Of a stretch of DNA of 64,000 nucleotides, positions 1-64,000 are shown in pieces. The DNA comes from an uncultured Bacteroidota bacterium (GTDB lineage: Bacteria; Bacteroidota; Ignavibacteria; Ignavibacteriales; Ignavibacteriaceae). The notes below the pieces were generated by a model. The model searched no databases. It was not told the origin of the DNA and saw only the letters and a program-made list of their open reading frames with translations. The DNA is taken from the NCBI GenBank assembly GCA_963787005.1, contig CAWBBX010000101.1, forward strand, positions 12,835 through 76,834. The letters are read 5' to 3'. How positions within the stretch are numbered: the stretch's first letter is position 1; each line of letters begins with the position of its first letter. The translations under genes were made by a program, and so were the position numbers.

Positions 1-284
1 ATTTCATGATCAGTATAAAACTGTTTTCAAAAATTATACTATAATTAGGGTTCAATTCAAAATTTACCGTGTGATGCGTTTCAATATCGCTGCAAAAGAG
101 AGTGTTATATTTTATGACACTATGGTTTCCAAAAGTCTAATATTGAGAATATAGAATTAACACATATTAAAAAACAGCATGTTTCCCACAGATAAAATTA
201 ACATTAACCTGGCATAGATTTTATTATATATATCATGCAGGAATTATTGAATGATTTATACCAAGGTTTAGTGAGGGAGATGTT

Positions 285-407
285 ATGCAGATACTATCAT
301 TTTCAACTATAGTTTTCTTTTCACTGACGATTCTTATTTCATTTGCCGTAGGGAGCAGAATACTTGTCAACGAGGATAAAAAGCTTCACCACACGATTAA
401 AAAATAA
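285..407 (+). CDS. possible small membrane protein (40 aa)
   Basis: ATG at 285 follows GAGGGAG. The 40 codons give a hydrophobic core (SFSTIVFFSLTILISFAV) and a charged tail. It is below the ORF-track length cut-off and I recognise no homology. Confidence 0.25.
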   Translation: MQILSFSTIVFFSLTILISFAVGSRILVNEDKKLHHTIKK

Positions 408-530
408 GTGCCCTTGTTGATTAAGAGAACGAAATAAATTTATTATAAGGTTCGCCGGCCGGATTGTTTTATACAGCGGCCTGAATAACGGTTGGGCATA
501 TAAAAAGCTTCGAACTAACAGGGTTTTTTT

Positions 531-974
531 TTACTTTTCGAGACTTTCCACTTTTTCCAGCCGCCTCAAAAATCTTTCCTCGTTAATAAAACTCGCTTTT
601 AAAAAAGCTTCTGCCAGCTCCTTTGCCAGCTCGGTTCCTACGATACGGGCGCCGAGGCAAAGGACATTCATATTATCGTGCTCTACGCCTTGATGAGCCG
701 AGTACGTATCGTGGCACAATCCGGCACGCGCATTCTTTACTTTGTTAGCGGCGATGCAGGCCCCTACTCCGCTTCCGCAGATCACTATGCCTTTATCGGC
801 TTCCCCGGAAGCTACGTACTTAGCCAGTGTAATAGCGAAATCAGGATAATCGTCCTTGGGATCATACACGTCGTTGCCGAGATCGGCAACTTCCAGATTT
901 TGTTCCTTCATCCAGCTTACTAAAAAATTCTTTAATTCAAATCCGCCGTGATCGGAAGCGATTGCAATCTTCAC
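531..974 (-). CDS. rpiB: ribose-5-phosphate isomerase B (RpiB/LacA/LacB family)
   Basis: 147 aa. The N-terminus MKIAIASDHGGFELK, the GIVICGSGVGACIAANK segment and HDxxSA are typical of RpiB. Confidence 0.9.
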   Translation of the reverse strand: MKIAIASDHGGFELKNFLVSWMKEQNLEVADLGNDVYDPKDDYPDFAITLAKYVASGEADKGIVICGSGVGACIAANKVKNARAGLCHDTYSAHQGVEHDNMNVLCLGARIVGTELAKELAEAFLKASFINEERFLRRLEKVESLEK

Positions 975-1163
975 TTTTTTACCTTTAAACTTTGTTTGAT
1001 TCGGATACTAATTTAACAATTTTTATTCTTTCTTCCTCAACTATGTCTACACGATTAGTTTTAGCTCACAGCGCCGAATATAATTCAGGAACAAGGAGAA
1101 GGAAATTGATTGTAATATGAATAAATATTAGTTTAATGTTAAACTTTTTAATATAAAGGTTAT

Positions 1164-1625
1164 ATGGGCACCCACTATAAAGGCAGCAGGAAAGAAACAA
1201 CCGCTCTTAATACATACATAAAGCTGATAAGAGCGGTAGAATCTTTGAACTCTAGAATAAGGCTGTCTCTGTCGAACTCAGGGCTGACGGAAAGCCAGTT
1301 TAATATATTGGAAGCGCTTATGCATCTCGGACCTCTTTGTCAAAAGGATCTCGGGAGCAAGCTCCTTAAAAGCGGAGGCAATATTACGATGGTAGTAGAT
1401 AACCTTGAGAAGAGAGGGCTTGTCAAGAGAGAACGGGGCGCTAAAGACAGGCGATATTTTACGGTTCATCTTACAAAACAGGGAAAGCATCTGATCGAAA
1501 AGCTGTTCCCCTCCCAAACCGCGGCTATTGTTAAAGAAGTCGGGATACTCAGTGAGTCAGAACAAATTGAACTGCAGAGATTGTGCAAACTGCTCGGCAC
1601 TCAAAACAAAGACGATGCGGTGTAA
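1164..1625 (+). CDS. MarR-family transcriptional regulator
   Basis: 153 aa with a winged-helix core: LTESQFNILEAL...LGPLCQKDLGSKLLKSGGNITMVVDNLEKRGLVKRER...DRR. Confidence 0.85.
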   Translation: MGTHYKGSRKETTALNTYIKLIRAVESLNSRIRLSLSNSGLTESQFNILEALMHLGPLCQKDLGSKLLKSGGNITMVVDNLEKRGLVKRERGAKDRRYFTVHLTKQGKHLIEKLFPSQTAAIVKEVGILSESEQIELQRLCKLLGTQNKDDAV

Positions 1626-1640
1626 CTAACCGTTATGGCT

Positions 1641-2387
1641 TCATAATTTCATGGATAATTTTTCTTTAACCATCCTTAAAACTTCCGGAAGCACTTCGCC
1701 CGCTTTGCCGAATATAGATTCATCTACGGATGAAGAAACCTCGGTCGGCTCGATATTAATTTCAAGAAGATAAGCTCCGTTGGATTTAGCGGCAAATATA
1801 AGAGAAGCTGCAGGATAAACTACGCCTGAAGTTCCGACAATAATAAATACGTCACTGTTCTCAGCGGCTTCAGCCGCGCCCGAAAATTGATCCTCGGGAA
1901 GATATTCGCCGAACCAGACCACATCCGGCCTGATTAATCCTCCGCAGTCGCAGAGCGGGGCGCCGTCTTTAACTTCCGGTATTTCCTCGTATTTCTTTCC
2001 GCACTTTATACAGTAATTCCGTTCTATATTTCCGTGCAGCTCGTAAACAGTGCGGCTTCCGGCTCTCTTGTGGAGGTTGTCTATGTTCTGGGTTATTACG
2101 GAAACTTCCGGCAGGATGTTCTGCATTTCTGCAATAGAGATATGAGCGGGATTCGGTTGGGATTGGTGTACAATCTGTTTCCTGTGGTTGTACCACTCCC
2201 ATACAAGCTGAGGATTTTTGAGGAAGGCATCGAAGTTTGCAAGCTCCTCCGGCTTCAATTTATTCCAGATGCCGTCCTTTCCCCTGAAAACAGGTATACC
2301 GCTCTCGGCGGAAATACCCGCGCCGGTAAAAAACACAACCGAGCGGGCCGAGGCAATTTTATCGATTAAACTCTCGCCGATATTCAA
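1641..2387 (-). CDS. cobB: NAD-dependent protein deacylase (Sir2 family)
   Basis: GAGISAESGIPVFRG NAD-binding motif, QNIDNLH, catalytic LHG, and a Zn ribbon CxxC...CxC. Confidence 0.9.
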   Translation of the reverse strand: MNIGESLIDKIASARSVVFFTGAGISAESGIPVFRGKDGIWNKLKPEELANFDAFLKNPQLVWEWYNHRKQIVHQSQPNPAHISIAEMQNILPEVSVITQNIDNLHKRAGSRTVYELHGNIERNYCIKCGKKYEEIPEVKDGAPLCDCGGLIRPDVVWFGEYLPEDQFSGAAEAAENSDVFIIVGTSGVVYPAASLIFAAKSNGAYLLEINIEPTEVSSSVDESIFGKAGEVLPEVLRMVKEKLSMKL

Positions 2388-2408
2388 TTCACAACACTCT
2401 TAATATTA

Positions 2409-3197
2409 TCATTCGTCTTCTATGTCTTTAAGAAGCTGCTTCGCTTCGACAATCCTCTTGTCGTCATCCTGATCTTTCTTCGGACTTTCGAGAACTTTGT
2501 TAAGCATTTCTCTAGCGGCTTTATACTCATCGTTCCTAACGTAAGCCCTGGCAAGATCGAGATAAAACATTCTGAAATTAGGGAAAAGAGCGATCGCCTT
2601 TTTATACTCGGTAATAGCAACGTCGAGATCGGCCCAGCCGAGTCCCAGCACCGCTCTCGCCGGAGCCCACTTTTCGCTGACCTTCGCGTTAGTTCTGCCT
2701 AGCACGTAATGCGCGACGGCCTGCCAATAGTTTCCGCCGTTGTTAAGAGCTATCGCCTTTTCGCAGTCGGACTTTACCGAGTTTACTACTCCGCCCACAG
2801 AAAATACTCCTTTGAAAAGCGCGATTCTTCCGTTGGCTATCGCTCTTCTTAAATAAGTAATAGATTTGTCGGGGGCAAGCTTAACGGCCTTATCCGCGTA
2901 GTCGAATGCCTTTTGATATTCCGCCAGCTGAGCGTCTTTATCTTCATCGGTCTTTTCCGGCATGTTCTGCGCAATATCCACGTATGCTCTGCTCAGTCTC
3001 CAATAAACTTGCCAGTTATCGGGACTGACTTTATCGGCCTGCATGTAAGTATCCAGAGCTTTTTGATTATTGAACTCAGCCATGTAATCGTCGCCCTTCT
3101 TAATAAGTTCGTCGAGCGACTGCGCCGGCACGATGCCGGGAAACAAAATTAAAATGATCAAAGCTGCTGGTAAAGACACGCTGAGAAATGATTTCAT
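2409..3197 (-). CDS. secreted TPR-repeat protein
   Basis: I moved the start to the internal Met (MKSFLSVSLPAALIILILFPGIVPAQS, a signal peptide). The longer ORF would overlap the upstream gene. TPR-like helical repeats run throughout. Confidence 0.6.
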   Translation of the reverse strand: MKSFLSVSLPAALIILILFPGIVPAQSLDELIKKGDDYMAEFNNQKALDTYMQADKVSPDNWQVYWRLSRAYVDIAQNMPEKTDEDKDAQLAEYQKAFDYADKAVKLAPDKSITYLRRAIANGRIALFKGVFSVGGVVNSVKSDCEKAIALNNGGNYWQAVAHYVLGRTNAKVSEKWAPARAVLGLGWADLDVAITEYKKAIALFPNFRMFYLDLARAYVRNDEYKAAREMLNKVLESPKKDQDDDKRIVEAKQLLKDIEDE

Positions 3198-3210
3198 AAC
3201 GGCCCCTTCT

Positions 3211-4206
3211 TTAGTCAAATAATGATTTTTGCTCCCCTTCTTCGTCCTCTCCCCTGATTCCGTGGTTATAGAGATCGGTCGATGCAAGGGTAATGTACCT
3301 TGTCCATTTTGCGTCCGTGCCCGCCCCCGAAGCGATAGCGTTTTTGTAGGCGTTTACTTTTGCGCTGAGCTCGTCCGCCTGATAAAGAGTAATAGCCTCT
3401 AATGTTTTCGGCACAACCGGCGAGGCATATTCCAGCTTTCCCTGATGGCTTAATATAATGTGAATGAGGCAATTTTTGAGGTCTTCCGGGAAACCTTCGA
3501 TTTTTTTTGTTTCTTCGTTTATAATCATCGACGAGATAACGATATGCCCGAGCAGCTTTCCTTTATCCGTATAATCGAACGAAGAATCGAAGCTCAGTTC
3601 TTCCGTCTTGCCGAAGTCGTGCATCATCGCGCCGCTTATCAAAAGGTCCCTGTTTATCTCCTGATGTATATCGCACATAAGATCGCAGATCCTGATGATC
3701 TCCAACGTATGTTCGATCAGGCCGTGAACGTAGGAATGGTGCCACGATTTCCCCGCGGGTGCGGCGGAAAACTTCGCGAAGTTATCTTCCGTGAAAACCA
3801 GGTTCATCAATTCTTTCAGATAACGGTTAGCTATCCTATCAATTCTATCGCGGAATTCTTTACGCATAACATCCGGGTCTCTTTTCGATTTAGGCAGAAA
3901 ATCGATAGGCGAAACTTTTTCCGAAGCTTTTAAAATTCTTATAGAGTTTATTCTTATCTGCGGCGCACCCTGGTAGTCGTCCATACTTCCGGCAACCTTA
4001 ACAACATCGCCTGTTTTCGCCATTTCGTAAAAGTTCTCAAAGCTGTCCCATACATTCGCATTCAAAGAGAGCGATTTGTCGCCCAGTTCGAGAAACAGAT
4101 ATTGTTTTCCGGCTTTAGTCAGGCGAATCTCGCATTTTTTAAGAAGGAGAAAATGATCGACCTGATCCCCTTTTTCCAGGGTATTTAATTCTTTCTGATT
4201 AAGCAT
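3211..4206 (-). CDS. OB-fold + HD-domain phosphohydrolase (YhaM-like 3'-5' exoribonuclease family)
   Basis: N-terminal OB-fold-like segment, then HD-domain motifs (HHSYVHGLIEHT, MMHDFGK). Confidence 0.7.
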   Translation of the reverse strand: MLNQKELNTLEKGDQVDHFLLLKKCEIRLTKAGKQYLFLELGDKSLSLNANVWDSFENFYEMAKTGDVVKVAGSMDDYQGAPQIRINSIRILKASEKVSPIDFLPKSKRDPDVMRKEFRDRIDRIANRYLKELMNLVFTEDNFAKFSAAPAGKSWHHSYVHGLIEHTLEIIRICDLMCDIHQEINRDLLISGAMMHDFGKTEELSFDSSFDYTDKGKLLGHIVISSMIINEETKKIEGFPEDLKNCLIHIILSHQGKLEYASPVVPKTLEAITLYQADELSAKVNAYKNAIASGAGTDAKWTRYITLASTDLYNHGIRGEDEEGEQKSLFD

Positions 4207-4306
4207 AAAACTTCGATTGATTTTGGTTTAAGTTAACATAAAAAAATAAAGGATAAATATCACCCGGAATCGGTACGAATCTAAATTGGAAGAGAGTAAA
4301 AACATC

Positions 4307-4840
4307 CTAGGTGTTTTTAATAATTTCGAATGTGCTTTCTTCAGGGAGATGAGCGATCACGGATCTGTTCAGAAGATCTATAGATACGCTTATAGTGTGC
4401 CCCTGCTCGCCTTCGGTAACGGTTCCTATTACGCCTTCGAAAGGCCCCCTCTTTATTCTCACCTTTACACCTGGATATAAGCCCTCGTGGATGTAAAGCT
4501 CAGATTTTGTTTTAAGCATGGTTCGCAGGTTATCGATCTGCCATTCGGGTATCTTTGCCGGTCTTCCCATATCCGAAACGCAACGGACAACCGCGACCTG
4601 CTCGAGCGCGGTAATGCGCTCCTTCTCGTCGGCGAAGATAAATATATATCCGCGCAGTAGAGGTTCGGTTACTTTCTTTTTTCTGTCGCTCCATTGCTTT
4701 GTGCGGGTAATAGCGGGCAGATAAAAAATAATATTGTTTTCCCCTATCTGCGACGCGGCTTTAAACTCGCTTCTCGGTTTCGTATAAAGAGCGTACCATG
4801 CTCTTTCCTTTATTTCTCCGTTCGGGCCGGTTTGATTCAT
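4307..4840 (-). CDS. NusG-paralogue transcription antiterminator (UpxY/RfaH-like)
   Basis: WYALYTKPRSEFKA NGN-domain start and a C-terminal KOW-like segment (GVKVRIKRGPFEGVIGTV). Confidence 0.75.
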   Translation of the reverse strand: MNQTGPNGEIKERAWYALYTKPRSEFKAASQIGENNIIFYLPAITRTKQWSDRKKKVTEPLLRGYIFIFADEKERITALEQVAVVRCVSDMGRPAKIPEWQIDNLRTMLKTKSELYIHEGLYPGVKVRIKRGPFEGVIGTVTEGEQGHTISVSIDLLNRSVIAHLPEESTFEIIKNT

Positions 4841-4850
4841 ATTAACAATA

Positions 4851-6182
4851 TCACAATTTTATAACTGCCCTGCCGACTGAGTAATAAGTGAATTTAATTT
4901 TTCTCATTACCTCAAGGTCGTACAAATTTCTTCCGTCGAAGATAAGGGGCACTTTCAGTAAAGATTTAATCTTATTGAAGTCCGGATTTCTGAATTCATT
5001 CCACTCGGTAACGATGATCAGGGCATCGGCATTATTGAGCGCTTCGTAAGCCTTATCGGCGTATTCGATCTTATCCCCTATAATTTGTCCGGCCGTTGCC
5101 AAAGCTTCGGGATCGTACGCCTTTACAGACGCGCCGCCGCCGGTTAAAAGTTCCACTAATTTTAAAGAAGGCGCTTCTCTCATATCGTCGGTATTGGGCT
5201 TAAACGAAAGTCCCCACAGCGCGAAATGCTTTCCTTTTATATCACCGTTGTAATGCTTCAAAATTTTATTGAAGAATAACTCGATCTGCTTTTTATTAAC
5301 ATCAATAACGGATTTAAGAATTTGAAAATCGTATTTGTTTTCGTTAGCGGTGTTCACAAGAGCGACCACATCCTTCGGAAAACACGAGCCGCCGTATCCT
5401 ACTCCCGGGAAAAGGAAGCGCTTGCCTATTCGAGAATCGGAACCTACACCGATTCTAACTTTGTCAACATCGGCACCGGTGAGCTCGCAGAGATTTGCTA
5501 TTTCATTCATATAGGAAATCTTCGCTGCAAGGAAGGAATTCGCGGCGTACTTAGTCATCTCGGCCGATTTTTCATCCATAAAGTAAACGGGATTTCCCGA
5601 GCGAACGAAAGGCTCGTAAAGCTGGGCCATAACCTTTCTCGTCTTCTCGCTGCTTGTGCCTATAACAACCCTTTCGGGTTTTAAGAAATCATCGACCGCC
5701 ATGCCTTCTCTCAAGAATTCAGGGTTCGATGCGACATCAAATTCAAAATCGGGAGCATGCTGTTTAATTTTCTCCCGTACTTTATCGCTGGTACCTACAG
5801 GGACCGTGCTTTTATCGACTAAAATTTTATATCCGATTCCCGGTTCATCTTTAAAAAGTTTTCCTAGATCTTCCGCCACGCCGAGAACATATTTCAGATC
5901 GGCGCTGCCGTCGGCGTCCTGAGGAGTAGGCAGACACAGAAAAATTATTTCTGATTTTCTTACGGCTTCATAAAGATCTGTAGTAAATGTTAGTCTCCCG
6001 TCTCCTATATTTCTTTCGAATAAAACTTCCAGCCCGGGTTCGAATATAGTAATTGTTCCGCCCCGGAGCTTCTTAACTTTTTCTTCGTTATTATCGACGC
6101 ACAGAACATGATTGCCTGTTTCGGCGAAACATGTGCCGGAAACCAGTCCGACATACCCGGTTCCCACAACCGCAATATTCAA
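4851..6182 (-). CDS. ugd: UDP-glucose 6-dehydrogenase
   Basis: N-terminal Rossmann VVGTGYVGLVSG, catalytic GGSCFPKD, 443 aa. Confidence 0.9.
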   Translation of the reverse strand: MNIAVVGTGYVGLVSGTCFAETGNHVLCVDNNEEKVKKLRGGTITIFEPGLEVLFERNIGDGRLTFTTDLYEAVRKSEIIFLCLPTPQDADGSADLKYVLGVAEDLGKLFKDEPGIGYKILVDKSTVPVGTSDKVREKIKQHAPDFEFDVASNPEFLREGMAVDDFLKPERVVIGTSSEKTRKVMAQLYEPFVRSGNPVYFMDEKSAEMTKYAANSFLAAKISYMNEIANLCELTGADVDKVRIGVGSDSRIGKRFLFPGVGYGGSCFPKDVVALVNTANENKYDFQILKSVIDVNKKQIELFFNKILKHYNGDIKGKHFALWGLSFKPNTDDMREAPSLKLVELLTGGGASVKAYDPEALATAGQIIGDKIEYADKAYEALNNADALIIVTEWNEFRNPDFNKIKSLLKVPLIFDGRNLYDLEVMRKIKFTYYSVGRAVIKL

Positions 6183-6300
6183 TTAAACCTCCTGAATTTT
6201 GACCTAAAATATAAACAATGAGAGTTTAAGTTGGAAGGAGATGAAAATATGAATGAAATTATATAAAATAATTTTGATGAAAAGATTTGCCTCTAAAGGC

Positions 6301-7833
6301 TTACATGTTTTGAAGCAGACCGCCGAGCTTATCCGCAAGCAAGTCCATGTCAACCGGTTTTTTGAGAATGATATTTACGCCTATATTCTGAAATTCTTTT
6401 TTAATATTTTTATCGCCGTCCGGTATTACGGCAACAACGGGTATCTTCTGATTTTTATCTTCAAGCCTGATCATGTTGATGAACTGAACCCCGTTCATCA
6501 GCGGCATATCGTACACCGTTATTACAAGCGAAGGAAGCTTGTCGAAAAATTTCTCGATCGCTTCGTAACCGTTCTTCGCGCAGATAATTTCGAAGCGGGA
6601 GAATTTTTTGTTTATAACTTCATCGAGCCTAGCCATGTCGGCCGCATTATTATCAATTAATAAAATCGAATCCTTCGAGCGCGGAATTGTGAAGTGGAAT
6701 TCGCTCCCTTTTTCTTTTTCGGAATAGAACCAAACCTCGCCGTTGTGTTTTTCAACTATTTCTTTTACGAGCGAGAGTCCGAGTCCGGTGCCTTTTTCGC
6801 CCTTTGTTCCTTCGGTAGAAAACATCTTTTCAAACTTAAAAATCTTAGCCTTATTATCCTCAGAGATTCCTTTCCCTTCGTCTCTAACTACAAACTCTAC
6901 GAAATTGATGTTGAAGACATCAGCGAAAACTTCTATCGATTTTCCCTCCGGCGAAAATTTAATGGCGTTGCTGATAAGATTGGTAATCACCTGGCTGAGC
7001 AGACGCTCATCTGCCTGAACATAGATGTTATCCTCTACGGTAACCTTGATGTCGATGTTTTTTCTTATCGCGTTACCGGTAAGCGATGAAACACAGTTGA
7101 ACACAAGGCTTTGCGCATGCAGCCGCTGAGGCTCTATCTTAATTCTTCCCGTTTGAAGCCGCGACCAATCAAGAAGATAATTAATAAGCTGAAGCTGGTT
7201 CTGAGAGGAGTCGTTAATGTAGCTAAGGTATTCGAGTTGTTCTTTGTGCGAAAGATTCGGTTCGTTCATGAGTATTTCCGAAAATCCGAGTATGCTTGTA
7301 AACGGGGCCCGGAGATCGTGAGAGAGCACGGAAATAAATTTATCCTTTGATGCGTTCAGCGACTGCAGGCCCTCGAGTGTTTTAACCTGCCGCAGCTCTT
7401 CATTCTTTATATCGGAAACATCGCTGACAAATCCGTTATATGCTTTAACAATGCCGTTCTCGTCCCTTTCTACCGAGATGCTCTCTTTAATCCAGGCAAT
7501 TCTTTTATTCTTTTTAACTATGCGGTAAGTGAGAGTAATAAAATTAGATGAGGTGTCGGCCGCAAATTCGCTCATCACTCTTTTTACACGATGAATGTCG
7601 TCTTCAAAAAGTATCGCGGCACCGTGACCTGGGAAATGACTGACCTCACCACCCGAGTATCCTGTGACCTCTTTTATATTTTCCGAGTAATATACTTTTT
7701 CTCCGTCCCGGTCTATAGTTGTCTTCCAGAAGAAACAGTCTCGCAGTCCGACCGCAAAACCGGCGGGAAAACCGTTGTTCTTTGACTCCTGTTTTATCTT
7801 AGTTGTTTTTGCGACCGTCTTTCTTTTTCCCAT
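6301..7833 (-). CDS. hybrid sensor histidine kinase / response regulator (PAS-HisKA-HATPase-REC)
   Basis: H-box SVLSHDLRAPFTSI, N-box NLISNAIKF, G-boxes DEGKGI and GTGLGLS. A C-terminal receiver follows (ILLIDNN...DMPLMNG). Confidence 0.85.
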   Translation of the reverse strand: MGKRKTVAKTTKIKQESKNNGFPAGFAVGLRDCFFWKTTIDRDGEKVYYSENIKEVTGYSGGEVSHFPGHGAAILFEDDIHRVKRVMSEFAADTSSNFITLTYRIVKKNKRIAWIKESISVERDENGIVKAYNGFVSDVSDIKNEELRQVKTLEGLQSLNASKDKFISVLSHDLRAPFTSILGFSEILMNEPNLSHKEQLEYLSYINDSSQNQLQLINYLLDWSRLQTGRIKIEPQRLHAQSLVFNCVSSLTGNAIRKNIDIKVTVEDNIYVQADERLLSQVITNLISNAIKFSPEGKSIEVFADVFNINFVEFVVRDEGKGISEDNKAKIFKFEKMFSTEGTKGEKGTGLGLSLVKEIVEKHNGEVWFYSEKEKGSEFHFTIPRSKDSILLIDNNAADMARLDEVINKKFSRFEIICAKNGYEAIEKFFDKLPSLVITVYDMPLMNGVQFINMIRLEDKNQKIPVVAVIPDGDKNIKKEFQNIGVNIILKKPVDMDLLADKLGGLLQNM

Positions 7834-8019
7834 GAATTACCCGAACCCTTTTTCTAGTTTAATATAAGAAAATGAGTATTAAAAAATTAAGAAACAATTT
7901 GAAGTGATCAACATTTAAGCATAAAACATTCTTAATGCAAGCATGAAGGCACGGATGCATGAAAGCATGAGTATGTTAATTATATGTTTATAATCGAAAA
8001 TTTCTTCTCTAAGATTATA

Positions 8020-9186
8020 TTAAACTTTGAAAACCTTGGTAATATCAAGAAGCAGCGAAGGCTGGTTGATAAGCGCCTGGTAAAATAATTTTCCCAAAGT
8101 CCTTTTTCCCGGCGGCACTTTATTAAAAGCTTTAGCTATATTATTAAACTTCCGATCCGAAAAATTGTATATGCCGTTCTTAAGCCTTTCGAATATTTCG
8201 TGCCGCTTGCCCAGCCTGTCGTGCCATGCCTTATCGTAAGAAAGTATGTGCTCAAGCTTGTTCGCTTTAACGGCTTCTCCCGCAATTCTCCCCGCAATGC
8301 TGCCGCCTATCATTCCGCTAGCTATTCCTCCCCCACTTAAGGGATTTACCTGTCTCGCCGCATCTCCGACCAGCATAATTCCCGGCGCTGAAATTTTTTC
8401 GAGAGTAACAACGCTCGGCACCCCGCCTGCTATAGTTGTAAGCACCGGAGCGTTAGGATAATTTGTTTCCATAAAATTATTCAGGTACGAAAGCGCGGAT
8501 CTCTGCTTGCCTACCATCCCGCTAACCCCAAGTCCTATGTTGGCGGTATCATTGCCTTTGGGAAACATCCAGAAATATCCGCCGGGCGCGTAATTCCGGC
8601 CGAAGTAAAAATATAAGGTATTCGGATCTACTTTAATATTAGAAGCGGTGATCTGCGTGCAGCATTCCATGTCGCGGAAATCGACGTATGTTTTTAGTCC
8701 CGCCCAGCGCCCCACTCTCGATTCCACTCCGTCGGCGCCGATTACTACTTTGGCTCTCAGCTCTTTCTGCTCACCGGCAAATTCATACTTAACTCCGCAG
8801 ACTTTTCCGTCTTCCATTATCAGTCCGTTTACGTAAGCTCTCGTTTTTATCTCGGCCCCCGCTTTCGCGGCAGTTTTAGCCAGCTCGTAATCGAATATTC
8901 TTCTCTCAAGAACATAGCCGGCGTCACCGAATTCAATTATAACTTCGTTACCGTCGGGCGAGTTAAGAGAGAATTTATCTATGTACGAGGTAATCCATTT
9001 GGGATCGGGAGTAATAAATTCTTCCACGCCGGCCTTGCTGATAGCCTCACCACATCTAACGGGATAGCCGACGTCGCGGTCCTTCTCGAGCATCATAACG
9101 GATACTCCCTGCTCAGCCGCAAAGCGTGCCGCCATCGATCCCGCGGGACCGGCTCCGACCACTATTACATCATAATTATTTTTCAT
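8020..9186 (-). CDS. geranylgeranyl reductase-family FAD-dependent oxidoreductase
   Basis: Start set at MKNNYDVIVVGAGPAGS (FAD dinucleotide fold). Also GADG and the LVGDAA...PLSGGGI motif typical of this family. Confidence 0.8.
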   Translation of the reverse strand: MKNNYDVIVVGAGPAGSMAARFAAEQGVSVMMLEKDRDVGYPVRCGEAISKAGVEEFITPDPKWITSYIDKFSLNSPDGNEVIIEFGDAGYVLERRIFDYELAKTAAKAGAEIKTRAYVNGLIMEDGKVCGVKYEFAGEQKELRAKVVIGADGVESRVGRWAGLKTYVDFRDMECCTQITASNIKVDPNTLYFYFGRNYAPGGYFWMFPKGNDTANIGLGVSGMVGKQRSALSYLNNFMETNYPNAPVLTTIAGGVPSVVTLEKISAPGIMLVGDAARQVNPLSGGGIASGMIGGSIAGRIAGEAVKANKLEHILSYDKAWHDRLGKRHEIFERLKNGIYNFSDRKFNNIAKAFNKVPPGKRTLGKLFYQALINQPSLLLDITKVFKV

Positions 9187-9256
9187 TTTTTTATAAGTTC
9201 TCAGTTTGCAGTCAGCAGTAAGCAATCGTCATGAATTTGTTTAATAAGTTCATAGG

Positions 9257-9406
9257 TTATTTGTATTTCCCCGGGTTTTCTATCATATGATTTAAAAGTT
9301 TTCCTATTTCTTCGGACTTTGAAAGTAATATATCGTATAATTTTTTATCCAGATACTTACATTCTAATGAAAAGTCTAAGCCTATGTCTAAGAAGTCTTC
9401 TTTATC
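9257..9406 (-). pseudogene. possible C-terminal remnant of a four-helix-bundle (23S rRNA IVS-type) protein
   Basis: A 49-codon open frame with no start codon: DKEDFLDIGLDFSLECKYLDKKLYDILLSKSEEIGKLLNHMIENPGKYK*. It resembles the C-terminal helices of that family. An in-frame TAA lies immediately upstream. Confidence 0.2.
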
Positions 9407-9578
9407 TTACTCTTGCTCTTAATCTTTGCCAAATATTCCCCGGAGTTTAAGTAAAAGTTAAAGAGTAAAATTAAGAAGTATTATTATGGTTAATCAAAAT
9501 TTCCTCTGTGCCTCCGTGTTCCTGCCTACCGGCAGGCAGGTCTGTGGTAAAGATAACATTGGGGCCATACACCTAAAC

Positions 9579-9800
9579 TTACACCGGCACTCCCTCCTTA
9601 TTAAACTTAATCACCTCAATCGGGCAGCTCCACACGCACTTCGCACAGTTGGTACATCTTTCGTCAATTATAAAGATCTCCGCTTCCTTAAGTTCTATCG
9701 CGTCTTCGGGACAAACGCCTACGCAGCATCCGCAGAAGTCGCACTTATCCGGCAGAATTTCAATCATCAACTTCCCGGTTTTTGCCTGCCTGTAATTCAT
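9579..9800 (-). CDS. 4Fe-4S dicluster ferredoxin
   Basis: 73 aa with two cluster motifs, CDFCGCCVGVCP and CTNCAKCVWSCP. Confidence 0.8.
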   Translation of the reverse strand: MNYRQAKTGKLMIEILPDKCDFCGCCVGVCPEDAIELKEAEIFIIDERCTNCAKCVWSCPIEVIKFNKEGVPV

Positions 9801-9831
9801 CGCTTAAATTTTTCCGAAAATAATTTAAAAA

Positions 9832-11712
9832 CTATTGTTCGTCGCCGTTCAGTTCCTGAGCAACAATCACCTTTTCTCTCTCCAGACCTCTGTTAACTTT
9901 CATTATTTCGAGACGCTCATCGTCAGTCGATGCGTTCTCCAGCTGCTTATGATTATTCGCAATTTGTTTTTCGATCTGTTCTAATTTAAATCTTTTCAGC
10001 GTGTCTCTTGTAATTTTAAGAAGCACCGTTTCGTGAGGAAGCCCCGGATAAAGCGTCTCCCAGTTTTTGCTGATGGAATATTTATCGAATGTAAGTTCAA
10101 GTACATAAGATCTCAGCTCTTCGTCATTAACTTTATCAATTAACGCGCTAGCAATAAGCTCCTCGTTACTATGGTATGTCTCGTATATTAAATGAGAGAG
10201 ATCCGCATGCGCTTCTATTGCAAAATCCTCAGGCCTTATGTGCAGAGAGATTAGTTCTATTACATCTTTGTTCGCCTCGAAAAGAAGTTTTATAAGCTCT
10301 CTTTCGAGATTGTAAATTTCCGGAGAAGCAGTTTTCGTTGTTGATTCCTGCACCGCTCGGTTCTGCTCGGCCGCCTGCCTGTCGCGTATTCTCTCTTCGC
10401 CGGTAATCTGTTTTCCGGCGGCGTTTATCGCTTTATCTAATTCCGCTTCTAAAAGCTTCTCTCTCAGATTAAATTTTTTAGAAATATTCTTTATCAGCAG
10501 ACTGCGCTTTAACTCATCACCGATAAGAGCAACCGGTTTCACTAATTCTCTTATCGCATTTGCAGTCGAAGCAGGATCGTCGAACATTCCCTGCGATTCG
10601 TAAATTTCCGACTGGTACTCAAGAAAATTCTGCGCTCTCTTTACAAGGTCTTCAAACTTTTCTCTTCCAAAATTATTTACGAAGGAATCGGGATCCTCGC
10701 CTCCGGGCAGAGAAGCGATTTTCACTTCTATGTCTCTTCTAAGCAGAAGCTCTATGCTTCTCATCGAAGCTTTTATTCCCGCGGTGTCGGCATCGAAAAG
10801 AAGGACAACATTTTTTGTATATCTGGAAATCAACTGAACCTGCTCTTCGGTCAATGCTGTCCCCGAAACAGCAACAACGTTTTTTACTCCTGCCTGATAC
10901 AGCGAAATAAGATCCATGTAACCTTCTACCATAATAGCTTTATCAAGCCTGCGGATCTCATCCTTCGCGAGTGATAGTCCGTAAAGGATTCTTCCCTTCG
11001 TATAAACCGATGACTCGGGCGAGTTAAGATACTTCGCTGTGCCTTCGCGCTTATCGAGAATTCTTCCGGCAAACGCGACCACCCTTCCGTTGGGAGAAAA
11101 AATAGGAAAGATTATTCTTCCCATAAATTTATCGTAAAGCCTTCCGTCGTTTCGCTGGCCTATTAAACCCAATGTCAGCGCTCTCTCGAGATCTAGTTTT
11201 TTTGACTGAGCAAAGCTTATAAAATCGTCCCAGTTGGGCATGGCGTATCCGAGTCCGAACGCGCGCATCGCCTGCGGCTTGATCTTTCTGTCGTGAAAAT
11301 ATTTTCTCGCAATCTCGCCTTCCGGTCTGTTAAGAAGATTATCCGAAAAATACCTTGCGGCTTCTGTATTTATGTCATAAAGTATTTCCTGCTCGGTCTG
11401 TCTTTCGCTGGTATCCTCCGAAAACTCAAGCGGGATTCCCTGTCTCTCGGCAAGTTCCTGAACCGCTTCGACAAACGATATCTTCTCGTAGTCCATTAAA
11501 AACTTGTACACGTTTCCGCCGGCGTGGCATCCGAAACAGTGGAATATCTGCTTCTCGTCGCTTACCGTAAAAGACGGTGTCTTCTCGTTGTGAAACGGGC
11601 ACAATCCAATATAATTCTTCCCTCTTTTCCTGAGCTGAACATACTCGGATATTATATCGACGATATTCGCCGACGCACGTATCTCTTCTATTTTATTTTC
11701 TGGTATTCTCAT
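9832..11712 (-). CDS. dnaG: DNA primase
   Basis: Zn-finger CPFHNEKTPSFTV...CFGCHAGG, TOPRIM EGYMD...DAD, 626 aa. Confidence 0.92.
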   Translation of the reverse strand: MRIPENKIEEIRASANIVDIISEYVQLRKRGKNYIGLCPFHNEKTPSFTVSDEKQIFHCFGCHAGGNVYKFLMDYEKISFVEAVQELAERQGIPLEFSEDTSERQTEQEILYDINTEAARYFSDNLLNRPEGEIARKYFHDRKIKPQAMRAFGLGYAMPNWDDFISFAQSKKLDLERALTLGLIGQRNDGRLYDKFMGRIIFPIFSPNGRVVAFAGRILDKREGTAKYLNSPESSVYTKGRILYGLSLAKDEIRRLDKAIMVEGYMDLISLYQAGVKNVVAVSGTALTEEQVQLISRYTKNVVLLFDADTAGIKASMRSIELLLRRDIEVKIASLPGGEDPDSFVNNFGREKFEDLVKRAQNFLEYQSEIYESQGMFDDPASTANAIRELVKPVALIGDELKRSLLIKNISKKFNLREKLLEAELDKAINAAGKQITGEERIRDRQAAEQNRAVQESTTKTASPEIYNLERELIKLLFEANKDVIELISLHIRPEDFAIEAHADLSHLIYETYHSNEELIASALIDKVNDEELRSYVLELTFDKYSISKNWETLYPGLPHETVLLKITRDTLKRFKLEQIEKQIANNHKQLENASTDDERLEIMKVNRGLEREKVIVAQELNGDEQ

Positions 11713-12150
11713 AAATATCCGGCAGTCCGCCGCTTCAGGCTAAAGTTAAAATGATGATTTAATTTAATAAAAAATCTTTAGAAGATTTTGATAGATTGCC
11801 CGTCCCCGGATTACGTCACTATCTCCCGGTGAAATTTTTATCGCTGCTGCTATGGTCCGGTTTTCGGTCCGGGAGTTTGCGCTGTTTTGCAGGATTTGCT
11901 ATTTATAATGCATCCGTTATATATAAAGATCAGGACGGCGATCAGCATTATTTTAATTACCGACTTAAGTTACATAACTATCCTTTTGAGATCGCAGATC
12001 TTGAACTCTCCTCAGGGGATTCCTTCGGACGAAAGGTGCCTTTGCGGTTGACCTTGAAGGTTTACACCAAGTTTAATGAATTTTGCGTAATTTCAGTAAA
12101 AGTTTAACTATTTATATATTTAGAGGACGGATAAGGAAAAAATTCACAAA

Positions 12151-12675
12151 GTGAACAATAATAGTATTTTATTTTTCGTTCCTGCTTCACATTTTAATGA
12201 AGCGGAATTCCTGACTTCCCGAGATTATGCCGAAAAGGCAGGATTTAAGGTCTTCATTACTTCCGACGCGCGCGGACTATGCGTCGGGCAAAACGGACTG
12301 AAAGTAAAAGCGGATGTAAATCTTAACAACGTCAACGCGAATAATTTCGCGGCGTTTGTCTTGATCGGCGGGGCGGGTGCCAGGGAATACGGCGGCAACC
12401 GAACACTTCATAAGATCGCCGCCGGATTCAATGCGAAGGAGAAGACCATCGCGGCTATCTGCAGTGCTCCCGTTATTCTCGCGAAGGCGGGAATTCTAAA
12501 CGGAATAACGGCAACTTGTTTTGTAGAAGACAAAGCCGATCTCTTAAGCGGCGGAGCGGATTATAAAGACACGCCGCTGGTTATAAGAAAAAATATTATT
12601 ACGGCAAACAATCCGGCGGTAAGCAGCCAATTCGCCGAAGCTGTATTGAATGCAGTAAAAACGAAAACCGATTGA
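12151..12675 (+). CDS. DJ-1/PfpI-family protein
   Basis: GTG start. Nucleophile elbow AAICSAPVILAKAG. 174 aa. Confidence 0.85.
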   Translation: MNNNSILFFVPASHFNEAEFLTSRDYAEKAGFKVFITSDARGLCVGQNGLKVKADVNLNNVNANNFAAFVLIGGAGAREYGGNRTLHKIAAGFNAKEKTIAAICSAPVILAKAGILNGITATCFVEDKADLLSGGADYKDTPLVIRKNIITANNPAVSSQFAEAVLNAVKTKTD

Positions 12676-12678
12676 AAT

Positions 12679-14688
12679 ATGCCTGACCCGATAAATAAGA
12701 TTAAAACATACTGCAACAGCCTAACTTCTTACTCCAGGTATCGCACCAGAGAAGTTCATATCGGCGATGTTCCGATGGGCGGCGATAATCCCATCCGGAT
12801 ACAGTCGATGACTACCACCGATACGATGGATACCATCGGTACGGTAGAACAGACGATAAGAATGGTTAAATCGGGATGCGACTACGTAAGAATAACCGCC
12901 CCCAGCAAACTCGAAGCTCAAAACCTCGAAGATATCAAAAACGAACTGAGAAAGCGCGGCTGCAGCGTTCCGCTGATCGCGGATATACATTTTACCCCCA
13001 ACGCCGCAGAACTAGCCGCGAGAATTGTGGAAAAGGTACGGGTTAACCCGGGCAATTATGTTGACCGGAAGAAATTCCAAACTCTAGAATATACCAACGA
13101 ACAGTACAACGCCGAGATTGAAAGGATAAGGAAACGCTTTACTCCTCTCGTCAAGGTCTGTAAGGAATACGGCACAGCGATGCGCATAGGAACGAACCAC
13201 GGATCTTTATCCGACAGGATAATGAGCCGCTACGGGGATACGCCGCTCGGCATGGTGGAATCTGCGCTGGAGTTCGTAAGAATCTGCGAGGATCTGAAAT
13301 ATTTTGAAATCACTCTTTCGATGAAAGCCAGCAATCCTCAGATAATGGTGCAGGCCTACCGTCTTCTTATTCAAGAGATGGAAAAAGAAAACATGAACTA
13401 TCCGCTTCACATCGGCGTAACAGAAGCCGGCGGCGGAGAGGACGGCAGGATTAAATCGGCCATGGGAATAGGCGCGCTTCTGGAGGACGGCCTGGGCGAT
13501 ACTGTGAGAGTATCTCTTACCGAGGATCCCGAGTTCGAAGCGCCGGTTGCGATCGAACTGGTGGACAGATATAAAGACCGTCCCGGACACAAGCCGATTG
13601 TTCCTGTCGATGAGCTTCCTTATGATCCTCTCGAATACTCGAGGAGACATACAATAGAAATAGGCGGCATGGGCGGAACGAACGTGCCCAGGGTTTTCGC
13701 CGATTTCAGCAGAAGGGAAATTAACTCGCCTGCCGACCTGAGCGATATCGGTTACTTCTACAACGAGCCGACCGACAAATGGAACATGAACGACATCGCC
13801 CCGGATTTTATATACACCGGGGAAAAAATTATTCCGTTCGATATACCTCACGGACTTAAAGCGGTGAACGACTATGATGCGTGGCGGACAACTGAAAATA
13901 AGGCTAATTGTTTTCCTCTACTTACGGCAAAGGATTATTCAACCGATGGCGTAAAATCGGAAACGCTTAACTTTATTCAATTAAGCATTGATGATCTATC
14001 CGATGATTTATTGAAAAGAATAAGCGAAGATAAAACCGCCGTCGTAGTTTTAACTACAAACAACGCTCACGGCATGCCCGAACAGAGGCGCGTGTTCATA
14101 GATCTTCTTCAAAAAAGAATTGAAAATCCGGTAATAATAAAACGATCTTATTCAAAGCTCGATCTGGATCAAGTCAGACTTTTTACTGCGACGGACTTCG
14201 GCGCGCTTTTAATAGAAGGATTCGGCGACGGGGTCTGGACCGAAATTTCGGAAGGATTGGAAGAAAATAAGGAAAATGAAAACGGTACCGAACACGTTAG
14301 AAGTTTTGTAAAAAAAGAATCCGTTGAAAAAATCGTCAACCGGGTAATGTTCGGTATTCTTCAGGCGGCAAGGACAAGGATATCGAAAACCGAATATATC
14401 GCCTGCCCTTCCTGCGGAAGAACGCTGTTCGATCTGCAGGAAACAACGGATATGATAAGAAAGCGCACAGAACACTTGAAAGGAGTAAAAATAGCGATAA
14501 TGGGGTGTATCGTTAACGGTCCGGGCGAAATGGCCGACGCGGATTACGGCTACGTTGGCTCGGGTGTGGGAAAAATAACTCTTTACAGGGGAAAAGACAT
14601 CGTAAAACGCAATATCCCTTCCGCGGGCGCGGTGGATTCCCTGATAGAGATTATAAAAGAAGACAATAACTGGGTAAATCCCGATTAA
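12679..14688 (+). CDS. ispG: 4-hydroxy-3-methylbut-2-en-1-yl diphosphate synthase, long form with inserted domain
   Basis: TIM-barrel N-domain (VQSMTTTDT, IADIHF) and a C-terminal 4Fe-4S domain (CPSCGRT...GCIVNGPGE), separated by a ~270-aa insert. 669 aa. Confidence 0.92.
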   Translation: MPDPINKIKTYCNSLTSYSRYRTREVHIGDVPMGGDNPIRIQSMTTTDTMDTIGTVEQTIRMVKSGCDYVRITAPSKLEAQNLEDIKNELRKRGCSVPLIADIHFTPNAAELAARIVEKVRVNPGNYVDRKKFQTLEYTNEQYNAEIERIRKRFTPLVKVCKEYGTAMRIGTNHGSLSDRIMSRYGDTPLGMVESALEFVRICEDLKYFEITLSMKASNPQIMVQAYRLLIQEMEKENMNYPLHIGVTEAGGGEDGRIKSAMGIGALLEDGLGDTVRVSLTEDPEFEAPVAIELVDRYKDRPGHKPIVPVDELPYDPLEYSRRHTIEIGGMGGTNVPRVFADFSRREINSPADLSDIGYFYNEPTDKWNMNDIAPDFIYTGEKIIPFDIPHGLKAVNDYDAWRTTENKANCFPLLTAKDYSTDGVKSETLNFIQLSIDDLSDDLLKRISEDKTAVVVLTTNNAHGMPEQRRVFIDLLQKRIENPVIIKRSYSKLDLDQVRLFTATDFGALLIEGFGDGVWTEISEGLEENKENENGTEHVRSFVKKESVEKIVNRVMFGILQAARTRISKTEYIACPSCGRTLFDLQETTDMIRKRTEHLKGVKIAIMGCIVNGPGEMADADYGYVGSGVGKITLYRGKDIVKRNIPSAGAVDSLIEIIKEDNNWVNPD

Positions 14689-14896
14689 CTGTAAATTCAT
14701 GCAGTTTTCTCGGTAACATATATCACAGATAAAAATTTTATTTTTTGATATACTCTTTTTGTTGTTGATAATTAGATGCCGAAAAAGTATATTTGAAGAC
14801 TTAATATGGCAGAAAAAACAGACAAATTAATATATCTCAAGCTTGTTTATTCCGCTGCAAAGCGGCTGAGAGCTAAAGACCAGAAAAATTAGAAAG

Positions 14897-14930
14897 ATGC
14901 ACCCCGATTAAATCGGGGTGCATTTTTTTT
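14897..14930 (+). terminator. Rho-independent terminator-like hairpin 4 nt upstream of the nif3 start
   Basis: ATGCACCCCGAT-TAA-ATCGGGGTGCAT followed by T8. Confidence 0.7.
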
Positions 14931-14933
14931 GCT

Positions 14934-16049
14934 ATGACATGTAATGATATAATAAAATACTTTGAGGGATGGGCGCCCAGAGAAATCGCCTGGCAGAAAG
15001 ACAACGTAGGTTTGCAGGTGGGATCGACGAATAGGAAAGTTAAAAACATAATGCTGTGTCTGGAGCTTACCGACAGTGTTCTTGACGACGCGATAAAAAA
15101 GAGGTGCAACTTTATCTTCACCCATCATCCCCTCCTCTTCCGCCCTCTGAATAAGATCGATACCGAGACAAACAAGATTTCCAGGCAAGTAGAAAAACTG
15201 ATTAAAAACGATATCACTCTTTATTCGGCCCATACCAATCTTGATTTTACGAAAGACGGGGTCAGCTTTGAGCTGGCAAAAGTACTGAAGCTGAAGAATA
15301 TCCGTTTCCTGCATAACGCTGAATCAAATCAGTTTAAGCTTACTGTTTTTGTTCCCGGTGAACATGCGGAAAAAGTAACCGGCGCAATCTTCGAAGAGGG
15401 CGGCGGAATTATTGGCGAGTATTCCGGGTGCAGCTTCAGGACCGAGGGAAAAGGAACATTTACCGGCTCTGCAAAATCTAAACCTTCAGTTGGGAGAAAA
15501 CAGGTGCGTGAATCGATAAGCGAGGTTAAGCTGGAAGTAGTTGTCGATTCTTGGAAACTGCCCGGAGTAATAAAATCTATGATTAAGGCGCATCCTTACG
15601 AAGAAGTCGCTTACGATGTTTATCCGCTTAATAACCTCAACGTGAATTACGGAGCGGGCGCTCTGGGAGAGCTTGAGACGTCTATGAGCCGAAAAGATTT
15701 TTTAAAACACGTATCGGAAAAACTGAGGGCAAAAAATTTCAGGTATACAGGGGGCAAAAGTGGAAGAATTAGTACAGTTGCCGTCTGCGGAGGATCGGGG
15801 AGTGATCTGATCTCCGACGCGGTAAAGTCCGGTGCCGACGCGTACATCACCGCCGATCTGAAATACCACACTTTTCACGATTACAGCGGCAAGATACTTC
15901 TAATTGACGCCGGGCATTACGAGACCGAAATTCATTCTCTCAACGAAGTGAAGAGAAGACTCGAAAAATTTATTGGCGGAAGAAAATCGAATACAAAAGT
16001 TTTTAAATACGGCGGATCGACGAATCCCATCATTTTTTACAACAATTAA
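14934..16049 (+). CDS. Nif3-like dinuclear metal centre protein (GTP cyclohydrolase 1 type 2 homologue, long form)
   Basis: N-terminus ...WAPREIAWQKDNVGLQVG, HHPLLF, AHTNLD and a C-terminal GHYETE motif. Confidence 0.88.
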   Translation: MTCNDIIKYFEGWAPREIAWQKDNVGLQVGSTNRKVKNIMLCLELTDSVLDDAIKKRCNFIFTHHPLLFRPLNKIDTETNKISRQVEKLIKNDITLYSAHTNLDFTKDGVSFELAKVLKLKNIRFLHNAESNQFKLTVFVPGEHAEKVTGAIFEEGGGIIGEYSGCSFRTEGKGTFTGSAKSKPSVGRKQVRESISEVKLEVVVDSWKLPGVIKSMIKAHPYEEVAYDVYPLNNLNVNYGAGALGELETSMSRKDFLKHVSEKLRAKNFRYTGGKSGRISTVAVCGGSGSDLISDAVKSGADAYITADLKYHTFHDYSGKILLIDAGHYETEIHSLNEVKRRLEKFIGGRKSNTKVFKYGGSTNPIIFYNN

Positions 16050-16063
16050 GGAGCATAATAAAA

Positions 16064-16789
16064 TTGTTTGACAGGTTAAAAATACTCTATGAGTTGCAAA
16101 ACATAGACGATCAGTTGGATGAACTTGAAGAACTCCGCGGAGATCTTCCTCACACTGTAGAATCCCTAGAGGATAGCATCAGAGAGATAAAAGACGATAT
16201 CGCTAATAAGGAAAAAGAACGCAAGGAATCTCTCGAGAAAAGAGAGCAAAACGAGGAAGAGATAGAAAAGCTGAAAGAAAACGAGAAGAAGTTCAAGGCT
16301 CAGCTATACCAGGTAAGAAACAACAAAGAATACGACGCCCTCACAAAGGAAATAGACCACACCGAGGAGCAGGTTACAAAACTTGAAGCAGAGAACGACA
16401 ATCTCGCCGATTTCAGTAAAAAAGTGGCCGACGAAATAGAAGAAAATTCGCCGCAGCTCGAAACCCTGAATGAAGAGCTGAAGGTAAAACAGGCCGACCT
16501 CAAGGAAATCGTCAAGGCAAACGAAAAAGAAGAGCAGAAACTCAGAACCAAGAGAAAAGAAATAGAGGCACTGACAAAGAAGCCCGACTATTCCGCTTAC
16601 ATGAGAATAAGAAAGGCGAAAAAAGGAAAAGCGGTAGCTACTATCAGACGCTCCGCCTGCTCAGGGTGCCATAATATTGTTCCCTCGCAGAGACAGCTCG
16701 AGATCAGAAGAAACAACAAGCTTTTCTTCTGTGAGTACTGCGGAAGAATATTGGTATCGACGGAAATAGCCGAAACAGTCGACGCGTAA
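16064..16789 (+). CDS. coiled-coil protein with a C4 zinc ribbon (COG1579-like)
   Basis: TTG start. A long charged coiled coil, then CSGCHNIVP...CEYCGRIL. It sits immediately downstream of nif3. Confidence 0.75.
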   Translation: MFDRLKILYELQNIDDQLDELEELRGDLPHTVESLEDSIREIKDDIANKEKERKESLEKREQNEEEIEKLKENEKKFKAQLYQVRNNKEYDALTKEIDHTEEQVTKLEAENDNLADFSKKVADEIEENSPQLETLNEELKVKQADLKEIVKANEKEEQKLRTKRKEIEALTKKPDYSAYMRIRKAKKGKAVATIRRSACSGCHNIVPSQRQLEIRRNNKLFFCEYCGRILVSTEIAETVDA

Positions 16790-16990
16790 TTTCTTTCTCG
16801 TATATTATTGATCTCTCTTATGCCGTAAAACCGCGGCGCTTGTACCGGCATATAAAGTCGGTACGAGTGACAAGAGAGAATTTTTAATTCCCCGGAAACT
16901 CTCCTCCGAACTGTATCTTACCCTAATTTTCTCTCTATAATTATTTATTGAATATTCTGAGTAATTCACTGAAAGATCAAAAAAAAATTA

Positions 16991-17547
16991 TCAGATATTC
17001 CAGCCGAACAAAAAATTCAATCTTATCATGTTCTTAAATGTGTAAGCTTCCCAGGTTGAAGGATTTTCATCATATTTTCTTAAATACTTAATGATCTTAG
17101 GTTTCGAAGTCGGCACATAATATTTTAACTCCATGGAGAAGGAATTCGTTATTTGAACTCCTCCCCCTAAATAAATAGTCCATATAGATGAATTAAAAGT
17201 AATTTCCTCATTGCCTATCTGAAGTCCCTCGTTAGAATGTTGTAATATTCCGGTTGCGAAATAAACTCGGGCTAATAAATTTATACTTACCCCCTAATAC
17301 CAAATTCCCAGCCCTTAAATTCCGTATCAAAAGTTCTTCCTATTTGAGCAAGGAAAGAAATATCTTTTAGGGGGCTAAATGATAAATCCAAATGAGCTGC
17401 CAAAGGTAACCCTTCTGTCCCTAAATTTTGCGAGTTGTTCGCTTTGTCAATTTTAACTTGATGAAAGCCTATGTCAAATCCCAACTTCAAGTTTTGGGCT
17501 TGCAGTAAAGATGAACAAGCTAACAGAATTCCGATGAATATTTTCAT
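16991..17547 (-). pseudogene. small outer-membrane beta-barrel protein interrupted by a frameshift
   Basis: The 5' part (17287-17547) has a signal peptide, MKIFIGILLACSSLLQAQ. A second frame is open from 17293 to 16994 and ends ...NFLFGWNI*. The frames meet at a run of five C (17290-17294). Confidence 0.45.
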
Positions 17548-17838
17548 AATTATCCCCCATCAAAATCGGATTAATTTAATATAATAGATTTTAAGTTGGC
17601 ACCTATTTCCTGCCGGCATGCGCAATTCTTTTCAGGCACGTTAACATTTTTTTTCAGGCCGGACAGATAAATATATGACTGATCTTTTCTGCTGTTTTAA
17701 GAGAAGTAATTTATTATATTTGGCCATTAAAATAATTTAACTTTCACCATTTATAATCATTTTGTTAAATTTAAGAAGTAATTGTATTAAGCCGTATAAC
17801 GTTCATCGTCCCTCGGCTTAAAAAGGAATAAAAGAACG

Positions 17839-18309
17839 GTTCAGGTCGGGCAATTGCTCTTCGCCTTGCGCGGGGGGAGGAAAGTCCGAACTTCACAGAA
17901 CAGGGTGCCGGGTAACACCCGGGGTCCCGGGATGCAGGCCTCAAAGCTTGCGGAACCGGGATACGGAAAGTGCCGCAGAAAATATACCGCCCCGATATTA
18001 TCGGGGTAAGGGTGAAATGGCGAGGTAAGAGCTCACCGCGGGAATGGTAACATTTCCGGTGCCGTAAGGCATCCCGACTACCTGCCGGTAGCAGGTTTTA
18101 TCGGGACAAGGTAAACCCCACCCGAAGCAAGGTTAAATAGGGAAGTTTTTCCCGGCTCGACCGGGAGCAGGGTTGTTCGCTCTGTTTGTCTATTAAAAGG
18201 CAGGAACTTCCGGGTAAACCGCTCGAGCCCGGCAGTAATGACGGGCCTAGACAAATAATTGCCGTCCCGGTTTTAATCGGGATTACAAAATTCGGCTTAC
18301 AGACCTGAA
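17839..18309 (+). ncRNA. rnpB: RNase P RNA, bacterial type A
   Basis: P1 pairing TTCAGGTC/GACCTGAA. Conserved blocks GAGGAAAGTCCG, CAGGGTGCCGGGTAAC, GTAAGGGTGAAA, GGTAAGAGCTCACC, GGTAAACCCCACCCGAAGCAAG, CTAGACAAATAATTGCC and ACAAAATTCGGCTTA. Confidence 0.92.
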
Positions 18310-18352
18310 TCTATTTCTTTGTTCTTTTAATTATCTTCTATGGATAATTAAT

Positions 18353-20083
18353 ATGTTGAAAAAACGTTGGGATATAAGAGAAGTTGATGATGACCTCACG
18401 GTAAAATCATTAGCTGACTCTCTTAATATTTCCGATATCCTAGCCAAACTTTTGGTTCTTCGGAATATAAAGAACTATCACCAGGCAAAAACATTTTTCC
18501 GCCCATCGCTAGAATCACTTCACAATCCCTTTTTAATGGACGGCATGGAAGCCGCAACGTACAGAGTTATTCAGGCTCTTACTGAAAACCAGTCCATCTG
18601 TGTTTTCGGAGATTACGACGTGGACGGGACCTGTTCTACCGCTCTTCTCTATATGTTTCTTAAAAAACTCGATGCGAACGCGGATTTTTATATTCCCAAA
18701 AGACTAACCGAAGGATACGGACTTTCTAAAACCGGGATCGATTACATCAAGAGCAAGGGCGTCTCTCTGCTTATTTCCGTCGACTGCGGAATTACAGCGG
18801 TAGAAGAAACCGCTTATGCAAAGGAACTGGGAATCGATCTTATTATATGCGATCACCACCAGCCGAAAGATGAGCTGCCGGATGCGTACGCAGTGCTCGA
18901 TCCGCTGAAGCCGGGATGTAATTACCCTTTCAAATATCTTTCCGGCGCGGGCGTGGCGTTTAAGCTGGCGCAGGGCGTATCGGAAAGAATAGGAAAAAGA
19001 GATCTGCCGATGGAGTACCTCGATCTCGTTGCTCTCGCGGGAGCGGCAGATATTGTCCCTCTAGTTGATGAGAACAGGGTTCTCGTTAAAGAAGGACTCG
19101 AAAGAATAAACGTCTCTCCGCGTCCCGGTATACTTGCGTTAATCGAAAGCTGCAACATTCTCCCCGGAAATCTTACGTCGGGCCAGGTTGTGTTTACGAT
19201 AGCGCCGCGTATTAATGCAGTAGGAAGACTGGGCGACGCGCAGAGAGCGGTGGAACTGCTTATAACCGAAAATAAATCCGAAGCTCTTAAGATGGCGGAG
19301 GTGCTGGAATCGGAAAATCATGAAAGAAGAAAAATCGACGAAACCACTTTCGACAGCGCACTGGAAATAGTAGAGAACTCGCTCGATCTCAGCGAGGATG
19401 TCGCCATTATTCTTCACCAGGAGCAGTGGCATCCCGGTGTTATCGGGATAGTGGCTTCAAGGCTTGTGGAAAAATATTACAGGCCCACTATAATGCTTAC
19501 TACGGTTGACGGAGTGGCGAAAGGTTCCGCGAGAAGTATTTCGAACTTCAACATTTACGAAGCACTGAAAAAATGCGAGGACCTGCTGATACACTTCGGC
19601 GGACATCAGGCTGCGGCGGGACTGGCGGTTGAGGTCGACAAAATAGAAGAATTTAGATCGAAGTTTAACCAGATCGTAAAAGAATCTATTACCGACGAGG
19701 AACTTCTTCCGGAAATTCATATAGATTCAAGGTTGAGATTTTCCGAGATAACACCGAAATTTCTCAGGATAATAGATCAATATTCTCCGTTCGGACCCGG
19801 GAATATGAGGCCGGTTTTCCTTTCGGAGAACGTGGAGATTTCCAACTTTCCGAGAATAGTCGGCAACAATCACCTGCTTGTTAGCTTGAAGCAGAAGGGA
19901 TCCGACAAGGTGTTCGACAGCATCGGTTTTAATATAGGTGAGTTCTGCAATATGATAAACAAGCGCGGCATGCCATTCGACATTGTATATACCATTGATA
20001 AAAGTACGAGAGACGGCAGAACTTTGCCGCAGTTCAGGTTAAAGGATATTAAAATAAAAGAAAATTACGAGGAGCCAAATTAA
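18353..20083 (+). CDS. recJ: single-stranded-DNA-specific exonuclease RecJ
   Basis: DHH motifs (GDYDVDG, DCG, ICDHH) and DHHA1 (GGHQAAAG). Confidence 0.92.
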
Positions 20084-20820
20084 TGTCAGGTCATTCAAAA
20101 TGGGCAACCACAAAGCGTAAAAAAGCTGCCATCGATGCGAAAAGAGGAAAGCTTTTTACCAAGCTTATTAAAGAAATAACAATTGCTGCGCGCGGAGGCG
20201 GAGGCGATCCTTCCGGAAACCCGCGATTGAGACTTGCAGTCGATAATGCCAAGGCAGCCAATATGCCGCAGGATAATATCGACAGAGCCATTAAGAAAGC
20301 TACCGGCGAGCTCGACGGAGTTACGTATCACGAAATTACATACGAAGGCTACGGTCCCGCCGGAATTGCCGTGCTTGTGGAAGTCGCAACCGACAACAAG
20401 AACAGAACAGTCGCGGAAGTAAGACATCTGTTCAGCAAGAGCGGCGGAAGTTTGGGCGAATCAAATTCAGTAGCGTGGATGTTCGACAGAAAAGGCGTTA
20501 TCACAATGCCGAAGCAGGGAAAGACGGAGGACGACATAATGATGATTGTTATTGAGGCCGGCGCCGAGGATCTTCAGACAGAAGAGGATTTCTTCGAAAT
20601 ACAAACTCCTATCGAATCTTTCGAACCGGTAAGAAAATCCCTGATCGATAACGGACTAACCATCGAGAATGCTTCTCTGCAGTGGATAGCCAAGAACTAT
20701 ATAAACATCGAAGGCGAGGACGCAGAAAAAGCTATGAAATTGATAGAAGGACTCGAAGACAACGACGACGTACAGAACGTATACTCAAACGCGGATTTCG
20801 ACGAAGCTTCACTGAGCTAA
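20083..20820 (+). CDS. yebC: YebC/PmpR-family DNA-binding regulator
   Basis: [23 protein letters not shown] start. TAATG overlap with the recJ stop. Confidence 0.92.
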
Positions 20821-20855
20821 TTAAACATTTTCGGGGTCGTATTAAAAGCTCGGTG

Positions 20856-20939
20856 TCATTCTGATCCCGACTTGTCGGGAGAAGAATCTCAATAAATTTT
20901 AGGTAAGATTCTTCGGTCGCTCAAGCTCCCCCAGAATGA
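20856..20939. repeat. composite nested palindrome
   Basis: Outer arms GTCATTCTGA...CAGAATGAC enclose hairpins TCCCGAC-TTG-TCGGGA and GAAGAATCT...AGATTCTTC. Confidence 0.5.
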
Positions 20940-20984
20940 CAAGCAACGCTATTAACACAGCCTCATAATTTTTTTAAGTTTATA

Positions 20985-21524
20985 ATGATAATTTTAGGCG
21001 TAGATCCCGGAACTAATTTTACCGGTTACGGGATAATAAAATACGACAAGAACACGTTCACCAGAGTCGTAAACGGTCTTATAAAACTCCCCCCGTCCAA
21101 ACCGCTTCCCCTCAAACTCGGCATTATTTACGATGAGCTTGCGAACGTAATAAAGAAATATAAACCCGATGAGTTCGCGATAGAGACTGCTTTCTACGGC
21201 AAGAACGTACAGTCCGCCATGAAGATCGGCTACGCACGGGGAGTCTCGATACTTTCCGCTGTTCATAATGACCTGCCCACAAGCGAATACTCGCCGCGGG
21301 AAATTAAAAAGTCGGTTGTCGGCACCGGTGCGGCATCGAAGGAGCAGGTAAATTATATGATCCGGACTATTCTCGAAATTAGCGCCTCCGATAAAATGAA
21401 ATTCGACGAGAGCGATGCGCTCGCCGTTGCGCTCTGCCACGCGTTCAGGATGAAGTCACCCTCGAAAAAGAGCAAGGACTGGAAGGCGTTTATCGAAGCA
21501 TTCCCCGACAGGGTAATAGATTAA
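20985..21524 (+). CDS. ruvC: crossover junction endodeoxyribonuclease RuvC
   Basis: ILGVDPGTNFTGYG, E...ETAFYGKN, and DESDALAVALCH. Confidence 0.92.
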   Translation: MIILGVDPGTNFTGYGIIKYDKNTFTRVVNGLIKLPPSKPLPLKLGIIYDELANVIKKYKPDEFAIETAFYGKNVQSAMKIGYARGVSILSAVHNDLPTSEYSPREIKKSVVGTGAASKEQVNYMIRTILEISASDKMKFDESDALAVALCHAFRMKSPSKKSKDWKAFIEAFPDRVID

Positions 21525-21642
21525 ATACAGAGCTGACGCTCAACAAATCATTTTTGATTTTAATAGAACTTAAACTAAGTTTATACCTCGGCAGCGGAAA
21601 AAATTTCGCTTTTAATTATTCATTCTTAATTGAAAATTATTT

Positions 21643-22224
21643 ATGATAGGCTACCTCAAAGGGAACATACTTTCGGTGAAGCCGACAAAGGTTCTTCTGG
21701 ACGTAAACGGCGTCGGTTACGCAGTTAACATATCGATCAATACATTCGAAGAAATAAACAATAAAGACACGGCTTCGCTCTTTATTCATACCAGCGTGAG
21801 GGAGGATTCGATTACACTTTACGGTTTCTTCGCGGAGCCTGAAAAGGATATGTTCGAGCTTTTGATCTCGATAAGCGGGATCGGGCCAAAGCTGGCTCAG
21901 AGTATTCTTTCCGGTATTATGGTCGATGAACTTAAGAGCGCGATAAAGAACGGAGATACTGGAAGAATAACGGCCGCACCGGGCGTCGGTAGAAAAACCG
22001 CGGAGAGACTTGTGCTGGAGCTGAGATCCAAAGTCGATGCCGTCGCCGAAGCAGGCGGAACCGCGGACAGCAGGAGTGTAAAAGGTGAGGCGGTGTCGGC
22101 GCTTACGACTTTGGGCTACAATTTAAAGGTAGCCGAAAAGGCTGTATCGGATTCTTTATCGGCTGAGCCCGACCTTCCTCTTGAGGATTTGATAAAAAAA
22201 GCGCTGGGAGTGCTGAATAATTAG
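21643..22224 (+). CDS. ruvA: Holliday junction branch-migration complex subunit RuvA
   Basis: MIGYLKG..., HhH motifs ISGIGPKLA and PGVGRKTAERL. Confidence 0.92.
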   Translation: MIGYLKGNILSVKPTKVLLDVNGVGYAVNISINTFEEINNKDTASLFIHTSVREDSITLYGFFAEPEKDMFELLISISGIGPKLAQSILSGIMVDELKSAIKNGDTGRITAAPGVGRKTAERLVLELRSKVDAVAEAGGTADSRSVKGEAVSALTTLGYNLKVAEKAVSDSLSAEPDLPLEDLIKKALGVLNN

Positions 22225-22263
22225 CCGCCTTAATTTCCCTTTGATGATTATCCGATCTTAAAT

Positions 22264-22710
22264 TTAAAGATAGTTCTCCGGAATTTTAAGTGTTTCCGTC
22301 TGCTCGTTCCAGGCAATGCACGATATCCGCCATTTATTATTTACCTTAATAAACTGAATACTGTTTATACCCAGAGAAGACGGTTCCTTTTCCTCGAGAT
22401 CATATTTTTTCTCATAAGTGCTGAAACGGTGGGCTACCTTGCCGAAAAGTTCGGTCTTTGAAGAGATCTCGCCTTCGTAAAATGCTTTTATAACGCCGCT
22501 CTCCAGCTTATCCTTATAAATCTGAATAAAGTCATCCGCTTTCATTATCAGCGGATCACTGCCGTTGTTGTTTATCATCCGTCCGTCAGGTATCATCAGA
22601 TCGGTAAGTTTATCTACCTCCGGATACCCGCCTTCCGAAAAACATATGCAGGCGTACAATTCTTTTGCGGTTTGATTGATCTGTTCTAAATCTTCTTCTG
22701 ATTTACTCAC
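22264..22710 (-). CDS. hypothetical protein (possibly NTF2-like fold)
   Basis: Intact 148-aa ORF, 15 nt downstream of the next ORF. The family call is only a weak impression from the C-terminal ...IQFIKVNNKWRISCIAW. Confidence 0.45.
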   Translation of the reverse strand: MSKSEEDLEQINQTAKELYACICFSEGGYPEVDKLTDLMIPDGRMINNNGSDPLIMKADDFIQIYKDKLESGVIKAFYEGEISSKTELFGKVAHRFSTYEKKYDLEEKEPSSLGINSIQFIKVNNKWRISCIAWNEQTETLKIPENYL

Positions 22711-22725
22711 TGTAATTCCTCCCTT

Positions 22726-23361
22726 TTAATAAACCGTCCACGAATCTTCCATTCGTATTATCCTTGCTGTTAATTTTTCCATATCCTTTTCCATCCCGGC
22801 TTTTACTCTGAGTATTTGAAGTTTATTCTGTACAAAATCGAAGTGAGATTTTTCGGAATCCCATAAAGTCAGCACCAGGAAATCGGATTCAATTTCCTTT
22901 CGTTTCGTAAAATAACCACCGAGCATTCCGTTTACTTCCGCCATGCCCGGTTTCCATGCCGTGTTCTGCGACTCAATATACTGTTCCTGCCTCCCAAGGT
23001 ATGTTGTGCATTCCGTGCTTCTTATTAATTTTGAATTCTCAATTAATTCGGGAATATCTTGCTGCGTCTCACTGAATTCAAACATAGAATCATACAAAGA
23101 TATTGCAATGGAGACATATGTTTCCGTCTGTCCGCTGTTATTTAAAATATTATCGTGGACACTTTGCATAAAACAAAGATAAGAAGAATGGTCCCGCCAA
23201 ATTGAAAGTATGCAAGCTTCATTATCGTTGTGTATATTCCATCCTCCGGTTTGGGCAATAAAACCTTCGGTTCCTTTAACGGCCTGCCATTGTTCCTGCG
23301 CAGCGGAAAATAGATTCTTGTTTTGCGATTCGACCAGGCACTTTATCCATTTGACAAGCAT
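22726..23361 (-). CDS. hypothetical protein (DUF4937-like impression)
   Basis: Intact 211-aa ORF. The N-terminus MLVKWIKCLV...FSAAQEQWQAVKGTEGFIAQTGGW recalls DUF4937/ABM-fold proteins. Not verifiable here. Confidence 0.45.
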   Translation of the reverse strand: MLVKWIKCLVESQNKNLFSAAQEQWQAVKGTEGFIAQTGGWNIHNDNEACILSIWRDHSSYLCFMQSVHDNILNNSGQTETYVSIAISLYDSMFEFSETQQDIPELIENSKLIRSTECTTYLGRQEQYIESQNTAWKPGMAEVNGMLGGYFTKRKEIESDFLVLTLWDSEKSHFDFVQNKLQILRVKAGMEKDMEKLTARIIRMEDSWTVY

Positions 23362-23629
23362 AATATCCCCTGAATTACTTGTATTTACGGACCTTGAATT
23401 TAACTTGCAGCTGGAAATTGCGGAATGTCATCCCCTCGGAAAGTAAGTATTTCTACAGCTTCAAAACCGGTTTTCCCCTCTCTTCAGCTCAGTAAAAAAA
23501 AATTCCAATTGATAGATAACTTATTTTTGGAAATATATCCACATAATTCTTTAACCGGGGCAAAAAATAACAGGAAGTACTTAGAGCTTACCGGACGCTT
23601 CTTTTTCGGGAAATGATAATTTTAATCGA

Positions 23630-24184
23630 CTAATCCTGTTTGGTCATTATAAACTTATTCGGATCGTAGGCCTGCTCCCTCAGAATGGAAAATATTTTCT
23701 GCAGGTCGTCTTCGGATAGTTTTTTCGTCCGGCTTAATATCCAGCCGTATTTCCTGGTAGGTGTACCAACAACAGCGTACCGGTAATTGTCATCAAGTCC
23801 GATTATCCAATAATCCCCCCAGAATAAATGGAAACCGAGAATACTTACGAAGCTTACCTCCAGCTTTGAATTGGTCTTGCCGTCGGCTACCTTGGCAATA
23901 CCATCCGCCTCGTTTACCTCTCCATTGTCTTCTATGCATTTGTTTATAACGTCGATCTTACCGTCTTCTCTCAGTTTGTATGTAGCCGTGGTGTTTTTAG
24001 CGCAGCTTTTCTGAAAACGGTTCGGTATTTTAGCTATCTCGTACCATGTACCGGCATACTTCTGCAGATCGACCTTGCTTACCGTAGCCGGCTCGCTCTT
24101 TTCGGAATCTTGCGCGCTAGCGTTAACGACCAATAAAATAGAAAGGAAAAACAGCGCATAAAACATTTTAAATATATCGTTCAC
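23630..24184 (-). CDS. blc: bacterial lipocalin (Blc-like)
   Basis: Signal peptide, then the YAGTWYEIAKIPNRFQK lipocalin signature. Confidence 0.85.
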   Translation of the reverse strand: MNDIFKMFYALFFLSILLVVNASAQDSEKSEPATVSKVDLQKYAGTWYEIAKIPNRFQKSCAKNTTATYKLREDGKIDVINKCIEDNGEVNEADGIAKVADGKTNSKLEVSFVSILGFHLFWGDYWIIGLDDNYRYAVVGTPTRKYGWILSRTKKLSEDDLQKIFSILREQAYDPNKFIMTKQD

Positions 24185-24260
24185 GTTAACTCCCCTTCTG
24201 TTTTTTTTGATGGCTTACATTTTCGCAAATTATAACAATGCAGGTTTTGCGAAAGAACAA

Positions 24261-24914
24261 TTAAACTATTTCGGCCTCGATAGTTCCTATGCCGGTTATA
24301 TTTCCTTCCAGCTTGTCCCCTACTTCAACCTTGCTCACTCCGGCCGGAGTACCGGTATAAACCAGATCGCCCTCTTCCAGAGTCATAACGGAGGAGATAT
24401 ACCTTACAAGTTCGGCAGGGGAAAAGATCATCATATTCAATTTCTCCGACTGCCGCACTTCCCCGTTAACCTTGAGCGTAATAGTTTCGTTTAAATCGAG
24501 ATGATAATCATCCTTAGAAATAAAATCCGATATCACAGCGGAAGTATCGAAACATTTTGCCAATGTCCACGGCTTTCCTTCCTTCTTTAACGTTGCCTGC
24601 ACGTCTCGCGCTGTCATGTCCAAACCCACACCGTAACCCGATATCGCATCCCCGGCTTCTTCTAAAGTACAGTCCTTTGTTTTTGTTCCGATGAGAAGCA
24701 CGAGCTCAATTTCATGGTGAAGATCTTTTGAAAAGGAAGGATGAATTATTTTTTCGCCCGAATATATCATCGCGGAAGCCGGCTTTAAAAATAATATCGG
24801 CTCGGCCGGAACTTCGTTCCCTAGTTCTTTCGCGTGTTCGGCATAGTTGCGTCCTACGCATACAATTTTGCCTACGTTTATTCTTTCTTTGTTCTTAAGA
24901 TTAATTGATTTCAT
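24261..24914 (-). CDS. fumarylacetoacetate hydrolase-family protein
   Basis: KIVCVGRNYAEHAKE, HHEIELV, GDLVYTGTPAGV. Confidence 0.88.
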   Translation of the reverse strand: MKSINLKNKERINVGKIVCVGRNYAEHAKELGNEVPAEPILFLKPASAMIYSGEKIIHPSFSKDLHHEIELVLLIGTKTKDCTLEEAGDAISGYGVGLDMTARDVQATLKKEGKPWTLAKCFDTSAVISDFISKDDYHLDLNETITLKVNGEVRQSEKLNMMIFSPAELVRYISSVMTLEEGDLVYTGTPAGVSKVEVGDKLEGNITGIGTIEAEIV

Positions 24915-24989
24915 AAATTTGTCTGTTGTAAGTTGTTTGTGGTTTGTTGTATGATTTAATTTAATATAGCGTTAAAATTAATTAAAAAG

Positions 24990-25109
24990 GATGAAAATCC
25001 GTAGCGCAGACTATTAGTCTGCGCAATAAAAAAAAGATGAAATCCGCAGTGCAGACTATTAGTCTGCGCAATTATAAACCAAGCACGCAGACCGGTGGTC
25101 TGCGCTACG
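24990..25109. repeat. cluster of three REP-like palindromes
   Basis: GTAGCGCAGACTATTAGTCTGCGC (25001-25024). A tandem degenerate copy with duplicated flank (25046-25069). An inverted copy, GCACGCAGACCGGTGGTCTGCGCTAC (25083-25108). Confidence 0.6.
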
Positions 25110-25139
25110 TAAAATCAACAGCCGCCGGCCAACAGCCGA

Positions 25140-26396
25140 TTACGTTTTCTGTTTTTTCTTCTTCGCCGCGGGGAATAAGACATTATTCAATATAAGTCGG
25201 TATCCGGGTGAATTTTTGTGAAGCGATAAATCAGTAGGGGGATCTCCGACGAGGTGCTCATAAGCTTCAGGATCGTGGCCGCCGTAAAAAGTAAAAGTGC
25301 CGCGGCCGTAATTTCCGTGGATATATTTTACCTGATCGGTTCCCTGGCGCTTAGCGAGGATAGTCACGTTCTTTTTTATATTCTCTTGGTGGAACATAGT
25401 CGTTTGCCCCATAAAACCGCGTATAACGTTTACGTGATCCTGCGTGAGCATTGTGGGTACAGGATCGTATTTAGCCGAGAAATCAAAGAGAGTGAAATAA
25501 TCGTTGTCCCGGTTCCCTATCTCACTCGGCTGAACATCTATACTGCTGAACTCGTAAACGTACGGATTCATTTCAAGCTTAAAGTTTGTAAACGCGAGAG
25601 TATTGGAGAAGTCCAGCTTTTGCTGCGCATCCGGATCGGGCGGATCGCCGTCGAACATTGAGGAACAGATATCCACGTTATGCGCGGCGAGGGCGATGTC
25701 GAAAGAATCGGTAGCCGAGCACATTGCGAAGAGGAAGCCACCTTTGCCCACATAATCCTTTATCTTTTCGGCTACCGTTTTCATCATATCCGAAACTTTC
25801 TTGAAACCGTTCTTCTTTGCGTCATTCTCGTACTGGATCTGGTTATCTATGTACCACTGTGCATTGCTGAAGCTTGCGTAGAACTTTCCGTACTGTCCGG
25901 TAAAATCCTCATGGTGAAGATGAAGCCAGTCGTACTTTGCAAGTTCCCCGTTTAATATCTCGTCGTTCCAAATTTTTGTGTAGGGAATCTTTGCGTAGTC
26001 GAGCACCATGGTTACCGCGTCGTCCCAGGGCTGAAAGCTCGGCGGTACGTACACTGCGATCTTCGGGGCTTTCTCCAGTTGTACCACAGCCATGTTGTTA
26101 TCGTCGCTTTGAACTGTAGAATAAATATCAGCGGCTTGAGATGTGGTTAAAGGTTCGAAAGCTACTCCTTCCACCCGGCATTCGTTTGCGATTTTATCCG
26201 TGTAGTTCAACATAAACGACCCGCCGCGGTAATTTAAAAGCCAGTCGGCTTTTTCCCCGCGAGCCAGAACATGGTATGTAATGCCGTAAGCCTTAAGGTG
26301 GTCGCTTTGCTTAAGATCCATGTATATTAATATCTTCGATTGGGGGAATGTAAGGAACGGGAACAATACAAGAAGGAGCACAAATTTCTTCAACAT
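25140..26396 (-). CDS. conserved-looking secreted protein of unknown function
   Basis: 418 aa with a signal peptide (MLKKFVLLLVLFPFLTFPQS) and a Lys-rich C-terminus. A possible nucleophile-elbow-like FLFAMCSATD is only suggestive. Confidence 0.55.
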   Translation of the reverse strand: MLKKFVLLLVLFPFLTFPQSKILIYMDLKQSDHLKAYGITYHVLARGEKADWLLNYRGGSFMLNYTDKIANECRVEGVAFEPLTTSQAADIYSTVQSDDNNMAVVQLEKAPKIAVYVPPSFQPWDDAVTMVLDYAKIPYTKIWNDEILNGELAKYDWLHLHHEDFTGQYGKFYASFSNAQWYIDNQIQYENDAKKNGFKKVSDMMKTVAEKIKDYVGKGGFLFAMCSATDSFDIALAAHNVDICSSMFDGDPPDPDAQQKLDFSNTLAFTNFKLEMNPYVYEFSSIDVQPSEIGNRDNDYFTLFDFSAKYDPVPTMLTQDHVNVIRGFMGQTTMFHQENIKKNVTILAKRQGTDQVKYIHGNYGRGTFTFYGGHDPEAYEHLVGDPPTDLSLHKNSPGYRLILNNVLFPAAKKKKQKT

Positions 26397-26472
26397 TTCA
26401 CACCATATCTCTATAAAAGTAGAGGGCGATCATAAGAGACCGCCCAAATTAAATAATATTTCCGGAAAACTG

Positions 26473-27726
26473 TTATGCCGATTTCCTATCGGCTTCCAGA
26501 TAAATCGGCTCTTCCCCGTGTAACACCACATCCTTGGTGATGATGCATTTTTCCACGTTTTCCTTTGATGGAAGATCATACATAATATCCAGCATAAAGT
26601 CCTCAACGATCGATCTCAAAGCTCTCGCGCCCGTCTTTCTTTCCATCGCTCTCTCAACTATCGCGTCGATAGCGAACGGATCAAACTCCAGTTCGATACT
26701 TTCAATCATGAGAAGTTTTTTATACTGCTTTAATATCGCGTTCTTCGGCTCGACGAGTATCTTCTTGAAAGCTTCCTTGGAAAGAGGCTGAAGAGGTGCG
26801 ATGACGGGGATTCTCCCTATAAGCTCGGGAATAAGTCCGTACCGCAGAAGATCCTCGGGCAGAATATATTTCAACAGATCTTCTTCCCCGGTATTCTTTT
26901 TTAAACCGTCGGAAGAAAAGCCCATGCGGTTCTTGTTTATCCTGGAGGCAATGATCTTATCGATGCCCTCGAAAGCGCCGCCGACAACAAACAAAATATT
27001 CTTCGTATTAATATTTATGAGACTCTGCTCGGGATGCTTTCTTCCGCCTTTGGGAGGAACTCCCGCAACGGTGCCTTCGAGTATCTTCAATAACGCCTGC
27101 TGAACGCCTTCGCCCGAAACATCCCTGGTAATGGATGTGCTTTCGCTCTTGCGCGCTATCTTGTCGATCTCATCTATGTAAACGATTCCCTTCTGCGCTC
27201 TTTCGAGATTGTAGTCTGCGGCCTGCAGAAGATGAACGAGAACGGTTTCAACGTCGTCGCCCACGTAGCCGGCTTCGGTAAGAGTAGTAGCGTCGGCAAT
27301 AGCGAAAGGTACATCGAGAATGCGGGCAAGTGTCTGCGCCAGTAAAGTTTTGCCCACGCCGGTAGGACCGATCATTAGAATATTGCTTTTTTCTATCTCA
27401 ACGTCATCCAGCTCGAAGAAGGACGATTTCGAGTTTATTCTCTTGTAATGATTATAAACGGCAACGGAAAGTACTTTCTTAGCCTTATCCTGACCGATAA
27501 CGTACTCATCCAATGTCTTTTTAATCGACTCAGGCGTATGCACAACTGAGCTTTTTGTCTTAGCGTTGTTAAATGCAGCCAGGTTGTTCTTCAAAATATC
27601 TACGCTGCTGCCTATACAAATGTCGCAGATATAAACATCGGGACCGGCAATCATACTGCCTACTTCGTTGCCGTCTCTCCCGCAAAACGAACATTTAACT
27701 ATTTTCTGATTCTGTTTTTTACCCAT
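26473..27726 (-). CDS. clpX: ATP-dependent Clp protease ATP-binding subunit ClpX
   Basis: N-terminal Zn finger CSFCGR...CDIC, Walker A GPTGVGKT, Walker [10 protein letters not shown]. Confidence 0.95.
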
Positions 27727-27735
27727 TATCCTTCT

Positions 27736-29583
27736 TTAACCTATTTTATCCTTCAATTTTACTATTTGGTTCCTCGCTTCATCAAGATATAATGAGTCGG
27801 GGAATTTTGCAAGTAAATTTTCATAAGCGGAAACGGCTTTTGCGCTGTCGTTTAGACCAAATTGATAAATCTTGCCCACCAAATATAACGCTTTATCCGC
27901 ATAAATATTCTTTTCTTTGTCATCGGCAATTTGCTCCAAAAGTTTAATGGAATCCTCCGTATTATTCAATCCCAATTCCATTTCGGCGTATCTGAAAGCC
28001 GCCATGTTCTGAAGCATAAACTTCTGCTGCTCGCCGGCGACTTCCTTATAAAGAGCGGCCGCTTCCTTAAAATTCTTCTGCGCAGCAAGGAACTCGGCTT
28101 TTGCGAATGTTACAAGATTAGACGAATCATTCTTAGATGAGTTCAATAGCATTGATAACTCCAGCGCGTCGTTTGCGTTATCATCTTTCAGGTTATCCAT
28201 AATTCCGCTCAGCACGTCGCCGGCTTTACCGAAATTGCCTCTGTAAAAATCAATTCTGGCTAATTTATATTTTGCCAGACTTTTCTTATCCGCCGGATAC
28301 CTGCCGCCCTTTATTACGTCATCCAGGAATTTTTCCGCCGCGTTCAAATCGCCCTGCAACAAAGAAGCATCGCTTAATTGAATATATGTGTCGGGCGCGG
28401 TTTTAGACATCGGCGATTCGTCGACTATCTTATGGAAATATTTTTCCGCATCGGCGGGATCGTTCTGCCTGTCCATTTTTATCTCGCCTACTCTGAGATA
28501 AGCTTCATAAGCTGTCTCAGAATGCGGATAAGCTTTGGTGAGATCGAGGTACGCGCTTATAACTTTATCAATTTCCCCATTCCCGGTATTATCCAATTTG
28601 TAATACGGCTTCCAAGACGGAACCTGCGTCTCCCGGCTTTTTTCAAGAGAAGCTTCCAGTGATTTCGCGTAACCCAGCTTCGCACGTGAGATAAAAGGAG
28701 AATCGGGGTACTTATTAATAATTTTTGTAAAAACTTTAGATGATGTTTCGTATACTCCCTCGTTGTAGAGAAAATTAGCGAAGTTATAAAGCTCGGCGCC
28801 CTGGTTGCTCTGCTGTTCGTCAATTTGAAGATAAAGGTCATACGCATTATCATATTGCTTATCGGATACATAGAGCCGAGCCAGGAGAAACTTATAGCTT
28901 ATGTTATCGGAATCGCTCTCATACTTTTTAACAACGTCCAGCGTCTGCTTCAGCGCGTCTGCTTTATCGATGTAGTTTAATATCTTTCCTTCAATCGGTT
29001 TTAATTGATTCGGATCTTTGGAAAGCAGAAAGCAGTATTCTTCCGCCGCGTTTTTGTACTGCATCGTAACGGAATAAAGAGTGGCGAGATCGTAACCGAA
29101 GAACATCGGGTTCTTGGAAATATCCTGGCCTTTTTTCAGATATTCTATTCCTTTATCGAATGCTCTCCTCTCGAGTGCGTAGTTGGCGAGTACCCTGTAA
29201 TTCACCTCGCTCTGAGGAAGCTTTTTAAGAGCGCTGTCCCAGATTTCGAAAGCCTTATTCTCATCGCCTTTCAGGTAATAAGTGTTGCCGAGGAGCCCGT
29301 ACAAATTTACGTCCGGAGCTGAGCCGTTCATCTTATTCTCAATCAGCGCGATGGAGGCGTCGTACTTCTTAAGCTGCACGTAAATTTGGTTGAGCGACTG
29401 GAAAAACTGGTAGTTGCTGGGCTGCAGATTATACAGATCCCTGAAAAGCGGCTCGGCTTTCTGGTACTGGCCGGCCTGCAGGTAATTCTGCGCCAGCATA
29501 TAGCGGTTGTTTAAATCATTACGGTTCTGCGCCGGAATAATTGCGGCGGCAAGCAGTATGATTGCTAAAATCTTCGAAAACAT
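27736..29583 (-). CDS. secreted TPR-repeat protein
   Basis: 615 aa with a signal peptide and many TPR-like repeats. Confidence 0.75.
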   Translation of the reverse strand: MFSKILAIILLAAAIIPAQNRNDLNNRYMLAQNYLQAGQYQKAEPLFRDLYNLQPSNYQFFQSLNQIYVQLKKYDASIALIENKMNGSAPDVNLYGLLGNTYYLKGDENKAFEIWDSALKKLPQSEVNYRVLANYALERRAFDKGIEYLKKGQDISKNPMFFGYDLATLYSVTMQYKNAAEEYCFLLSKDPNQLKPIEGKILNYIDKADALKQTLDVVKKYESDSDNISYKFLLARLYVSDKQYDNAYDLYLQIDEQQSNQGAELYNFANFLYNEGVYETSSKVFTKIINKYPDSPFISRAKLGYAKSLEASLEKSRETQVPSWKPYYKLDNTGNGEIDKVISAYLDLTKAYPHSETAYEAYLRVGEIKMDRQNDPADAEKYFHKIVDESPMSKTAPDTYIQLSDASLLQGDLNAAEKFLDDVIKGGRYPADKKSLAKYKLARIDFYRGNFGKAGDVLSGIMDNLKDDNANDALELSMLLNSSKNDSSNLVTFAKAEFLAAQKNFKEAAALYKEVAGEQQKFMLQNMAAFRYAEMELGLNNTEDSIKLLEQIADDKEKNIYADKALYLVGKIYQFGLNDSAKAVSAYENLLAKFPDSLYLDEARNQIVKLKDKIG

Positions 29584-29729
29584 GCCCCAAAAATAGTAAA
29601 TAATGAGGGGGTTTCAAGGGCATTTATTAATAGTATCCGGAACTTTCGATTGATTTTTCATATTTGGAGATTTAAGGAAAAACGCTCAATTTTCAAAAGA
29701 TTTCCGATTTTTATATTCAGCGCGGATTT

Positions 29730-31163
29730 TTAATCTATTTTTATCGCGGGAAAACTAACGATAAACTTAGTACCGACAGGGAAATTATCTTCAACATTTA
29801 TAGTACCCTCCATAGAAAGAACAATTGTTTTAACCAGGCATAATCCCAGCCCATAACCGGGGATGTTTCCTTCTAAAGAAGATGCGGAACGGTAAAACCG
29901 TTCGAATATTTTTTCTTTCTCTTCATCATTAATACCGGGACCGGTGTCGGCCACGCTAATAATTATTTTCCCGTCTGTATTTTCGGCTTTAACAATTACC
30001 GGGCTTTCTTGATTCGAATATTTTATCGCGTTATCGATTAAGTTTTCCATTATTATTTGAATGCCTTCATAACTTCCGCGTAAATAAAGATTATCGGCAA
30101 TATCGTATTCTATATTCGGATTGCTAAAAGCCGGCTTAACGAAATCGGCAACTACCTTAGAAACCTTAAATACATTCGTATTCAATTCAGGTGCGCCGCT
30201 GTATTTTGCAATTATCAGAAGAGATTTAATTATGCTGATCATCTTATCCGCCTGTACGTTCAGCATATTTATAGTACCTTTATATTCTTCTAGAGTTCTA
30301 TCTCTTTTCAAAATATATTCAAGTTCGGTTTTTACAGCAGTAAGCGGCGTCATTAATTGATGTGAGGCATTATCGGTAAACTGCGATATTTGACTTATTT
30401 GGGCATCAAGCCGTGTAAACAAATTGTTCAGTGTATCCCTTAATCTCCCCAATTCATCCTGGGGATGGGCGTTGTACTTTATCCTTGTATTTAGATTATT
30501 AGCGGATATATTTTCAGCAATGCTTATAATTTTATTTAAAGGCGAATAACTTTTTTTTGCCAGAAAAACACTGACAAGAACAATTATAAGAAGTATAAAC
30601 GGAAGGTTAAGAAGATTAAATAAAATTATCTTTTTCATTATTGAGCTGTATTCTGTCCTGAATACTGAGAGCTGTAGGTAAGCTGCCGTGCTATTTTGTT
30701 CGTTTAGTATCGGAGTATAAATAACTCTAAGCTGGTGATTGCCGGTTGTCATGTTTTCATATTCATATCCCGATTTTATGCCCGGAACTTTAAACGGAAT
30801 TTTCCCGAATGATTTCAAATTATCGCTGCTTAAAAGCAATTTACCTTTTGTGCTTTGCACTTGGAGAAAAAACGCCCAGGAATTTACGGTTGTAAAATCA
30901 GGTTCTTTTATTTCACTGTAACCCACAAACTTTATAGAGTCCTCTCGGATTTCAAATGAGTCAAGGAGGGTTTTTACCTCATTTTCCAATCTATTATCAA
31001 GGTTATCGGTTAAGATTTTATTTGTTATTGCAATTGTAAAAACATTTGAGGTTACAAACAGCAGAAAGAATATTGCAATATCCCACAATACAATTCTCTT
31101 TACCGTTTCCGTAAAAAGAGGTTTCTTGTTTTTATTCCGAAATAAAAAAATAGCCTTCGCCAT
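29730..31163 (-). CDS. two-component sensor histidine kinase
   Basis: Two TM segments, a HAMP-like linker, H-box FTDNASHQLMTPLT, N-box NLIDNAIKY, G-boxes DTGPGI and GYGLGL. Its 5' end overlaps the regulator gene by 32 nt. Confidence 0.85.
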   Translation of the reverse strand: MAKAIFLFRNKNKKPLFTETVKRIVLWDIAIFFLLFVTSNVFTIAITNKILTDNLDNRLENEVKTLLDSFEIREDSIKFVGYSEIKEPDFTTVNSWAFFLQVQSTKGKLLLSSDNLKSFGKIPFKVPGIKSGYEYENMTTGNHQLRVIYTPILNEQNSTAAYLQLSVFRTEYSSIMKKIILFNLLNLPFILLIIVLVSVFLAKKSYSPLNKIISIAENISANNLNTRIKYNAHPQDELGRLRDTLNNLFTRLDAQISQISQFTDNASHQLMTPLTAVKTELEYILKRDRTLEEYKGTINMLNVQADKMISIIKSLLIIAKYSGAPELNTNVFKVSKVVADFVKPAFSNPNIEYDIADNLYLRGSYEGIQIIMENLIDNAIKYSNQESPVIVKAENTDGKIIISVADTGPGINDEEKEKIFERFYRSASSLEGNIPGYGLGLCLVKTIVLSMEGTINVEDNFPVGTKFIVSFPAIKID

Positions 31164-31800
31164 AAATAGACTTTATTAAATTTTCCCCGGTATTGTCTTC
31201 CAGTTTTTTCCTTAAATTCTTAACAGTGACCTCTATAATATTTGTCGACGGAATAAACGGAAGTTCCCAAACTTGTTTAGATATATCTTCCTTGCTCATT
31301 ATAGAGCCTTTATGTAAAATAAAATATTTGAGGAGATCAAATTCCTTTCCCGTAAGACAAATTTCACCGCGGGGTGTATTTGCTTTTCTTCCGATAAGGT
31401 CAAGAGTAATATCGTTATAAATTAGTTCGGTGGTTCCTGATTGATACCTTCTTATTACTGCGTTTATCCGCGCGTTCAGCTCGTCGAAAGAAAATGGTTT
31501 TGTTACATAATCATCCGCTCCCATGTTTAAAGCTTCAACTTTGTTTTTCACCTGGCTCAACGCGGTCAGCAGTATTATCGGCACCTTACAGCCCGCTTCC
31601 CTTATTTTACGGCATACTTCTATACCGCTTAATTTCGGCATTCGCCAATCAAGAAGAATTATATCGAAGACAATTGAATCCGTAAAATTGATTGCCTCTT
31701 CGCCGTCTTTTGCGATCATTACATGATTGCCTTCCTCTATAAAATTCTTCTTCAGAGAACTTGCAATCTGCTCATCATCTTCTGCTATTAATATTTCCAT
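31132..31800 (-). CDS. OmpR-family response regulator
   Basis: Receiver (ILIAEDD...DWRMPKLSG...K) plus a winged-helix output (LTGKEFDLLKYF...GEGYF). Confidence 0.9.
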   Translation of the reverse strand: MEILIAEDDEQIASSLKKNFIEEGNHVMIAKDGEEAINFTDSIVFDIILLDWRMPKLSGIEVCRKIREAGCKVPIILLTALSQVKNKVEALNMGADDYVTKPFSFDELNARINAVIRRYQSGTTELIYNDITLDLIGRKANTPRGEICLTGKEFDLLKYFILHKGSIMSKEDISKQVWELPFIPSTNIIEVTVKNLRKKLEDNTGENLIKSIYGEGYFFISE

Positions 31801-31960
31801 TGTTAGGAGATTTTTTCTCCTAATAAATAATGAAATATTTCCGTCATAACAAGGCGCAGCTAAAAAGTGAATGGTTTTTCATTATTGTTAATTATTCTCT
31901 CAAATAATACTTACATAGATTTGAATTGTAAAAATATTGAATTAAAAATTTGGTGCTATC

Positions 31961-33379
31961 ATGAAAAAAACAAATTACTTTATATCTTTTTTAAGTATGA
32001 TCTGCTTTTTGTTAATACAAAATTACGGTTTTGCCCAGACTTGTAAATCATGCCACACGGCCGAAGCTAATTTATGGGCAAACAGCAAGCATGCGGACAC
32101 TCAAGCCGATGTCGCATCGGAGCTCTCCGAAAACTGGATTGGCCAAACGCCGGATTCGGTTATTAACGGCTCCCAGGCGGAAGACTGCGTTTCCTGTCAT
32201 TCGCCGAGAGCAATTACCGCCAACAGCGGTATGACCGAAACTCAAGCCATGGGCTATTTCTATTCAACAACAGCCGGACAATATACCGATTCTACAAAAG
32301 CGATCAACACTTCCGACTGGCCCAATGTTACATGTAAAACCTGCCACGAAAGTGATATGACAACTTTCGGCGCTTTCAATTCTAAAACAGGAACTTATGA
32401 TTCAGTTAAGACTGCTAATGATTTATGCGGAAACTGCCACGGAACCGTCCGTCATCCCGATACCGATCACCGTGTTTATGATGCATGGCTGTCGAGTAAA
32501 CACGGGCACAAAGGTCAATCCGATGTTGCCGGCGAACTGGCTGATAGTCATAACGGCGAAACACCCGACCAGGTAATTGCCGGCGAAGATTGTATAGCGT
32601 GCCACGCCCCGACTTCGGTTACCCTCAAAGGCGGAATAACAGAAGCTCAGGCTTTGGGAACTTTTTTCACGACTTCAAACGGGACTTTTACCTCGTCTAC
32701 TTCACCGGCCGATACCGTCGATTATCCGAACGTAAGCTGTATTACTTGCCATAATCCGCACGATCCGGATACGCTTTCATTCTTCAATTCATCCACAAAA
32801 TCCTACGAGGTGATGAGTTCTTCGGATTCATTATGCGGCCAGTGCCACGGCAATTTACGCTTCCCCGATACCGATCACTTAAGCTATAATATTAATTCAG
32901 GTACCGGCGGGGAGAATGTTTCAAATATAACTTCGATGAGCGGCGTTAAATGCATAGACTGTCACATGTACAACACGGGTATTGACGGCTCGAATTCTGC
33001 GATGTACAAGGGGCACACCTGGTCGGTGTTCGTTAAAGAGCCCGACGGCAGCACCGACGCATCTTGTACTAATTGCCATGCGTCAATGTCTGCCGACTCT
33101 TCGATGGCCTGCGTAGCAAAATGGCAAAGTGATTTTCAATCACTAGATTCGGTTGCCGAAGCCGCGGTAACGGCTGCAGCTAGTCATCTAAAGAACAGCA
33201 GCGATTCAAGCAACTTTGAAGAGGCTCAATTTAATATGACCTACGCGGAATCGGATGAAAGCGGCGGTGTTCATAATCATCTTTACAGCACCGCTTTGCT
33301 TAATGACGCAATTAATAAAGCAACATTCGATAGTTACGGGAATTGCTTCCGATCATTTCAACAAACCTTTAAGTTTTAA
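31961..33379 (+). CDS. secreted nine-haem c-type cytochrome (frame ends prematurely)
   Basis: Signal peptide and nine CXXCH motifs: CKSCH, CVSCH, CKTCH, CGNCH, CIACH, CITCH, CGQCH, CIDCH, CTNCH. A three-haem module is internally duplicated. Confidence 0.85.
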   Translation: MKKTNYFISFLSMICFLLIQNYGFAQTCKSCHTAEANLWANSKHADTQADVASELSENWIGQTPDSVINGSQAEDCVSCHSPRAITANSGMTETQAMGYFYSTTAGQYTDSTKAINTSDWPNVTCKTCHESDMTTFGAFNSKTGTYDSVKTANDLCGNCHGTVRHPDTDHRVYDAWLSSKHGHKGQSDVAGELADSHNGETPDQVIAGEDCIACHAPTSVTLKGGITEAQALGTFFTTSNGTFTSSTSPADTVDYPNVSCITCHNPHDPDTLSFFNSSTKSYEVMSSSDSLCGQCHGNLRFPDTDHLSYNINSGTGGENVSNITSMSGVKCIDCHMYNTGIDGSNSAMYKGHTWSVFVKEPDGSTDASCTNCHASMSADSSMACVAKWQSDFQSLDSVAEAAVTAAASHLKNSSDSSNFEEAQFNMTYAESDESGGVHNHLYSTALLNDAINKATFDSYGNCFRSFQQTFKF

Positions 33380-33644
33380 TTTATCTCAAAATTATCCCAA
33401 TCCTTTTAATCCAAGTACAAAAATAAATTTCACAATTCCGCACAGCGGTTACGTAACCTTAAAAGTATACGACATGCTGGGGAAAGAAGTGGCTGTTCTG
33501 GTAAACGGATATAAAAACGAAGGTAATTTTTCGGCGGCTTTTAACGAGAACACTACATCGAAAAGCCTGTCAAGCGGGATATACATTTACCAGTTAAAGG
33601 AAGATAACTTTATTCAGACTAGAAAGATGGTGCTGCTTAAATAA
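33330..33644 (+). other. T9SS type-A C-terminal sorting domain coding segment, out of frame with the cytochrome
   Basis: A different frame reads ...FNLSQNYPNPFNPSTKINFTIPHSGYVTLKVYDMLGKEVAVLVNG...SSGIYIYQLKEDNFIQTRKMVLLK*. This is the classic Por/T9SS tail. It has no credible start of its own. Confidence 0.75.
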
Positions 33645-33668
33645 AAATTTAATGATATAAATTATTTA

Positions 33669-33690
33669 GGGGATGGCGGGTGCCATCCCC
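33669..33690. terminator. hairpin between convergent genes
   Basis: GGGGATGGC-GGGT-GCCATCCCC lies between the cytochrome/T9SS tail (+) and the TonB-C gene (-). Confidence 0.5.
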
Positions 33691-33704
33691 GGAAGTTAAA
33701 ATTA

Positions 33705-34405
33705 TTATTGTAGCCTGAATATTATCGGTATAGAAACCTGCGTCTTTACTGCTTTACCACGCTGTCTGCCGGGTGTAAAAACCGTTTCTTCAACCGCTTT
33801 CATCGCAGCTTGATCGCATCCGCCGCCAATACCTTTTAAAACTCTAGCCTTTACAACCTTCCCTTCTTCATTAATAAAAGCAAGGACATATACTTTTCCT
33901 TCTATTCCGGCCCTTTTCGCAATTTCAGGATAAACAACTTTATCCTGTATAGCTTTAATACCGCCTATCGGCTCGGGCATATCCTCTACGGCGACAAAAT
34001 AAGTTGATTGCGGAATGTTGCTCGGCTAGAGAGCTGTCTGGTCCAAGGATCATATTGGATGACTCACCTTTGCTTTTAAACGAATAGCGGGCCTTAAATT
34101 TAACCGGCTTTCCGTTTTTCATGGCGGGCTTAATTTTCCACTTCTCCAGCATATTCTACAATATCGTTATCTGTTGAATCGTTAACGGAATTGATAATTA
34201 TTATTTTATCGATTTTGCCTTCTTTATTTATTAAGAGCCTGGAATCGAATTCCGGAGAAAAATTTTGGGGACTGTAGGCTTTTGATATTATCCTTCCAAT
34301 ATCTTTCACCCACGTAGAATCGAAGAGCATTCGCTCTACGAAACCAATAGGCGGATTATCTACTTCTCCGAGAGTTAAATAACTCGTCGTCGGAAATTTT
34401 TTCAA
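33705..34405 (-). pseudogene. protein with two TonB C-terminal-like domains, split over three frames
   Basis: Three ORFs (34130-34405, 33955-34152, 33705-33980) read through as one protein. Junction 1 is ...DNDIVEY / (N)MLEKWKIKPAMKNGKPVKF. The last domain's frame is open upstream of its Met (PSNIPQSTYFVAVEDMPEPIGGIKAIQ...). Confidence 0.55.
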
Positions 34406-34485
34406 CTTTTATTTCTTTACTCTCACATGCCGAAAGTATGCGAGCAGCATCAACAATATTATTGGGTACACGTTTCATTTTATCC

Positions 34486-34944
34486 TCACATTTTTGCTTT
34501 TATAATTACTGCATTTTTTATTTTTGCGTCCACCTGCGCGGCGGGCAGACTGTTGAACAGCAGCTCGATTGTCTGGTTCTGCGCCTGAACCTGCCTTGTA
34601 ACAGAATCTATCTGGTATTTATAATCGGTAATTCTATTGAAGAGAATTACGCTTAGAATTATTAATAGAATTGTAACTGCATACGAGACAGGGACAAAAA
34701 ATCTCTTAAACAATTTTGTTCTTGTTCCGCTTTCCTTTCTATTTATCGCGCCGAAGATACGCTCTTCCAGATCAGCAGGGAATTCTTCTTTCTGAATGGC
34801 GGAAGTAATTAACGATAAAGATTTAAAATACTCCCTGCACTCGGCGCATTCTGCGAGATGCGTGAATACATATGCCTCGCTTCCCTTCTCGAGCTCGCCG
34901 TCGTAATACTCCCCTATCATCTCTTTATTTTTATCGCAGCTCAT
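34486..34944 (-). CDS. anti-sigma factor (zf-HC2 type, single TM)
   Basis: HLAECAECREYF zinc-finger motif and one TM segment. It lies directly downstream of the ECF sigma gene. Confidence 0.75.
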   Translation of the reverse strand: MSCDKNKEMIGEYYDGELEKGSEAYVFTHLAECAECREYFKSLSLITSAIQKEEFPADLEERIFGAINRKESGTRTKLFKRFFVPVSYAVTILLIILSVILFNRITDYKYQIDSVTRQVQAQNQTIELLFNSLPAAQVDAKIKNAVIIKAKM

Positions 34945-34949
34945 TTTAT

Positions 34950-35465
34950 TTACCTCACAAGTTTTGATATCTTTTCCGTCAGCGCCTGCCTGGCCCTGAA
35001 CAGTCTGCCTTTAACCTGACTTTCCTCAATGTTCAATATGTTCGCAATCTCTTTGTAGCTGAGTTCCGAATACTGCCTGAGAATAAAAGCTTCCTTTAGA
35101 TCCTCTCTCAACTCCGCTATGCCGTTTTGTATAAGCTCCTTTATTTCGGCGCCTTCAATCTCGCCGGCAAGATCTTCGCCCGACCTATATTCCGCATCTT
35201 CCTTTATCCCGTCTTCTTTCCTTACCCTTTTCTTGCGAAGGTGCATATAAACTTCGTTCCTCGCCGTTGTATAAAGCCAGGGTATTACGCTCTGCGACTG
35301 CCGGATGTTCCCGAGATTTTCGTACAGCTTTAAGAACACGTTCTGTGTTATATCTTCCGCAATAAACTTTTCGCTCAGCATTTTATATACATAGTTATAA
35401 AGCTGGGTTTTGCTCCGGTTATATACCAGCGTAAAGTCTATTATATTTGAAAAGCTTTCGGCCAA
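34950..35465 (-). CDS. ECF-type RNA polymerase sigma factor
   Basis: Region 2 (DITQNVFLKLY...WLYTTARN) and region 4 (LSYKEIANILNIEESQVKGRLFRARQAL). Confidence 0.88.
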   Translation of the reverse strand: MAESFSNIIDFTLVYNRSKTQLYNYVYKMLSEKFIAEDITQNVFLKLYENLGNIRQSQSVIPWLYTTARNEVYMHLRKKRVRKEDGIKEDAEYRSGEDLAGEIEGAEIKELIQNGIAELREDLKEAFILRQYSELSYKEIANILNIEESQVKGRLFRARQALTEKISKLVR

Positions 35466-35474
35466 AGGCTTTCC

Positions 35475-36170
35475 TTAATTGGATTTTGCAGCTTTTTGAA
35501 AATGATTCTTCTCCACTAGCGCATTAATCCTGTCCATAGCATAGCTGACCAGTTTCTTATCCTTATCTTTTCCGAGAGTTAAATATTTCTGATAATATTT
35601 TATAGCGATAGTTTTATCCTTGTAATAATGATCGTATACCGCGGCAATGTAGAAGATCAGTTTTTTATTATCGGGATTTTCCCTGAACGCGTCCTGGTAA
35701 TATTTAAGAGCTTCGGAATAATTTTTCTGCGCATAATACGAAGCCGCTATCTGTGTACGCACCTCCGCAAGAAAATCGTTCTGCTGAAGCTTTGCCGATA
35801 TCGAAAGCTCTTTGATCGCATCGTCGTACCGCTTGAGCTCTTTATAGCACATTCCCAGATAATAATACGCCGCCGGATCGCTATCCATTAATTTGATAGC
35901 ATGCTTTAAATAAAAAACCGCGGTATCGTATTCAGTAAGCCAGAAATGCGATACACCCATATTCCTGAAATTCACTTCGGTCGAGTCCCCGTAATCTATG
36001 GAATTCTGAAAAGCCGTTACAGCGCCTTCATAATCCTTCAGCTTAAAGTTTATATTGCCTTTCAATGTCCACATTGAAGATGAACTCGGATAATACTTAA
36101 GTCCGTCGTTTATAATTCTGGTTGCGGAAATATATTGTTCTTTCGACATATAAAGTCTGCTCAGTTCCAT
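35475..36170 (-). CDS. TPR-repeat protein
   Basis: 231 aa of TPR repeats with no signal peptide. Its frame stays open upstream of the Met into the end of the preceding ORF. Confidence 0.65.
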   Translation of the reverse strand: MELSRLYMSKEQYISATRIINDGLKYYPSSSSMWTLKGNINFKLKDYEGAVTAFQNSIDYGDSTEVNFRNMGVSHFWLTEYDTAVFYLKHAIKLMDSDPAAYYYLGMCYKELKRYDDAIKELSISAKLQQNDFLAEVRTQIAASYYAQKNYSEALKYYQDAFRENPDNKKLIFYIAAVYDHYYKDKTIAIKYYQKYLTLGKDKDKKLVSYAMDRINALVEKNHFQKAAKSN

Positions 36171-36184
36171 TACCGTACTTTCAT

Positions 36185-36772
36185 TTAAGAGGATTGAGCT
36201 CTGTGTGCTATTTGAAAATCAATAATCGCGTCGTCGATGTCCTTCAAAATAAATTCGCAGTGCGCCTGCTGCTCGTAATAAAAGCTATTCGTAGAATCCT
36301 GCTCCGCAAGAGTTCTGTAAGTATCATCGGCGTCTATCCACTTATGCTCGCGCATATAGACTTCGCCGAGAGACCGGAGCAGCAGTGTATTTGTAGAATC
36401 GATTACATATGCGTATCTAAGGACAGAATCGGCGTCACTGAGCCTCCCCGAGGATAAAAAGCTTCGGCCGAGAAGAATTTGTAATTTCAGCTTCCCCGGT
36501 TTTAATTTTACGGCTTTTTCAAAAAAGTCGGAAGCCTTTGTAAAATTTGAAAGGGATTGATAATTCAGGCCGAGATTGTATATAACCTCGTAATTATCCG
36601 GATCATCCGCCAACAATTTTTGAAGGATAGAAATTGATTGATGGTAATTCCCTTCCATCATCAGCATTCTGACTTTATTCAGCTCATCCTCCTTGCCGCT
36701 CTGTGCCGCGGTAAATGCAGGAATAATGATGAACAGAATAAGCAGAAAATAAATTCGTTTTGTTTTATGCAT
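36185..36772 (-). CDS. secreted TPR-repeat protein
   Basis: Signal peptide MHKTKRIYFLLILFIIIPAFTAAQS, then TPR repeats. It ends 14 nt before the next TPR ORF. Confidence 0.65.
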   Translation of the reverse strand: MHKTKRIYFLLILFIIIPAFTAAQSGKEDELNKVRMLMMEGNYHQSISILQKLLADDPDNYEVIYNLGLNYQSLSNFTKASDFFEKAVKLKPGKLKLQILLGRSFLSSGRLSDADSVLRYAYVIDSTNTLLLRSLGEVYMREHKWIDADDTYRTLAEQDSTNSFYYEQQAHCEFILKDIDDAIIDFQIAHRAQSS

Positions 36773-37503
36773 TATATTACCCGGTTTTCCCCGAAAAATG
36801 GGCTTCTATATGTAAAGATGATCGAACGGCGGAAAAGTTTGGGTGGAATGATATTTTTTTTGTGGAGACGCGCCATGGCGCGTCTCTACTACATAATTGC
36901 CGGAAGCATAAAATGTAGGGCGAAGCTCATCGCATCGCCCTACAAAACAAAAACCTTCGGGGTTACTTATAAATCCCGATGGTTGCATAAAAATCGTAGG
37001 GACAACTCATGAGTTGTCCCTACATCGTATTAATATTACCTGAGTAACCTTGAAGGTCTTGAAAAGCGACCTTCAAGGTTTAAATCTATTTTAATATTAG
37101 AAATGAAACTGCACCAGGAACATTTCGTTTTTAACCGAAGAAGAGAAAAGTTTGAAAGAAATGATATTTTTTTGTAGAGACGACCCGGAAAAATGAGACA
37201 CCCCACCGGGGCGTCTCTACGAAAATTTGTTGGTATCATTTAAAGATAAACCATCGGGGTTACCTTCAAAACCCCGATGGTTGCATAAAAATCGTAGGGA
37301 CAACTCATGAGTTGTCCCTACATCGTATTAATAATTATACTCGAGAAACCTTGAAGGTCTTAAAAAGCGACCTTCAAGGTTGAAATAATTTTAATAATAG
37401 AAATGAAACTGCAAGAGGAACATTTTCGTTTTGAACCGAAGAAGATTTTATTCTCAGCTTATTAAACAAATTTCGCTTGCTTTTTGTTTGTAACTGAGGG
37501 ATA

Positions 37504-37626
37504 TCAGTGATTAAGAGACGTATTTAGAATATTTTCCTTATAATTACTCGAAGAGACTATATCCTTACTGCAACCATTTAAAAATATTAAATATATGATT
37601 ATTGTATATAGATATGTTTTTTTCAT
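37504..37626 (-). CDS. possible 40-aa lipoprotein-like small ORF in the unique insert of the array
   Basis: MKKTYLYTIIIYLIFLNGCSKDIVSSSNYKENILNTSLNH*. It has a lipobox-like LNGC, and GGGGGAATAATT precedes the ATG. It is short and could be an N-terminal gene remnant. Confidence 0.25.
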   Translation of the reverse strand: MKKTYLYTIIIYLIFLNGCSKDIVSSSNYKENILNTSLNH

Positions 37627-38138
37627 AATTATTCCCCCATATTTAATATTAATCATCTATGTGATTAATCATTGTTAATATCTTTTATTAACTAAGCAAG
37701 ACTATATAATTAAAGATGTTTTTGACTTAGAAAAGTTTGAGAGGAATGATATTTTTTGTAGAGACGGGGCAACATGTCCCAATGCTTCGGGATGCCCGTT
37801 TCTGCATCGAAATGCTATGAAAAATGAGACACCCCACCGGGGCGTCTCTACGAAAATTTGTTGGTATCATTTAAAGATAAACCATCGGGGGTTACCTTCA
37901 AAACCCCGATGGTTGCATAAAAATCGTAGGGACAACTCATGAGTTGTCCCTACATCGTATTAATATTACTCGAGTAACCTTGAAGGTCTTAAAAAGCGAC
38001 CTTCAAGGTTGAAATAATTTTAATAATAGAAATGAAACTGCAAGAGGAACTTTTCGTTTTGAACCGAAGAAGAGAAAAGTTTGAGAGGAAGAAGATTTTT
38101 TGTAGAGACGACCCGGCGGGTCGTCTAAATGCACATAC

Positions 38139-38173
38139 AAAAAAAATGAGACGCCTCACCGAGGCGTCTCTAC
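38139..38173 (-). terminator. Rho-independent terminator-like module inside array unit 4
   Basis: On the minus strand: GAGACGCC-loop-GGCGTCTC followed by ATTTTTTTT. Weaker equivalents (shorter T runs) occur in units 2 and 3. Confidence 0.5.
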
Positions 38174-38676
38174 GAAGACTCTTTGCATTAAGAAACCTTC
38201 GGGGTTACTTTCAAAACCCCGATGGTTGCATAAAAATTGTAGGGACAACTCATGAGTTGTCCATACATCGTATTAATATAACTGAGTAATCTTGAAGGTC
38301 TTAAAAAGCGACCTTCAAGGTTAAATAATTGTAATATTAGAAATGAAACTGCACGAGGAACTTTTCGTTTTTAACCGAAGAAGAGAAAAGTTTGAAAGAA
38401 ATGATATTTTTTTGTAGAGACGACCCGGCGGGTCGGCTCTACTAAAAATATTATTGATTACATAATTGCGGGGCGAAGCTGTGCTTCACCCTACAAAACA
38501 AAAACCTTCGGGGTTACCTTCAAAACCCCGATGGTTGCATAAAAATCGTAGGGACAACTCATGAGTTGTCCCTACATCGTATTAATAATTACCTGATTGA
38601 GCAACCTTGAAGGCTTGCCTGCCGGTAGGCAGGGCAGGCAAGTCTTAAAAAGTGACCTTCAAAGTTTAAATCTATT

Positions 38677-39801
38677 TTAATAATAGAAATGAAATTGCAC
38701 TAGGAACACGTCGTTCTTTACAGAGGGCGATTCGAACTGGAACCTGTACTGCGGCCGGACTTCAACAAAGCTGTACGGGAAGAACTCGGCGCCGACAATA
38801 AATCTCGATACTTCGTCTCCGCTAACACTCGTGTTGGGATCAAATTTATCGTAGCGTAATATTCCTTCCAAGCCTTTTACTATTCTGTATGAACCTTTAA
38901 GCATAAGAGCAGATGAGTTAGCGCCCACCGATTCGTAATCGCTCGCCATATCGTATTCACCCATCAGCGTAAAATTACCTACTCCGAATCCCGCGTAACC
39001 TCCGTACATATTAATTTTATGCTCTGTAGGTAGCGGCGTGTAAATAAGAGGACCGCGGAAATTTGTATACGACGCTCCGAGCAGAACCGCTACCTTGCTC
39101 GCTATTACCGGATTAACCTGTATGCTCGCAGTGTATGTGGGATCGCTGTTGAAGTTTAAATTAACGGGACTCCCGACGCTGGCCGTTATCAGCCCGACAT
39201 CACCTATATTATAGCCGAGCTCAACGCCTGTAACGCTGTACCTGGGATCGAATATTAAACCTCTCCTTTGATTTGTGGTAAACAAGTAGCCGAGGTCTCC
39301 GCCTCGCGTGTACGCCGTATGATCATCTATGCGCAGACCGAAATCAGGATAAAAAGTACCGGCTTTAACGTAGCTTTCGTTGGGAAGAATATGCGCTACC
39401 GCGAACGCCTCCCACGTCTGGTTTACAAAATCATATTGTGCGTAAGCGTTGATTTCATCGCTCAGATCAACGTTTGTATACATAGTACCTTCCATCTTCT
39501 GGAATGCGGTCTTGCCGAACTGCTGGGAGTAAACGTATTGAGTTCTATAATCCAATCCGACTTCAATATTATCGGCGATGTGATTATCCATCTTAAAAGA
39601 TTTATCTCTCGGCGAGACTAGCGGAAGAACTTTCCAGCCGAAATGCCAGCCGCCTTTGTTCCTCATTCCTCCGCCGGTAGGATCGATGTGGCAGTCGATG
39701 CAGCGGGCCCCCATTCTGAGCGCGAACCTGGGAAGAGCGTAGCTGCTGCCGATCCCCATAAAAATAAAAGCGGCAATCATAAAATACTTGGTATACTTCA
39801 T
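38677..39801 (-). CDS. fused monohaem cytochrome c / outer-membrane beta-barrel protein (Cyc2-like architecture)
   Basis: Start set at MKYTKYFMIAAFIFMGIGSSYA (signal peptide). A single CIDCH follows ~11 residues after the predicted cleavage site. About 340 aa of beta-strand-like alternating sequence then end in ...VFLVQFHFYY*. Confidence 0.55.
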   Translation of the reverse strand: MKYTKYFMIAAFIFMGIGSSYALPRFALRMGARCIDCHIDPTGGGMRNKGGWHFGWKVLPLVSPRDKSFKMDNHIADNIEVGLDYRTQYVYSQQFGKTAFQKMEGTMYTNVDLSDEINAYAQYDFVNQTWEAFAVAHILPNESYVKAGTFYPDFGLRIDDHTAYTRGGDLGYLFTTNQRRGLIFDPRYSVTGVELGYNIGDVGLITASVGSPVNLNFNSDPTYTASIQVNPVIASKVAVLLGASYTNFRGPLIYTPLPTEHKINMYGGYAGFGVGNFTLMGEYDMASDYESVGANSSALMLKGSYRIVKGLEGILRYDKFDPNTSVSGDEVSRFIVGAEFFPYSFVEVRPQYRFQFESPSVKNDVFLVQFHFYY

Positions 39802-40131
39802 GCGTTTATTCCTTTTATTTAAGTGTAATATAAACTCTATGCTTAATCGGAAGAGAGGGCAATTTAACATTTACAATGTCCAAATTCTTACGGAATTGTG
39901 TCTTACGGCAAATCTCATAATCATTAGTGAGGTAAACGGCATAAAAGTACCAAATCTTTTGCCGTAGATATTTACACCAGAGAATTTTACTGTACAATTT
40001 TGACATAAATTGAATGTTTCATATTTAACCGAATCAAATCGACAGCGCTAATGCCCGACCTTCGTCGTCTAATTTTACATTGATTAAGAATGCTCACTTA
40101 GTTACTTTTAGTTTTATATAAATTTGCGACT

Positions 40132-41274
40132 ATGAAACAAGTTTTAATCTTAGGTTCTACCGGTTCGATAGGGGTAAATACACTTAATGTCATACGAAAC
40201 TTCCCCGACAAGTTTAAGATTACCGCTCTTACAGTAAATACCAAAATTGATCTGCTCGAACCTCAAATAGAAGAATTTAACCCCGAAGCAGTTGTTGTAA
40301 AAGACAAAAAGGCGGCCGCGGTTCTGCGGAAAAGGATCGGCGGCAAGTGCGAAGTCCTTTCCGGCAGCGAAGGCCTTCTCAGCGCTGCATCCGATCTCGA
40401 TTACGACATATTCGTCGGTGCTATGGTGGGATTCAGCGGACTTGCGCCTGCTATTGAGGCTGTAAAGAGAGGTAAGATTATCGCTCTCGCCAACAAGGAA
40501 ACACTGGTTGTGGCGGGCGAGCTGGTTACAAAATTATGTGAAGAAAACGGCGCGAGATTAATTCCCATAGATTCCGAACACAGCGCGATATTCCAGTGCC
40601 TGGAAGGCGAAGATAGAAACCGGATAGAGAAGATTATTTTAACGGCTTCGGGCGGACCGTTTTTAAATTACGAAAAATCATCGCTCGAAAACGTTTCGGT
40701 AAAGGAAGCGCTCAATCATCCCAACTGGAACATGGGAAATAAGATCACCATCGACTCGGCATCGATGATGAACAAAGGATTGGAAGTAATTGAAGCTAAG
40801 TGGCTGTTCGGGATGGAGCCGGATAAAATCGATATCGTTATTCATCCGCAGTCTATCGTACATTCAATAGTACAGTTTATCGATGGATCTATGAAAGCGC
40901 AGATGGGGCTGCCGGATATGAAACTCCCCATCCAGTATGCGCTCACGTACCCGGAGAGGCAAAAAAATAATTTTGAACGGACAAACCTTCCTAAAATCGG
41001 AAACCTCAGTTTCCTGGAGCCTGACCCGGAGAAGTTCGAATGCTTAAAAATTGCATACAACGCTTTGAATACCGGAGGCACTGCGCCGTGTATAATGAAC
41101 GCTGCCAATGAGGTAGCGGTAGATAAATTCCTTAAAGGGAATATACCGTTCCCCGGCATTCCGAAGCTAATTATGAAGGCTCTCGACAAGATTGAGAATC
41201 ATAAATCGCCGGATCTGGATATCATTTTCGATTGCGACCGGCAAACCCGCGAATACACTTCAGGATTAACCTGA
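40132..41274 (+). CDS. dxr: 1-deoxy-D-xylulose 5-phosphate reductoisomerase
   Basis: ILGSTGSIG, LANKE, IDSEHSAIFQC, NKGLE. Confidence 0.93.
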   Translation: MKQVLILGSTGSIGVNTLNVIRNFPDKFKITALTVNTKIDLLEPQIEEFNPEAVVVKDKKAAAVLRKRIGGKCEVLSGSEGLLSAASDLDYDIFVGAMVGFSGLAPAIEAVKRGKIIALANKETLVVAGELVTKLCEENGARLIPIDSEHSAIFQCLEGEDRNRIEKIILTASGGPFLNYEKSSLENVSVKEALNHPNWNMGNKITIDSASMMNKGLEVIEAKWLFGMEPDKIDIVIHPQSIVHSIVQFIDGSMKAQMGLPDMKLPIQYALTYPERQKNNFERTNLPKIGNLSFLEPDPEKFECLKIAYNALNTGGTAPCIMNAANEVAVDKFLKGNIPFPGIPKLIMKALDKIENHKSPDLDIIFDCDRQTREYTSGLT

Positions 41275-41445
41275 GTTTTCTCGCTTTAAACAGATAAGGA
41301 TTATATTTATCTTTTACGCTCAATTTTAGGATGATATATCACCCCTGCCTACCGGTTTACATACCGAGGGTATGCAGGCAGGCGCGACATTTTCATATGA
41401 CACTATATAGAAATTTACCTTTTTAAAACGGAGACCCCAGACTAG

Positions 41446-42798
41446 ATGAATTATATTATATATTTTGCAATTACGATCGGAATCCTGGTATTCATTCACG
41501 AATTCGGACATTTTGCAGCCGCAAAGCTCTGCGGCATGAGAGCCGATGTTTTCGCTATAGGATTCGGAAAACGACTGTTCGGATGGAACAAACTGACCGG
41601 TTTTACCTTCGGTGATCTTCCTAAGGATTTCGACGGTGAAGGACATACCGATTACCGGCTCAGTCTTCTTCCGCTCGGCGGATATGTGAAGATAGCGGGT
41701 ATGGTTGACGAAAGCTTCGACACAGAGTTCGCTGACCAGGAGCCGAAGCCGTACGAATTCCGCGCGCGGCCGACTTACCAGAAAGTTATTGTTATAACCG
41801 CCGGCGTTTTGATGAACCTCCTGCTTGCCTTAATGGTATTCTGGGGAGCGAACTTCTTCCACGGCAAGCCTTACAGAGAAACAACCACAATCGGCTATGT
41901 TGAGCCCAACACGGGGGCGAGCTCGCTGGGTATAAAAGCCGGCGATAAGATACTCGATATAAACGGAACGCCCGTAAAAAACTGGGAAGATGTCACAAAC
42001 GATTTAATAAGATCCATCGGCAAGACTACAACTCTTAAACTTTCCAGCGGAAGTGAAACAAAAACAATTGAGGCGCCGAACAACTCCGTATTCTCCGCCG
42101 AGACGGGCGAAATTTATATTCTTCCTACGGGTGTAAGACCGTTAATAGGCGATGTACTTCCGGGATCCCCGGCCGAAAAAGCGGGCGTAAAACCGGGTGA
42201 TATCTTTTTAAAACTGGACGGGCAGCAGCTGTACAGCAGCAAGGAAGCTACAGCGATAATTTCCGGGAATAAGGGTAAACAAATTCCGCTGGAAGTATTG
42301 AGAGGAAAAGATACTGTTAAACTTGCGGTAATCCCCGGAGCGGACGGAATGATCGGTGTGGGAATAAACGAAGTTTTTACGGGTCCGGTAAAATATGATA
42401 CTTACGGATTCTTTGAATCATTCTATTACGGCTGGACGGATATAGTCAATTATACCGACCTGACTTTCAACATGCTAGGAAAGGTAATCAAGGGTCAGAT
42501 AGCTTTCGGGAAAGCATTCGGCGGACCGATAAAGATCGCCCAGTTCGCCGTTAGATCGGCAGACAACGGATTTGTGAGCTTCTTAGGCTTTCTCGCGCTG
42601 CTCAGTCTCAGTCTTGCCATTATTAATATTCTTCCCTTCCCGGTTCTCGACGGCGGACATCTTGTCATCATTTTAATTGAAGGAATCTTGAAGCGGGAAA
42701 TACCGATAAAAGTGAAGATCGCGATTCAAAATACGGGCTTCGTTATTCTTCTTTTATTGATGGCGTTTATCATCTACAACGATATTATAAATCTGTAA
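41446..42798 (+). CDS. rseP: RIP metalloprotease RseP (site-2 protease)
   Basis: HEFGH motif in TM1, PDZ domains, and a C-terminal NILPFPVLDGGH. Confidence 0.9.
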   Translation: MNYIIYFAITIGILVFIHEFGHFAAAKLCGMRADVFAIGFGKRLFGWNKLTGFTFGDLPKDFDGEGHTDYRLSLLPLGGYVKIAGMVDESFDTEFADQEPKPYEFRARPTYQKVIVITAGVLMNLLLALMVFWGANFFHGKPYRETTTIGYVEPNTGASSLGIKAGDKILDINGTPVKNWEDVTNDLIRSIGKTTTLKLSSGSETKTIEAPNNSVFSAETGEIYILPTGVRPLIGDVLPGSPAEKAGVKPGDIFLKLDGQQLYSSKEATAIISGNKGKQIPLEVLRGKDTVKLAVIPGADGMIGVGINEVFTGPVKYDTYGFFESFYYGWTDIVNYTDLTFNMLGKVIKGQIAFGKAFGGPIKIAQFAVRSADNGFVSFLGFLALLSLSLAIINILPFPVLDGGHLVIILIEGILKREIPIKVKIAIQNTGFVILLLLMAFIIYNDIINL

Positions 42799-42804
42799 TC
42801 ATTT

Positions 42805-42838
42805 AAACCTCCTAGGTTTAAGAAAACCTCGGAGGTTT
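42805..42838. repeat. 34-nt double-hairpin element
   Basis: AAACCTCCTAGGTTT-AAGA-AAACCTCGGAGGTTT. It is the reverse complement of 63772-63805 with one mismatch. Confidence 0.55.
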
Positions 42839-43080
42839 GGTCCGTTCATAACATTCCATACCCCCGTTCATCATAAAATAAAACCACTGATAATATTATA
42901 TCGGCCTTTTGCTGCGGCTACCCCTAATTTTCATCCAGCGAATAGAAACAGAGAAGACAGTGATTGGTTATTCTCTCTCTCCTTAATCCCCCCTCCGACC
43001 AAGGGGGGATTAATTATTTTGACGCGTATGGAAACCTTGGTATAAAAATTTTCATTTATATTTAGATACGATTATATTAC

Positions 43081-44232
43081 ATGAAACTTAATAAACTGCC
43101 TTATAATAATTTAGAGAGGCACGTCCCGGATGCTTTTACCGAAGAGGGACTCGATATAAAAACCAGGATGAAGAGAAAAAACGTCTATTGGATCACCCAG
43201 CTTTCGGGGTGGGTATTCTTCGCGCTGATTAACACAGTAATCGTCCTCGCGTTCGACGGTTTTTCCTGGCAGAAGATCATATTAATCCTCTACCTCTGCT
43301 TCACCGGCATTTCACTTACTCACATTTTCCGTTATGTTATTAAGAAAAAGAACTGGCTTACTCTTCCTTTAAAAAAGATAGTCCCGAGAGTGCTGGTATC
43401 CTGCGTGATCATCGGGGCAGTTATGTTCGTTTTGTATTTCGGCGTAAATTTAGGCGCGGGGATTTACCATTTCTCAAAGTTCAAAGTCGGCACACCGCTA
43501 ATTGGAATATTTAATTTAAGCAGTGTAACTTTGCTGTGGGCCTTAATCTATTTTTCGGTACATTACTTCGAAAATTACAGGAAGGTCCAGATAGAATCCC
43601 TCATATGGGAAGCGGCGGTGAAGGATTTTGAGCTGAAGACTTTAAAATCGCAGCTCAACCCGCATTTCATGTTCAACGCACTGAACAGCATAAGGGCTTT
43701 GATAGGGGAAGACCCCATGAGCGCGCAGACCGCGGTTACAAAACTCTCGAACATTCTCAGATATTCTTTGAAGATGGAAAGGACGGAAACCGTCCCGCTG
43801 GAAGAGGAAATAAGGACCGTTTCGGATTACCTGGCGCTCGAATCGATACGTTTCGAAGAGCGGCTGAAGTTCGATATAAATATTTCCCCCGGCTCGGCGC
43901 GGGTGGAGATACCGCCGATGATGGTGCAGACCCTGGTTGAGAACGCCATTAAGCACGGTGTATCGAAGAGAACTGAGGGCGGCTCCGTATCCATTAACAC
44001 CAGCGTTGAAGATTCGACGCTTCAAATTTTTATTAAAAATACCGGCCGCATCGACGAGAAGGAAATGCTCAATTCCGGCGGCTTCGGTGTAAGCAACACC
44101 AAGCACCGTCTCAGCCTTCTATACGGAGAAGCGGCCAACTTCACAATCCAGAATTGTTCCGATAACGAAGTACTCGCAAAAATAGTAATTCCAACCGGAG
44201 GTATCAGATATGAAAGCTTTAATAATAGATGA
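43081..44232 (+). CDS. LytS/YehU-type sensor histidine kinase
   Basis: Multi-TM N-terminus, LKSQLNPHFMFNALNSI (His_kinase H-box), NAIKHG, and GGFGVSNT. Confidence 0.85.
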   Translation: MKLNKLPYNNLERHVPDAFTEEGLDIKTRMKRKNVYWITQLSGWVFFALINTVIVLAFDGFSWQKIILILYLCFTGISLTHIFRYVIKKKNWLTLPLKKIVPRVLVSCVIIGAVMFVLYFGVNLGAGIYHFSKFKVGTPLIGIFNLSSVTLLWALIYFSVHYFENYRKVQIESLIWEAAVKDFELKTLKSQLNPHFMFNALNSIRALIGEDPMSAQTAVTKLSNILRYSLKMERTETVPLEEEIRTVSDYLALESIRFEERLKFDINISPGSARVEIPPMMVQTLVENAIKHGVSKRTEGGSVSINTSVEDSTLQIFIKNTGRIDEKEMLNSGGFGVSNTKHRLSLLYGEAANFTIQNCSDNEVLAKIVIPTGGIRYESFNNR

Positions 44233-44929
44233 TGAAAGATTAGCAAGGGTAGAGCTGCGCAGACTGCTCGCGCCTTTCAAGGAAATTAACATCGTCGACG
44301 AGGCGGTTAACGCCGAAGATGCTCTCAATAAAATAACCGAACATAACCCGGACCTGATATTCCTCGATATACAAATGCCGGGCAAGAACGGGTTTGAAAT
44401 GCTGGAAGAACTCGACAGCGTTCCGACCGTCGTCTTCACAACCGCGTACGACGAATACGCGCTTAAGGCGTTCGAGTACAACGCGATGGATTACCTGCTG
44501 AAGCCGATAGAGCCAAAGCGGCTGGAAGAGACCGTAAAGAAGGTCATTGAGAAAAACATAAAGGCTACCGCACAGGCTTCCGATACGCCTGTACTTTCGG
44601 AGGAAGACCAGGTCTTCGTGAAGGACGGCGACAAGTGCTGGTTCGTTAAGCTTTCCACGGTGCGGCTTTTTGAATCGGAAGGAAACTACGTGCGTCTTTA
44701 CTTCGAGGAAAACAAGCCGCTAATACTGCGCACTTTAAATTATCTTGATGAGAGGCTGGACAACAAAATTTTCTTCCGCGCCAACCGCAAGCATATTGTA
44801 AATTTAAAGTGGATCGACAGCATAGAGCCCTGGCTGAACGGCGGACTTCTCGTAAAGCTTAAAGGCGGAAATAAGATTGAAGTTTCAAGAAGGCAGGCGA
44901 TTAAGTTTAAAGATATGCTGAGTCTTTAA
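44210..44929 (+). CDS. LytTR-family response regulator
   Basis: Receiver (ALIIDDE...DIQMPGKNG) plus a LytTR output domain. 23-nt overlap with the kinase gene. Confidence 0.9.
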   Translation: MKALIIDDERLARVELRRLLAPFKEINIVDEAVNAEDALNKITEHNPDLIFLDIQMPGKNGFEMLEELDSVPTVVFTTAYDEYALKAFEYNAMDYLLKPIEPKRLEETVKKVIEKNIKATAQASDTPVLSEEDQVFVKDGDKCWFVKLSTVRLFESEGNYVRLYFEENKPLILRTLNYLDERLDNKIFFRANRKHIVNLKWIDSIEPWLNGGLLVKLKGGNKIEVSRRQAIKFKDMLSL

Positions 44930-44944
44930 TTATCAAAACGAAGC

Positions 44945-45016
44945 AACCTTCAAGGTCGACACTCGGGCTTTTCGATTATTTAAACTTCTAACTTTATTTT
45001 TGTGACCTTGAAGGTT
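44945..45016. repeat. isolated copy of array hairpin stem with a long loop, between convergent genes
   Basis: AACCTTCAAGGTC...46 nt...GACCTTGAAGGTT uses the same 13-bp arms as the array hairpin. It lies between the LytTR (+) and OMP (-) stops. Confidence 0.5.
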
Positions 45017-45035
45017 ACCGTCTTTAATTAGATGA

Positions 45036-47009
45036 TTAATCAGAAAGTTCCCACGCGAGTCCGAATCTTAACCCTCTCGACGGCATCGGGTAATACGACA
45101 TGATATAGTACTGTGTGTTTAAAATATTTTCAAAGGTAAAGTAGACGGTCGCTACTTTCTGAATAATCCCCGACAATGTAAAATCCACCGAAGACGACGG
45201 ATCGATATATTCTATAATATTGCTGCCTGATGCCGTACCAAGACCCGCGATCCGCTTGCCCGTGTATTTAACAACAAACCCCGATTTAAGATTTAAGTTG
45301 TCGTTAAATAAATATCCTTCGAAATAAAGCCCTGCATTTAAATTAATTTTTGGGAAAGAATAAAAATACTCTCCCGAGTTTGCGGAAGTATAATATGCGG
45401 AACGTGTTTCCAGTTTTATATTCCACAAATGAAGATCGAGGCCCGCGCCGATGCCTGAGAGATCGACCGGCTGATAGTATCTAACCGGATCGGGCGTAAG
45501 GTAAACATTGAAGTACGTGAGATTTCTTCTGTTGAAATACCGCACGTCCAGCTTAACCGGATAAGTATTGAATTTAAATCCCGCTTCGAAGTTCTTCGTG
45601 TTTGACAGCGAAGGAGAAGAGGAGTAGGTTGAATATCCGGCGTACAGGGAAGTTAATCCAGACAGCTTAAACGTAACATCGGCGCCGGCGCCGCTGAGAT
45701 TATCATTAAGATTATACTCTCCTCTTTTGATCGACCGATTTGAGAACTTAAAATACACGGAAGGAACCAAGGAACTGTCCAAAAGATTTAAAGAAAGAAT
45801 CGGGGCAAACGAAAAAGTATTCAGATTAAAAGTTTCGTACTTGTATTCGCCGGCGGAATATGAGTCGAAGTTCATGTACGACGATTCGTAATTTGCATTT
45901 ACCTGCGCCTCAATGAATTGATAATCGAATTTCTGCTTAAGCGATGCGCCGATCGTCTTTCCGTTGTTCCCTACTTTAAATGCGGCGCCGCTGTTTTCCT
46001 GGCTCTGCGTAACTTCATCGAGATCATATTTATAATAAACGTTCAGATCCGTAAGCGCGTGTTCAACCGGGTGCGACAACATCCTTACGGCGAAGAAGTG
46101 TCCCTTAACTTTTTGGAGCCGGGTAGAAGAATATACCGGAGCCAGGCTGGGACTATATAAATAGTAGTTAATGTCCGAAGTGATCTGCTTGATGCTGTCA
46201 ACGTTCACGCCGCCGTTGAGTCCCAGCTCCGAATGAAGGAAGCCGTACTCGGCATATATATCCGTTTTGTCGGAGAGGAAGTACTTAAGCTTTACCGAAG
46301 CCTGCCAATTGCTGAAGGCGGTGTTACTGTAGTTAAAATCTACTTTCCGGTTGGATACATCGAAATAAACATTGAGCTTTTTGTAAAACCTGCTGTTAAA
46401 AAGAATGTCCAGTGAGCCTTCGCCGGAAGGTCCTTGATAATATTTAATTCTCGAATACGGTTTCTTGGAAAGAAAATCCTTCCTTATAAAATTAACCGAG
46501 ACGTTATTATCGTAAGGAGAATACAGAAATCCCCGCGGCAGAGGTATGATTTCTATGGAATCTATAGATTCCGATTGAATATTGTTGAGGTCGAGTGAGT
46601 TGGTAATACGGTTGTTGTGCAGAACGCCGTCTTCCAAGTAGCTTATACCGTTATTGCCTGAGCCGTAGATCATCGTTTCATTCGGGTACCCGATGAAGCC
46701 GTAATCTCTGATAAAATTTAAGCTGAAGTGGTTAAGAAGTCCGCCGGTATATCTGTATGCTTCTCTGTCGAATGTTTTATGGTCGATAAAATCACTTCCT
46801 TCAAAAGCCGGCCGTTGATAAATAGGGACCAGCGTATCTATCTTTATTTTATTTTTAGAAAGAAGGGAATCGCTTGCGGAAGATTTCGTCGTATCAATTT
46901 TTAAAGAATCGGAATGTAAAATAGAACCGGCACGGCGGAGTGAATCGGCCTGCTGCGGGTTTGCGTAAAGCAGAGGCATCAGCAGAAAAAATATCGGCAG
47001 AAGCTTCAT
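45036..47009 (-). CDS. large outer-membrane beta-barrel protein (TonB-dependent-receptor-like / putative porin)
   Basis: 657 aa with a signal peptide and a plug-like N-terminal segment (...DSIEIIPLPRGFLYS). Long beta-strand-like sequence follows, rich in Y/N/S/G. Confidence 0.6.
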   Translation of the reverse strand: MKLLPIFFLLMPLLYANPQQADSLRRAGSILHSDSLKIDTTKSSASDSLLSKNKIKIDTLVPIYQRPAFEGSDFIDHKTFDREAYRYTGGLLNHFSLNFIRDYGFIGYPNETMIYGSGNNGISYLEDGVLHNNRITNSLDLNNIQSESIDSIEIIPLPRGFLYSPYDNNVSVNFIRKDFLSKKPYSRIKYYQGPSGEGSLDILFNSRFYKKLNVYFDVSNRKVDFNYSNTAFSNWQASVKLKYFLSDKTDIYAEYGFLHSELGLNGGVNVDSIKQITSDINYYLYSPSLAPVYSSTRLQKVKGHFFAVRMLSHPVEHALTDLNVYYKYDLDEVTQSQENSGAAFKVGNNGKTIGASLKQKFDYQFIEAQVNANYESSYMNFDSYSAGEYKYETFNLNTFSFAPILSLNLLDSSLVPSVYFKFSNRSIKRGEYNLNDNLSGAGADVTFKLSGLTSLYAGYSTYSSSPSLSNTKNFEAGFKFNTYPVKLDVRYFNRRNLTYFNVYLTPDPVRYYQPVDLSGIGAGLDLHLWNIKLETRSAYYTSANSGEYFYSFPKINLNAGLYFEGYLFNDNLNLKSGFVVKYTGKRIAGLGTASGSNIIEYIDPSSSVDFTLSGIIQKVATVYFTFENILNTQYYIMSYYPMPSRGLRFGLAWELSD

Positions 47010-47290
47010 TTATATTTAGTTAATTATGCAAATTGAAATAACCTTCTTGAAAATAAATAATATTACTATAAGCTACAAAGCAGATTGACGTCTACGGGAT
47101 AGTTATAAGTTAGGGCGGATCGGTTTACCGGATTAAGGACTGGGAGACCCTATCGGGGGATGAGGCCGTCTGTTAGGGGCTTCCGCTTAAGAAATAAATT
47201 AAATAATGCCAAATAATATTTTCTTTTATGATAAAATATCTTTAATTTCACCTACGAAATAACAATCATTCAATAAAGAGAGGTTCAACT

Positions 47291-47587
47291 ATGGCAAACG
47301 CTAAACCAATGACCAAATCTCAAATCATTGATCACCTTTCAAAGAAAACCGGTACCACTAAAAAGCTTTCCGGTCAATTTCTTGAAGAACTTGTAACACT
47401 TGCTCACAAGGAAGCAAAAAAATCCTTCGTACTTCCTGGTTTAGGTAAATTAGTGGTAGTTAACCGGAAAAAAAGAATGGGCAGAAATCCTGCTACAGGT
47501 GAGACCATGGTTATTCCTGCTAAAAAAGTCTTGAAATTTAGAATAGCAAAAGCGGCTAAAGACGCCGTAATGCCCCCCAAAAAATAA
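47291..47587 (+). CDS. hup: HU-family DNA-binding protein
   Basis: 98 aa. GLGKLVVVNRKKRMGRNPATGETMVIPAKKVLKFR is the HU/IHF beta-arm signature. Confidence 0.9.
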   Translation: MANAKPMTKSQIIDHLSKKTGTTKKLSGQFLEELVTLAHKEAKKSFVLPGLGKLVVVNRKKRMGRNPATGETMVIPAKKVLKFRIAKAAKDAVMPPKK

Positions 47588-47608
47588 AAGCTTTACTTTT
47601 GATTAGAG

Positions 47609-47631
47609 CCCCCTTTTTAGGGGGTTTTTTA
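47609..47631 (+). terminator. Rho-independent terminator of the HU gene
   Basis: CCCCC-TTTTTA-GGGGG followed by TTTTTTATTT. Confidence 0.75.
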
Positions 47632-47720
47632 TTTCCACTGTCTCGTCCCCGGACGTTTAAAGCGTATTAATATCTTGCCTTTTTTTATTAATCTTCTATT
47701 ACTTATCTTTACCCGATCAA

Positions 47721-49481
47721 ATGAGACTTCTTTATTTATACCTCAAGCGATACTGGAAGCTCGTACTGCTTGCCTTGGTGCTCGCGGCGGTCAACCAGGT
47801 GTTTTCGCTGTTAGATCCCTATATCTACCGTATAGTAATAGATAAGTACGCTACAAAGTTCAGCCAATACACGACCGAACAATTTTTTAAAGGCGTGCTG
47901 CTTCTGCTGGGTGCCGCGGTAGGCGTGGCGTTTGTTTCAAGGCTGGCAAAGAACTTCCAGGACTATTACGTGAACGTAATTACCCAGCGGCTGGGTGCGA
48001 AGATATATAACGACGGTATCAAGCATTCTCTTGAACTTCCCTATTCCTTATTTGAAGATCAGCAGAGCGGACAAACCCTGGGAGTTCTTCAGAAAGTAAG
48101 AACGGACGTTGAAAAACTTATAACAGCGGTTATTAACACACTCTTCACTTCGCTTGTCGGAATTATTTTCGTTACCATTTACGCAATTAACGTCTACTGG
48201 CTTATAGCGCCGGTATTCTTTTCGGCCATTCCCCTTTTAGGTATTATCAGCTCGGTACTAAGCAGAAAGATTAAAAAGATACAGAAGGTAATTGTAGCAG
48301 AAACGACTGCGCTTGCCGGCACTACGACGGAGTCGCTTAGGAATATCGAACTAGTTAAAAGTCTTGGGCTAGGCCAGCAGGAGATCGAGAGGCTGAACTC
48401 AACGACGGATAAGATATTAATACTTGAGCTGAAAAAAGTAAAATACATCCGGAGCCTCAGCTTCATACAGGGTACGTGCGTAAACTTCTTACGCACATCA
48501 ATTATTTTCCTCATGCTTTACCTGATATTCATCCAGGCCATAACCGTCGGAGAGTTTTTCTCTTTGTTTCTCTATTCGTTCTTCATCTTTGGTCCGCTGC
48601 AGAGTTTGGGCGACATAATAAATACATACCGCGAGGCCGAGGTTTCGCTGAATAATTTTGAAGAGATACTAAGTCTTCCCGTGGAATCTAAGCCGGACAA
48701 GCCGGTAGCTCTCGGCACCCTTGAATCGCTAGAATTTTCAGACGTGGCGTTCAAACACCTTTCGGCGACAAACAATGCTTTGAACGGGATCAGCTTTAAA
48801 GTAAACCGCGGGGAGACGATAGCATTCGTTGGGCCGTCCGGATCGGGCAAAACTACCCTGGTAAAGCTTCTCGTCGGACTTTACCTTCCAAAAGACGGCG
48901 AGATACGTTACAACGGTTATCAGGGACAGACTATAGATTTCGACGAGCTGAGGGAAAAGATAGGATTCGTTACTCAGGATACGCAGCTCTTCGCCGGAAC
49001 AATTAAAGAGAATCTTTTATTCGTTAATCCGGGTGCTAGCGATGAGGAATGCCTCGATGTTTTGAACAAAGCCGCGTGCGGGAACCTTCTGGCCAGGGCC
49101 GACAACGGACTTGACTCAATGATTGGAGAAGGCGGTGTAAAAGTTTCGGGAGGTGAGAAACAGCGACTCTCCATCGCGAGGGCACTGCTGAGAAGGCCGA
49201 ATATTCTAGTATTCGACGAAGCTACATCCGCACTCGATTCCCTCACCGAGGAAGAGATAAGCAAGACGATAAGAGATGTCTCCGGTAAAAAAGATCTTAT
49301 TACCATTCTCATCGCACACAGGCTTTCGACGGTTCTTCACGCGGATAAGATATTCGTGCTCGAGAAGGGAAGGATGATCGAGTCGGGTACGCACGAAAAG
49401 CTGCTCGAGCTTAAAGGACTTTATTACGCTATGTGGCGTCAGCAGATCGGCGAGCGTGAAAGAGAGACTTATACCGCTTAG
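47721..49481 (+). CDS. ABC exporter, fused permease/ATPase (MsbA/multidrug type)
   Basis: Six-TM N-terminal half, Walker A GPSGSGKTT, signature VSGGEKQR, Walker B ILVFDEATS. Confidence 0.9.
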   Translation: MRLLYLYLKRYWKLVLLALVLAAVNQVFSLLDPYIYRIVIDKYATKFSQYTTEQFFKGVLLLLGAAVGVAFVSRLAKNFQDYYVNVITQRLGAKIYNDGIKHSLELPYSLFEDQQSGQTLGVLQKVRTDVEKLITAVINTLFTSLVGIIFVTIYAINVYWLIAPVFFSAIPLLGIISSVLSRKIKKIQKVIVAETTALAGTTTESLRNIELVKSLGLGQQEIERLNSTTDKILILELKKVKYIRSLSFIQGTCVNFLRTSIIFLMLYLIFIQAITVGEFFSLFLYSFFIFGPLQSLGDIINTYREAEVSLNNFEEILSLPVESKPDKPVALGTLESLEFSDVAFKHLSATNNALNGISFKVNRGETIAFVGPSGSGKTTLVKLLVGLYLPKDGEIRYNGYQGQTIDFDELREKIGFVTQDTQLFAGTIKENLLFVNPGASDEECLDVLNKAACGNLLARADNGLDSMIGEGGVKVSGGEKQRLSIARALLRRPNILVFDEATSALDSLTEEEISKTIRDVSGKKDLITILIAHRLSTVLHADKIFVLEKGRMIESGTHEKLLELKGLYYAMWRQQIGERERETYTA

Positions 49482-49484
49482 TAC

Positions 49485-49565
49485 CCGTAGCGCGGACCAC
49501 CGGTCTGCGCATTTGAAATTTTTTAACCTTTATACATACGCGGACCGGTGGTCTGCGTTACGGGA
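49485..49565. repeat. inverted REP doublet (REPIN-like)
   Basis: CCC-GTAGCGCGGACCACCGGTCTGCGC, a 27-nt spacer, then ACGCGGACCGGTGGTCTGCGTTAC-GGG. Same family as 25001-25108. Confidence 0.6.
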
Positions 49566-49587
49566 AAAACATTTACGGACTTAATAT

Positions 49588-51990
49588 ATGAAAAAGCACT
49601 TCCGCCCGGCTCTAATAATTTTATATTTTGTTATTATTTTTTCTACAACCGTATCGGCGCAAAATCGGAAAATAGCTGATATTATCCGTCCGATTCGTCT
49701 GACAGCCGGCGTTGGTGATTCGGTTCTCGTAAGCGATCTTTTTTATGCGGATAATTACAACGTTAAATTTTATAAATCGCATGATGTTCAAACTGACTAC
49801 AATAAAAAAAGTAATGTCCTATACCTTAAACCCGATTCAAACTTTGAAGGCATCGGATTAATTAAATTCTCATTAGACGGTAATGATTATTCGATTCCTT
49901 TTATTTCCGGCATCAAAACCGTATACGAATTCAAGTACCGTACTGACAGAAATCCCAAGAAGGTAAATTTGTTCGGCAGCTTCAACGGATGGAACAGGGA
50001 CAATCTTCCTATGACAAATAAAGGCGGCGGAAATTACGATATAAAGGTGCCTCTCGATCCCGGCAGGTACGAGTACAAGTTTTACGTCGACGGCAAAGAG
50101 CTGATCGATCCCGCTAATCCCGATACGGTTCCCAACGGCCTGGGAGGAATAAACTCCGTGATCACCGTAAAGCCCAGGCATTCCGATTACATCTATCTTC
50201 ACATATTCGGCAAGAAGATATCGGCCGGTACCCTCACGCTCGGCTATTATTTTGAAAAAGAAAATTTTAACTCGCGTCTTAACTACGATAACATAATTGC
50301 TCTTATTGACAATAACCGTATTCCGCCGGCTCAAATTAAAATAATAGGAAACAAAATAGATCTTGTCTTCAAACAAGATTCAATAAATCCCGACGCGGTA
50401 ATAAGGCTCGCCGTTAATTCCGGAGACGAACATTCCAACATTCAAACTGTGTTTCTTAATAACTGCGTTCCGGCCGGCGGTGAAAAGAATATCAGGCTTC
50501 ACGATCAGATCATTTATTCAATAATGACAGACCGTTTTTACGACGGAGACAAAAGCAACGATAAGCCGGTCGTTATGCCCGGCCTTTCTAAAAAAGCGAA
50601 TTACCAGGGCGGAGACTTCCAGGGGATAATCGATAAGATTAATTCCGGGTATTTCGATTCCCTCGGGGTTAATACCTTGTGGATATCGCCGGTGGTGGAC
50701 AATCCCGACAGCGCTTACCGTGAATCGCCTCCGCCGCATAGATACTACACCGGATACCACGGCTATTGGCCTCTCCACGTTGACAGCATTGAGGAACATT
50801 TCGGCACGATGGCTCTTCTAAAAAAACTTGTGGCCGATGCCCACAAGCACGACATTAAAATTCTGCTGGATTACGTTTCTCATCACGTATTTAAAGAAAA
50901 CCCTATTTATAAAAATCATCGTGATTGGTTCGGCAACCTTTATCTTCCCGACGGAAGCATGAACCTGAGAATGTGGGACGATCACAGACTTACTACATGG
51001 TTCGAGCCGTACCTTCCTACATTCGACTACATTCACTCCGAAAAAGCCAGGGAGTTCATGACGGACAACGCCGTCTGGCTTTTAAAGGAAACAGGCGCCG
51101 ACGGCTTCAGGCACGACGCTGTTAAGCACGTGCCCAACGTCTTCTGGAGAACACTTACTAAAAAATTAAAACGCAATATAGAGATTCCCAACAAACGAAA
51201 CATTTACCAGATAGGTGAAACTTTCGGAAGCTACAATCTCGTCGATTCATATGTTAATAACGGCCAGCTCAACGCGCAGTTCGACTTTAATCTATACGAT
51301 ACGGCAATCCCCACCTTCATCGATAAAAACGGATCGTTCGTAAATCTTGCCGCCGCTCTTCATAAATCCTTCGCAGTGTACGGTGTAAATAATTTGATGG
51401 GCAACATAATGGACAGTCACGATAAGGTTAGGTTTATGGCTTACGCCGACGGCGACGTACCGCTGAACGGCGGAAACGCGGCCGAGATAGGCTGGGATAA
51501 TCCGCCTCACGTCGATCACAGATCAAGCTATAAGAAACTAGAGCTGTACATGGCGTATATGCTTACTATACCGGGTGTACCGGTTATCGATTACGGCGAT
51601 GAGATCGGGATGACAGGCGCCGCCGACCCGGACAACAGGAGAATGATGCGCTTCGGAAATGATCTGGATAAATGGGAGCGCGAAACCTTGCAAATAGTAA
51701 GAGAGATCCTAAAAACAAGGAACCGTAATTCCGCTTTGAGATACGGCGACTTTCAAACGATACAGGACAGCAAAGATACTTTCGTTTATCTCAGGTCCGA
51801 TATGAACGAGAGAGTTTTAGTATGCCTGAATAAATCTGATTCACCCGGAAATTTTAATATAAGTCTCCCCCATTATTATAATATAAAATTAGCCGAGGAC
51901 GCAGTAAGCGGAAAAAGGATGGAGCTTAAAGAAAATATGATTAAATTTACGGTACCGGGAACTGGTTTCCGTATCTTAAAATTAAGATAA
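49588..51990 (+). CDS. secreted GH13 alpha-amylase-family enzyme with an N-terminal E-set/CBM48-like domain
   Basis: Signal peptide. VNLFGSFNGWN...YEYKFYVDG (CBM48/AMPK-beta-like). GH13 regions DYVSHH, GADGFRHDAVKH, IGETF, MDSHD. Confidence 0.88.
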   Translation: MKKHFRPALIILYFVIIFSTTVSAQNRKIADIIRPIRLTAGVGDSVLVSDLFYADNYNVKFYKSHDVQTDYNKKSNVLYLKPDSNFEGIGLIKFSLDGNDYSIPFISGIKTVYEFKYRTDRNPKKVNLFGSFNGWNRDNLPMTNKGGGNYDIKVPLDPGRYEYKFYVDGKELIDPANPDTVPNGLGGINSVITVKPRHSDYIYLHIFGKKISAGTLTLGYYFEKENFNSRLNYDNIIALIDNNRIPPAQIKIIGNKIDLVFKQDSINPDAVIRLAVNSGDEHSNIQTVFLNNCVPAGGEKNIRLHDQIIYSIMTDRFYDGDKSNDKPVVMPGLSKKANYQGGDFQGIIDKINSGYFDSLGVNTLWISPVVDNPDSAYRESPPPHRYYTGYHGYWPLHVDSIEEHFGTMALLKKLVADAHKHDIKILLDYVSHHVFKENPIYKNHRDWFGNLYLPDGSMNLRMWDDHRLTTWFEPYLPTFDYIHSEKAREFMTDNAVWLLKETGADGFRHDAVKHVPNVFWRTLTKKLKRNIEIPNKRNIYQIGETFGSYNLVDSYVNNGQLNAQFDFNLYDTAIPTFIDKNGSFVNLAAALHKSFAVYGVNNLMGNIMDSHDKVRFMAYADGDVPLNGGNAAEIGWDNPPHVDHRSSYKKLELYMAYMLTIPGVPVIDYGDEIGMTGAADPDNRRMMRFGNDLDKWERETLQIVREILKTRNRNSALRYGDFQTIQDSKDTFVYLRSDMNERVLVCLNKSDSPGNFNISLPHYYNIKLAEDAVSGKRMELKENMIKFTVPGTGFRILKLR

Positions 51991-52070
51991 AATTTCTCGC
52001 AATTAATAATCGACCGTTATAATTTGATAGTAATATTTAATCCTTTTTATTTTACTGGAGGTAAAGCCCG

Positions 52071-52457
52071 ATGAGCAGGATATCTATAATCCTAGGTGCA
52101 GCCCTTATAATTATCGGCTTAGGAAATTTCCTGGGATCGAGAGTCTCTGACTCTACGGCTTTAACACCTGCAGCCCTGGGCGCCGCACTCGTATTACTCG
52201 GATGGACGGTCAGGCATCAGCAGTATGCAAGACGATCTATTTATATTGCCGCCGTGCTTACCGCGCTGGGATTCTTCGGTGCAGGTCTTAGAGTGCTGTC
52301 CGTGTTGCTGGGAAATGCTCGAACGATTAATAACTCGAACCTGACTTTGGAAATCGCGATGACATTAATATGCGCGGCCTATGTCGGCTTGTCAGTTAAA
52401 TATTTATTTGAATACAGGGGAATTAAAAGGAAACAGGGAAGAGAAAAATCTCACTGA
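52071..52457 (+). CDS. hypothetical membrane protein
   Basis: 128 aa with about four hydrophobic segments. No recognisable family. Confidence 0.5.
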   Translation: MSRISIILGAALIIIGLGNFLGSRVSDSTALTPAALGAALVLLGWTVRHQQYARRSIYIAAVLTALGFFGAGLRVLSVLLGNARTINNSNLTLEIAMTLICAAYVGLSVKYLFEYRGIKRKQGREKSH

Positions 52458-52474
52458 TTTATTTCCCGGCCGTT

Positions 52475-53704
52475 ATGAATGAATTAATAGAAAAATACGT
52501 AAAGCTTGTTCTTTCGATCGGGCAGATCGATCCCGATTACGTCGACGCGTATTATGGACCTGCTAAATGGAGCGCCGAAACATCTCAGCGTTCAAACGAC
52601 AAAGAGTTTTCAATTAAAAAACTTATCGATGAAGCGAATGATATTATTGATAGCCTGGACAATATTAAATACGGAAAAGAACGCAGTTTAGAAGCGCTCC
52701 GCTTAAAGTTTTTTAAGAAACAAATGACCGCCGTTAAGGGAAGACTTTTTATGCTCGGCGGAAGTTCGTATTCGTTCGACGAAGAAAGCAGGATGCTATA
52801 CGACGCAACAGCCCCGACATATCCCGAGGAATATTTCAAATCCGTTCTTAACAAAATGGATCTGCTGCTGTCCGGCGGCGGCAATCTCATCGACAAGCTT
52901 GAGGATTTCAGAAAATCGTTTACCATCCCGAAAGATAAAGTTTCCGATGTATTCAACGCGGCAATAGACGAGTGCAGAAGAATTACGCAGAAGTACATTC
53001 CGCTGCCCGCGAACGAAAGTTTTCGCCTAGAGTACGTAACGGATAAGCCGTGGAGCGGGTACAACTGGTACAAAGGAAATTCATTCAGCTTAATACAAGT
53101 AAATTTAGATCTGCCGATCTTTATAGAACGAGCGGTGGAGCTTGCCGCGCACGAAGGATATCCGGGTCATCATGTTTATAATTCTCTTCTCGAAAAAGAA
53201 ATGGTAAATAAAAAAGAGTGGCTCGAGTTTACAGTGTACCCGTTATTCAGTCCGCAGTCGCTCATCGCGGAAGGAACCGCCAACTACGGCGTAAAGATGT
53301 CAATGCCCGGAGAGTCGAGGATTGATTTCGAAAAAGAAGTACTGTTCCCTATTGCAGGCCTCGATCCTGCCGAAGCCGGAAGATATTATGAGATTCTTGA
53401 ATTGACCGAAAAAATAAGCTATGCCGGTAACGAGGCCGCGAGAAATTATCTCGACGGAAAATGGAGCGGCAGAAAAACTGCCGATTGGCTTATCGAGTAC
53501 GGCCTTATGTCGCCCGAAAGAGCTGCTCAACGTTTGAAGTTTATAGAAAAATACCGAAGCTACGTTATAAATTATAACCTCGGACAGGATATAATAAAAT
53601 CTTATATTGAAAAAGCTCTTCCCGAAAAAAACAGTTCGGCCGAAAAGTGGAAAAAGTTTAGATATATTATTTCAACTCCGCAAACGCCGTCGGGACTTAT
53701 GTAA
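52475..53704 (+). CDS. hypothetical protein with an HEGYPGHH motif (DUF885-like putative metallohydrolase)
   Basis: 409 aa. The AAHEGYPGHH motif resembles the DUF885 HExxPGHH signature. The protein is shorter than I expect for DUF885 proteins. Confidence 0.5.
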   Translation: MNELIEKYVKLVLSIGQIDPDYVDAYYGPAKWSAETSQRSNDKEFSIKKLIDEANDIIDSLDNIKYGKERSLEALRLKFFKKQMTAVKGRLFMLGGSSYSFDEESRMLYDATAPTYPEEYFKSVLNKMDLLLSGGGNLIDKLEDFRKSFTIPKDKVSDVFNAAIDECRRITQKYIPLPANESFRLEYVTDKPWSGYNWYKGNSFSLIQVNLDLPIFIERAVELAAHEGYPGHHVYNSLLEKEMVNKKEWLEFTVYPLFSPQSLIAEGTANYGVKMSMPGESRIDFEKEVLFPIAGLDPAEAGRYYEILELTEKISYAGNEAARNYLDGKWSGRKTADWLIEYGLMSPERAAQRLKFIEKYRSYVINYNLGQDIIKSYIEKALPEKNSSAEKWKKFRYIISTPQTPSGLM

Positions 53705-53756
53705 AGAGCGTCTTGATATTAATTACGTAATTGCCGTATAATTAAAAAACTTTTTT

Positions 53757-54911
53757 ATGGCAAAAAATATAACGACCGACTCGACGATAAAATTTTTTGT
53801 TACGGTAATCGGTATAGCCGTCATAGCCCTTATACTCCGCGAGCTTGCTCATATCTTTATTCCGTTCGTTATAGCCTACCTGCTGTATTTTCTTTTTTCG
53901 CCTATGAATTCCTTCCTCGAGAAGGAAAAATTCCCGATGGGACTTATAGTGCTTGCGGATATCCTGATCATCGCACTAATAACCTGGGGAATTTCATCTT
54001 TTATAATTGGTTCATTCTTAAGGTTCGGCGAACAGGTTCCCTTGTACGCCGATAAGCTGAACACTATAATCTCAGCGGCTTCCGTTTCTCTCGGCATTAA
54101 CGATCCCTTCTTCAGAAATTTCTCGATACAGAAACTCATCGCCGGAATAGATTACCAGCTGCTCGCCGGCGGAATCTTTTCCTCCACATTTTCCATACTC
54201 GGGAACATCCTCTTCATACTGTTTTTCTTTATTTTCGTGGCTTCCGGACATAATACAATATACGAAGCCATAAAAAATCGCTACGTAATTAAAAAGGTGA
54301 AGCCGGAGCTGAAGAAGATCAAAAAGAAATACCAAAGTACAGAAACCGCGGTCGATACCGATCTCGATCAATGGATAAACGATAAGGTGAACATAGAAAG
54401 ACAGAGCAAAGAAGAGAAGCTGGAGAAAACGTTCAGGGCAATTACAGGACAAATTCAAAGATATATTATAATGAAGATCGCCGTCAATCTTTCCGCCGCG
54501 ATTATTATAACGGTAGTGCTCGCTTTGTTCGGTATCGATTTCCCTATCATCTGGGGACTCTTCGCATTCCTATTCAACTTTATCCCCACTATCGGCTCGG
54601 CTATCGCACTGATACTGCCGACGCTAATGGCCTTGGTGCAATACGAATCGATCGGCTACGCAGTATTGATCGCCGCGATCCTCGGCGGCATTCAAACCGT
54701 TTTCTTCAGCCTCATAGAGACGAGTCTGATCGGAAAACGACTTAACCTGAATCCGCTTTTAATACTTTTGTCGGTTTTGGTCTGGGGCTACATCTGGGGA
54801 GTTGTCGGTATGCTGCTTTCTGTTCCGCTTACCGCTATCATAAAAATAGTTATTTCGAATTCTAGTTCTAAGAACCTCAAATTCATTTCGGAGTTGATGG
54901 GCAAGGATTAA
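53757..54911 (+). CDS. AI-2E family transporter (UPF0118/PerM-like)
   Basis: Multi-TM. FNFIPTIGSAIA and LSVPLTA motifs are characteristic of the family. Confidence 0.8.
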   Translation: MAKNITTDSTIKFFVTVIGIAVIALILRELAHIFIPFVIAYLLYFLFSPMNSFLEKEKFPMGLIVLADILIIALITWGISSFIIGSFLRFGEQVPLYADKLNTIISAASVSLGINDPFFRNFSIQKLIAGIDYQLLAGGIFSSTFSILGNILFILFFFIFVASGHNTIYEAIKNRYVIKKVKPELKKIKKKYQSTETAVDTDLDQWINDKVNIERQSKEEKLEKTFRAITGQIQRYIIMKIAVNLSAAIIITVVLALFGIDFPIIWGLFAFLFNFIPTIGSAIALILPTLMALVQYESIGYAVLIAAILGGIQTVFFSLIETSLIGKRLNLNPLLILLSVLVWGYIWGVVGMLLSVPLTAIIKIVISNSSSKNLKFISELMGKD

Positions 54912-55939
54912 TCGGTCCGAAAGCTCATGTTTAATTCCTTCTTAAGACTCGCTTTTATGTATTCAAAATATTCCTTGCTTATTTCAACTTCTTTAAAGAT
55001 CTCAACTATCTTATCAGAAGTGATCTTATTAAAATCTTCCTCAAGCGGAGTTATGCAGACACCGCCGATATCTACGGAAGCCGGACTGAGGAGTATCCTG
55101 TCATCGCCTTCGGCATAATAGTGCGAAGGCCTGTGTTTTTCTCTTAAGAAGATTATAACGCGCCACCCTGAACTATCGTAGTATAAAGAGAGTATGTTCA
55201 TCATTGGCTCTTCGCCGGAGGAAAAAAGAGAAGCGTACAAGCCGTAAAAAACATCGAAGACCGAACCAATTTCGTCGGAGTCCGTTCCTTCTATGGATAT
55301 ATATCTTCTCAAACCGTCGTCGGTGCCGCATACGCTTAATGTCCTGCTTGAAAAAATTTCCTCACCATATTTTTTCTTCAGTCCTTCAAACTCCTTTTCG
55401 AAAGGCATGAAGTTCTTGTTCCCTGCCTGGAAATGAAGATGATCGGGTGCCGAAGCGCCGCATTTGGGACCGTTATAAAAAACAGTATAGTATTTGCCCA
55501 GGTCTTTAGCGAATGAAAGAATTATCCCGAAGCTCTCTTTAATATTCTGCGGAAAATGATTTATGTTCGGCAAAGTAAAATGCTCGGGAAAGATCGGGAA
55601 AGGGTTACTGAGAATTAAATACTCCGTCTTGTAGGGAATTCCTTTTTGATCCGGCGGCAGGTTCTCATAGCAAAGGAAACATTTTCTTTCCTCGATCGAT
55701 TTGGGATCGACCTTGGCCGCGCTCGATTTGATCCTGCCGGGATTAAACTGCACTTTTATCTCGAACCCGTCGAATTTGAAGCTGCGGGCTTTTACCGTCT
55801 CGAGAGACTTGTATCCTACGTGAAGTTGTGTCCAGTTTTTCTTCTGCTCTTCTAATAGAATTCTGGCCGCACTTCCGAAGTCATTCTTTGAAATAAATTC
55901 TTCGGCAGCGGAGTTTGTAAATATTATATCGTCTATCAA
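54908..55939 (-). CDS. HIT-superfamily nucleotidyl-transferase/phosphorylase-like protein (DUF4922-like)
   Basis: 343 aa with GASAPDHLHFQAGN. This is the HxHxQ variant found in the GalT/GDP-L-galactose phosphorylase branch of the HIT superfamily. Confidence 0.55.
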   Translation of the reverse strand: MIDDIIFTNSAAEEFISKNDFGSAARILLEEQKKNWTQLHVGYKSLETVKARSFKFDGFEIKVQFNPGRIKSSAAKVDPKSIEERKCFLCYENLPPDQKGIPYKTEYLILSNPFPIFPEHFTLPNINHFPQNIKESFGIILSFAKDLGKYYTVFYNGPKCGASAPDHLHFQAGNKNFMPFEKEFEGLKKKYGEEIFSSRTLSVCGTDDGLRRYISIEGTDSDEIGSVFDVFYGLYASLFSSGEEPMMNILSLYYDSSGWRVIIFLREKHRPSHYYAEGDDRILLSPASVDIGGVCITPLEEDFNKITSDKIVEIFKEVEISKEYFEYIKASLKKELNMSFRTD

Positions 55940-55994
55940 TTTAAAGTTTCCGGAATATTCTGAAATAATTTTCTGGTCCTTTCGGCATTAATGA

Positions 55995-56022
55995 GGTAGG
56001 GACAACTAATTAGTTGCCCCTG
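55995..56022. repeat. diverged isolated copy of the array 28-nt palindrome
   Basis: GTAGGGACAACTAATTAGTTGCCCCTGC, compared with GTAGGGACAACTCATGAGTTGTCCCTAC. Confidence 0.5.
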
Positions 56023-56063
56023 CAAAATACTCTACTGCTAATATCGGAATTTTAATCAAACAA

Positions 56064-57533
56064 CTATACTTTTTCTTTGTTTAATTTCTGTCTCGCGAGT
56101 ATCTCAATGCTTCTAACGCGGTCTTTGTAAAGATTGTTTGTATTCTGCTTTTCAACCGACAGGGCAGCATCCGAGTTTCCTTCCCACCTTCTGCAGACAT
56201 AGAGCGGCTCGTAAATTCTTCCTATCTGGTATTCGCGCGAGAAAGCGAGTCCGAGCGCATAATCTTCGCCGTAGCTTACATTGGGAATTTTTATATCTCT
56301 AAGAAGAGGCGTAAAGAAAGCCCTGGGCGCGCCTAGCCCGTTTATCCTTATGGCATTGTTGCGGCCGTTGTCCGGCGTCCATTCCTTGTGGTCGATAATT
56401 CCCGGAGGAATTTCGTTGAGCTTGAAGTCGGTTAATTTGTACGTGCCGACAACCATCGCGCATTTTTCTTTTCTGAAAAGATCGATGATTTTCTGAAGTG
56501 TATTTTCGTCAATGTATATGTCGTCGCTGTCCAGCTGCACGGAATATTTTCCGCAATTTTTGTGATGAGCGGCTTCGTTCCAGCATCCGCCTATTCCCAG
56601 GTCTTTCCGTTCGGGAATCAAGTGGATAACCCTGTCATCCTTCGCCGCAAATTCCTTGAGAATGCCGGCCGTGCCGTCGTCGGAATAATTATCGACAACT
56701 ATAAGATTGAATTTAAAGTCGGTCTTCTGCGAAAGCACCGAATTCACTGCGTCGGCGATGGTCTTCACCCTATTCTTAACGGGAATAATAACCGTCGCTT
56801 CATAATTATATTCGCCGCCGGGATCGGAAATCTCTTTGAACTTAGGTTCAAGGTAAGCGCCGATCTTCTTCAAATGTTCGGTCGCGGCTTTTTCCATTTC
56901 TACTTGGACTTCCCTGTTCTTGGGATTTACGTAATCAAAAAGCTTTTCGCCTGATTTTCTAACGTCTGTCTCAACAATGGTGTAAAGATATTCCGGTATC
57001 CTGAGCAAATTATGCGTACGGGAAATTCCCATCCTCATCGAATAAAGTCCGGCGTACTTATAATTATTGTTGCCTTCCTTGATGAAATCCGCGAGCGCAT
57101 GCTTCTTGATGAACAGGACCGGACCGAAGGCGAAATCATCGCGTATGCTGCCAACCTGGTAATCAATAACCGGGTGGCTGCTTCTTACGCCGCCCTTTAT
57201 CTCGTAATAATCGGAATAAACTATTCCGGCATTAGTGTTATCCGCAAGGTATGAAAGTCTTTCCGGGGCGAACTGCCCGAATTCCACCAGCGTATCCTCG
57301 GTCAGGAATAAAGCATAATCGGTATTAGTCTTTTCATTAATTAATTTGATTGTTTCGGTGCCGAAGATGGATCCGGTCTTCAAAAGTTCTGCGTTTTCTA
57401 TTTTGGCCGCGTCATCAGACTGAGTTAACAGATATATTTTACCAACAAACTTCGATTCCGCGAGCTGATTTACCGTTTGTGCTGTATAACCGTGTCCGCC
57501 GAAAGGAAGAAAAGCAGTAATTTTTTTACTCAT
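56064..57533 (-). CDS. family 2 glycosyltransferase with an extra N-terminal domain
   Basis: Start set at [10 protein letters not shown]2 core [22 protein letters not shown]...[12 protein letters not shown]...DSDD. Confidence 0.8.
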
Positions 57534-57696
57534 TTTTACTCCGATGTTTAACATTTTGCACTTAAAATTTAACCATATTGGCAAGAAGATACAAAAAAGC
57601 TAAAATGCAATAGAAACCGGTATTTTGATGATAGGAAGAGGTTTTTAAATGTGTGTTAACCAACAGATCGGCGGTTTTTCTTATGGGGAGCCGTCT

Positions 57697-58809
57697 TTAT
57701 TTTTTTATAATCTCCCCGTAAAAATCCAGCACACGGTCGGTTAGCATTTTAATATCAAACATTTCCACGGCTCTTTTTCTGGCCTCCGCTGAAAATTTTT
57801 CCCTCATGGAAAGATTGTTGATCAGTATTTCAAGCTTAGCCGCCAAATCTTCGGCGTTCTTATTTTTAAATAATAATGATGTCACACCGTCAACCGCTAT
57901 ATCCAGAACTCCGTCCGAATCGGAACATACGGAAGGTCTGCCCATCGACAACGCTTCCGCCAATGCAATACCGAAAGCCTCGGCGTGCGAAGGGAATACG
58001 AAAATATCTATCGCCGCCAGTACATTCGGAGTATCGATCCGATAGCCCGCAAAGATAATGTTTCCTAGCCGGTAAGATTCCGCCAGCTTCTTTATCGATT
58101 CGGCGTAATTATCTTCTCCCCTGCTCGCTTCACCCACAATAATAAATTTAAGTCCGGGATATTCCTCATTTAAAATTTTAGCCGCGGTAAGGAATTCTTC
58201 ATGGCCCTTGCCGGGACTAAATCTTGCCACCATCCCTATAAGTAATTCTTCTTTTTTGATACCGAATTCTTCTCTTACCTCATTACCTTTGGCTATTTCC
58301 GGGTTAAATTTTCCGGTATCTATTCCGTTGTGAAGAAGCTTTATCTTATCCTCGGTAAGCGGACAAGTATCGAGCAGGTTCTTCTTTATAACGCTGCTGA
58401 TGGCCAGCGCCGCGGTAACCCTGTTGTAAAGCCAGCGGTGCAGCTTATCCTTTTTAACTATAAAAGAGCCGACCTGCTTTGTCATCACCAAAGGAATGCC
58501 CCGTCCAAGAAGTTTTAAAGCGGGTACGATTATCCAAAGATCCTTGGAGGCCTGCGTGTGCACAAGATCGTATTTTCCGCGCCTTAAGATGGAAAACAAT
58601 TTTAATATTCCGAAAGGATGAACGTAGCCTGATGCTTTAAGAGGATGAATAATAAGTCCGATGTTGTTGGCTTCAATGTGTATCCGCGAGTCGGCGGCAC
58701 AGAGAAGCTCCACCGAAATATTCTTTTGAAGAAGCTGCTTCACTGCGGTAAGAGTATACATCTCCATTCCGCCCCAGCTTTTCGATAGACATGAATAAAG
58801 TATCTTCAA
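57697..58809 (-). CDS. family 4 (GT-B, group 1) glycosyltransferase
   Basis: VARFSPGKGHEEF...FPSHAEAFGIALAEALSMGRPSV is an EX7E-type motif. Confidence 0.88.
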   Translation of the reverse strand: MKILYSCLSKSWGGMEMYTLTAVKQLLQKNISVELLCAADSRIHIEANNIGLIIHPLKASGYVHPFGILKLFSILRRGKYDLVHTQASKDLWIIVPALKLLGRGIPLVMTKQVGSFIVKKDKLHRWLYNRVTAALAISSVIKKNLLDTCPLTEDKIKLLHNGIDTGKFNPEIAKGNEVREEFGIKKEELLIGMVARFSPGKGHEEFLTAAKILNEEYPGLKFIIVGEASRGEDNYAESIKKLAESYRLGNIIFAGYRIDTPNVLAAIDIFVFPSHAEAFGIALAEALSMGRPSVCSDSDGVLDIAVDGVTSLLFKNKNAEDLAAKLEILINNLSMREKFSAEARKRAVEMFDIKMLTDRVLDFYGEIIKK

Positions 58810-60158
58810 TATATTCTTTTCAGCTTCGCGTTCTTAAAATAATGAAGCAGAATCTCGTCGAACTGGTAGCCTCTCGCGGCCATGACAGCGGCGCCTATCT
58901 GGCAGAGTCCAACGCCGTGTCCCCAGCCCGCGCCTCTCAGAATAAATTTTTGAGGCACGCCTTTAATCTCATCCGACTTCTCAACCATAAACGCCGAGCT
59001 GTATAGATGGCTCTGCGAGAGTATGCGTCTTATCTCCAGTTCCTTGCCGATGATTAATGTTTTCTTCGATCCCACTATCTTTAATTTAATTAGCCGGGCT
59101 GAGTTTCCTCTTTGTACGGGGATGAGGTCCAGGATGTCGCCGAAATCGAATTCCGATTTTCCGTTGATGAGGCCTGCTATCTGCGCCTGCGAATATTCAA
59201 CGGTCCACCTGAAGAAATCCGTTGTTTCCTGGTCGAAGTCCGGAAGTACCTGAGAGAGTATCTTTTTATCACTTGTGTTGCAGAATGACGATGGATTTCC
59301 GGCTATCCATTTCCTCGCATTTGCCTCTATCTTAAAATCGGTGTTGAAAGATTCGGCTCCGAATTTATAATCGACAACAGAAGTGAGGTAAGGATATTCG
59401 ACGGGCTCCCATACGTTTTCGAACGATTCGGAGATGCCGCCGCACGATTTTGAGTAGCGCGCGTCGCAAATCATGTCCGAGCTGGTAAGTACTACCCCGG
59501 CCGTCTGTTTAACCGCCTGCCTGGCTACGTCGGTAAAAACTTTTGTGACACCCTGGTAGCGCTGGCAGTGGTCGTCGGCGCACACTTCGAACAGTTTATG
59601 GTCTTCTCGATCGTACCATTTAATATATTCTTCACCGGATTCATGAATCGTTGAGTATCCGAGGTTCTTAGTCTTAAGTGTCTTTGATTTTTCGATCTGC
59701 GCGAGCAGCCAGCTGCGCGAAATTATGGAGTGCGCCTTTAAAAGCTGAAGAGAAGACTTGGCGCTCATCTCCGATGATATCACGCTCACTAGATAGTTTT
59801 CGATCGGGATGAGATTTATCGCGACTATCTTATCGCCGTCTTTCAGCAGCTTAAGCGATCCCCTGAAACGCTCTTTCTCTTTTCTTTCCCAGTGAAACTT
59901 TACGCCGATGGTTACGTCTCTAAGGACGAAAGACTCGGCTTCAAAGTCCTGCGGTTCGAAAGTTATCTCGTCCGATATCTCTATCTTCTCGGTATCCTTG
60001 CGGCAGATTATCCGGTCATCGGCAATCTCCGCGCTGTAAACACCGCTGAACGTACCGTGCATTCCGAAGCTTTTAAAGTCGCCGTGCAGCTCGAAGTCGA
60101 TTTTCTTCTCGGTAAAGATACCTACGCTGATATCGGGTTCTTTTTTTATTGTAAGCAT
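58806..60158 (-). CDS. SpoIID/LytB-domain protein without a signal peptide
   Basis: Start set at MLTIKKEP. SpoIID-like motifs: EMSAKSSLQLLKAHSIISRSW, DDHCQRYQG, GAGWGHGVGLCQIGA. 4-nt overlap with the GT4 start. Confidence 0.75.
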   Translation of the reverse strand: MLTIKKEPDISVGIFTEKKIDFELHGDFKSFGMHGTFSGVYSAEIADDRIICRKDTEKIEISDEITFEPQDFEAESFVLRDVTIGVKFHWERKEKERFRGSLKLLKDGDKIVAINLIPIENYLVSVISSEMSAKSSLQLLKAHSIISRSWLLAQIEKSKTLKTKNLGYSTIHESGEEYIKWYDREDHKLFEVCADDHCQRYQGVTKVFTDVARQAVKQTAGVVLTSSDMICDARYSKSCGGISESFENVWEPVEYPYLTSVVDYKFGAESFNTDFKIEANARKWIAGNPSSFCNTSDKKILSQVLPDFDQETTDFFRWTVEYSQAQIAGLINGKSEFDFGDILDLIPVQRGNSARLIKLKIVGSKKTLIIGKELEIRRILSQSHLYSSAFMVEKSDEIKGVPQKFILRGAGWGHGVGLCQIGAAVMAARGYQFDEILLHYFKNAKLKRIY

Positions 60159-60337
60159 TAATTTCCCGCGTGAGGCAAATGCCTCAATAATCAAATTTGT
60201 TAATAATTCGGACTGAAATATAAGAATTAAACCGCACAAATTGTAAGCTACTTAGACGGATGCAATTGGGAATTCTGCAGGAATCTTTTTAATTTTAGTT
60301 AATAATCTTGTATAAATATTAAACAGTATCTCTTTTT

Positions 60338-61261
60338 ATGAAAAAATCAGTGACAAAAACAGTTAATATAATAGGTTTTCCGATGGATCTGGGGGCAGGA
60401 AGAAGGGGCGTAGATATGGGTCCCTCAGCCGTAAGAATAGCCGGGCTAAGGGCTAAGCTCGAACGACTCGGCTACAAAGTTGAGGACAGCGGCGACGTCT
60501 TCATCCAAATAATAGAAAAACAAAGAATTACAAATCACAAGCTGAAATATATAAACGAGATTATTAAAACCTCGAAGACTCTAGCGGGCAAAGTCGAAAA
60601 AGTTCTCGACAAAGGTCAATTCCCTCTGTGCGTCGGCGGCGATCACTCGATGGCCATCGGAAGCATAGCCGGCATCTCATCTTACTGCAGAAGAAATAAA
60701 CTGAAACTCGGCGTTATCTGGATAGACGCGCACGCCGATATGAACACGGACGATACAACCCCTTCCGGCAACATCCACGGTATGCCCCTGGCGGCGGCGC
60801 TGGGATTGGGGAACGAAAGACTCGTCAACTTTTACGATTTCGCACCTAAGCTGAAGCCCGAAAACTGTGCGATAATCGGCATAAGAAGCATCGATCCGCA
60901 GGAAAGAGAAACAATAAAAAAATTAAATATGTCCGTCTATACGATGACGGATATCGACAAGCTGGGCATTCACAGGATTATATCGAAAGTGCTGAAACAG
61001 TTCAGGGAAAAAGTTGACCACATACACGTCAGCTTTGATCTCGACAGCGTGGACCCCGCCGTAGCTCCCGGCGTAGGAACTCCCGTCCCGGGCGGACTCA
61101 GCTACAGGGAAGCTCATCTTATAATGGAGTCAATAGCCGACTGCGGCTGCATGTCGTCTCTCGAGATCACGGAAGTAAATCCCATACTCGACAGCAAGAA
61201 CAAGAGCGCAATACTGGCATCCGATCTTATCGCATCCAGCATGGGTAAAAGAATACTTTAA
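60338..61261 (+). CDS. rocF: arginase (ureohydrolase family)
   Basis: Mn-binding motifs GGDHSMAIGS, DAHADMNT, SFDLDSVDP. Confidence 0.88.
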   Translation: MKKSVTKTVNIIGFPMDLGAGRRGVDMGPSAVRIAGLRAKLERLGYKVEDSGDVFIQIIEKQRITNHKLKYINEIIKTSKTLAGKVEKVLDKGQFPLCVGGDHSMAIGSIAGISSYCRRNKLKLGVIWIDAHADMNTDDTTPSGNIHGMPLAAALGLGNERLVNFYDFAPKLKPENCAIIGIRSIDPQERETIKKLNMSVYTMTDIDKLGIHRIISKVLKQFREKVDHIHVSFDLDSVDPAVAPGVGTPVPGGLSYREAHLIMESIADCGCMSSLEITEVNPILDSKNKSAILASDLIASSMGKRIL

Positions 61262-61480
61262 TAGCGCCGCGTCACATTCCTTTTAATCTCTCCGTTTGAG
61301 TATTACACGGATAATTAGTAATTATACTTAGAGCCTCCGTGCATTAGTGGCGGCCAGTATCCTTAATATTAATATCACCGGCTACAAAGTCACTAAGCAA
61401 TACAATTAATCTTGAGCAATATCATACTTTCATAAACGGGGTTAACTTAAATTCCACTTAAACATTCTTTAAAGGATAAC

Positions 61481-61993
61481 GTGCGGAAACAAGTCCCTAT
61501 AATTATATACATTCTTACGTTTCTGGCATTCTCAATGTTTTTGAAACTGACCGGAATTATAGATTTCGACAATACGGAGGTATTCGGTTACGCTTTTCTT
61601 TTTTACGGAATAAGTACGGTGTATATGTCTCTCGGGAAGAATAAGGGAATCAGCGTCTTCCTCGGGTCGGCGGTCTTCTCCGTCGGCATAGTAATGCTGA
61701 TTGTTTCCGGGTTCGACATTCTTCAGCCTTCGACTATTTATTTCCCGTCGTTTCTTTTTATACTGGGCATAGGAAGCTTCATGCTGTATATTGACAAAAC
61801 CGAGGACAAGATTTTCCTGTTGATATCGGTTATCTTTTTTATTCTCGGCTTGATCTTCACGTTTACGCAGGGCTCGCCGGATATTGCATCTTTTATCGAC
61901 TCAATAGAAAAAATAATTTTAAATTACTGGGAGGTTATACTTCTCTCGCTATTAGTTCTGTTGCTGCTTAATAGAGATAAAAAAGAAGATTAA
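61481..61993 (+). CDS. hypothetical membrane protein
   Basis: GTG start, 170 aa, 5-6 hydrophobic segments. Confidence 0.5.
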   Translation: MRKQVPIIIYILTFLAFSMFLKLTGIIDFDNTEVFGYAFLFYGISTVYMSLGKNKGISVFLGSAVFSVGIVMLIVSGFDILQPSTIYFPSFLFILGIGSFMLYIDKTEDKIFLLISVIFFILGLIFTFTQGSPDIASFIDSIEKIILNYWEVILLSLLVLLLLNRDKKED

Positions 61994-62010
61994 CATGAAG
62001 AAAAATTTTC

Positions 62011-63087
62011 TTATTGAAGCCCGCCTATTAATACAAGATCGTTACCCGGTTTTTTTGAGCCGCCGTCCGGCTCTTCGGTAATAAAGAATTTAACGTTCTT
62101 TTTTCCCGAAATATCGGGGAGATTTATCCAATAATCCGCGGCTGATCCGGCGGGATTAAAAATGCTGATCGAGCTCAGTTCGCCCGAAATGTTTGCCCAC
62201 AATTGATATGCCTTGCCCGGGAGACTGGGCACGTTCCAGAGCCTTAAGAGTCCCTTGCCGCCGGCTGTACTGAAGATGATCTTCCCCTGCTCCGCTCCGC
62301 CCGATTTAGGCGGCATAAGATCGACTATACCTGCGTCTTTAGACATTATAAGATCCTGAAGATCCTTGCTGCTGTTGTTCTTCGCCGAAAGTTCGATAAT
62401 CTTTTGATTCAGGTTATCGACTTCCGCTTGATACGCTTCTAAACGCGCGTCAACTTTAATATACGCGTAGATGCCGGCGCCTATCAGAATAATCACAACA
62501 ACGAAACCCAAAATAATTCCGAACGACGAATCTCTCTTACGCTCATATGATTTCTTTTCAGCATGAGATTTGATTTTGGGAAGCGGTTTTTCTTCCGGCG
62601 TAATTTCTTCTTCTATTATCCCCGGTTCATCTGGAGGAAGATTAATTCCTCTTTCTCTTATTTGTGTAGCCTGCGAAGGACGTATCGCCGAGCGGAAAGA
62701 TTTCTGCGTACTTTCCTGCTCAATTTCCGGTTCTTTAATTTCTTCTTCGGCGCTCCCTTTTATCTCGGCCAATTCCTCTTCGGGCTCTATCTGCTCCTGC
62801 CTCTTATAGCCGCCTAAGGCAGATCCCCCTGTAGTTCTTTTGGGTTTCTGATCACCCTTTAGGCGGTACAACCTGCGTGCTACATTATCCTTGAGTTCAA
62901 CACCGGGTATTTCAATTTCGAGTATGGATGGAAGAAGCGCGGTAAGGTTTTGAAATTCTCCGAGCTCCTGCCAGTTGTATTCCTCGCCCGAGTCGAAGTA
63001 CTCCTGAAGCTTTTTGTGCTCTTCGCCGTCCAGACAGCCGAGCGCGTACGCGAAAAGGAGATCGTAATATTCGTTCTGCACTGACAT
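62011..63087 (-). CDS. anti-sigma factor (RskA-like C-terminal domain)
   Basis: N-terminus ...LLFAYALGCLDGEE, a charged linker, one TM, and a C-terminal ...KAYQLWANISGE...ITEEPDGG. 1-nt overlap with the sigma gene. Confidence 0.7.
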   Translation of the reverse strand: MSVQNEYYDLLFAYALGCLDGEEHKKLQEYFDSGEEYNWQELGEFQNLTALLPSILEIEIPGVELKDNVARRLYRLKGDQKPKRTTGGSALGGYKRQEQIEPEEELAEIKGSAEEEIKEPEIEQESTQKSFRSAIRPSQATQIRERGINLPPDEPGIIEEEITPEEKPLPKIKSHAEKKSYERKRDSSFGIILGFVVVIILIGAGIYAYIKVDARLEAYQAEVDNLNQKIIELSAKNNSSKDLQDLIMSKDAGIVDLMPPKSGGAEQGKIIFSTAGGKGLLRLWNVPSLPGKAYQLWANISGELSSISIFNPAGSAADYWINLPDISGKKNVKFFITEEPDGGSKKPGNDLVLIGGLQ

Positions 63088-63668
63088 TACGCTTCTCCCT
63101 TGATTAAATAGTCTTTCAAATTGTTTAAGGCGATCTTAATCTTCGACTTGACGGTGGGAATGGGAATGTTGAGCTTGCCGGCTATTTCCTTCTGCGTTAA
63201 TCCCTCGTAATAGGCTAAGTAGATTACGTACTGCTGTGCGTCGGTAAGCTTGTTTAAAGCGCCTTCGATGTTGCTTTTAATTCCGAGCGCCGTTTTAATA
63301 TCCAGCGGATCGATGACCGGAGAGAGGCGCGGTATTATAAATTTATTCTCGTAATCGTCGTTATACACAGGAATCTCGTCAACGCCGCGGCTCCGTCTTG
63401 CGGAGTCGGCTGCCTTGTTGCGTGCAAGGGTGACGAGCCATGTGTAGACGTTGCTGGTTTTGAAATCGAATAGATTTACCTTGCGCCAGATTATAACGAA
63501 TACGTCTATTAAAACATCTTCGGCAAGCTTTTCTTCGGTAACAATTTTTTTGATGAGCGTATAAAGGAGCGCGGAATAGCGGTTGTACAAAGCCTCGAGC
63601 GCTTTTGAGTCGTTTGAGGCAACCCTCTGCAAAAGTTCGATATCGGTAATAGCCGAGTTTACAGTCAA
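63087..63668 (-). CDS. ECF-type RNA polymerase sigma factor
   Basis: Region 2 (DVLIDVFVIIWRK...WLVTLARN) and region 4 (LTQKEIAGKLNIPIPTVKSKIKIAL). Confidence 0.88.
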   Translation of the reverse strand: MTVNSAITDIELLQRVASNDSKALEALYNRYSALLYTLIKKIVTEEKLAEDVLIDVFVIIWRKVNLFDFKTSNVYTWLVTLARNKAADSARRSRGVDEIPVYNDDYENKFIIPRLSPVIDPLDIKTALGIKSNIEGALNKLTDAQQYVIYLAYYEGLTQKEIAGKLNIPIPTVKSKIKIALNNLKDYLIKGEA

Positions 63669-63771
63669 AATGGTCCGCCGTTATTATACATATTAATCTT
63701 ATGCAAAAGTAAAGCTAAGGGAGCTAAAAATCAATTGAAGAAAAGCTAATCGAAATTGATAAAACCTCCGA

Positions 63772-63805
63772 GGTTTTCTTAAACCTCGGAGGTTTAATTC
63801 AAATA
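63772..63805. repeat. 34-nt double-hairpin element
   Basis: AAACCTCCGAGGTTT-TCTT-AAACCTCGGAGGTTT. An inverted copy of the same element lies at 42805-42838. Confidence 0.55.
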
Positions 63806-64000
63806 AAAAGCGCCGCCCCCTTAACGAGCCTTATCTTGATCAAGCCATAAAATGAATCTGCCGCGGGCGGAACGCCGGAATATTACCAGCCAGGGTGAAG
63901 CCCCGAACGTCATTCCGCTTCAGGCAGCGGAAAACCTGCCCGCCTTTCTCCTCAGGCGAAGCGGAAGCGGAGTCGGAGTCGGATTGAAGTATCGATTATT

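What the first reader, a model, noticed from the sequence alone, without database searches (positions are those of the whole stretch)
29730..39801. Locus-level association: two cytochromes, a two-component system and an ECF sigma module as a candidate extracellular electron-transfer island
Within 10 kb the window carries:
- A kinase/OmpR-type regulator pair divergent from the nine-haem T9SS-tailed cytochrome.
- Convergent with the cytochrome, a minus-strand string: cytochrome-porin, hairpin array, two TPR proteins, ECF sigma, anti-sigma and a TonB-C-domain protein.

None of the flanking genes (clpX, dxr, rseP) relates to respiration. No recognised Mtr/Pcc/Omc-type operon layout is present. If this is functional, the combination would be an undescribed arrangement.
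Basis: inference. Interest (0 to 1): 0.6.

Follow-up and report, generated by a model that had tools for sequence, protein, structure and literature searches.

The report
Three gene modules, not one island
The two cytochrome genes, the sensor pair and the sigma-factor genes are all really there, but in related bacteria they are inherited as three separate units, so this is a one-off neighbourhood rather than a dedicated electron-transfer island.

Summary
The window is from an Ignavibacteriaceae metagenome-assembled genome (MAG).

Comparison with about 60 related loci splits the 10 kb into three independently inherited units:
- **A, the haem-porin (38677-39801):** a Cyc2-like single-haem, 16-strand porin. 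It is single-copy in 78 of 151 genomes of the order and anchored beside dxr-rseP.
- **B, the ECF operon:** an autoregulated promoter driving TPR-TPR-ECF sigma-anti-sigma-TonB_C. It sits beside dxr-rseP across three families, with or without the porin.
- **C, the sensor-cytochrome cassette:** kinase and regulator divergent from an OcwA-like nine-haem cytochrome with a T9SS tail. It is invariant in more than 12 contexts, usually next to metal-efflux genes, and lies near A only here.

Neither B's promoter motif nor C's conserved operator occurs upstream of another module. A 1.85-kb terminator-rich repeat array separates A from B. Here the cytochrome's T9SS tail is out of frame and the TonB_C gene has at least three frameshifts.

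Two points remain in favour of a link. In one other genome C abuts B in a permuted order. In Melioribacteraceae the porin gene is directly preceded by a T9SS-tailed mono-haem cytochrome gene (28 genomes).

The scan has noted Cyc2-like porins beside T9SS haem proteins on other DNA before.

The island reading is largely refuted. The by-products are of moderate interest.

The parts
29730..31163 (-). Sensor histidine kinase of unit C (477 aa; two TM segments, HAMP, HisKA, HATPase_c)
   Evidence: Pfam hits. The best NCBIfam hit is TIGR01386, heavy-metal sensor kinase, at 173.7 bits, below the 292.55 cut-off. Orthologs of 59-78% identity are always paired with the regulator and the cytochrome.
31132..31800 (-). 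OmpR-family response regulator of unit C (222 aa)
   Evidence: Response_reg plus Trans_reg_C. Orthologs are 68-82% identical.
31867..31894 (.). Candidate regulator operator in the divergent promoter region: GTGAA-N6-TTCATTATTGTTAATTA (inverted repeat AATGAA-N6-TTCATT)
   Evidence: It is the most conserved block in the alignment of 11 orthologous regulator-cytochrome intergenic regions from two families. It is unique in the window (0.02 matches expected by chance) and has no other match with fewer than 2 mismatches in the genome.
31961..33379 (+). OcwA-like nine-haem c-type cytochrome; residues 1-457 are conserved and the last 15 are frameshift read-out
   Evidence: Nine CXXCH motifs. Pfam Cytochrome_C554 at the N-terminus and Cytochrom_C552 at the C-terminus. 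Sequence match to PDB 6i5b (OcwA), E 5.9e-12. AF2 model pLDDT 87.5. Foldseek top hits are OcwA (E 9e-8) and the C. ferrireducens S-layer undecahaem cytochrome.
33318..33644 (+). T9SS type-A C-terminal sorting domain, out of frame with the cytochrome (+1 nt near 33322-33325)
   Evidence: Por_Secre_tail and TIGR04183. The DNA alignment with four orthologs shows the single-base insertion. tblastn shows the frame switch.
33705..34480 (-). Degraded gene for a lipoprotein-like protein with two TonB_C domains; last gene of unit B; at least three frameshifts
   Evidence: TonB_C in 33705-33980. Pieces lie in three frames when compared with intact 242-292-aa orthologs.
34486..34944 (-). Anti-sigma factor (zf-HC2, one TM segment)
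   Evidence: Pfam and NCBIfam hits. Orthologs occur in 96 of 151 genomes.
34950..35465 (-). ECF sigma factor
   Evidence: Sigma70_r2 and r4_2. TIGR02937 scores above its cut-off.
35475..36772 (-). Two TPR proteins (231 aa and 195 aa with a signal peptide); first genes of the ECF operon in this genus
   Evidence: TPR Pfam hits. Gaps between genes are 5-14 nt. The same order is found in L002, L004 and L052.
36816..36839 (-). ECF-type autoregulatory promoter (AACTTTT-N12-CATCT), 44 nt upstream of the TPR195 ATG
   Evidence: The motif G(C/A)AACWTTT-N12-CATCT is conserved upstream of the ECF operon in 21 relatives. There is an exact match here. The equivalent site lies in front of the TPR gene in L002 and L052.
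36830..38676 (.). Five or six tandem units of about 310 nt: an amplified copy of the spacer from the porin gene's 3' end to the -35 of the ECF promoter. It is rich in terminator-like hairpins on the minus strand. A second full promoter copy lies at 37714-37737, in front of the mini-ORF 37504-37656.
   Evidence: Repeat families D1-D7; copy 38642-38724 overlaps the porin gene's end. Ten terminator-like hairpins on the minus strand. Promoter copy. The array is absent from all relatives' loci. No Rfam match.
38677..39801 (-). Unit A: Cyc2-like fused single-haem cytochrome-porin (374 aa)
   Evidence: C34xxC37H38 is invariant in 36 homologs. AF2 model has 16 strands, pLDDT 75.5. Foldseek matches 16-strand porins, including OprO 4rjw. 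78 of 151 genomes carry it, almost always as a single copy.
40132..42798 (+). dxr and rseP: the conserved anchor of the neighbourhood
   Evidence: Pfam hits. Synteny.
25140..29583 (-). The other side of the backbone: 615-aa TPR protein, clpX, and a conserved 418-aa protein with no family hit
   Evidence: Pfam hits. Synteny.

Best explanation
The 10 kb is a composite of three units that are inherited, and apparently regulated, separately.

**Unit A, the haem-porin.** It encodes an outer-membrane protein with one c-type haem fused to a 16-strand porin, built like the iron oxidase Cyc2. It has lain next to dxr-rseP since before Ignavibacteriaceae and Melioribacteraceae split. It most likely passes single electrons across the outer membrane to or from soluble iron or a surface partner (inferred).

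**Unit B, the ECF operon.** An ECF-type promoter at 36816-36839 drives two TPR proteins, the sigma factor, a zinc-finger anti-sigma and a TonB_C protein. It is an old resident of the same housekeeping neighbourhood in three families, whether or not the porin is present. It is being lost in this genus: absent from five of seven sampled congeners, and its last gene is frameshifted here. It is probably an envelope-signal circuit. Cleavage of the anti-sigma by the adjacent RseP is inferred.

**Unit C, the sensor-cytochrome cassette.** A CusS/CopS-like kinase and an OmpR-type regulator act on a conserved palindromic operator at 31867-31894. This would control the divergent gene for an OcwA-like nine-haem cytochrome, which in intact orthologs is exported by the type IX secretion system to the cell surface. 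Elsewhere the cassette usually sits beside CzcB/RND efflux or CopA/cupredoxin genes, so it is most likely a metal-responsive surface oxidoreductase module (inferred).

In this genome unit C has landed in the variable slot between the TonB_C gene and the 615-aa TPR gene. Its sorting tail is out of frame here. The closeness of the two cytochromes is therefore a lineage-specific juxtaposition, not a co-evolved electron-transfer island.
For: **Separate inheritance**
- The backbone rseP-dxr-porin-[variable slot]-TPR615-clpX is conserved. The slot is empty in L001, L003 and L008, and holds only unit B in L002 and L004.
- Unit B lies beside dxr-rseP in 11 porin-less genomes from families f1, f3 and f4.
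- Of 78 genomes with the porin, 21 have the anti-sigma within 20 kb, 24 have it elsewhere and 33 lack it. A further 51 genomes have the anti-sigma but no porin.
- Unit C is an invariant three-gene unit in L022-L025, L027, L051, L052 and L057-L063. It is never next to the porin.
- In G120 the porin is mid-contig on C27 while the cassette is on C17.

**Neighbours of unit C**
- RND/CzcB genes flank it in L022, L025, L051, L052, L061 and L062/63. CopA plus a cupredoxin flank it in L057.
- The kinase's best family hit is the heavy-metal sensor kinase model.

**Separate regulation**
- The ECF promoter motif occurs only in front of TPR195 and inside the array. PWM scores are below 0 in the porin-dxr and regulator-cytochrome intergenic regions.
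- The operator has no other match with fewer than 2 mismatches in the genome.
- Ten terminator-like hairpins lie between the porin gene and unit B.

**Protein identities:**
Against: - In one other genome of similar relatedness (ENA contig k141_730555; L052/L054) unit C directly abuts unit B, in circularly permuted order. So C and B are adjacent in both genus-level genomes known to have both.
- G000 has about 11 multi-haem loci, so the chance of one falling within 6.5 kb of the porin is only about 4%.
- In Melioribacteraceae a T9SS-tailed mono-haem cytochrome gene lies 4-374 bp upstream of the porin gene in 28 genomes. That cytochrome shares the porin's haem motif. Haem-porins and T9SS cytochromes may therefore really work together.
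- The co-regulation tests rest on motifs learned from autoregulatory sites and would miss divergent target sites.
- The metal-response reading of unit C rests on neighbourhood and a sub-threshold family hit.
- No expression data could be consulted.
Confidence: 0.62

Rival explanations
1. This is a genuine, recently assembled electron-transfer island. The haem-porin carries electrons across the outer membrane to the T9SS-displayed nine-haem cytochrome, and the two-component system and the ECF system tune expression. Selection has brought the parts together in this lineage.
For: - All parts lie within 10 kb.
- The chance of such proximity for a multi-haem gene is about 4%.
- Units B and C are adjacent again, in a different order, in L052/L054.
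- A T9SS mono-haem cytochrome and the porin form an operon in 28 Melioribacteraceae genomes, and the two proteins share a haem motif.
- The nine-haem protein's best structural relatives are the surface terminal reductases OcwA and the C. ferrireducens S-layer cytochrome.
Against: - No relative has porin and cassette adjacent.
- L052/L054 has no porin within the 10-kb flanks fetched on either side of the cassette and ECF module.
- Promoter and operator motifs are not shared between units.
- A terminator array insulates the porin gene.
- The cytochrome's sorting tail is out of frame and the TonB_C gene is broken here. This is not what one expects of a unit under selection.
Confidence: 0.15
2. 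Only units B and C are functionally linked, as a metal- or iron-responsive envelope unit. It would comprise the ECF/anti-sigma/TonB_C genes, plus a TonB-dependent receptor and a ChaN-like haem-binding protein in relatives, together with the metal-sensing two-component system and its surface cytochrome. The porin would be a bystander.
For: - B and C are adjacent in both genus-level genomes that carry both, in permuted order but with the same relative orientation. This is compatible with a shared circular intermediate or a tandem duplication that was resolved differently.
- Unit B's neighbours in L004 and L052 include an 810-aa TonB-dependent-receptor-like protein. In L052 they also include a protein with a weak Cofac_haem_bdg hit.
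Against: - In Melioribacteraceae genomes with both (G093, G036) B and C are on different contigs.
- Most cassettes lack B nearby, and most B modules lack C.
- The two units share no motif.
- Only two genomes support it.
Confidence: 0.13
3. The juxtaposition, or at least the frame disruptions at the cytochrome/TonB_C junction, is an artefact of metagenome assembly (a chimeric join or local consensus errors). Alternatively the region is simply decaying, so no function should be read into it.
For: - The genome is an 85%-complete MAG in 135 contigs.
- At least four frame disruptions cluster in 33320-34450, while neighbouring genes are intact.
- Another multi-haem gene in G000 (C62:7616-12635) is also split over three overlapping frames.
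- GC falls to 0.342 at 30-32 kb.
Against: - A chimera would need two false joins inside a 78-kb contig.
- clpX, rseP, dxr, the sigma, the anti-sigma and the porin are all intact.
- The same kind of adjacency between units B and C exists in an independent assembly.
Confidence: 0.1

Closest known systems
Cyc2 fused cytochrome-porin (Mariprofundus Cyc2PV-1, Acidithiobacillus ferrooxidans Cyc2; Keffer et al. 2021, PMC8406198)
   Same: Signal peptide, a single N-terminal CXXCH, and a 16-strand porin barrel with fold similarity to OprO and general porins. Cyc2 homologs have been reported in Ignavibacteriaceae and Ignavibacteriales MAGs (PMC6344600, PMC8478452).
   Different: - It hits no Pfam or NCBIfam model, and sequence homology to characterised Cyc2 could not be tested.
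- It has its own strongly conserved motifs: LPRFALRxGxxCxDCHxNPTGGxMRN and DDHTAYTRGGD.
- The hosts are heterotrophs rather than known iron oxidisers.
- In Melioribacteraceae it is co-operonic with a T9SS mono-haem cytochrome.
OcwA, the nine-haem cell-surface terminal reductase of Thermincola potens (PDB 6I5B; Costa et al. 2019, PMC6703420)
   Same: Nine haems. A c554-like N-terminal part and an NrfA-like C-terminal part with a three-helix bundle. It is the best sequence match (E 5.9e-12) and the best fold match (E 9e-8).
   Different: - The host is Gram-negative.
- Surface delivery is through a T9SS C-terminal domain rather than a Gram-positive cell wall.
- The gene is paired with a dedicated two-component system and is often next to metal-efflux genes.
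- Only about 20% identity, and TM-score 0.41.
- In this window the tail is out of frame.
CusRS / CopRS / CzcRS heavy-metal two-component systems with adjacent RND or P-type ATPase efflux genes
   Same: A HAMP-HisKA kinase whose best family hit is TIGR01386. An OmpR-type regulator. A palindromic operator in a divergent promoter region. CzcB/RND or CopA/cupredoxin neighbours in 7 of 12 orthologous contexts.
   Different: - The kinase scores below the curated cut-off.
- The known metal-ligand residues were not identified.
- The constant partner is a surface multi-haem cytochrome, not an efflux pump.
- The window has no efflux genes nearby.
Porin-cytochrome complexes (MtrCAB, PioAB, Geobacter OmbB-OmaB-OmcB)
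   Same: The concept is the same: an outer-membrane barrel plus c-type cytochromes carrying electrons across the envelope. Geobacter-like complexes are reported in Ignavibacteria (PMC7399161).
   Different: There is no MtrB/PioB- or OmbB-type barrel and no periplasmic deca- or octa-haem gene in an operon with a barrel. The barrel here carries its own haem. The multi-haem gene is 5 kb away, convergent, and separately inherited.
ECF sigma / ZAS-type anti-sigma pairs processed by the site-2 protease RseP
   Same: Sigma r2 and r4, a zf-HC2 anti-sigma with one TM segment directly downstream, an autoregulatory AAC...CATCT-type promoter, and conserved adjacency to rseP.
   Different: In this genus the operon starts with two TPR proteins and ends with a TonB_C protein. 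The signal is unknown, and cleavage by RseP is only inferred.

Membership tests
Cyc2 fused cytochrome-porin | N-terminal signal peptide | tested here: met
   By inspection: a hydrophobic N-terminus MKYTKYFMIAAFIFMGIGSSYA followed by LPRF, conserved in 36 homologs. AF2 models residues 2-14 as a helix. No signal-peptide predictor was available.
Cyc2 fused cytochrome-porin | Single CXXCH near the N-terminus | tested here: met
   C34, C37 and H38 are invariant in alignment A2, and there is only one CXXCH per protein.
Cyc2 fused cytochrome-porin | 16-strand outer-membrane porin barrel resembling OprO/OprP | tested here: met
   The AF2 model has 16 strands, pLDDT 75.5 and pTM 0.76. Foldseek matches OmpM1, OmpU, OmpT and OmpF at E 1e-11, and OprO 4rjw at E 6e-10.
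Cyc2 fused cytochrome-porin | Sequence homology to characterised Cyc2 (clusters 1-3; FeGenie models) | not testable with these tools
   There is no hit in Pfam or NCBIfam. The 1480 related clusters carry no names. No reference Cyc2 sequence could be fetched.
Cyc2 fused cytochrome-porin | Fe(II) oxidase activity | not testable with these tools
   This needs biochemistry.
Mtr/Pcc porin-cytochrome operon | MtrB/PioB- or OmbB-type barrel gene in one operon with periplasmic and extracellular multi-haem genes | tested here: not met
   No such Pfam families occur in any ORF of 25-43 kb. The only barrel carries its own haem. The multi-haem gene is convergent and 5 kb away.
OcwA-like / NrfA-family nine-haem cytochrome | Nine CXXCH, a c554-like N-terminal part, and an NrfA-like C-terminal part with a helix bundle | tested here: met
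   Nine motifs. PF13435 at residues 27-86 and PF02335 at 325-455. Long helices at 378-456.
OcwA-like / NrfA-family nine-haem cytochrome | Significant sequence and fold match to 6I5B | tested here: met
   phmmer E 5.9e-12. Foldseek rank 1, E 9e-8, 408 aligned columns, but TM-score only 0.41.
T9SS type-A cargo | Por_Secre_tail domain in frame at the C-terminus of the cargo | tested here: not met
   In the window the domain is in another frame because of a +1 nt insertion. It is in frame in all orthologs examined.
Heavy-metal two-component system (CusRS/CopRS/CzcRS) | Kinase reaches the curated TIGR01386 score | tested here: not met
   173.7 bits against a cut-off of 292.55. It is nevertheless the best-scoring family.
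Heavy-metal two-component system (CusRS/CopRS/CzcRS) | Adjacent metal efflux or resistance genes | tested here: not met
   None are in the window. They are present in 7 of 12 orthologous contexts. G000 has no close ortholog of the associated RND pump, though the genome is only 85% complete.
ECF sigma / anti-sigma module | Sigma r2 and r4, a co-transcribed membrane anti-sigma, and an autoregulatory promoter | tested here: met
   for the domains. There is a 5-nt gap between the two genes. The promoter motif is conserved in 21 relatives and present at 36816-36839.
Co-inherited genomic island | The parts co-occur and stay linked in related genomes | tested here: not met
   The only exception is the adjacency of units B and C in L052/L054.
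Co-inherited genomic island | Mobility signatures (integrase, flanking tRNA, deviant composition) | tested here: inconclusive
   The window has no tRNA and the scanned ORFs include no integrase or transposase. GC falls to 0.342 over the kinase and regulator genes, against about 0.43 elsewhere.

The most novel reading that the evidence does not exclude
Ignavibacteriales may use an undescribed outer-envelope electron route in which a Cyc2-like haem-porin hands electrons to c-type cytochromes displayed on the cell surface by the type IX secretion system. The partner would be a mono-haem cytochrome encoded in the same operon in Melioribacteraceae, and an OcwA-like nine-haem cytochrome under a metal-sensing two-component system in this genus. 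On this reading, the placement of the cytochrome cassette next to the porin/ECF neighbourhood here, and next to the ECF module in a second genome, reflects selection for a regulated redox island that is still being assembled.
Probability: 0.17. Interest if true: 0.7.

Novelty: new variant of a known kind. Interest (0 to 1): 0.36.

Why it matters
As an island, the finding mostly dissolves. It shows how a conserved housekeeping neighbourhood plus one lineage-specific insertion can look like a purpose-built gene cluster.

Two by-products deserve attention if confirmed:
- **A conserved cytochrome cassette.** An OcwA-like nine-haem cytochrome is fitted with a T9SS sorting tail, wired to its own two-component system and a conserved operator, and usually sits among metal-efflux genes. 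Databases mostly name it 'nitrite reductase c552'.
- **A two-gene operon in Melioribacteraceae.** It encodes a T9SS mono-haem cytochrome followed by the haem-porin.

Searches of the held literature found no paper connecting type IX secretion with extracellular-electron-transfer cytochromes. How Ignavibacteria, which are common on anodes and in iron-rich habitats, move electrons to the outside remains unsettled. Both units give concrete, testable candidates.

Tried and rejected
- **Weak kinase/regulator hits beyond rseP** in genus g9 (L011, L014, L015; 37% and 30% identity). These are paralogs with no cytochrome next to them and were not counted as conservation.
- **Presence correlation of the nine-haem ortholog with the porin.** 6 of 7 genomes against a background of 78 of 151. 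This is too few, and the genomes are related, so nothing can be concluded.
- **Rfam scan of 29.0-40.3 kb.** No match, so the array is not a known RNA family.
- **Third exact ECF-motif match at 57365-57388.** It lies inside a 506-aa ORF and was judged to be chance.
- **Naming the porin family.** Distant cluster representatives are all 'hypothetical', one from Candidatus Eisenbacteria. A profile search of solved structures gave only a non-significant 8e5f hit (E 0.33).
I extended the locus with a second look-up instead.
- **The 386-aa gene in L052** was first suspected to be the porin. tblastn shows it is not.
- **The array in relatives.** Several same-genus contigs end 1-2 kb after the porin gene, which suggested a conserved array. 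blastn found no array sequence in any fetched locus.

Full report
**What is there.** The window is G000:C101:12835-76834, from a 3.9-Mb MAG that is 85% complete and in 135 contigs. Record titles of relatives place it in Ignavibacteriaceae, order Ignavibacteriales. The second large family in the comparisons (f3) is Melioribacteraceae. ORF listing and Pfam/NCBIfam scans confirm every gene in the finding:
- kinase 29730-31163(-)
- OmpR-type regulator 31132-31800(-)
- nine-CXXCH cytochrome 31961-33379(+)
- T9SS sorting domain 33318-33644, in another frame
- TonB_C gene 33705-about 34480(-)
- zf-HC2 anti-sigma 34486-34944(-)
- ECF sigma 34950-35465(-)
- two TPR genes 35475-36772(-)
- repeat array of about 1.85 kb
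- single-CXXCH 374-aa protein 38677-39801(-)

The flanks are dxr and rseP on one side. On the other side are a 615-aa TPR gene, clpX and a conserved 418-aa gene with no family hit.

**The haem-porin (unit A).** The protein hits no Pfam or NCBIfam family. It nevertheless has 522 close homologs and 1480 related 50%-identity clusters. All those looked up are named 'hypothetical', and one is from Candidatus Eisenbacteria.
- In 36 aligned homologs the motif LPRFALRxGxxC-x-D-C-H-x-NPTGGxMRN is nearly invariant.
- An AlphaFold2 model (pLDDT 75.5, pTM 0.76) has 16 strands.
- Foldseek matches 16-strand porins at E 1e-11 to 1e-9, including OprO 4rjw.
- This is the published structural definition of Cyc2: a signal peptide, one CXXCH and a 16-strand OprO/P-like porin (PMC8406198).
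- Cyc2 homologs have been reported in Ignavibacteriaceae and Ignavibacteriales MAGs (PMC6344600, PMC8478452).

Sequence homology to characterised Cyc2 could not be tested with the tools on hand. The gene occurs in 78 of 151 sampled genomes of the order, as a single copy in all but one.

**Neighbourhood from the porin's side.** I fetched 20 kb around the porin gene in 20 genomes, plus one ENA contig, and ran tblastn with all window proteins.
- The order rseP-dxr-porin-[slot]-TPR615-clpX-418aa is conserved through Ignavibacteriaceae.
- In the same genus the slot is empty in L001, L003 (G120) and L008 (G100).
- In L002 (G096) and L004 (G078) the slot holds TPR195-TPR231-ECF-anti-sigma-TonB_C.
- No relative's slot holds the kinase, regulator or nine-haem cytochrome.
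- The 1.85-kb array is absent from every relative. The porin-TPR195 spacer is 176-235 bp in L002 and L004.

**The ECF module (unit B) belongs to the backbone, not to the porin.** Anti-sigma orthologs occur in 96 of 151 genomes.
- Of the 78 porin genomes, 21 have the anti-sigma within 20 kb, 24 have it elsewhere and 33 lack it. A further 51 genomes have the anti-sigma without the porin.
- I fetched 20 anti-sigma loci. Eleven porin-less genomes from three families keep ECF-anti-sigma-TonB_C(x2) right beside dxr-rseP. An example is L034: rseP-dxr-ECF-anti-sigma-TonB_C-TonB_C-TPR615-clpX-418aa.
- In G052 and G084 the module is in this place while the porin is on another contig. In G029 the porin sits after TonB_C instead of before the module.
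- The porin has therefore been inserted at varying points of an older neighbourhood.
- Upstream of the ECF operon, 21 relatives share the motif G(C/A)AACWTTT-N12-CATCT.
- In the window the motif lies at 36816-36839, 44 nt before the TPR195 start. The equivalent site precedes the TPR gene in L002 and L052.
- Gene gaps of 5-14 nt make TPR195-TPR231-sigma-anti-sigma one operon.
- The last gene, TonB_C, is split over three or more frames here.
- Five of seven sampled congeners lack the module altogether. It appears to be on its way out in this genus.

**The kinase-regulator-cytochrome cassette (unit C).** Orthologs of the cytochrome at 60% identity or more occur in only 7 of 151 genomes: four in this genus and three in Melioribacteraceae.
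- In five of the six fetched loci the regulator and kinase lie divergently next to it, at 59-82% identity.
- The same holds in seven further contexts found through the protein database: L051, L052, L057, L058, L059/60, L061 and L062/63.
- Intact proteins are 553-582 aa with the T9SS domain in frame. The window copy has one extra base near 33322-33325.
- The protein has a c554-like N-terminus and an NrfA-like C-terminus.
- Its best solved relative by sequence is OcwA, 6I5B (E 5.9e-12). OcwA is the nine-haem surface terminal reductase of Thermincola (PMC6703420).
- A model with pLDDT 87.5 has OcwA as its top fold match (E 9e-8, TM 0.41). Next comes the S-layer undecahaem cytochrome of Carboxydothermus ferrireducens, then nitrite reductases.
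- Public annotation mostly calls the family 'ammonia-forming cytochrome c nitrite reductase subunit c552'.
- The kinase's best family is the heavy-metal sensor kinase model, below its cut-off.
- Neighbours of the cassette are CzcB-type fusion protein plus RND pump in L022, L051, L061 and L062/63, and nearby in L052 and L025. In L057 they are a CopA-like ATPase plus a cupredoxin.
- The regulator-cytochrome intergenic region holds a conserved block, (A/G)TGAA-N6-TTCATT(A/T)TTnTTAATTA, in 11 cassettes of two families. In the window it is at 31867-31894. It is unique in the window, and no other site in the genome matches with fewer than 2 mismatches.

I read unit C as a metal-responsive module that controls a surface-displayed multi-haem oxidoreductase. 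The unit and its operator are shown. The signal and the substrate are inferred.

**Is C linked to A or B?**
- In G120 the porin is mid-contig on C27, followed directly by TPR615. The cassette is on C17 between a TonB-dependent receptor gene and a beta-propeller gene.
- In G088 and G136 the cassette contigs carry radical-SAM genes on one side. In G088 RND genes lie on the other side, while the G136 contig ends just after the cytochrome. None of the backbone is present.
- In Melioribacteraceae G093 and G036 the cassette and the ECF/porin region are on different contigs.
- There is one exception. In ENA contig k141_730555 (L052/L054) the order is cytochrome <-> regulator-kinase-(386-aa protein with a weak Cofac_haem_bdg hit)-TPR-ECF-anti-sigma-TonB_C-(810-aa receptor-like protein). 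There is no dxr, clpX or porin within the 10-kb flanks fetched.
- Relative to the window, that is a circular permutation with the same relative orientation.
- So the two genus-level genomes known to carry both B and C have them adjacent. This is a real but thin signal (n = 2), and I keep it as a rival reading.

**Co-regulation tests in silico.** A weight matrix from the 21 ECF promoters finds only two sites in the 64-kb window. One is in front of TPR195. The other is a copy inside the array at 37714-37737, in front of the 50-aa mini-ORF 37504-37656. The best scores in the porin-dxr and regulator-cytochrome intergenic regions are negative. The candidate operator has no second copy. Ten terminator-like hairpins on the minus strand lie between the porin gene and TPR195. 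The three units thus look transcriptionally separate. The caveat is that both motifs were learned from autoregulatory sites.

**The array.** Repeat family D2 includes a copy overlapping the last 48 nt of the porin gene (38642-38724). Family D4 carries the -35 part of the ECF promoter. The units are therefore tandem copies of the original porin-to-TPR195 spacer: gene end, hairpins and promoter. The 28-nt palindrome GTAGGGACAACTCATGAGTTGTCCCTAC is dispersed in G000, with another array on C97. There is no Rfam match.

**What favours a functional tie between haem-porins and T9SS cytochromes in general.**
- In Melioribacteraceae a 222-aa protein with a signal peptide, one CXXCH and a T9SS tail is encoded 4-374 bp upstream of the porin gene in 28 genomes; the strand is the same in the loci examined. 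In 6 genomes both genes are present but apart, and 14 have the small cytochrome without the porin.
- Its haem region (C-x-x-C-H-x-x-P-x-GGG-x-RN...FG) aligns with that of the porin at 45% identity over 31 residues, pairwise E 2e-7.
- G000 has no ortholog of it.
- G000 has about 11 multi-haem loci, two of them further T9SS-tailed nine-haem genes. The chance of one lying within 6.5 kb of the porin is about 4%.
- No paper in the held library links T9SS with multi-haem or EET cytochromes.
- Earlier notes of this scan describe Cyc2-like porins next to T9SS-sorted haem proteins in other phyla. I did not test those.

**Verdict.** The island interpretation fails its own co-conservation test and two in-silico co-regulation tests. 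The locus is best read as an old dxr-rseP/ECF/clpX neighbourhood that carries a Cyc2-like porin gene. A separately inherited sensor-cytochrome cassette has been inserted into its variable slot in this lineage only. There are signs of decay at the junction: the tail is out of frame and TonB_C is broken. The cassette itself and the Melioribacteraceae operon are the parts worth following up.

Noticed in passing
L018:8602-10519 (also L019, L020, L050, and 28 genomes): In Melioribacteraceae a 222-aa mono-haem cytochrome with a T9SS tail (Pfam Temptin_C and Por_Secre_tail) is encoded directly upstream of the haem-porin gene. Its haem motif CxxCHxxPxGGGxRN resembles the porin's own.
   Followed up: partly
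window 37504-37741: A full copy of the ECF promoter motif (37714-37737, minus strand) sits just upstream of the 50-aa lipoprotein-like mini-ORF (37504-37656), inside the AT-rich insert of the array.
   Followed up: partly
window 36830-38676; G000 C97:11.7-14.2 kb: The array units are tandem copies of the spacer from the porin gene's end to the ECF promoter. The 28-nt palindrome GTAGGGACAACTCATGAGTTGTCCCTAC also forms a second array of about 11 copies on contig C97 and occurs singly on other contigs.
   Followed up: partly
G000 C62:7616-12635: Three overlapping minus-strand ORFs in different frames carry 22, 24 and 20 CXXCH motifs. This looks like one giant multi-haem cytochrome gene split by frameshifts, so frame disruptions in this MAG are not confined to the window.
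   Followed up: no
G000 C70:3643-9333 and C75:21110-23236: G000 has two more T9SS-tailed nine-haem cytochrome genes. The one on C70 heads a cluster with 4-, 14- and 6-haem genes, which is a more conventional candidate electron-transfer locus than the one in the window.
   Followed up: no
L018:7978-8463, L019:11402-11893, L020:8027-8515: In Melioribacteraceae a 161-163-aa integral membrane protein is encoded divergently between dxr and the mono-haem cytochrome gene. It has weak UPF0093/HemJ-like, SirB and DUF2269 hits.
   Followed up: no
window 25140-26396: A 418-aa protein next to clpX is 74-86% identical across the family yet hits no Pfam or NCBIfam model. It is a strongly conserved protein of unknown function.
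   Followed up: no
slot between TonB_C and TPR615 (window 29584-33704; L002:5061-6061; L004:5104-8766; L017:12618-15037; L049): This intergenic slot holds different cargo in each genome: a 163-aa ORF, a 149-aa ORF plus an 810-aa TonB-dependent-receptor-like gene, a 649-aa T9SS-tailed gene, the haem-porin, or nothing. It behaves as an insertion hot spot.
   Followed up: partly
L001:7131-8484 and 13128-14379: In the closest ENA relative both rseP and clpX are split into two frames. That assembly evidently has indel errors or pseudogenes, so gene lengths there should be read with care.
   Followed up: no
window 39802-40131; alignment A2 columns around residues 152-171: The porin family has an invariant stretch P-N-x-G-I-R-x-DDHTAYTRGGD that falls in a low-confidence loop of the model (residues 160-177). 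Invariant H161 and M103 are candidates for the distal haem ligand.
   Followed up: no

Follow-up and report, generated by a model that had tools for sequence, protein, structure and literature searches.

The DNA analysed here has close described relatives in the GTAG REPs of bacterial genomes, which the survey of 2013 listed for no groups other than Proteobacteria, Cyanobacteria, Chloroflexi and PVC, and for which tandem reiteration "along with flanking DNA" was described in the same work (Di Nocera 2013, PMC3733652). A first-pass annotation of the present sequence, which knew of no such clusters that iterate a fragment of the neighbouring gene, thus overstated the novelty of this feature. In subclass 2.4 of the RAYT transposases, the insertion of REPs within the tnpAREP gene itself is a hallmark (Quentin 2018, PMC6006769). 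Against this background, we describe a tandem array in a window of 64,000 nucleotides (the whole stretch of DNA analysed), which is a clear but ordinary case of this known type of bacterial repeat cluster, with no new kind of element or mechanism, and which very probably represents a BIME-like REP cluster grown by local tandem duplication.

The array occupies positions 36832-38730 of the minus strand and consists of five head-to-tail units of 301-346 bp each, together with one 284-bp insert (Table 1). This layout, already proposed by the first-pass annotation with the same anchors and spacings, was recovered by a repeat search of the window (five-copy families spaced by 313, 585, 344 and 311 at the AAAAGTTTG anchors), by TRF (period of 309) and by a MAFFT alignment of the five units, whose mean column identity was 75%. 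The order H1, REP1, H3, slot REPs and tail is shared by all five units, and the modules compose the BIME-like mosaic that had been suggested. Three modules (the gene-end copy, H3 and the first slot hairpin) show 100% identity between units 3 and 4, the tail of unit 4 is 100% identical to that of unit 1, and the slot of unit 1 resembles that of unit 5. Slot identity between units ranges from 31 to 76%, with the exception of units 3 and 4, where the shared part is identical.

Table 1. Positions in the 64,000-nt window of the array, its modules and the neighbouring genes.
Feature	Position	Strand	Description
Upstream gene	38677-39801	-	ORF for a 374-aa conserved outer-membrane-type protein with CXXCH; last 54 nt open unit 1
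Unit 1	38385-38730	-	346 nt; alignment, sequence, hairpin census
Unit 1, real gene end	38677-38730	-	
Unit 1, H1 with 29-nt nested hairpin	38610-38646	-	Followed by REP1 and H3
Unit 1, GTAGGGYGAAGC-type REP	38468-38494	-	
Unit 1, GTAGAGACGACC REP	38414-38442	-	Tail then terminates in CAAACTTTTC
Unit 2	38074-38384	-	311 nt; decayed gene end SVKNEKFLVQFHF plus stop, then H1, REP1 with one mismatch, H3, GTAGAGACG REP pair, tail with -35 half-site
Unit 2, inverted GTAGAGACG REP pair	38092-38183	-	REPIN-like
Unit 3	37730-38073	-	344 nt; second slot REP long-looped
Insert	37446-37729	-	284 bp, AT-rich, 23% GC; exactly at unit junction
Orphan 40-codon ORF	37504-37626		Inside insert; lipoprotein-like signal, MKKTYLYTIIIYLIFLNGCSK...
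Unit 4	37145-37445	-	301 nt; 1-nt insertion in gene-end copy; slot REP pair collapsed
Unit 5	36832-37144	-	313 nt; gene-end copy stops early
Unit 5, slot GTAGGGCGAAGC...GCCCTAC	36914-36944	-	
Unit 5, slot GTGGAGACGCGCCATGGCGCGTCTCTAC	36862-36889	-	Same REP as in single-copy relative L085
REP1, 28-nt perfect palindrome GTAGGGACAACTCATGAGTTGTCCCTAC	36996-37023	.	Repeat and pattern searches
Further REP1 copies	37294-37321, 37926-37953, 38239-38266 (one mismatch), 38548-38575		
Diverged REP1 copy outside array	55995-56022		Sole REP1 elsewhere in the 64-kb window
Full promoter-like motif CAAACTTTTC-N11-CATCTTTA-N-ATAGA	36806-36841	-	Upstream of TPR / ECF sigma / anti-sigma operon
Second full promoter-like motif	~37704-37739	-	
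-35-only halves closing other units	37146-37154, 38075-38083, 38386-38394	-	
TPR gene	36185-36772	-	First of TPR / ECF sigma / anti-sigma operon (Pfam), in which the ECF sigma gene is at 34950-35465; right-hand limit of array

Copy number and unit order are known from a single metagenome-type contig of 78 kb, and both might come from a mis-traversed repeat graph during metagenome assembly. Two observations point in this direction: in a relative where H1, REP1 and H3 follow the orthologous gene (L089), the contig breaks 131 nt past the stop codon, within the first unit, as is typical of repeat-induced breaks, and the TPR gene adjoining the array is frameshifted. However, every module differs among units, the nested insert of unit 1 and the 284-bp insert are unique, and the longest exact repeat of the array, at 84 nt, could be spanned by large k-mers or read pairs. 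H1, REP1 and H3 are moreover present independently in the same L089, so an artefact of assembly appears improbable to us.

A hairpin census places 25 of the 57 strong hairpins of the window between positions 36862 and 38646. H1 (AACCTTGAAGGTC/GACCTTCAAGGTT), the 28-nt palindrome followed by GATTTTTA, H3 (AACCATCGGGGTT/AACCCCGAWGGTT) and the variable slot hairpins are all present as originally reported, with the amendment that the palindrome, given as perfect in every unit, is so in four of them and carries one mismatch (GTATGG) in unit 2. REP1 is symmetric and therefore has no defined orientation; read on the minus strand, each of its copies in the array is trailed by (G/A)ATTTTTA. Three hairpin families of the array start with GTAG (GTGG in one copy), and other GTAG palindromes of the window are found at 24980-25114 and 49466-49567. 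The GTAGAGACG and GTAGGGCGAAGC REP types have stems of 10-14 bp, and the former make up inverted pairs in units 2-4, with 17-22 nt between the two REPs in units 2 and 4. The nested hairpin of unit 1 is a clean 29-nt insertion into H1 that is common to the single-copy relative L085.

Predicted terminators (a stem plus a T tract) amount to 12 on both strands, compared with 2.6 ± 1.8 in shuffles, and 10 of the 12 sites face the minus strand, in keeping with the first-pass reading of most hairpins as terminator-like for this strand. As judged from these predictions, the most likely role of the array is solely that of ~10 stacked Rho-independent-type terminators or mRNA 3'-end hairpins of the minus-strand gene. 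Such a stack would shield this gene from the promoter downstream, and otherwise the array would be neutral or selfish DNA. A more elaborate role, either as a long structured 3' UTR or as a tandem family of ~300-nt sRNAs of the minus strand, had also been offered, and it would agree with the very stable predicted folds (z = -8.8), with the ten minus-strand hairpin-plus-T-tract sites, with one compensatory change in the slot hairpins (CCTC/GAGG versus CCCC/GGGG) and with a G-T pair tolerated on the minus strand only. Nevertheless, the plus strand folds equally (z = -8.5), as expected for DNA palindromes, the covariation term of RNAalifold is positive (unfavourable), and double changes affect 2 of 63 pairs, neither of them in H1, REP1 or H3, where the pairs are nearly all invariant. 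Stem mismatches show no consistent strand bias on reading the sequence, and no Rfam match was obtained at E <= 1. Furthermore, the first strong predicted terminator should halt most transcription, and the units lack a complete promoter of their own because the -35 halves alone are reiterated. Altogether, a functional RNA of this kind seems doubtful in the extreme.

The left edge of the array, at ~38730, lies 54 nt inside the upstream gene, whose last 17 codons are carried along. Since the array begins inside the gene, one of its five gene ends is real and four are decayed copies; the decayed end assigned by the first-pass annotation to each unit exists in four units, whereas unit 1 holds the real one. 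The upstream protein, termed a cytochrome-porin in the first-pass annotation, has 424 homologues of 374-381 aa, with C34, C37 and H38 invariant in the 20 homologues compared, and gave no family match in Pfam and NCBIfam. The likeness between the gene end and its copies, which had been noticed but called for a test against chance, reaches 87% over 83 nt (38642-38724 versus 37056-37138), far above chance, and the gene-end segment shows 75-79% identity across 53 aligned columns. When substitutions were polarised with outgroups, the copies were seen to retain GTT, AAA and CAG, like the outgroups, in places where the real gene end has the synonymous GTA, AAG and CAA, and to bear in addition D>E, V>K, stops and one indel. 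The real gene end has therefore changed almost only synonymously since the duplication, and the four fossil ends preserve codons that the living gene had ancestrally. An imported gene end, read at one point from the synonymous-biased differences, was dropped once the changes were polarised in this way. A series of decayed tandem paralogous genes was also discarded, given that the uninterrupted junctions are identical (3/3) and that the breakpoints between units 3 and 4 are the same around the insert.

The right-hand ends of the units are equally legible. The three uninterrupted junctions all read CAAACTTTTC followed directly by TCTTCTTCGG, and at the junction between units 3 and 4 both breakpoints recur, separated by the 284-bp insert. 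The unit ends coincide with the -35 half of a promoter-like motif, which has two matches against 0.04 expected, is conserved in all orthologous spacers aligned (also in L108) and immediately precedes the ECF sigma gene in L084 and L108. CAAACTTTTC-N11-CATCTTTA is probably an ECF-type promoter. At its start the insert supplies the spacer and -10 half of the second full motif, and so it is not wholly unrelated DNA, as it had been called; the rest of it has no similarity elsewhere as DNA, and a protein search with its orphan ORF found no homologue. This ORF also qualifies the description of the region as coding-free, which holds for conserved coding sequence. A simple history with a single junction does not fully account for an insert placed at a unit junction and starting with promoter sequence. 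As for the TPR gene, it is frameshifted relative to that of L085, according to tblastn frames, and a search with its protein, aimed at contigs that reach into the array from the right-hand side, returned the window's own protein alone.

A comparison of unit copy number in relatives, recommended by the first-pass annotation, gave a uniform result: at the orthologous site of six genus- to family-level relatives (L082, L083, L084, L085, L108 and L109) there is in each case one spacer, of 160-300 bp. L085, the closest of these relatives, contains in that spacer the nested hairpin of unit 1 and the GTAGAGACGC REP, tail and promoter-like motif of unit 5. The whole unit was found neither in the window outside the array nor in the 110 loci compared, where REP1 alone accounts for the matches. 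In metagenome contigs, a 23-mer spanning the junction gave 0 matches, and a 19-mer with spacer plus H3 gave 18, about the number expected by chance, with the unit in none of those contigs. Two matches of 24-28 nt occur in L094 and L097.

These orthologous loci, the junctions and the polarity of the substitutions all fit the explanation that had been listed first, in which the gene end and its terminator region were serially duplicated. The ancestral state would be one spacer of ~250-300 bp, already with small palindromes inside, which separated the outer-membrane protein gene from the TPR / ECF sigma operon's promoter, and a single spacer of this type is observed in L085. In the array lineage, the RAYT-associated GTAG REP (REP1) and the H3 hairpin would have been gained, after which one illegitimate join would have connected a point just past the -35 box to a point ~54 nt before the stop codon, resulting in a block of gene end, hairpins and -35 half. 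The join point can be read in the DNA, and microhomology or slippage, perhaps favoured by the palindromes, may have produced it. Unequal crossing-over and gene conversion would then have multiplied the block to five copies, reordered the modules and held the copies similar, a process suggested by the observed mosaic, while the displaced gene ends would have become non-coding fossils free to decay. The opposing idea, a small non-autonomous mobile or integrative element that targets the gene 3' end, carries a replacement gene end and inserted serially, draws on the largely synonymous differences between real end and copies, at first sight like those of prophage-borne replacement ends, and on the clean 29-nt insertion in H1 of unit 1, which indicates that small hairpin elements do move here, but it is very hard to sustain when the composite unit is missing from 110 of 110 loci and its junction from the metagenome scan, no terminal inverted repeats or target-site duplications are visible by eye, all edges are local DNA, the right one being the local -35 box in the same place as in array-less relatives, and the outgroups place the synonymous changes in the real gene rather than in an imported copy.

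Although the composite unit is local, REP1 by itself is widespread. The exact 28-mer occurs in 81 genome loci of Melioribacteraceae, Ignavibacteria and MAGs of other phyla, with 9-14 exact copies per relative's MAG, spread over separate contigs. Of 88 copies, 79 are free of any covering open frame of 150 codons or more. Neither REP1 nor the H3 motif was found in viral contigs. At eight loci REP1 adjoins or sits inside a Y1/HUH RAYT gene. In L068, a 171-aa gene (5102-5617) has REP1 on both flanks, at 4980 and 5688, and holds a further REP1 internally and in frame; its protein matches Pfam Y1_Tnp (27.5 bits versus a GA of 23) and NCBIfam REP_Tyr_transpos (E = 8e-18), and its motifs NH[IFV]H, WQ and YIxxNP are those of RAYT subclass 2.4. 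Genes homologous to it adjoin REP1 in L010, L021, L033, L036, L057, L062 and L077. By these sequence criteria the 28-nt palindrome is a genuine REP, whose RAYT link is seen in relatives, and the initial proposal of RAYT-linked REPs is borne out by the L068 gene and the seven further loci. No RAYT gene lies within the 64-kb window; by extension from the relatives, the array's organism would have such a gene and REP1 copies throughout its genome.

In two other loci, L048 and L059, REP1 and its flank are reiterated in tandem in two copies, which TRF missed and a general repeat search detected, with periods similar to those of the array. It is conceivable, if very unlikely, that a RAYT- or hairpin-dependent mechanism copies a REP with ~240-310 bp of neighbouring DNA in such bacteria. 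In that case the capture of gene ends and promoter halves would be routine, and changes in copy number would tune read-through into the ECF sigma operon. For the array described here, the join point lies outside any REP, and a direct part of REP or RAYT in the duplication is therefore no more than a possibility.

Seen as a locally duplicated REP cluster, the array carries a practical warning for annotation, as arrays of this type break short-read assemblies and yield spurious ORFs. With respect to RAYT/TnpAREP subclass 2.4 (PMC6006769), the likeness resides in the motifs of the L068 gene and in its in-frame and flanking REP1 copies, although the RAYT gene is here known from relatives only. E. 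coli BIMEs resemble the array in combining REPs with conserved non-REP linker motifs as a head-to-tail mosaic, in being extragenic at a gene 3' end and in varying in copy number between relatives, but they are REP pairs of ~40-100 bp, whereas the array has a period of ~310 bp, five to six different hairpins per unit and apparently no strict alternation of one REP type. REPINs, which Bertels and Rainey are said to have described in 2011 as REP doublets forming hairpins, have a counterpart in the slot of units 2-4, with its two inverted GTAGAGACG REPs able to pair as a long hairpin; this sub-module alone is REPIN-like, and the whole unit is not a REPIN and gives no sign of movement. The GTAG REPs (Nunvar 2010, PMC2817692; Di Nocera 2013, PMC3733652) are likewise close: they are palindromes of 28-30 bp with a GTAG head, occur as several families per genome, mostly downstream of genes, and form clusters by tandem reiteration with flanking DNA. 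REP1 differs from them in being a perfect palindrome with both GTAG and CTAC ends, and the array in that its reiterated flank takes in 54 nt of coding sequence at one edge and part of a promoter at the opposite edge, which leaves both end points of the duplication readable and makes the growth of the cluster unusually legible. Finally, the host is of Ignavibacteria/Melioribacteraceae type, and GTAG-type REP/RAYT systems, together with BIME-like tandem clusters, are hereby extended to a genome of this kind.

Read on the minus strand, the interval between the 374-aa gene and the TPR gene is occupied by a real and well-structured cluster of small palindromic repeats (REPs), similar to the mosaic type known as BIME, which was made by local tandem amplification. 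Five units follow each other head to tail, each with a gene-end segment, a first hairpin (H1), the REP1 palindrome, a further hairpin (H3), slot hairpins and a tail, the boundaries being set by reading the sequence. This five-unit array, already described in the first-pass annotation, was confirmed by a TRF period of 309, by five-copy repeat families with spacings of 313/585/344/311 at the AAAAGTTTG anchors in a repeat search of the window, and by aligning the five units with MAFFT (mean column identity of 75%, with long invariant blocks). Its 1.85 kb contain 25 of the 57 strong hairpins of the 64-kb window and 10 terminator-like sites on the minus strand (12 on both strands vs 2.6 +/- 1.8 in shuffles). 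Unit order and copy number come from one contig, whose correct assembly is plausible because the longest exact repeat in the array is only 84 nt. Some details of the initial description had to be adjusted. The units do resemble the gene end (87% over 83 nt; 75-79% across the gene-end segment, 53 aligned columns), but the array starts ~54 nt inside the gene, and therefore only four of its gene ends are decayed copies, the remaining one being the real end; the palindrome described as perfect has one mismatch in U2, and H1 is interrupted in U1 by a clean 29-nt nested hairpin.

Features of the array and its flanking genes (window coordinates)
Feature	Position	Strand	Length	Remark
374-aa gene	38677-39801	minus	374 aa	
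U1	38730->38385	minus	346 nt	
U2	38384->38074	minus	311 nt	
U3	38073->37730	minus	344 nt	
Insert	37729->37446	minus	284 nt	
U4	37445->37145	minus	301 nt	
U5	37144->36832	minus	313 nt	
Complete promoter-like motif	37704-37739			after U3, forming start of insert
Complete promoter-like motif	36806-36841			after U5
Orphan ORF (MKKTYLYTIIIYLIFLNGCSK...)	37504-37626	minus	40 codons	in 23%-GC insert
TPR gene	35475-36772	minus		start at 36772

Regarding the neighbouring genes, the 374-aa protein belongs to a large family (424 matches at E <= 1e-5) with no Pfam or NCBIfam model. Its N-terminal CXXCH is invariant and its C-terminal residue aromatic, and the protein may form a haem-binding barrel in the outer membrane. 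The gene is flanked in conserved synteny by dxr and rseP to one side and by an ECF sigma/anti-sigma pair to the other. The 90% cluster of P0001, to which the protein belongs, also lists three unrelated, membrane-like proteins of 55 aa (P0121, P0123 and P0125, MLWWVLTGITSFILLMF...), apparently an artefact of how the collection was clustered. The TPR gene is split by a frameshift around 36170-36200 into ORFs of 195 and 231 aa, and its orthologue in the related locus L085 is a single one of 409 aa; the split reflects either pseudogenization or an error in sequencing.

The orthologous locus (dxr, 374-aa gene, (TPR), ECF sigma, anti-sigma) was recovered from seven relatives. Five of them (L082, L083, L084, L108 and L109, 67-74% protein identity) show a single spacer of 160-280 bp with an ordinary terminator hairpin and none of the array units. 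The spacer of L085 (about 84% nucleotide identity) is also single, of 303 bp, and contains the left arm of H1 together with the nested hairpin of U1 (TTGCCTGC...GCAGGCAA), followed by a GTAGAGACGC...GCGTCTCTAC REP, tail and promoter that are U5-like. A U1-like left joined to a U5-like right is the arrangement expected from a tandem duplication, in which the ancestral flanks survive as the outermost halves of the array. In L089 (about 82% nucleotide identity), H1, REP1 and H3 follow the gene and the contig stops 131 nt past the stop codon, compatible with a repeat-induced assembly break. Moreover, the three uninterrupted unit junctions all read CAAACTTTTC directly followed by TCTTCTTCGG, and between U3 and U4 the 284-bp insert separates the same two breakpoints; such matching junctions argue for one founding join followed by amplification. 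The single-spacer relatives, the flanks of L085 and the matching junctions thus support the serial duplication of the gene end plus terminator region, one of the explanations first proposed. Another of them, a mobile element carrying the gene end, is unlikely in view of those single spacers, of the absence of the junction 23-mer from the metagenome collection, and of a BLAST of the units against the 81 stretches with REP1 described below, where the whole unit was never matched and the similarity was confined to the palindrome with a few bases around it. The array unit is a local duplication, not a mobile element. Independent decay of tandem paralogues is countered by the matching junctions and breakpoints.

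The left end point of the duplication falls inside the 374-aa gene, and the right one inside a conserved motif, CAAACTTTT(C/T)-N11-(G)CATCTTTA-N-ATAGA. No other part of the spacer is kept in all orthologous loci (including L082-L085 and L108). There the motif, also written CAAACTTTTC-N11-(G)CATCTTTA-N-ATAGA, lies upstream of the (TPR)/ECF sigma/anti-sigma operon and, in L084 and L108, immediately upstream of the ECF sigma gene. Its layout, AACTT-N16-TCTTTA, resembles that of ECF-type promoters, and the motif is probably an autoregulated ECF promoter. Its -35 half alone ends each unit, which corresponds to the anchor first noticed, and the full motif occurs twice vs 0.04 expected. The insert, initially regarded as unrelated sequence, in fact opens with this recognisable local motif, its second full copy. 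Downstream of that copy, the insert holds an orphan ORF that has a lipobox-like signal and is accompanied by GGGGG, similar to a ribosome-binding site. No homologue of the ORF was found, and the insert beyond the motif (23% GC) showed no similarity to anything. The position of the insert exactly at a unit junction is not fully accounted for by a single join plus amplification.

Changes in the gene-end copies were polarised with five orthologues. The copies keep GTT, AAA and CAG as in the outgroups; in the living gene these codons are GTA, AAG and CAA, synonymous in every case. L089 also has GTA and AAG, and therefore the first pseudo-copy probably predates the split from this relative, as far as these few sites indicate. 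The copies carry missense changes (D>E, V>K, K>Q and V>L), premature stops in U2 and U5, and a 1-nt insertion in U4, in contrast with the synonymous changes of the gene; purifying selection therefore acts on the living gene and not on the copies. Once changes are polarised, the apparent synonymous excess is no sign of a gene end brought in from elsewhere. Among themselves, gene-end copies are 91-100% identical; U3 and U4 share 100% identity in this copy, H3 and the first slot hairpin, as do the tails of U1 and U4, and the slot of U1 is like that of U5. Such mosaic modules point to unequal crossing-over or gene conversion, which would have operated among the units.

REP1, the 28-nt palindrome GTAGGGACAACTCATGAGTTGTCCCTAC, is an independent dispersed element. 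Scanning one genome per species with the 4-nt centre left free, we found it in 81 stretches (L001-L081), with 9-14 of them per genome in four Melioribacteraceae/Ignavibacteria MAGs and others in Zixibacteria, Neomarinimicrobiota, Kangiella and Aequorivita, among others; 79 of 88 copies lie outside open frames of >=150 codons. The identical 13-bp-stem palindrome GTAGGGACAACTC..GAGTTGTCCCTAC also occurs in Patescibacteria, Altimarinota and an 'archaeon' MAG. Its presence in very distant lineages suggests either horizontal spread of a pair formed by REP and RAYT, the REP-linked Y1 transposase, or binning contamination. In L068 (4980-5715), the 28-mer stands on both sides of a gene for a 171-aa protein with the HUH motif SNHFHGII and a catalytic-Tyr region (WQRSFYDRII...YIEENP), which passes Pfam Y1_Tnp (27.5 bits vs a gathering score of 23) and matches the NCBIfam 'REP-associated tyrosine transposase' (E = 8e-18, under the equivalog cut-off). 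Homologues of this gene adjoin REP1 in seven further loci. The L068 gene also holds REP1 in frame, encoding VGTTHELSLQ, and so do the RAYT-like genes of L036 (about 5949-6464) and L077 (about 6765-7403), always between the HUH and Tyr motifs, with REP1 also on the flanks; depending on the frame, the peptide is VGTTHELSLQ or GRDNSRVVPT. No RAYT gene was found in the 64-kb window, only in relatives. The REP/RAYT reading of the first-pass annotation is nevertheless supported, because REP1 is dispersed, Y1_Tnp genes adjoin it and the slot hairpins are further GTAG-headed families.

In units 2-4, the GTAGAGACG copies form inverted, REPIN-like pairs, and several intergenic sites of the window carry further GTAG palindromes and AACC...GGTT hairpins. 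More small palindromic repeat families map to 24980-25114, 49466-49567, 55985-56024, 42805-42838, 63759-63798 and 9521-9540. These are REPs of the GTAGCGCAGAC type, in clusters with 3 and with 2 members, one diverged copy of REP1, doublets of AAACCTCSGAGGTTT, and CCTGCCTACCGGCAGGCAGG, which matches the nested hairpin of U1. Two otherwise unrelated metagenome contigs (L094, 396-419; L097, 987-1014) bear exact 24-28 nt matches to the spacer and H3 left arm (TTTTTATGCAACCATCGGGGTTTT), without the right arm and of a length that excludes chance.

Nothing positively supports the array as an RNA family, also suggested initially: it has no Rfam match, one unit folds very stably on both strands alike (z = -8.8 minus, -8.5 plus), as expected of DNA palindromes, and the RNAalifold covariation term is unfavourable, nearly all pairs in H1, REP1 and H3 being invariant in copies too alike to inform. 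Owing to their T tracts, REP1, H3 and the GAGACRCC hairpins resemble terminators for the minus strand. REP-free relatives have a conventional terminator at the same place, and therefore the REP1 of U1 is probably the working terminator of the 374-aa gene, the other copies being redundant.

The insertion of REP1 within L068-type transposase genes matches the hallmark of TnpAREP subclass 2.4, a REP within tnpAREP (Quentin et al. 2018, PMC6006769). The first-pass annotation knew of no REP cluster that repeats a piece of the neighbouring gene; however, tandem reiteration of a REP with its flank is a known phenomenon, since GTAG REP superfamilies, mainly downstream of coding regions, and their tandem reiteration with adjoining DNA have been described (Di Nocera et al. 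2013, PMC3733652) and relatives show two-copy tandems of REP1 with 76-106 nt of flank (L048 1-490, period 283 bp; L059 145-460, period 239 bp). What is particular here is the host clade, as that survey (PMC3733652) lists no GTAG REPs for Ignavibacteria or the FCB group, together with the long composite unit and the readable end points in coding sequence and promoter.

What the first reader, a model, noticed from the sequence alone, without database searches (positions are those of the whole stretch)
38677..39801. Signal peptide + single CXXCH + porin-sized beta-barrel: Cyc2-like fused cytochrome-porin candidate
The protein starts with a signal peptide (MKYTKYFMIAAFIFMGIGSSYA). A single c-haem attachment motif follows (ARCIDCHIDP). 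About 340 aa of alternating beta-strand-like sequence then end in an aromatic C-terminus, ...FLVQFHFYY, which looks like an OMP beta-signal.

One N-terminal haem fused to a ~16-strand-sized barrel is the defining architecture of Cyc2. Cyc2 is the outer-membrane Fe(II) oxidase of Acidithiobacillus, Zetaproteobacteria and Chlorobium ferrooxidans. A homologue in an FCB-group heterotroph-like genome, next to another multihaem cytochrome, would point to extracellular electron exchange. I cannot establish sequence homology to Cyc2 by eye; only the architecture is seen.
Basis: partly seen in the sequence, partly recalled or inferred. Interest (0 to 1): 0.7.

Follow-up and report, generated by a model that had tools for sequence, protein, structure and literature searches.

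The report
Divergent Cyc2-like haem porin clade
The gene encodes an outer-membrane pore with one covalently bound haem, a remote relative of the bacterial iron oxidase Cyc2 from a large unnamed sister clade that standard Cyc2 screens would miss, and its real substrate is untested.

Summary
Window 38677-39801 (minus strand) encodes a 374-aa protein with a signal peptide, one CXXCH (the protein's only two cysteines) and a predicted 16-strand porin barrel ending in FHFYY.

The Cyc2-like reading is largely right. Profile-profile comparison with 85 canonical-signature Cyc2 proteins (Acidithiobacillus, Mariprofundus, Sideroxydans, Ignavibacterium album and others) gives 98.7% probability, E 2e-16, over 300 collinear columns. 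With the haem block removed it still gives 96%. Reversed-sequence and unrelated-barrel controls give under 1%. OprP is the best structural match, as published for Cyc2.

It is not a canonical Cyc2:
- 0 of 139 family members have the diagnostic PxFAR[QK][TY] or PxL motifs; they carry PRFA(L/A)R..G..CxxCH(V/I)NPTGGGMRN and a DDH motif in loop L3.
- The family splits from canonical Cyc2 in 46-50 of 50 bootstraps.
- 0 of 49 related loci have a multi-haem ORF within 4 kb, against 49% of canonical cyc2 loci.

The window's multihaem cytochrome lies 5.3 kb away in a variable insert and is not a conserved partner.

The family is large (about 1,500 clusters at 50% identity), entirely "hypothetical", and occurs in Ignavibacteria, Marinimicrobia and Eisenbacteria. 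An electron-transfer role, possibly with Fe(II), is inferred only.

The parts
38677..39801 (-). Gene for the 374-aa haem-porin (stop codon included)
   Evidence: ORF and translation. At least 424 homologues of the same length. Start supported by the alignment of homologues.
39736..39801 (-). Signal peptide, residues 1-22 (MKYTKYFMIAAFIFMGIGSSYA)
   Evidence: Read from the sequence. The cleavage position matches the position just before A/I-P-x-F-A in canonical Cyc2. Not run through SignalP.
39649..39735 (-). Conserved haem block, residues 23-51 (LPRFALRMGARCIDCHIDPTGGGMRNKGG). CXXCH is at nt 39688-39702.
   Evidence: C34/C37/H38 are 100% conserved, G43 100%, R47 99% over 139 sequences. Shares the register P(-10) F(-8) A(-7) G(-3) S(-1) CxxCH with canonical Cyc2. 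pLDDT is low in the haem-free model.
38680..39567 (-). 16-strand beta-barrel, residues 79-374, ending in the aromatic C-terminus QFHFYY
   Evidence: AF2 model with 16 strands. Foldseek best matches are OprP, OprO, OmpT/U and OmpF. The barrel alone is homologous to the Cyc2 barrel: 96.4%, E 1e-9, reversed control 0.1%.
39235..39351 (-). Long loop between strands 5 and 6 (the L3 position of classical porins), residues 151-189, carrying the family-specific DDHTAYTRGGD. D159-D160-H161 lie at nt 39319-39327.
   Evidence: Loop lengths from the model are 4,4,4,3,39,3,9,7,8,2,7,2,7,2,7. D160 is 91%, H161 93% and R166 95% conserved over 139 sequences. The D[DNE]H[TS] motif occurs in 94/139 family members against 1/85 canonical.
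39493..39495 (-). Met103, conserved candidate second haem ligand
   Evidence: 93% conserved over 139 sequences. The role is inferred only.
38689..38691 (-). His371 in the last strand, conserved candidate second haem ligand at the periplasmic rim
   Evidence: 96% conserved over 139 sequences. A lumen-facing orientation is inferred from the alternation of the C-terminal beta-signal (F370, F372, Y374 outward).
36830..38676 (-). Array of five ~300-nt units directly downstream. Each is a decayed copy of the gene's last ~45 nt plus a chain of terminator-like hairpins. Specific to this genome.
   Evidence: 0 of 71 related loci have such copies. The median downstream gap in relatives is 150 nt.
33705..36772 (-). 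Same-strand downstream genes that recur near family members: TPR (36185-36772), TPR (35475-36170), ECF sigma (34950-35465), zf-HC2 anti-sigma (34486-34944), TonB_C protein (33705-34405, split into three ORFs).
   Evidence: Pfam. Anti-sigma plus TonB_C lie within 6 kb of the gene in 10/48 related loci, in at least 4 arrangements, always on the gene's strand. The functional link is suggestive, not shown.

Best explanation
What it is: an outer-membrane monohaem c-type cytochrome fused to a 16-strand porin. It belongs to the Cyc2 (fused cytochrome-porin) superfamily, but to a distinct, so far unnamed sister clade.

Shown:
- The architecture, the invariance of the haem site, end-to-end remote homology to Cyc2, clade separation, and the different gene neighbourhood.

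Inferred mechanism:
- After Sec export and periplasmic haem attachment at C34/C37 (H38 as proximal ligand), the barrel inserts in the outer membrane with both termini in the periplasm.
- The roughly 30-residue haem segment cannot fold on its own. It packs into the periplasmic mouth of the barrel, as proposed for Cyc2.
- The sixth ligand comes from a conserved barrel residue: H371 on the last strand, M103, or H161.
- A small solute enters from outside through a constriction formed by loop L3, whose conserved Asp-Asp-His suggests a cation or metal site. It exchanges one electron with the haem.
- A soluble periplasmic carrier encoded elsewhere completes the path.
- Dissolved Fe(II) is the most likely substrate, by analogy with Cyc2. 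The direction (oxidation or reduction) and the physiological purpose (energy, detoxification, shuttle or humic reduction) are open.
- The gene is vertically inherited at a housekeeping locus (divergent from dxr-rseP), not part of a respiratory cytochrome operon.
For: Architecture:
-.

Homology:
- Family HMM against canonical Cyc2 scores up to 65 bits. The canonical HMM against family members scores up to 53 bits, and 18.2 bits for the window protein (two stretches, N-terminus and barrel). Reversed controls reach at most 8.4 bits.
- hhalign gives 98.7%, E 2.4e-16, over 300 columns. Barrel only: 96.4%, E 1e-9. Reversed alignments: 0.1-0.5%. Unrelated Porin_10 barrel: 0.6%.
- Family against FARKY-type Cyc2: 99.4%, E 2e-21. 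For scale, FARQT-type against FARKY-type canonical Cyc2: 99.7%, E 4e-26.
- The family profile hits no ordinary porin in the PDB at E <= 10.
- Same structural templates (OprP 2O4V, OprO 4RJW) as published for Cyc2.
- Shared haem-block register.

Separate clade:
- (46-50 of 50 bootstraps) and the mutually exclusive motifs.

Topology for the mechanism:
- Classical porin loop pattern with a 39-residue L3 and conserved D160/H161/M103/H371.
- The Cyc2 plug model and biochemical Fe(II) oxidation by Cyc2 PV-1 come from PMC8406198.

Core-locus inheritance:
-.
Against: - No biochemical data exist for any member of this clade.
- The clade lacks the motifs that define Cyc2.
- It lacks the abutting periplasmic cytochrome found at 49% of canonical cyc2 loci: 0 of 49 here. 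A dedicated electron-transfer chain is therefore not evident.
- The haem segment is modelled with low confidence (pLDDT 32-38). The plug position and the sixth ligand are therefore guesses.
- The known cultured hosts of this lineage are organoheterotrophs, not iron oxidisers (as stated in PMC8478452).
- Cyc2 authors themselves regard the function of divergent homologues (Cluster 3) as uncertain.
- The tree is a crude distance tree at about 17% identity. The two sets were ascertained differently, so intermediates may exist; L117 is the nearest canonical sequence.
Confidence: 0.55

Rival explanations
1. It is simply a Cyc2 orthologue: a respiratory outer-membrane Fe(II) oxidase feeding electrons to a terminal oxidase, which would make the host a cryptic iron oxidiser.
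For: - Homology and identical architecture.
- FeGenie-based surveys assign iron-oxidation genes to Ignavibacteriales (PMC8478452).
- Cyc2 homologues were reported in Ignavibacteriaceae MAGs (PMC6344600).
Against: - Fails PxFAR[QK][TY] and PxL.
- Forms a separate clade.
- No partner cytochrome within 4 kb in 49 loci, whereas canonical cyc2 genes in the same lineages (L012, L032, L058, L081, L085) abut a 4-haem cytochrome.
- Those lineages already have a canonical Cyc2, including I. album L094. The literature reports may refer to that gene.
- The gene sits in a housekeeping syntenic slot.
Confidence: 0.12
2. It is primarily a diffusion porin of the outer membrane. The haem would serve another role: a redox, O2 or NO sensor that gates the pore, or a catalytic site for detoxifying small oxidants such as peroxide at the cell surface. 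It would not conduct electrons for metal redox.
For: - Core-genome location and vertical inheritance next to dxr-rseP in many genomes.
- No cytochrome partner.
- Classical general-porin topology with an L3 constriction loop.
- Very wide distribution in heterotrophic FCB-group lineages.
Against: - No precedent known to me for a haem-gated porin.
- Its only characterised relatives are Fe(II) oxidases.
- No sensor output domain is present.
- The weak Pfam Porin_4 match is below threshold.
Confidence: 0.2
3. It is part of an iron- or envelope-signalling and uptake module. The haem-porin would work with the neighbouring ECF sigma, zf-HC2 anti-sigma and TonB_C proteins. One possibility is reduction of Fe(III) chelates at the pore for Fe(II) import, with expression controlled by the sigma/anti-sigma pair.
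For: - Anti-sigma plus TonB_C homologues lie within 6 kb in 10 of 48 related loci, in at least four different arrangements, always on the gene's strand.
- In the window they follow the gene on the same strand.
Against: - Present in only about a fifth of loci.
- Absent from L121 and L124, which share the rest of the synteny.
- The pattern may reflect conserved gene order in one sub-lineage.
- The barrel has no TonB-box or plug domain.
- ECF sigma factors are numerous in these genomes.
Confidence: 0.1
4. The CXXCH does not bind haem, being for example a metal site or a disulfide, and the protein is an ordinary porin.
For: No direct haem evidence. The haem segment is modelled with low confidence.
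Against: - C-x-x-C-H is 100% conserved over 139 very divergent sequences, and these are usually the only two cysteines.
- The block aligns in register with the haem block of Cyc2, whose haem was shown spectroscopically.
- The protein is exported by a signal peptide, as haem attachment requires.
Confidence: 0.03

Closest known systems
Cyc2 fused cytochrome-porins (Clusters 1-3: Cyc2 of Acidithiobacillus ferrooxidans, Cyc2 PV-1 of Mariprofundus ferrooxydans, Cyt572 of Leptospirillum)
   Same: - Signal peptide, one N-terminal CXXCH, a short (~30 aa) haem segment, and a 16-strand barrel best matched by OprP/OprO.
- Cleavage site immediately before [AIL]-P-x-F-A.
- Identical register P-x-F-A-x-x-x-G-x-S-C-x-x-C-H.
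- Statistically supported homology over the whole length.
   Different: - FA(L/A)R instead of FAR[QK][TY].
- CH(V/I)NPTGGG(M/L)RN instead of CH...PxL..FG.
- An L3 loop with DDHTAYTRGGD, absent from canonical Cyc2.
- Shorter: median 376 aa against 447 aa.
- A separate clade.
- No abutting periplasmic cytochrome: 0/49 against 46/94 loci.
- A housekeeping syntenic slot.
Canonical (FARKY-type) Cyc2 of Ignavibacteria, Melioribacteraceae and Kapabacteria (e.g. I. album L094, L032, L038, L058, L012)
   Same: Same host lineage, similar size (390-400 aa), same architecture. The FARKY group is the nearest canonical subgroup by profile comparison: 99.4%, E 2e-21.
   Different: Those genes carry the full Cyc2 signature and abut a ~450-aa tetrahaem cytochrome on the same strand. 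The window gene has neither. It is a paralogous lineage, not the orthologue.
General and specific 16-strand porins (OprP/OprO, OmpF/OmpC, OmpU/OmpT; Pfam Porin_4)
   Same: 16 strands, short periplasmic turns, a long L3 between strands 5 and 6, an aromatic C-terminal beta-signal. Foldseek E 1e-11 to 1e-10, TM 0.5-0.6.
   Different: No sequence-level relationship: Porin_4 E 0.028 is below threshold, and no PDB porin matches at E <= 10. Porins have no haem segment.
Porin-cytochrome complexes (MtrAB, MtoAB/PioAB, Geobacter OmbB-OmaB-OmcB)
   Same: An outer-membrane barrel combined with c-type haem for trans-outer-membrane electron transfer.
   Different: Those are separate genes: a larger barrel (26 strands in MtrB) around a multihaem (e.g. 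decahaem) cytochrome, able to reach solids (PMC8406198). Here it is one polypeptide with one haem and 16 strands, and no adjacent multihaem gene in related loci.

Membership tests
Cyc2 (criteria of Keffer et al. 2021, PMC8406198) | N-terminal signal peptide | tested here: met
   Read from the sequence (K-rich n-region, hydrophobic core, SYA|LP). The position is equivalent to the cleavage site in canonical Cyc2. No SignalP run.
Cyc2 (criteria of Keffer et al. 2021, PMC8406198) | Single CXXCH haem-binding motif near the N-terminus | tested here: met
   CIDCH at residues 34-38. Single and invariant in 139/139 family members.
Cyc2 (criteria of Keffer et al. 2021, PMC8406198) | AxPxFAR[Q/K][T/Y] motif just upstream of CXXCH (said to be unique to Cyc2 and used as an inclusion filter) | tested here: not met
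   The window has ALPRFALRM: A, P, F and A match in register, but R, [QK] and [TY] do not. 0/139 family members match PxFAR[QK][TY].
Cyc2 (criteria of Keffer et al. 2021, PMC8406198) | PxL motif a few residues downstream of CXXCH | tested here: not met
   The window has CH-ID-PTG. 0/139 family members have PxL at +3/+4, against 72/85 canonical. 124/139 have CXXCHxxP[TSAN]G instead.
Cyc2 (criteria of Keffer et al. 2021, PMC8406198) | Length of at least 365 residues | tested here: met
   374 aa. The FeGenie length filter is 365 aa.
Cyc2 (criteria of Keffer et al. 2021, PMC8406198) | 16-strand beta-barrel porin with structural similarity to OprO/OprP | tested here: met
   AF2 model with 16 strands. 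Foldseek rank 1 is OprP 2O4V; OprO 4RJW has TM 0.59.
Cyc2 (criteria of Keffer et al. 2021, PMC8406198) | Detectable sequence homology to known Cyc2 | tested here: met
   hhalign 98.7%, E 2.4e-16. The window protein scores 18.2 bits against the canonical HMM, against at most 8.4 bits for reversed controls. FeGenie's own HMMs and cut-offs were not available.
Cyc2 (criteria of Keffer et al. 2021, PMC8406198) | Placement inside phylogenetic Cluster 1, 2 or 3 | tested here: not met
   Exclusive split between the family (139) and canonical-signature Cyc2 (85, spanning Acidithiobacillus, Zetaproteobacteria, Gallionellaceae, Nitrospira and others) in 46-50 of 50 NJ bootstraps. Caveats: a crude distance method, and the reference cluster labels were not available.
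Cyc2 (criteria of Keffer et al. 2021, PMC8406198) | Fe(II) oxidase activity | not testable with these tools
   Needs expression and an Fe(II)-dependent haem reduction assay.
Cyc2 (operon context, as in rus-type and neutrophile loci) | Neighbouring periplasmic c-type cytochrome (e.g. Cyc1). Frequent, but not a formal criterion. | tested here: not met
   An ORF with at least 2 CXXCH lies within 4 kb in 46/94 canonical loci and 0/49 variant loci. The window's multihaem cytochrome is 5.3 kb away, on the opposite strand, in a variable insert.
Porin-cytochrome complexes (MtrAB / PioAB / PCC) | Separate genes for a large (~26-strand) barrel and an inserted multihaem cytochrome, adjacent in the genome | tested here: not met
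   Single polypeptide, 16 strands, one haem. No multihaem neighbour in related loci.
General bacterial porins (Pfam Porin_4 / OmpF-OprP type) | Sequence match above the family threshold | tested here: not met
   Porin_4 scores 14.6 bits against a cut-off of 27. No PDB porin matches at E <= 10 with the family profile. Only the fold is shared.

The most novel reading that the evidence does not exclude
This is a fourth major clade of fused cytochrome-porins, as large as the known Cyc2 family. It would be a vertically inherited core outer-membrane protein of Ignavibacteria, Marinimicrobia, Eisenbacteria and relatives, and it escapes the motif filter used to define Cyc2. If it is redox-active towards dissolved iron or organic shuttles, then single-haem outer-membrane electron exchange is a routine trait of abundant 'heterotrophic' FCB-group bacteria in sediments, aquifers and the ocean. 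Marker-gene surveys of iron cycling would then systematically under-count it. Its conserved L3 Asp-Asp-His site and barrel-borne His/Met would also give the first concrete, mutable model of how a haem is held and fed inside a porin.
Probability: 0.3. Interest if true: 0.7.

Novelty: new variant of a known kind. Interest (0 to 1): 0.55.

Why it matters
- Cyc2 is the most widely used genetic marker for microbial Fe(II) oxidation, yet the function of its divergent homologues is an acknowledged open problem.
- This work defines, with explicit signatures and controls, a large sister clade of about 1,500 clusters at 50% identity. Every member is annotated 'hypothetical'.
- The clade shares the Cyc2 architecture and ancestry but has a different haem environment, a distinctive pore loop and no partner cytochrome. 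It sits in the core genome of common non-lithotrophic lineages.
- If it oxidises Fe(II), iron-cycling potential is under-counted. If it does not, fused cytochrome-porins have functions beyond iron oxidation, and architecture-based calls of 'Cyc2' in metagenomes are unsafe.
- The protein is small, has a single haem and has culturable hosts among its relatives, so it is experimentally tractable.

Tried and rejected
- Pfam and NCBIfam scans of the protein gave nothing usable. This is uninformative, because authentic Cyc2 from Acidithiobacillus, Sideroxydans and I. album also gives no hit.
- A full-text search for Cyc2 motif strings (FARQT and similar) returned only German medical papers.
- The first alignment script timed out.
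- The first NJ/bootstrap run is invalid, because the Kimura correction produced NaN distances. It was repeated with safe distances.
- The look-up of encoding contigs found no record for the window's own protein, P0001.
- The listing of cluster members gave organism names for only a minority of distant members, so the taxonomic range is a lower bound.
- The sequence search of the PDB found no solved fused cytochrome-porin. The only hit was an insignificant N-terminal match to a c-type cytochrome, 8E5F, E 0.29.
- The multihaem cytochrome at 31961-33379 as a functional partner was rejected. It is not adjacent, lies on the opposite strand inside a ~9-kb insert absent from syntenic relatives, and no related locus has a multihaem ORF nearby.
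- MtrAB/PCC-type membership was rejected on strand number, haem number and gene organisation.
- The downstream repeats as a conserved regulatory feature of the family was rejected: 0 of 71 related loci have them.
Full report
**1. The observation**

The ORF is real but lies on the minus strand, at 38677-39801. It encodes 374 aa. The N-terminus MKYTKYFMIAAFIFMGIGSSYA has the form of a Sec signal peptide. The mature end begins LPRFALRMGARCIDCHIDPTGGGMRNKGG. The C-terminus is ...FLVQFHFYY.

C34 and C37 are the only cysteines. A longer in-frame start at 39870 is not used by homologues.

The motif is not a chance occurrence. C34, C37 and H38 are invariant in 40 homologues of 48-74% identity. They are also invariant in all 139 full-length members of a much more divergent set.

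**2. Fold**

An AlphaFold2 model built on the 40-sequence alignment has pTM 0.70. It shows 16 beta-strands between residues 79 and 373, with strand pLDDT about 80. The haem segment (residues 31-70) is modelled poorly, as expected without the cofactor.

Connection lengths between strands are 4,4,4,3,39,3,9,7,8,2,7,2,7,2,7. This is the classical porin pattern, with a 39-residue loop at the L3 position (between strands 5 and 6) and short periplasmic turns.

Foldseek against the PDB ranks OprP (2O4V) first (E 8.5e-12, TM 0.60). OprO (4RJW) has TM 0.59, and the other top matches are porins such as OmpT/U and OmpF/C. OprP and OprO are the templates reported for Cyc2 (PMC8406198).

**3. Family**

- The word-indexed search found 424 homologues. 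The best 120 are all about 375 aa with no Pfam domain. The few with source names are called hypothetical and come from Ignavibacteria or Bacteroidetes MAGs.
- The exhaustive profile search found 1,520 representatives of 50%-identity clusters at E <= 1e-3, and 658 at E <= 1e-10.
- Nearly all full-length representatives keep a single N-terminal CXXCH; a few have two. All carry it in the block [AS][LIV]P[RK][FY][AS]x[RQK]xGxxCxxCH[VI]NP[TS]GGG[ML]R.
- Named distant members come from Ca. Marinimicrobia, Ca. Eisenbacteria, a marine Nitrospiraceae MAG and Ignavibacteriales.
- Over 139 sequences the conserved residues are C34/C37/H38, G43, G82 and G155 (100%), R47 (99%), R86, R166, M103 (93%), D160 (91%), H161 (93%), E194, E282 and H371 (96%).

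**4. Is it Cyc2?**

Keffer et al. define Cyc2 by these features: a signal peptide, one CXXCH, an AxPxFAR[Q/K][T/Y] motif upstream ('unique to Cyc2'), a PxL motif downstream, at least 365 aa, and a 16-strand barrel.

To obtain authentic comparators I scanned the genome collection with the back-translated signature P-x-F-A-R-[QK]-[TY]-x3-C-x-x-C-H. This returned 120 loci and 85 complete proteins. They include Acidithiobacillus (L025), Mariprofundus and other Zetaproteobacteria (L003, L028, L053), Sideroxydans and Gallionellaceae (L087, L096), Nitrospira defluvii (L011), Ignavibacterium album (L094) and Melioribacteraceae (L032, L038).

HMM-to-sequence scores:

| Comparison | Score |
|---|---|
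| Family HMM against canonical proteins | up to 65 bits |
| Canonical HMM against family members | up to 53 bits |
| Canonical HMM against the window protein | 18.2 bits, in two stretches (N-terminus and barrel) |
| Reversed-sequence controls | at most 8.4 bits |

Profile-profile comparison (hhalign):

| Comparison | Probability | E-value |
|---|---|---|
| Family vs canonical Cyc2 (300 collinear columns) | 98.7% | 2.4e-16 |
| Barrel only, haem block deleted | 96.4% | 1e-9 |
| Reversed alignments | 0.1-0.5% | not significant |
| Unrelated Porin_10 barrel family from the same loci | 0.6% | not significant |
| Family vs FARKY-type Cyc2 | 99.4% | 2e-21 |
| FARQT-type vs FARKY-type canonical Cyc2 (yardstick) | 99.7% | 4e-26 |

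The family profile matches no ordinary porin in the PDB by sequence at E <= 10. Homology to Cyc2 over the whole length is therefore supported.

**5. It is not a canonical member**

Signatures:

| Signature | Variant family (139) | Canonical Cyc2 (85) |
|---|---|---|
| PxFAR[QK][TY] | 0 | 85 (by construction) |
| PxL downstream of CXXCH | 0 | 72 |
| CXXCHxxP[TSAN]G | 124 | 0 |
| L3 motif D[DNE]H[TS] | 94 | 1 |

- The two groups share the register P(-10) F(-8) A(-7) G(-3) S(-1) C..CH.
- In neighbour-joining trees the two sets form an exclusive split in 46-50 of 50 bootstraps, with or without the haem block. Mean p-distances are 0.67 within the family, 0.74 within canonical and 0.83 between them. 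One search is discarded because of NaN distances.
- The nearest canonical sequence is L117, from a Bacteroidetes MAG.
- Caveats: distances are near saturation, and the two sets were ascertained differently.

**6. Genomic context**

- In L121 (protein 71% identical) and L124 (51% identical) the gene occupies the same slot as in the window. It is divergent from dxr-rseP-LytS/LytTR-Porin_10-HU and is followed by a TPR protein and ClpX.
- The window continues with the same order as L124 (615-aa TPR, ClpX..., YebC, RecJ), except for a block of about 9 kb at 29.7-38.7 kb. This block holds a two-component system, the 9-haem cytochrome, TonB_C, anti-sigma, ECF sigma, two small TPR genes and the repeat array.
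- Among 80 further metagenomic loci, dxr lies divergently within 800 nt in 21 of 54 informative loci.
- The zf-HC2 anti-sigma plus TonB_C pair recurs within 6 kb in 10 of 48 loci, in at least four arrangements, always on the gene's strand.
- No ORF with three or more CXXCH lies within 6 kb in 45 loci.
- An ORF with two or more CXXCH lies within 4 kb at 46 of 94 canonical cyc2 loci, against 0 of 49 variant loci. In canonical loci it usually abuts the gene. Examples are the dihaem gene next to Acidithiobacillus cyc2, and a ~450-aa tetrahaem gene next to canonical cyc2 in the Ignavibacteria-like loci examined (L012, L032, L058, L081, L085).
The variant differs from Cyc2 in lacking a dedicated partner.

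**7. Mechanism (inferred)**

By homology with Cyc2, the protein would be exported, receive haem at C34/C37 with H38 as proximal ligand, and insert as a 16-strand barrel with both termini in the periplasm.

The mature N-terminal segment is too short to form a cytochrome fold. The haem must be held by the barrel, as in the 'plug at the periplasmic mouth' model for Cyc2.

Conserved candidates for the sixth ligand are H371, M103 and H161. H371 is three residues from the C-terminus and lumen-facing by beta-signal alternation.

L3, the constriction loop of classical porins, carries an almost invariant Asp-Asp-His. This suggests a cation or metal site on the path from outside to the haem.

The simplest function is one-electron exchange between a small solute in the pore and a diffusible periplasmic carrier. 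Dissolved Fe(II) is the default substrate by analogy. I put the structural and evolutionary identification at about 0.9 and an iron redox function at about 0.4.

Rivals are:
- a haem-modulated or catalytic housekeeping porin;
- a role tied to the sigma/anti-sigma/TonB_C module;
- a true respiratory Cyc2;
- (unlikely) a non-haem CXXCH.

**8. Novelty**

- Canonical Cyc2 in Ignavibacteria-like genomes exists. 'Cyc2 homologs' in Ignavibacteriaceae MAGs and FeGenie hits in Ignavibacteriales are already published (PMC6344600, PMC8478452).
- I found no description of this variant clade in the papers examined.
- The motif screen used for the reference Cyc2 phylogeny would exclude it.
- FeGenie's post-filters (haem motif, at least 365 aa) would not. 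Whether its HMM cut-offs are reached could not be tested.
- I class it as a new variant of a known kind.

**9. Side observation**

Directly downstream of the gene (36830-38676) lie five ~300-nt units.

- Each unit starts with a decayed copy (76-84% identical) of the gene's last 45 nt. The copies decode as V-K/Q-N-E-x-F-L-x-Q-F-H-F, followed by either a premature stop or YY-stop.
- Each unit continues as a chain of hairpins, including a 28-nt palindrome that is perfect in four copies and has one mismatch in the fifth.
- One unit folds with z = -8.7 against shuffles.
- The region has 14 terminator-like sites against 3.6 +/- 2.1 expected. Twelve are on the gene's strand, and ten of those lie in the array.
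- None of 71 related loci has such copies, and the median downstream gap in relatives is 150 nt.
- It looks like a local tandem amplification of the gene end plus terminator region. Its significance is unknown.

Noticed in passing
window 36830-38676 (minus-strand sense): Five tandem ~300-nt units downstream of the gene. Each begins with a 76-84% identical copy of the gene's last 45 nt, followed by a chain of strong hairpins. These include a 28-nt palindrome, GTAGGGACAACTCATGAGTTGTCCCTAC, perfect in four copies and with one mismatch in the fifth. Ten terminator-like sites lie in the gene's orientation. One unit folds with z = -8.7. There is no Rfam match. Absent from 71 related loci and from the rest of the window.
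   Followed up: partly
window 37440-37720: An AT-rich stretch of about 300 nt that interrupts the third repeat unit and has no similarity to the other units. Origin unknown.
   Followed up: no
window 31961-33644 (+): A 9-haem c-type cytochrome ORF (Pfam Cytochrom_C552, c554 and c7-like) ends at 33379. A T9SS C-terminal sorting domain (Por_Secre_tail) is encoded from about 33393 in another frame. This is probably one T9SS-secreted multihaem cytochrome split by a frameshift, either real or an assembly error.
   Followed up: partly
window 33705-34405 (-): The TonB_C-domain gene downstream of the anti-sigma factor is broken into three overlapping ORFs in different frames. RseP in the related locus L124 is similarly split into three. 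This suggests indel errors typical of long-read assemblies, or else pseudogenes.
   Followed up: no
window 33705-36772 (-); loci L127, L131, L132, L149, L151, L156, L159, L161, L181, L194: A module of ECF sigma, zf-HC2 anti-sigma and a TonB_C protein, often with a TPR protein, recurs beside the haem-porin gene in several different arrangements, always on the same strand.
   Followed up: partly
window 29700-38700 compared with L124 and L121: Relative to syntenic relatives (target, large TPR, ClpX), the window carries an extra block of about 9 kb between the target and the 615-aa TPR gene. It holds a two-component system, the multihaem cytochrome, TonB_C, sigma/anti-sigma, small TPR genes and the repeats.
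   Followed up: partly
loci L012, L032, L058, L081, L085 (also L038): Canonical FARKY-type cyc2 genes of Ignavibacteria-, Melioribacteraceae- and Kapabacteria-like genomes are each abutted (12-95 nt, same strand) by a cytochrome with four CXXCH, about 440-465 aa. In L038 the neighbour has two CXXCH and 314 aa. This looks like a conserved two-gene unit.
   Followed up: no
proteins P0171, P0188, P0206, P0216, P0220, P0224, P0266; P0183, P0184: Some distant relatives of the family have two CXXCH motifs, with a first block resembling the canonical Cyc2 type. Others have a His-rich N-terminal extension (e.g. DGGDHHHHDGGG) before the haem block. One relative (P0221) is 583 aa, with the family match only in its C-terminal part.
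   Followed up: no
window 17838-18315 (+): Bacterial RNase P RNA class A (Rfam RF00010, 264.6 bits). No tRNA genes were found in the whole 64-kb window.
   Followed up: no
cluster of P0001: The 90%-identity cluster of the window protein contains three 55-aa members from other contigs. These are possibly truncated or frameshifted gene calls of the same gene in other assemblies.
   Followed up: no
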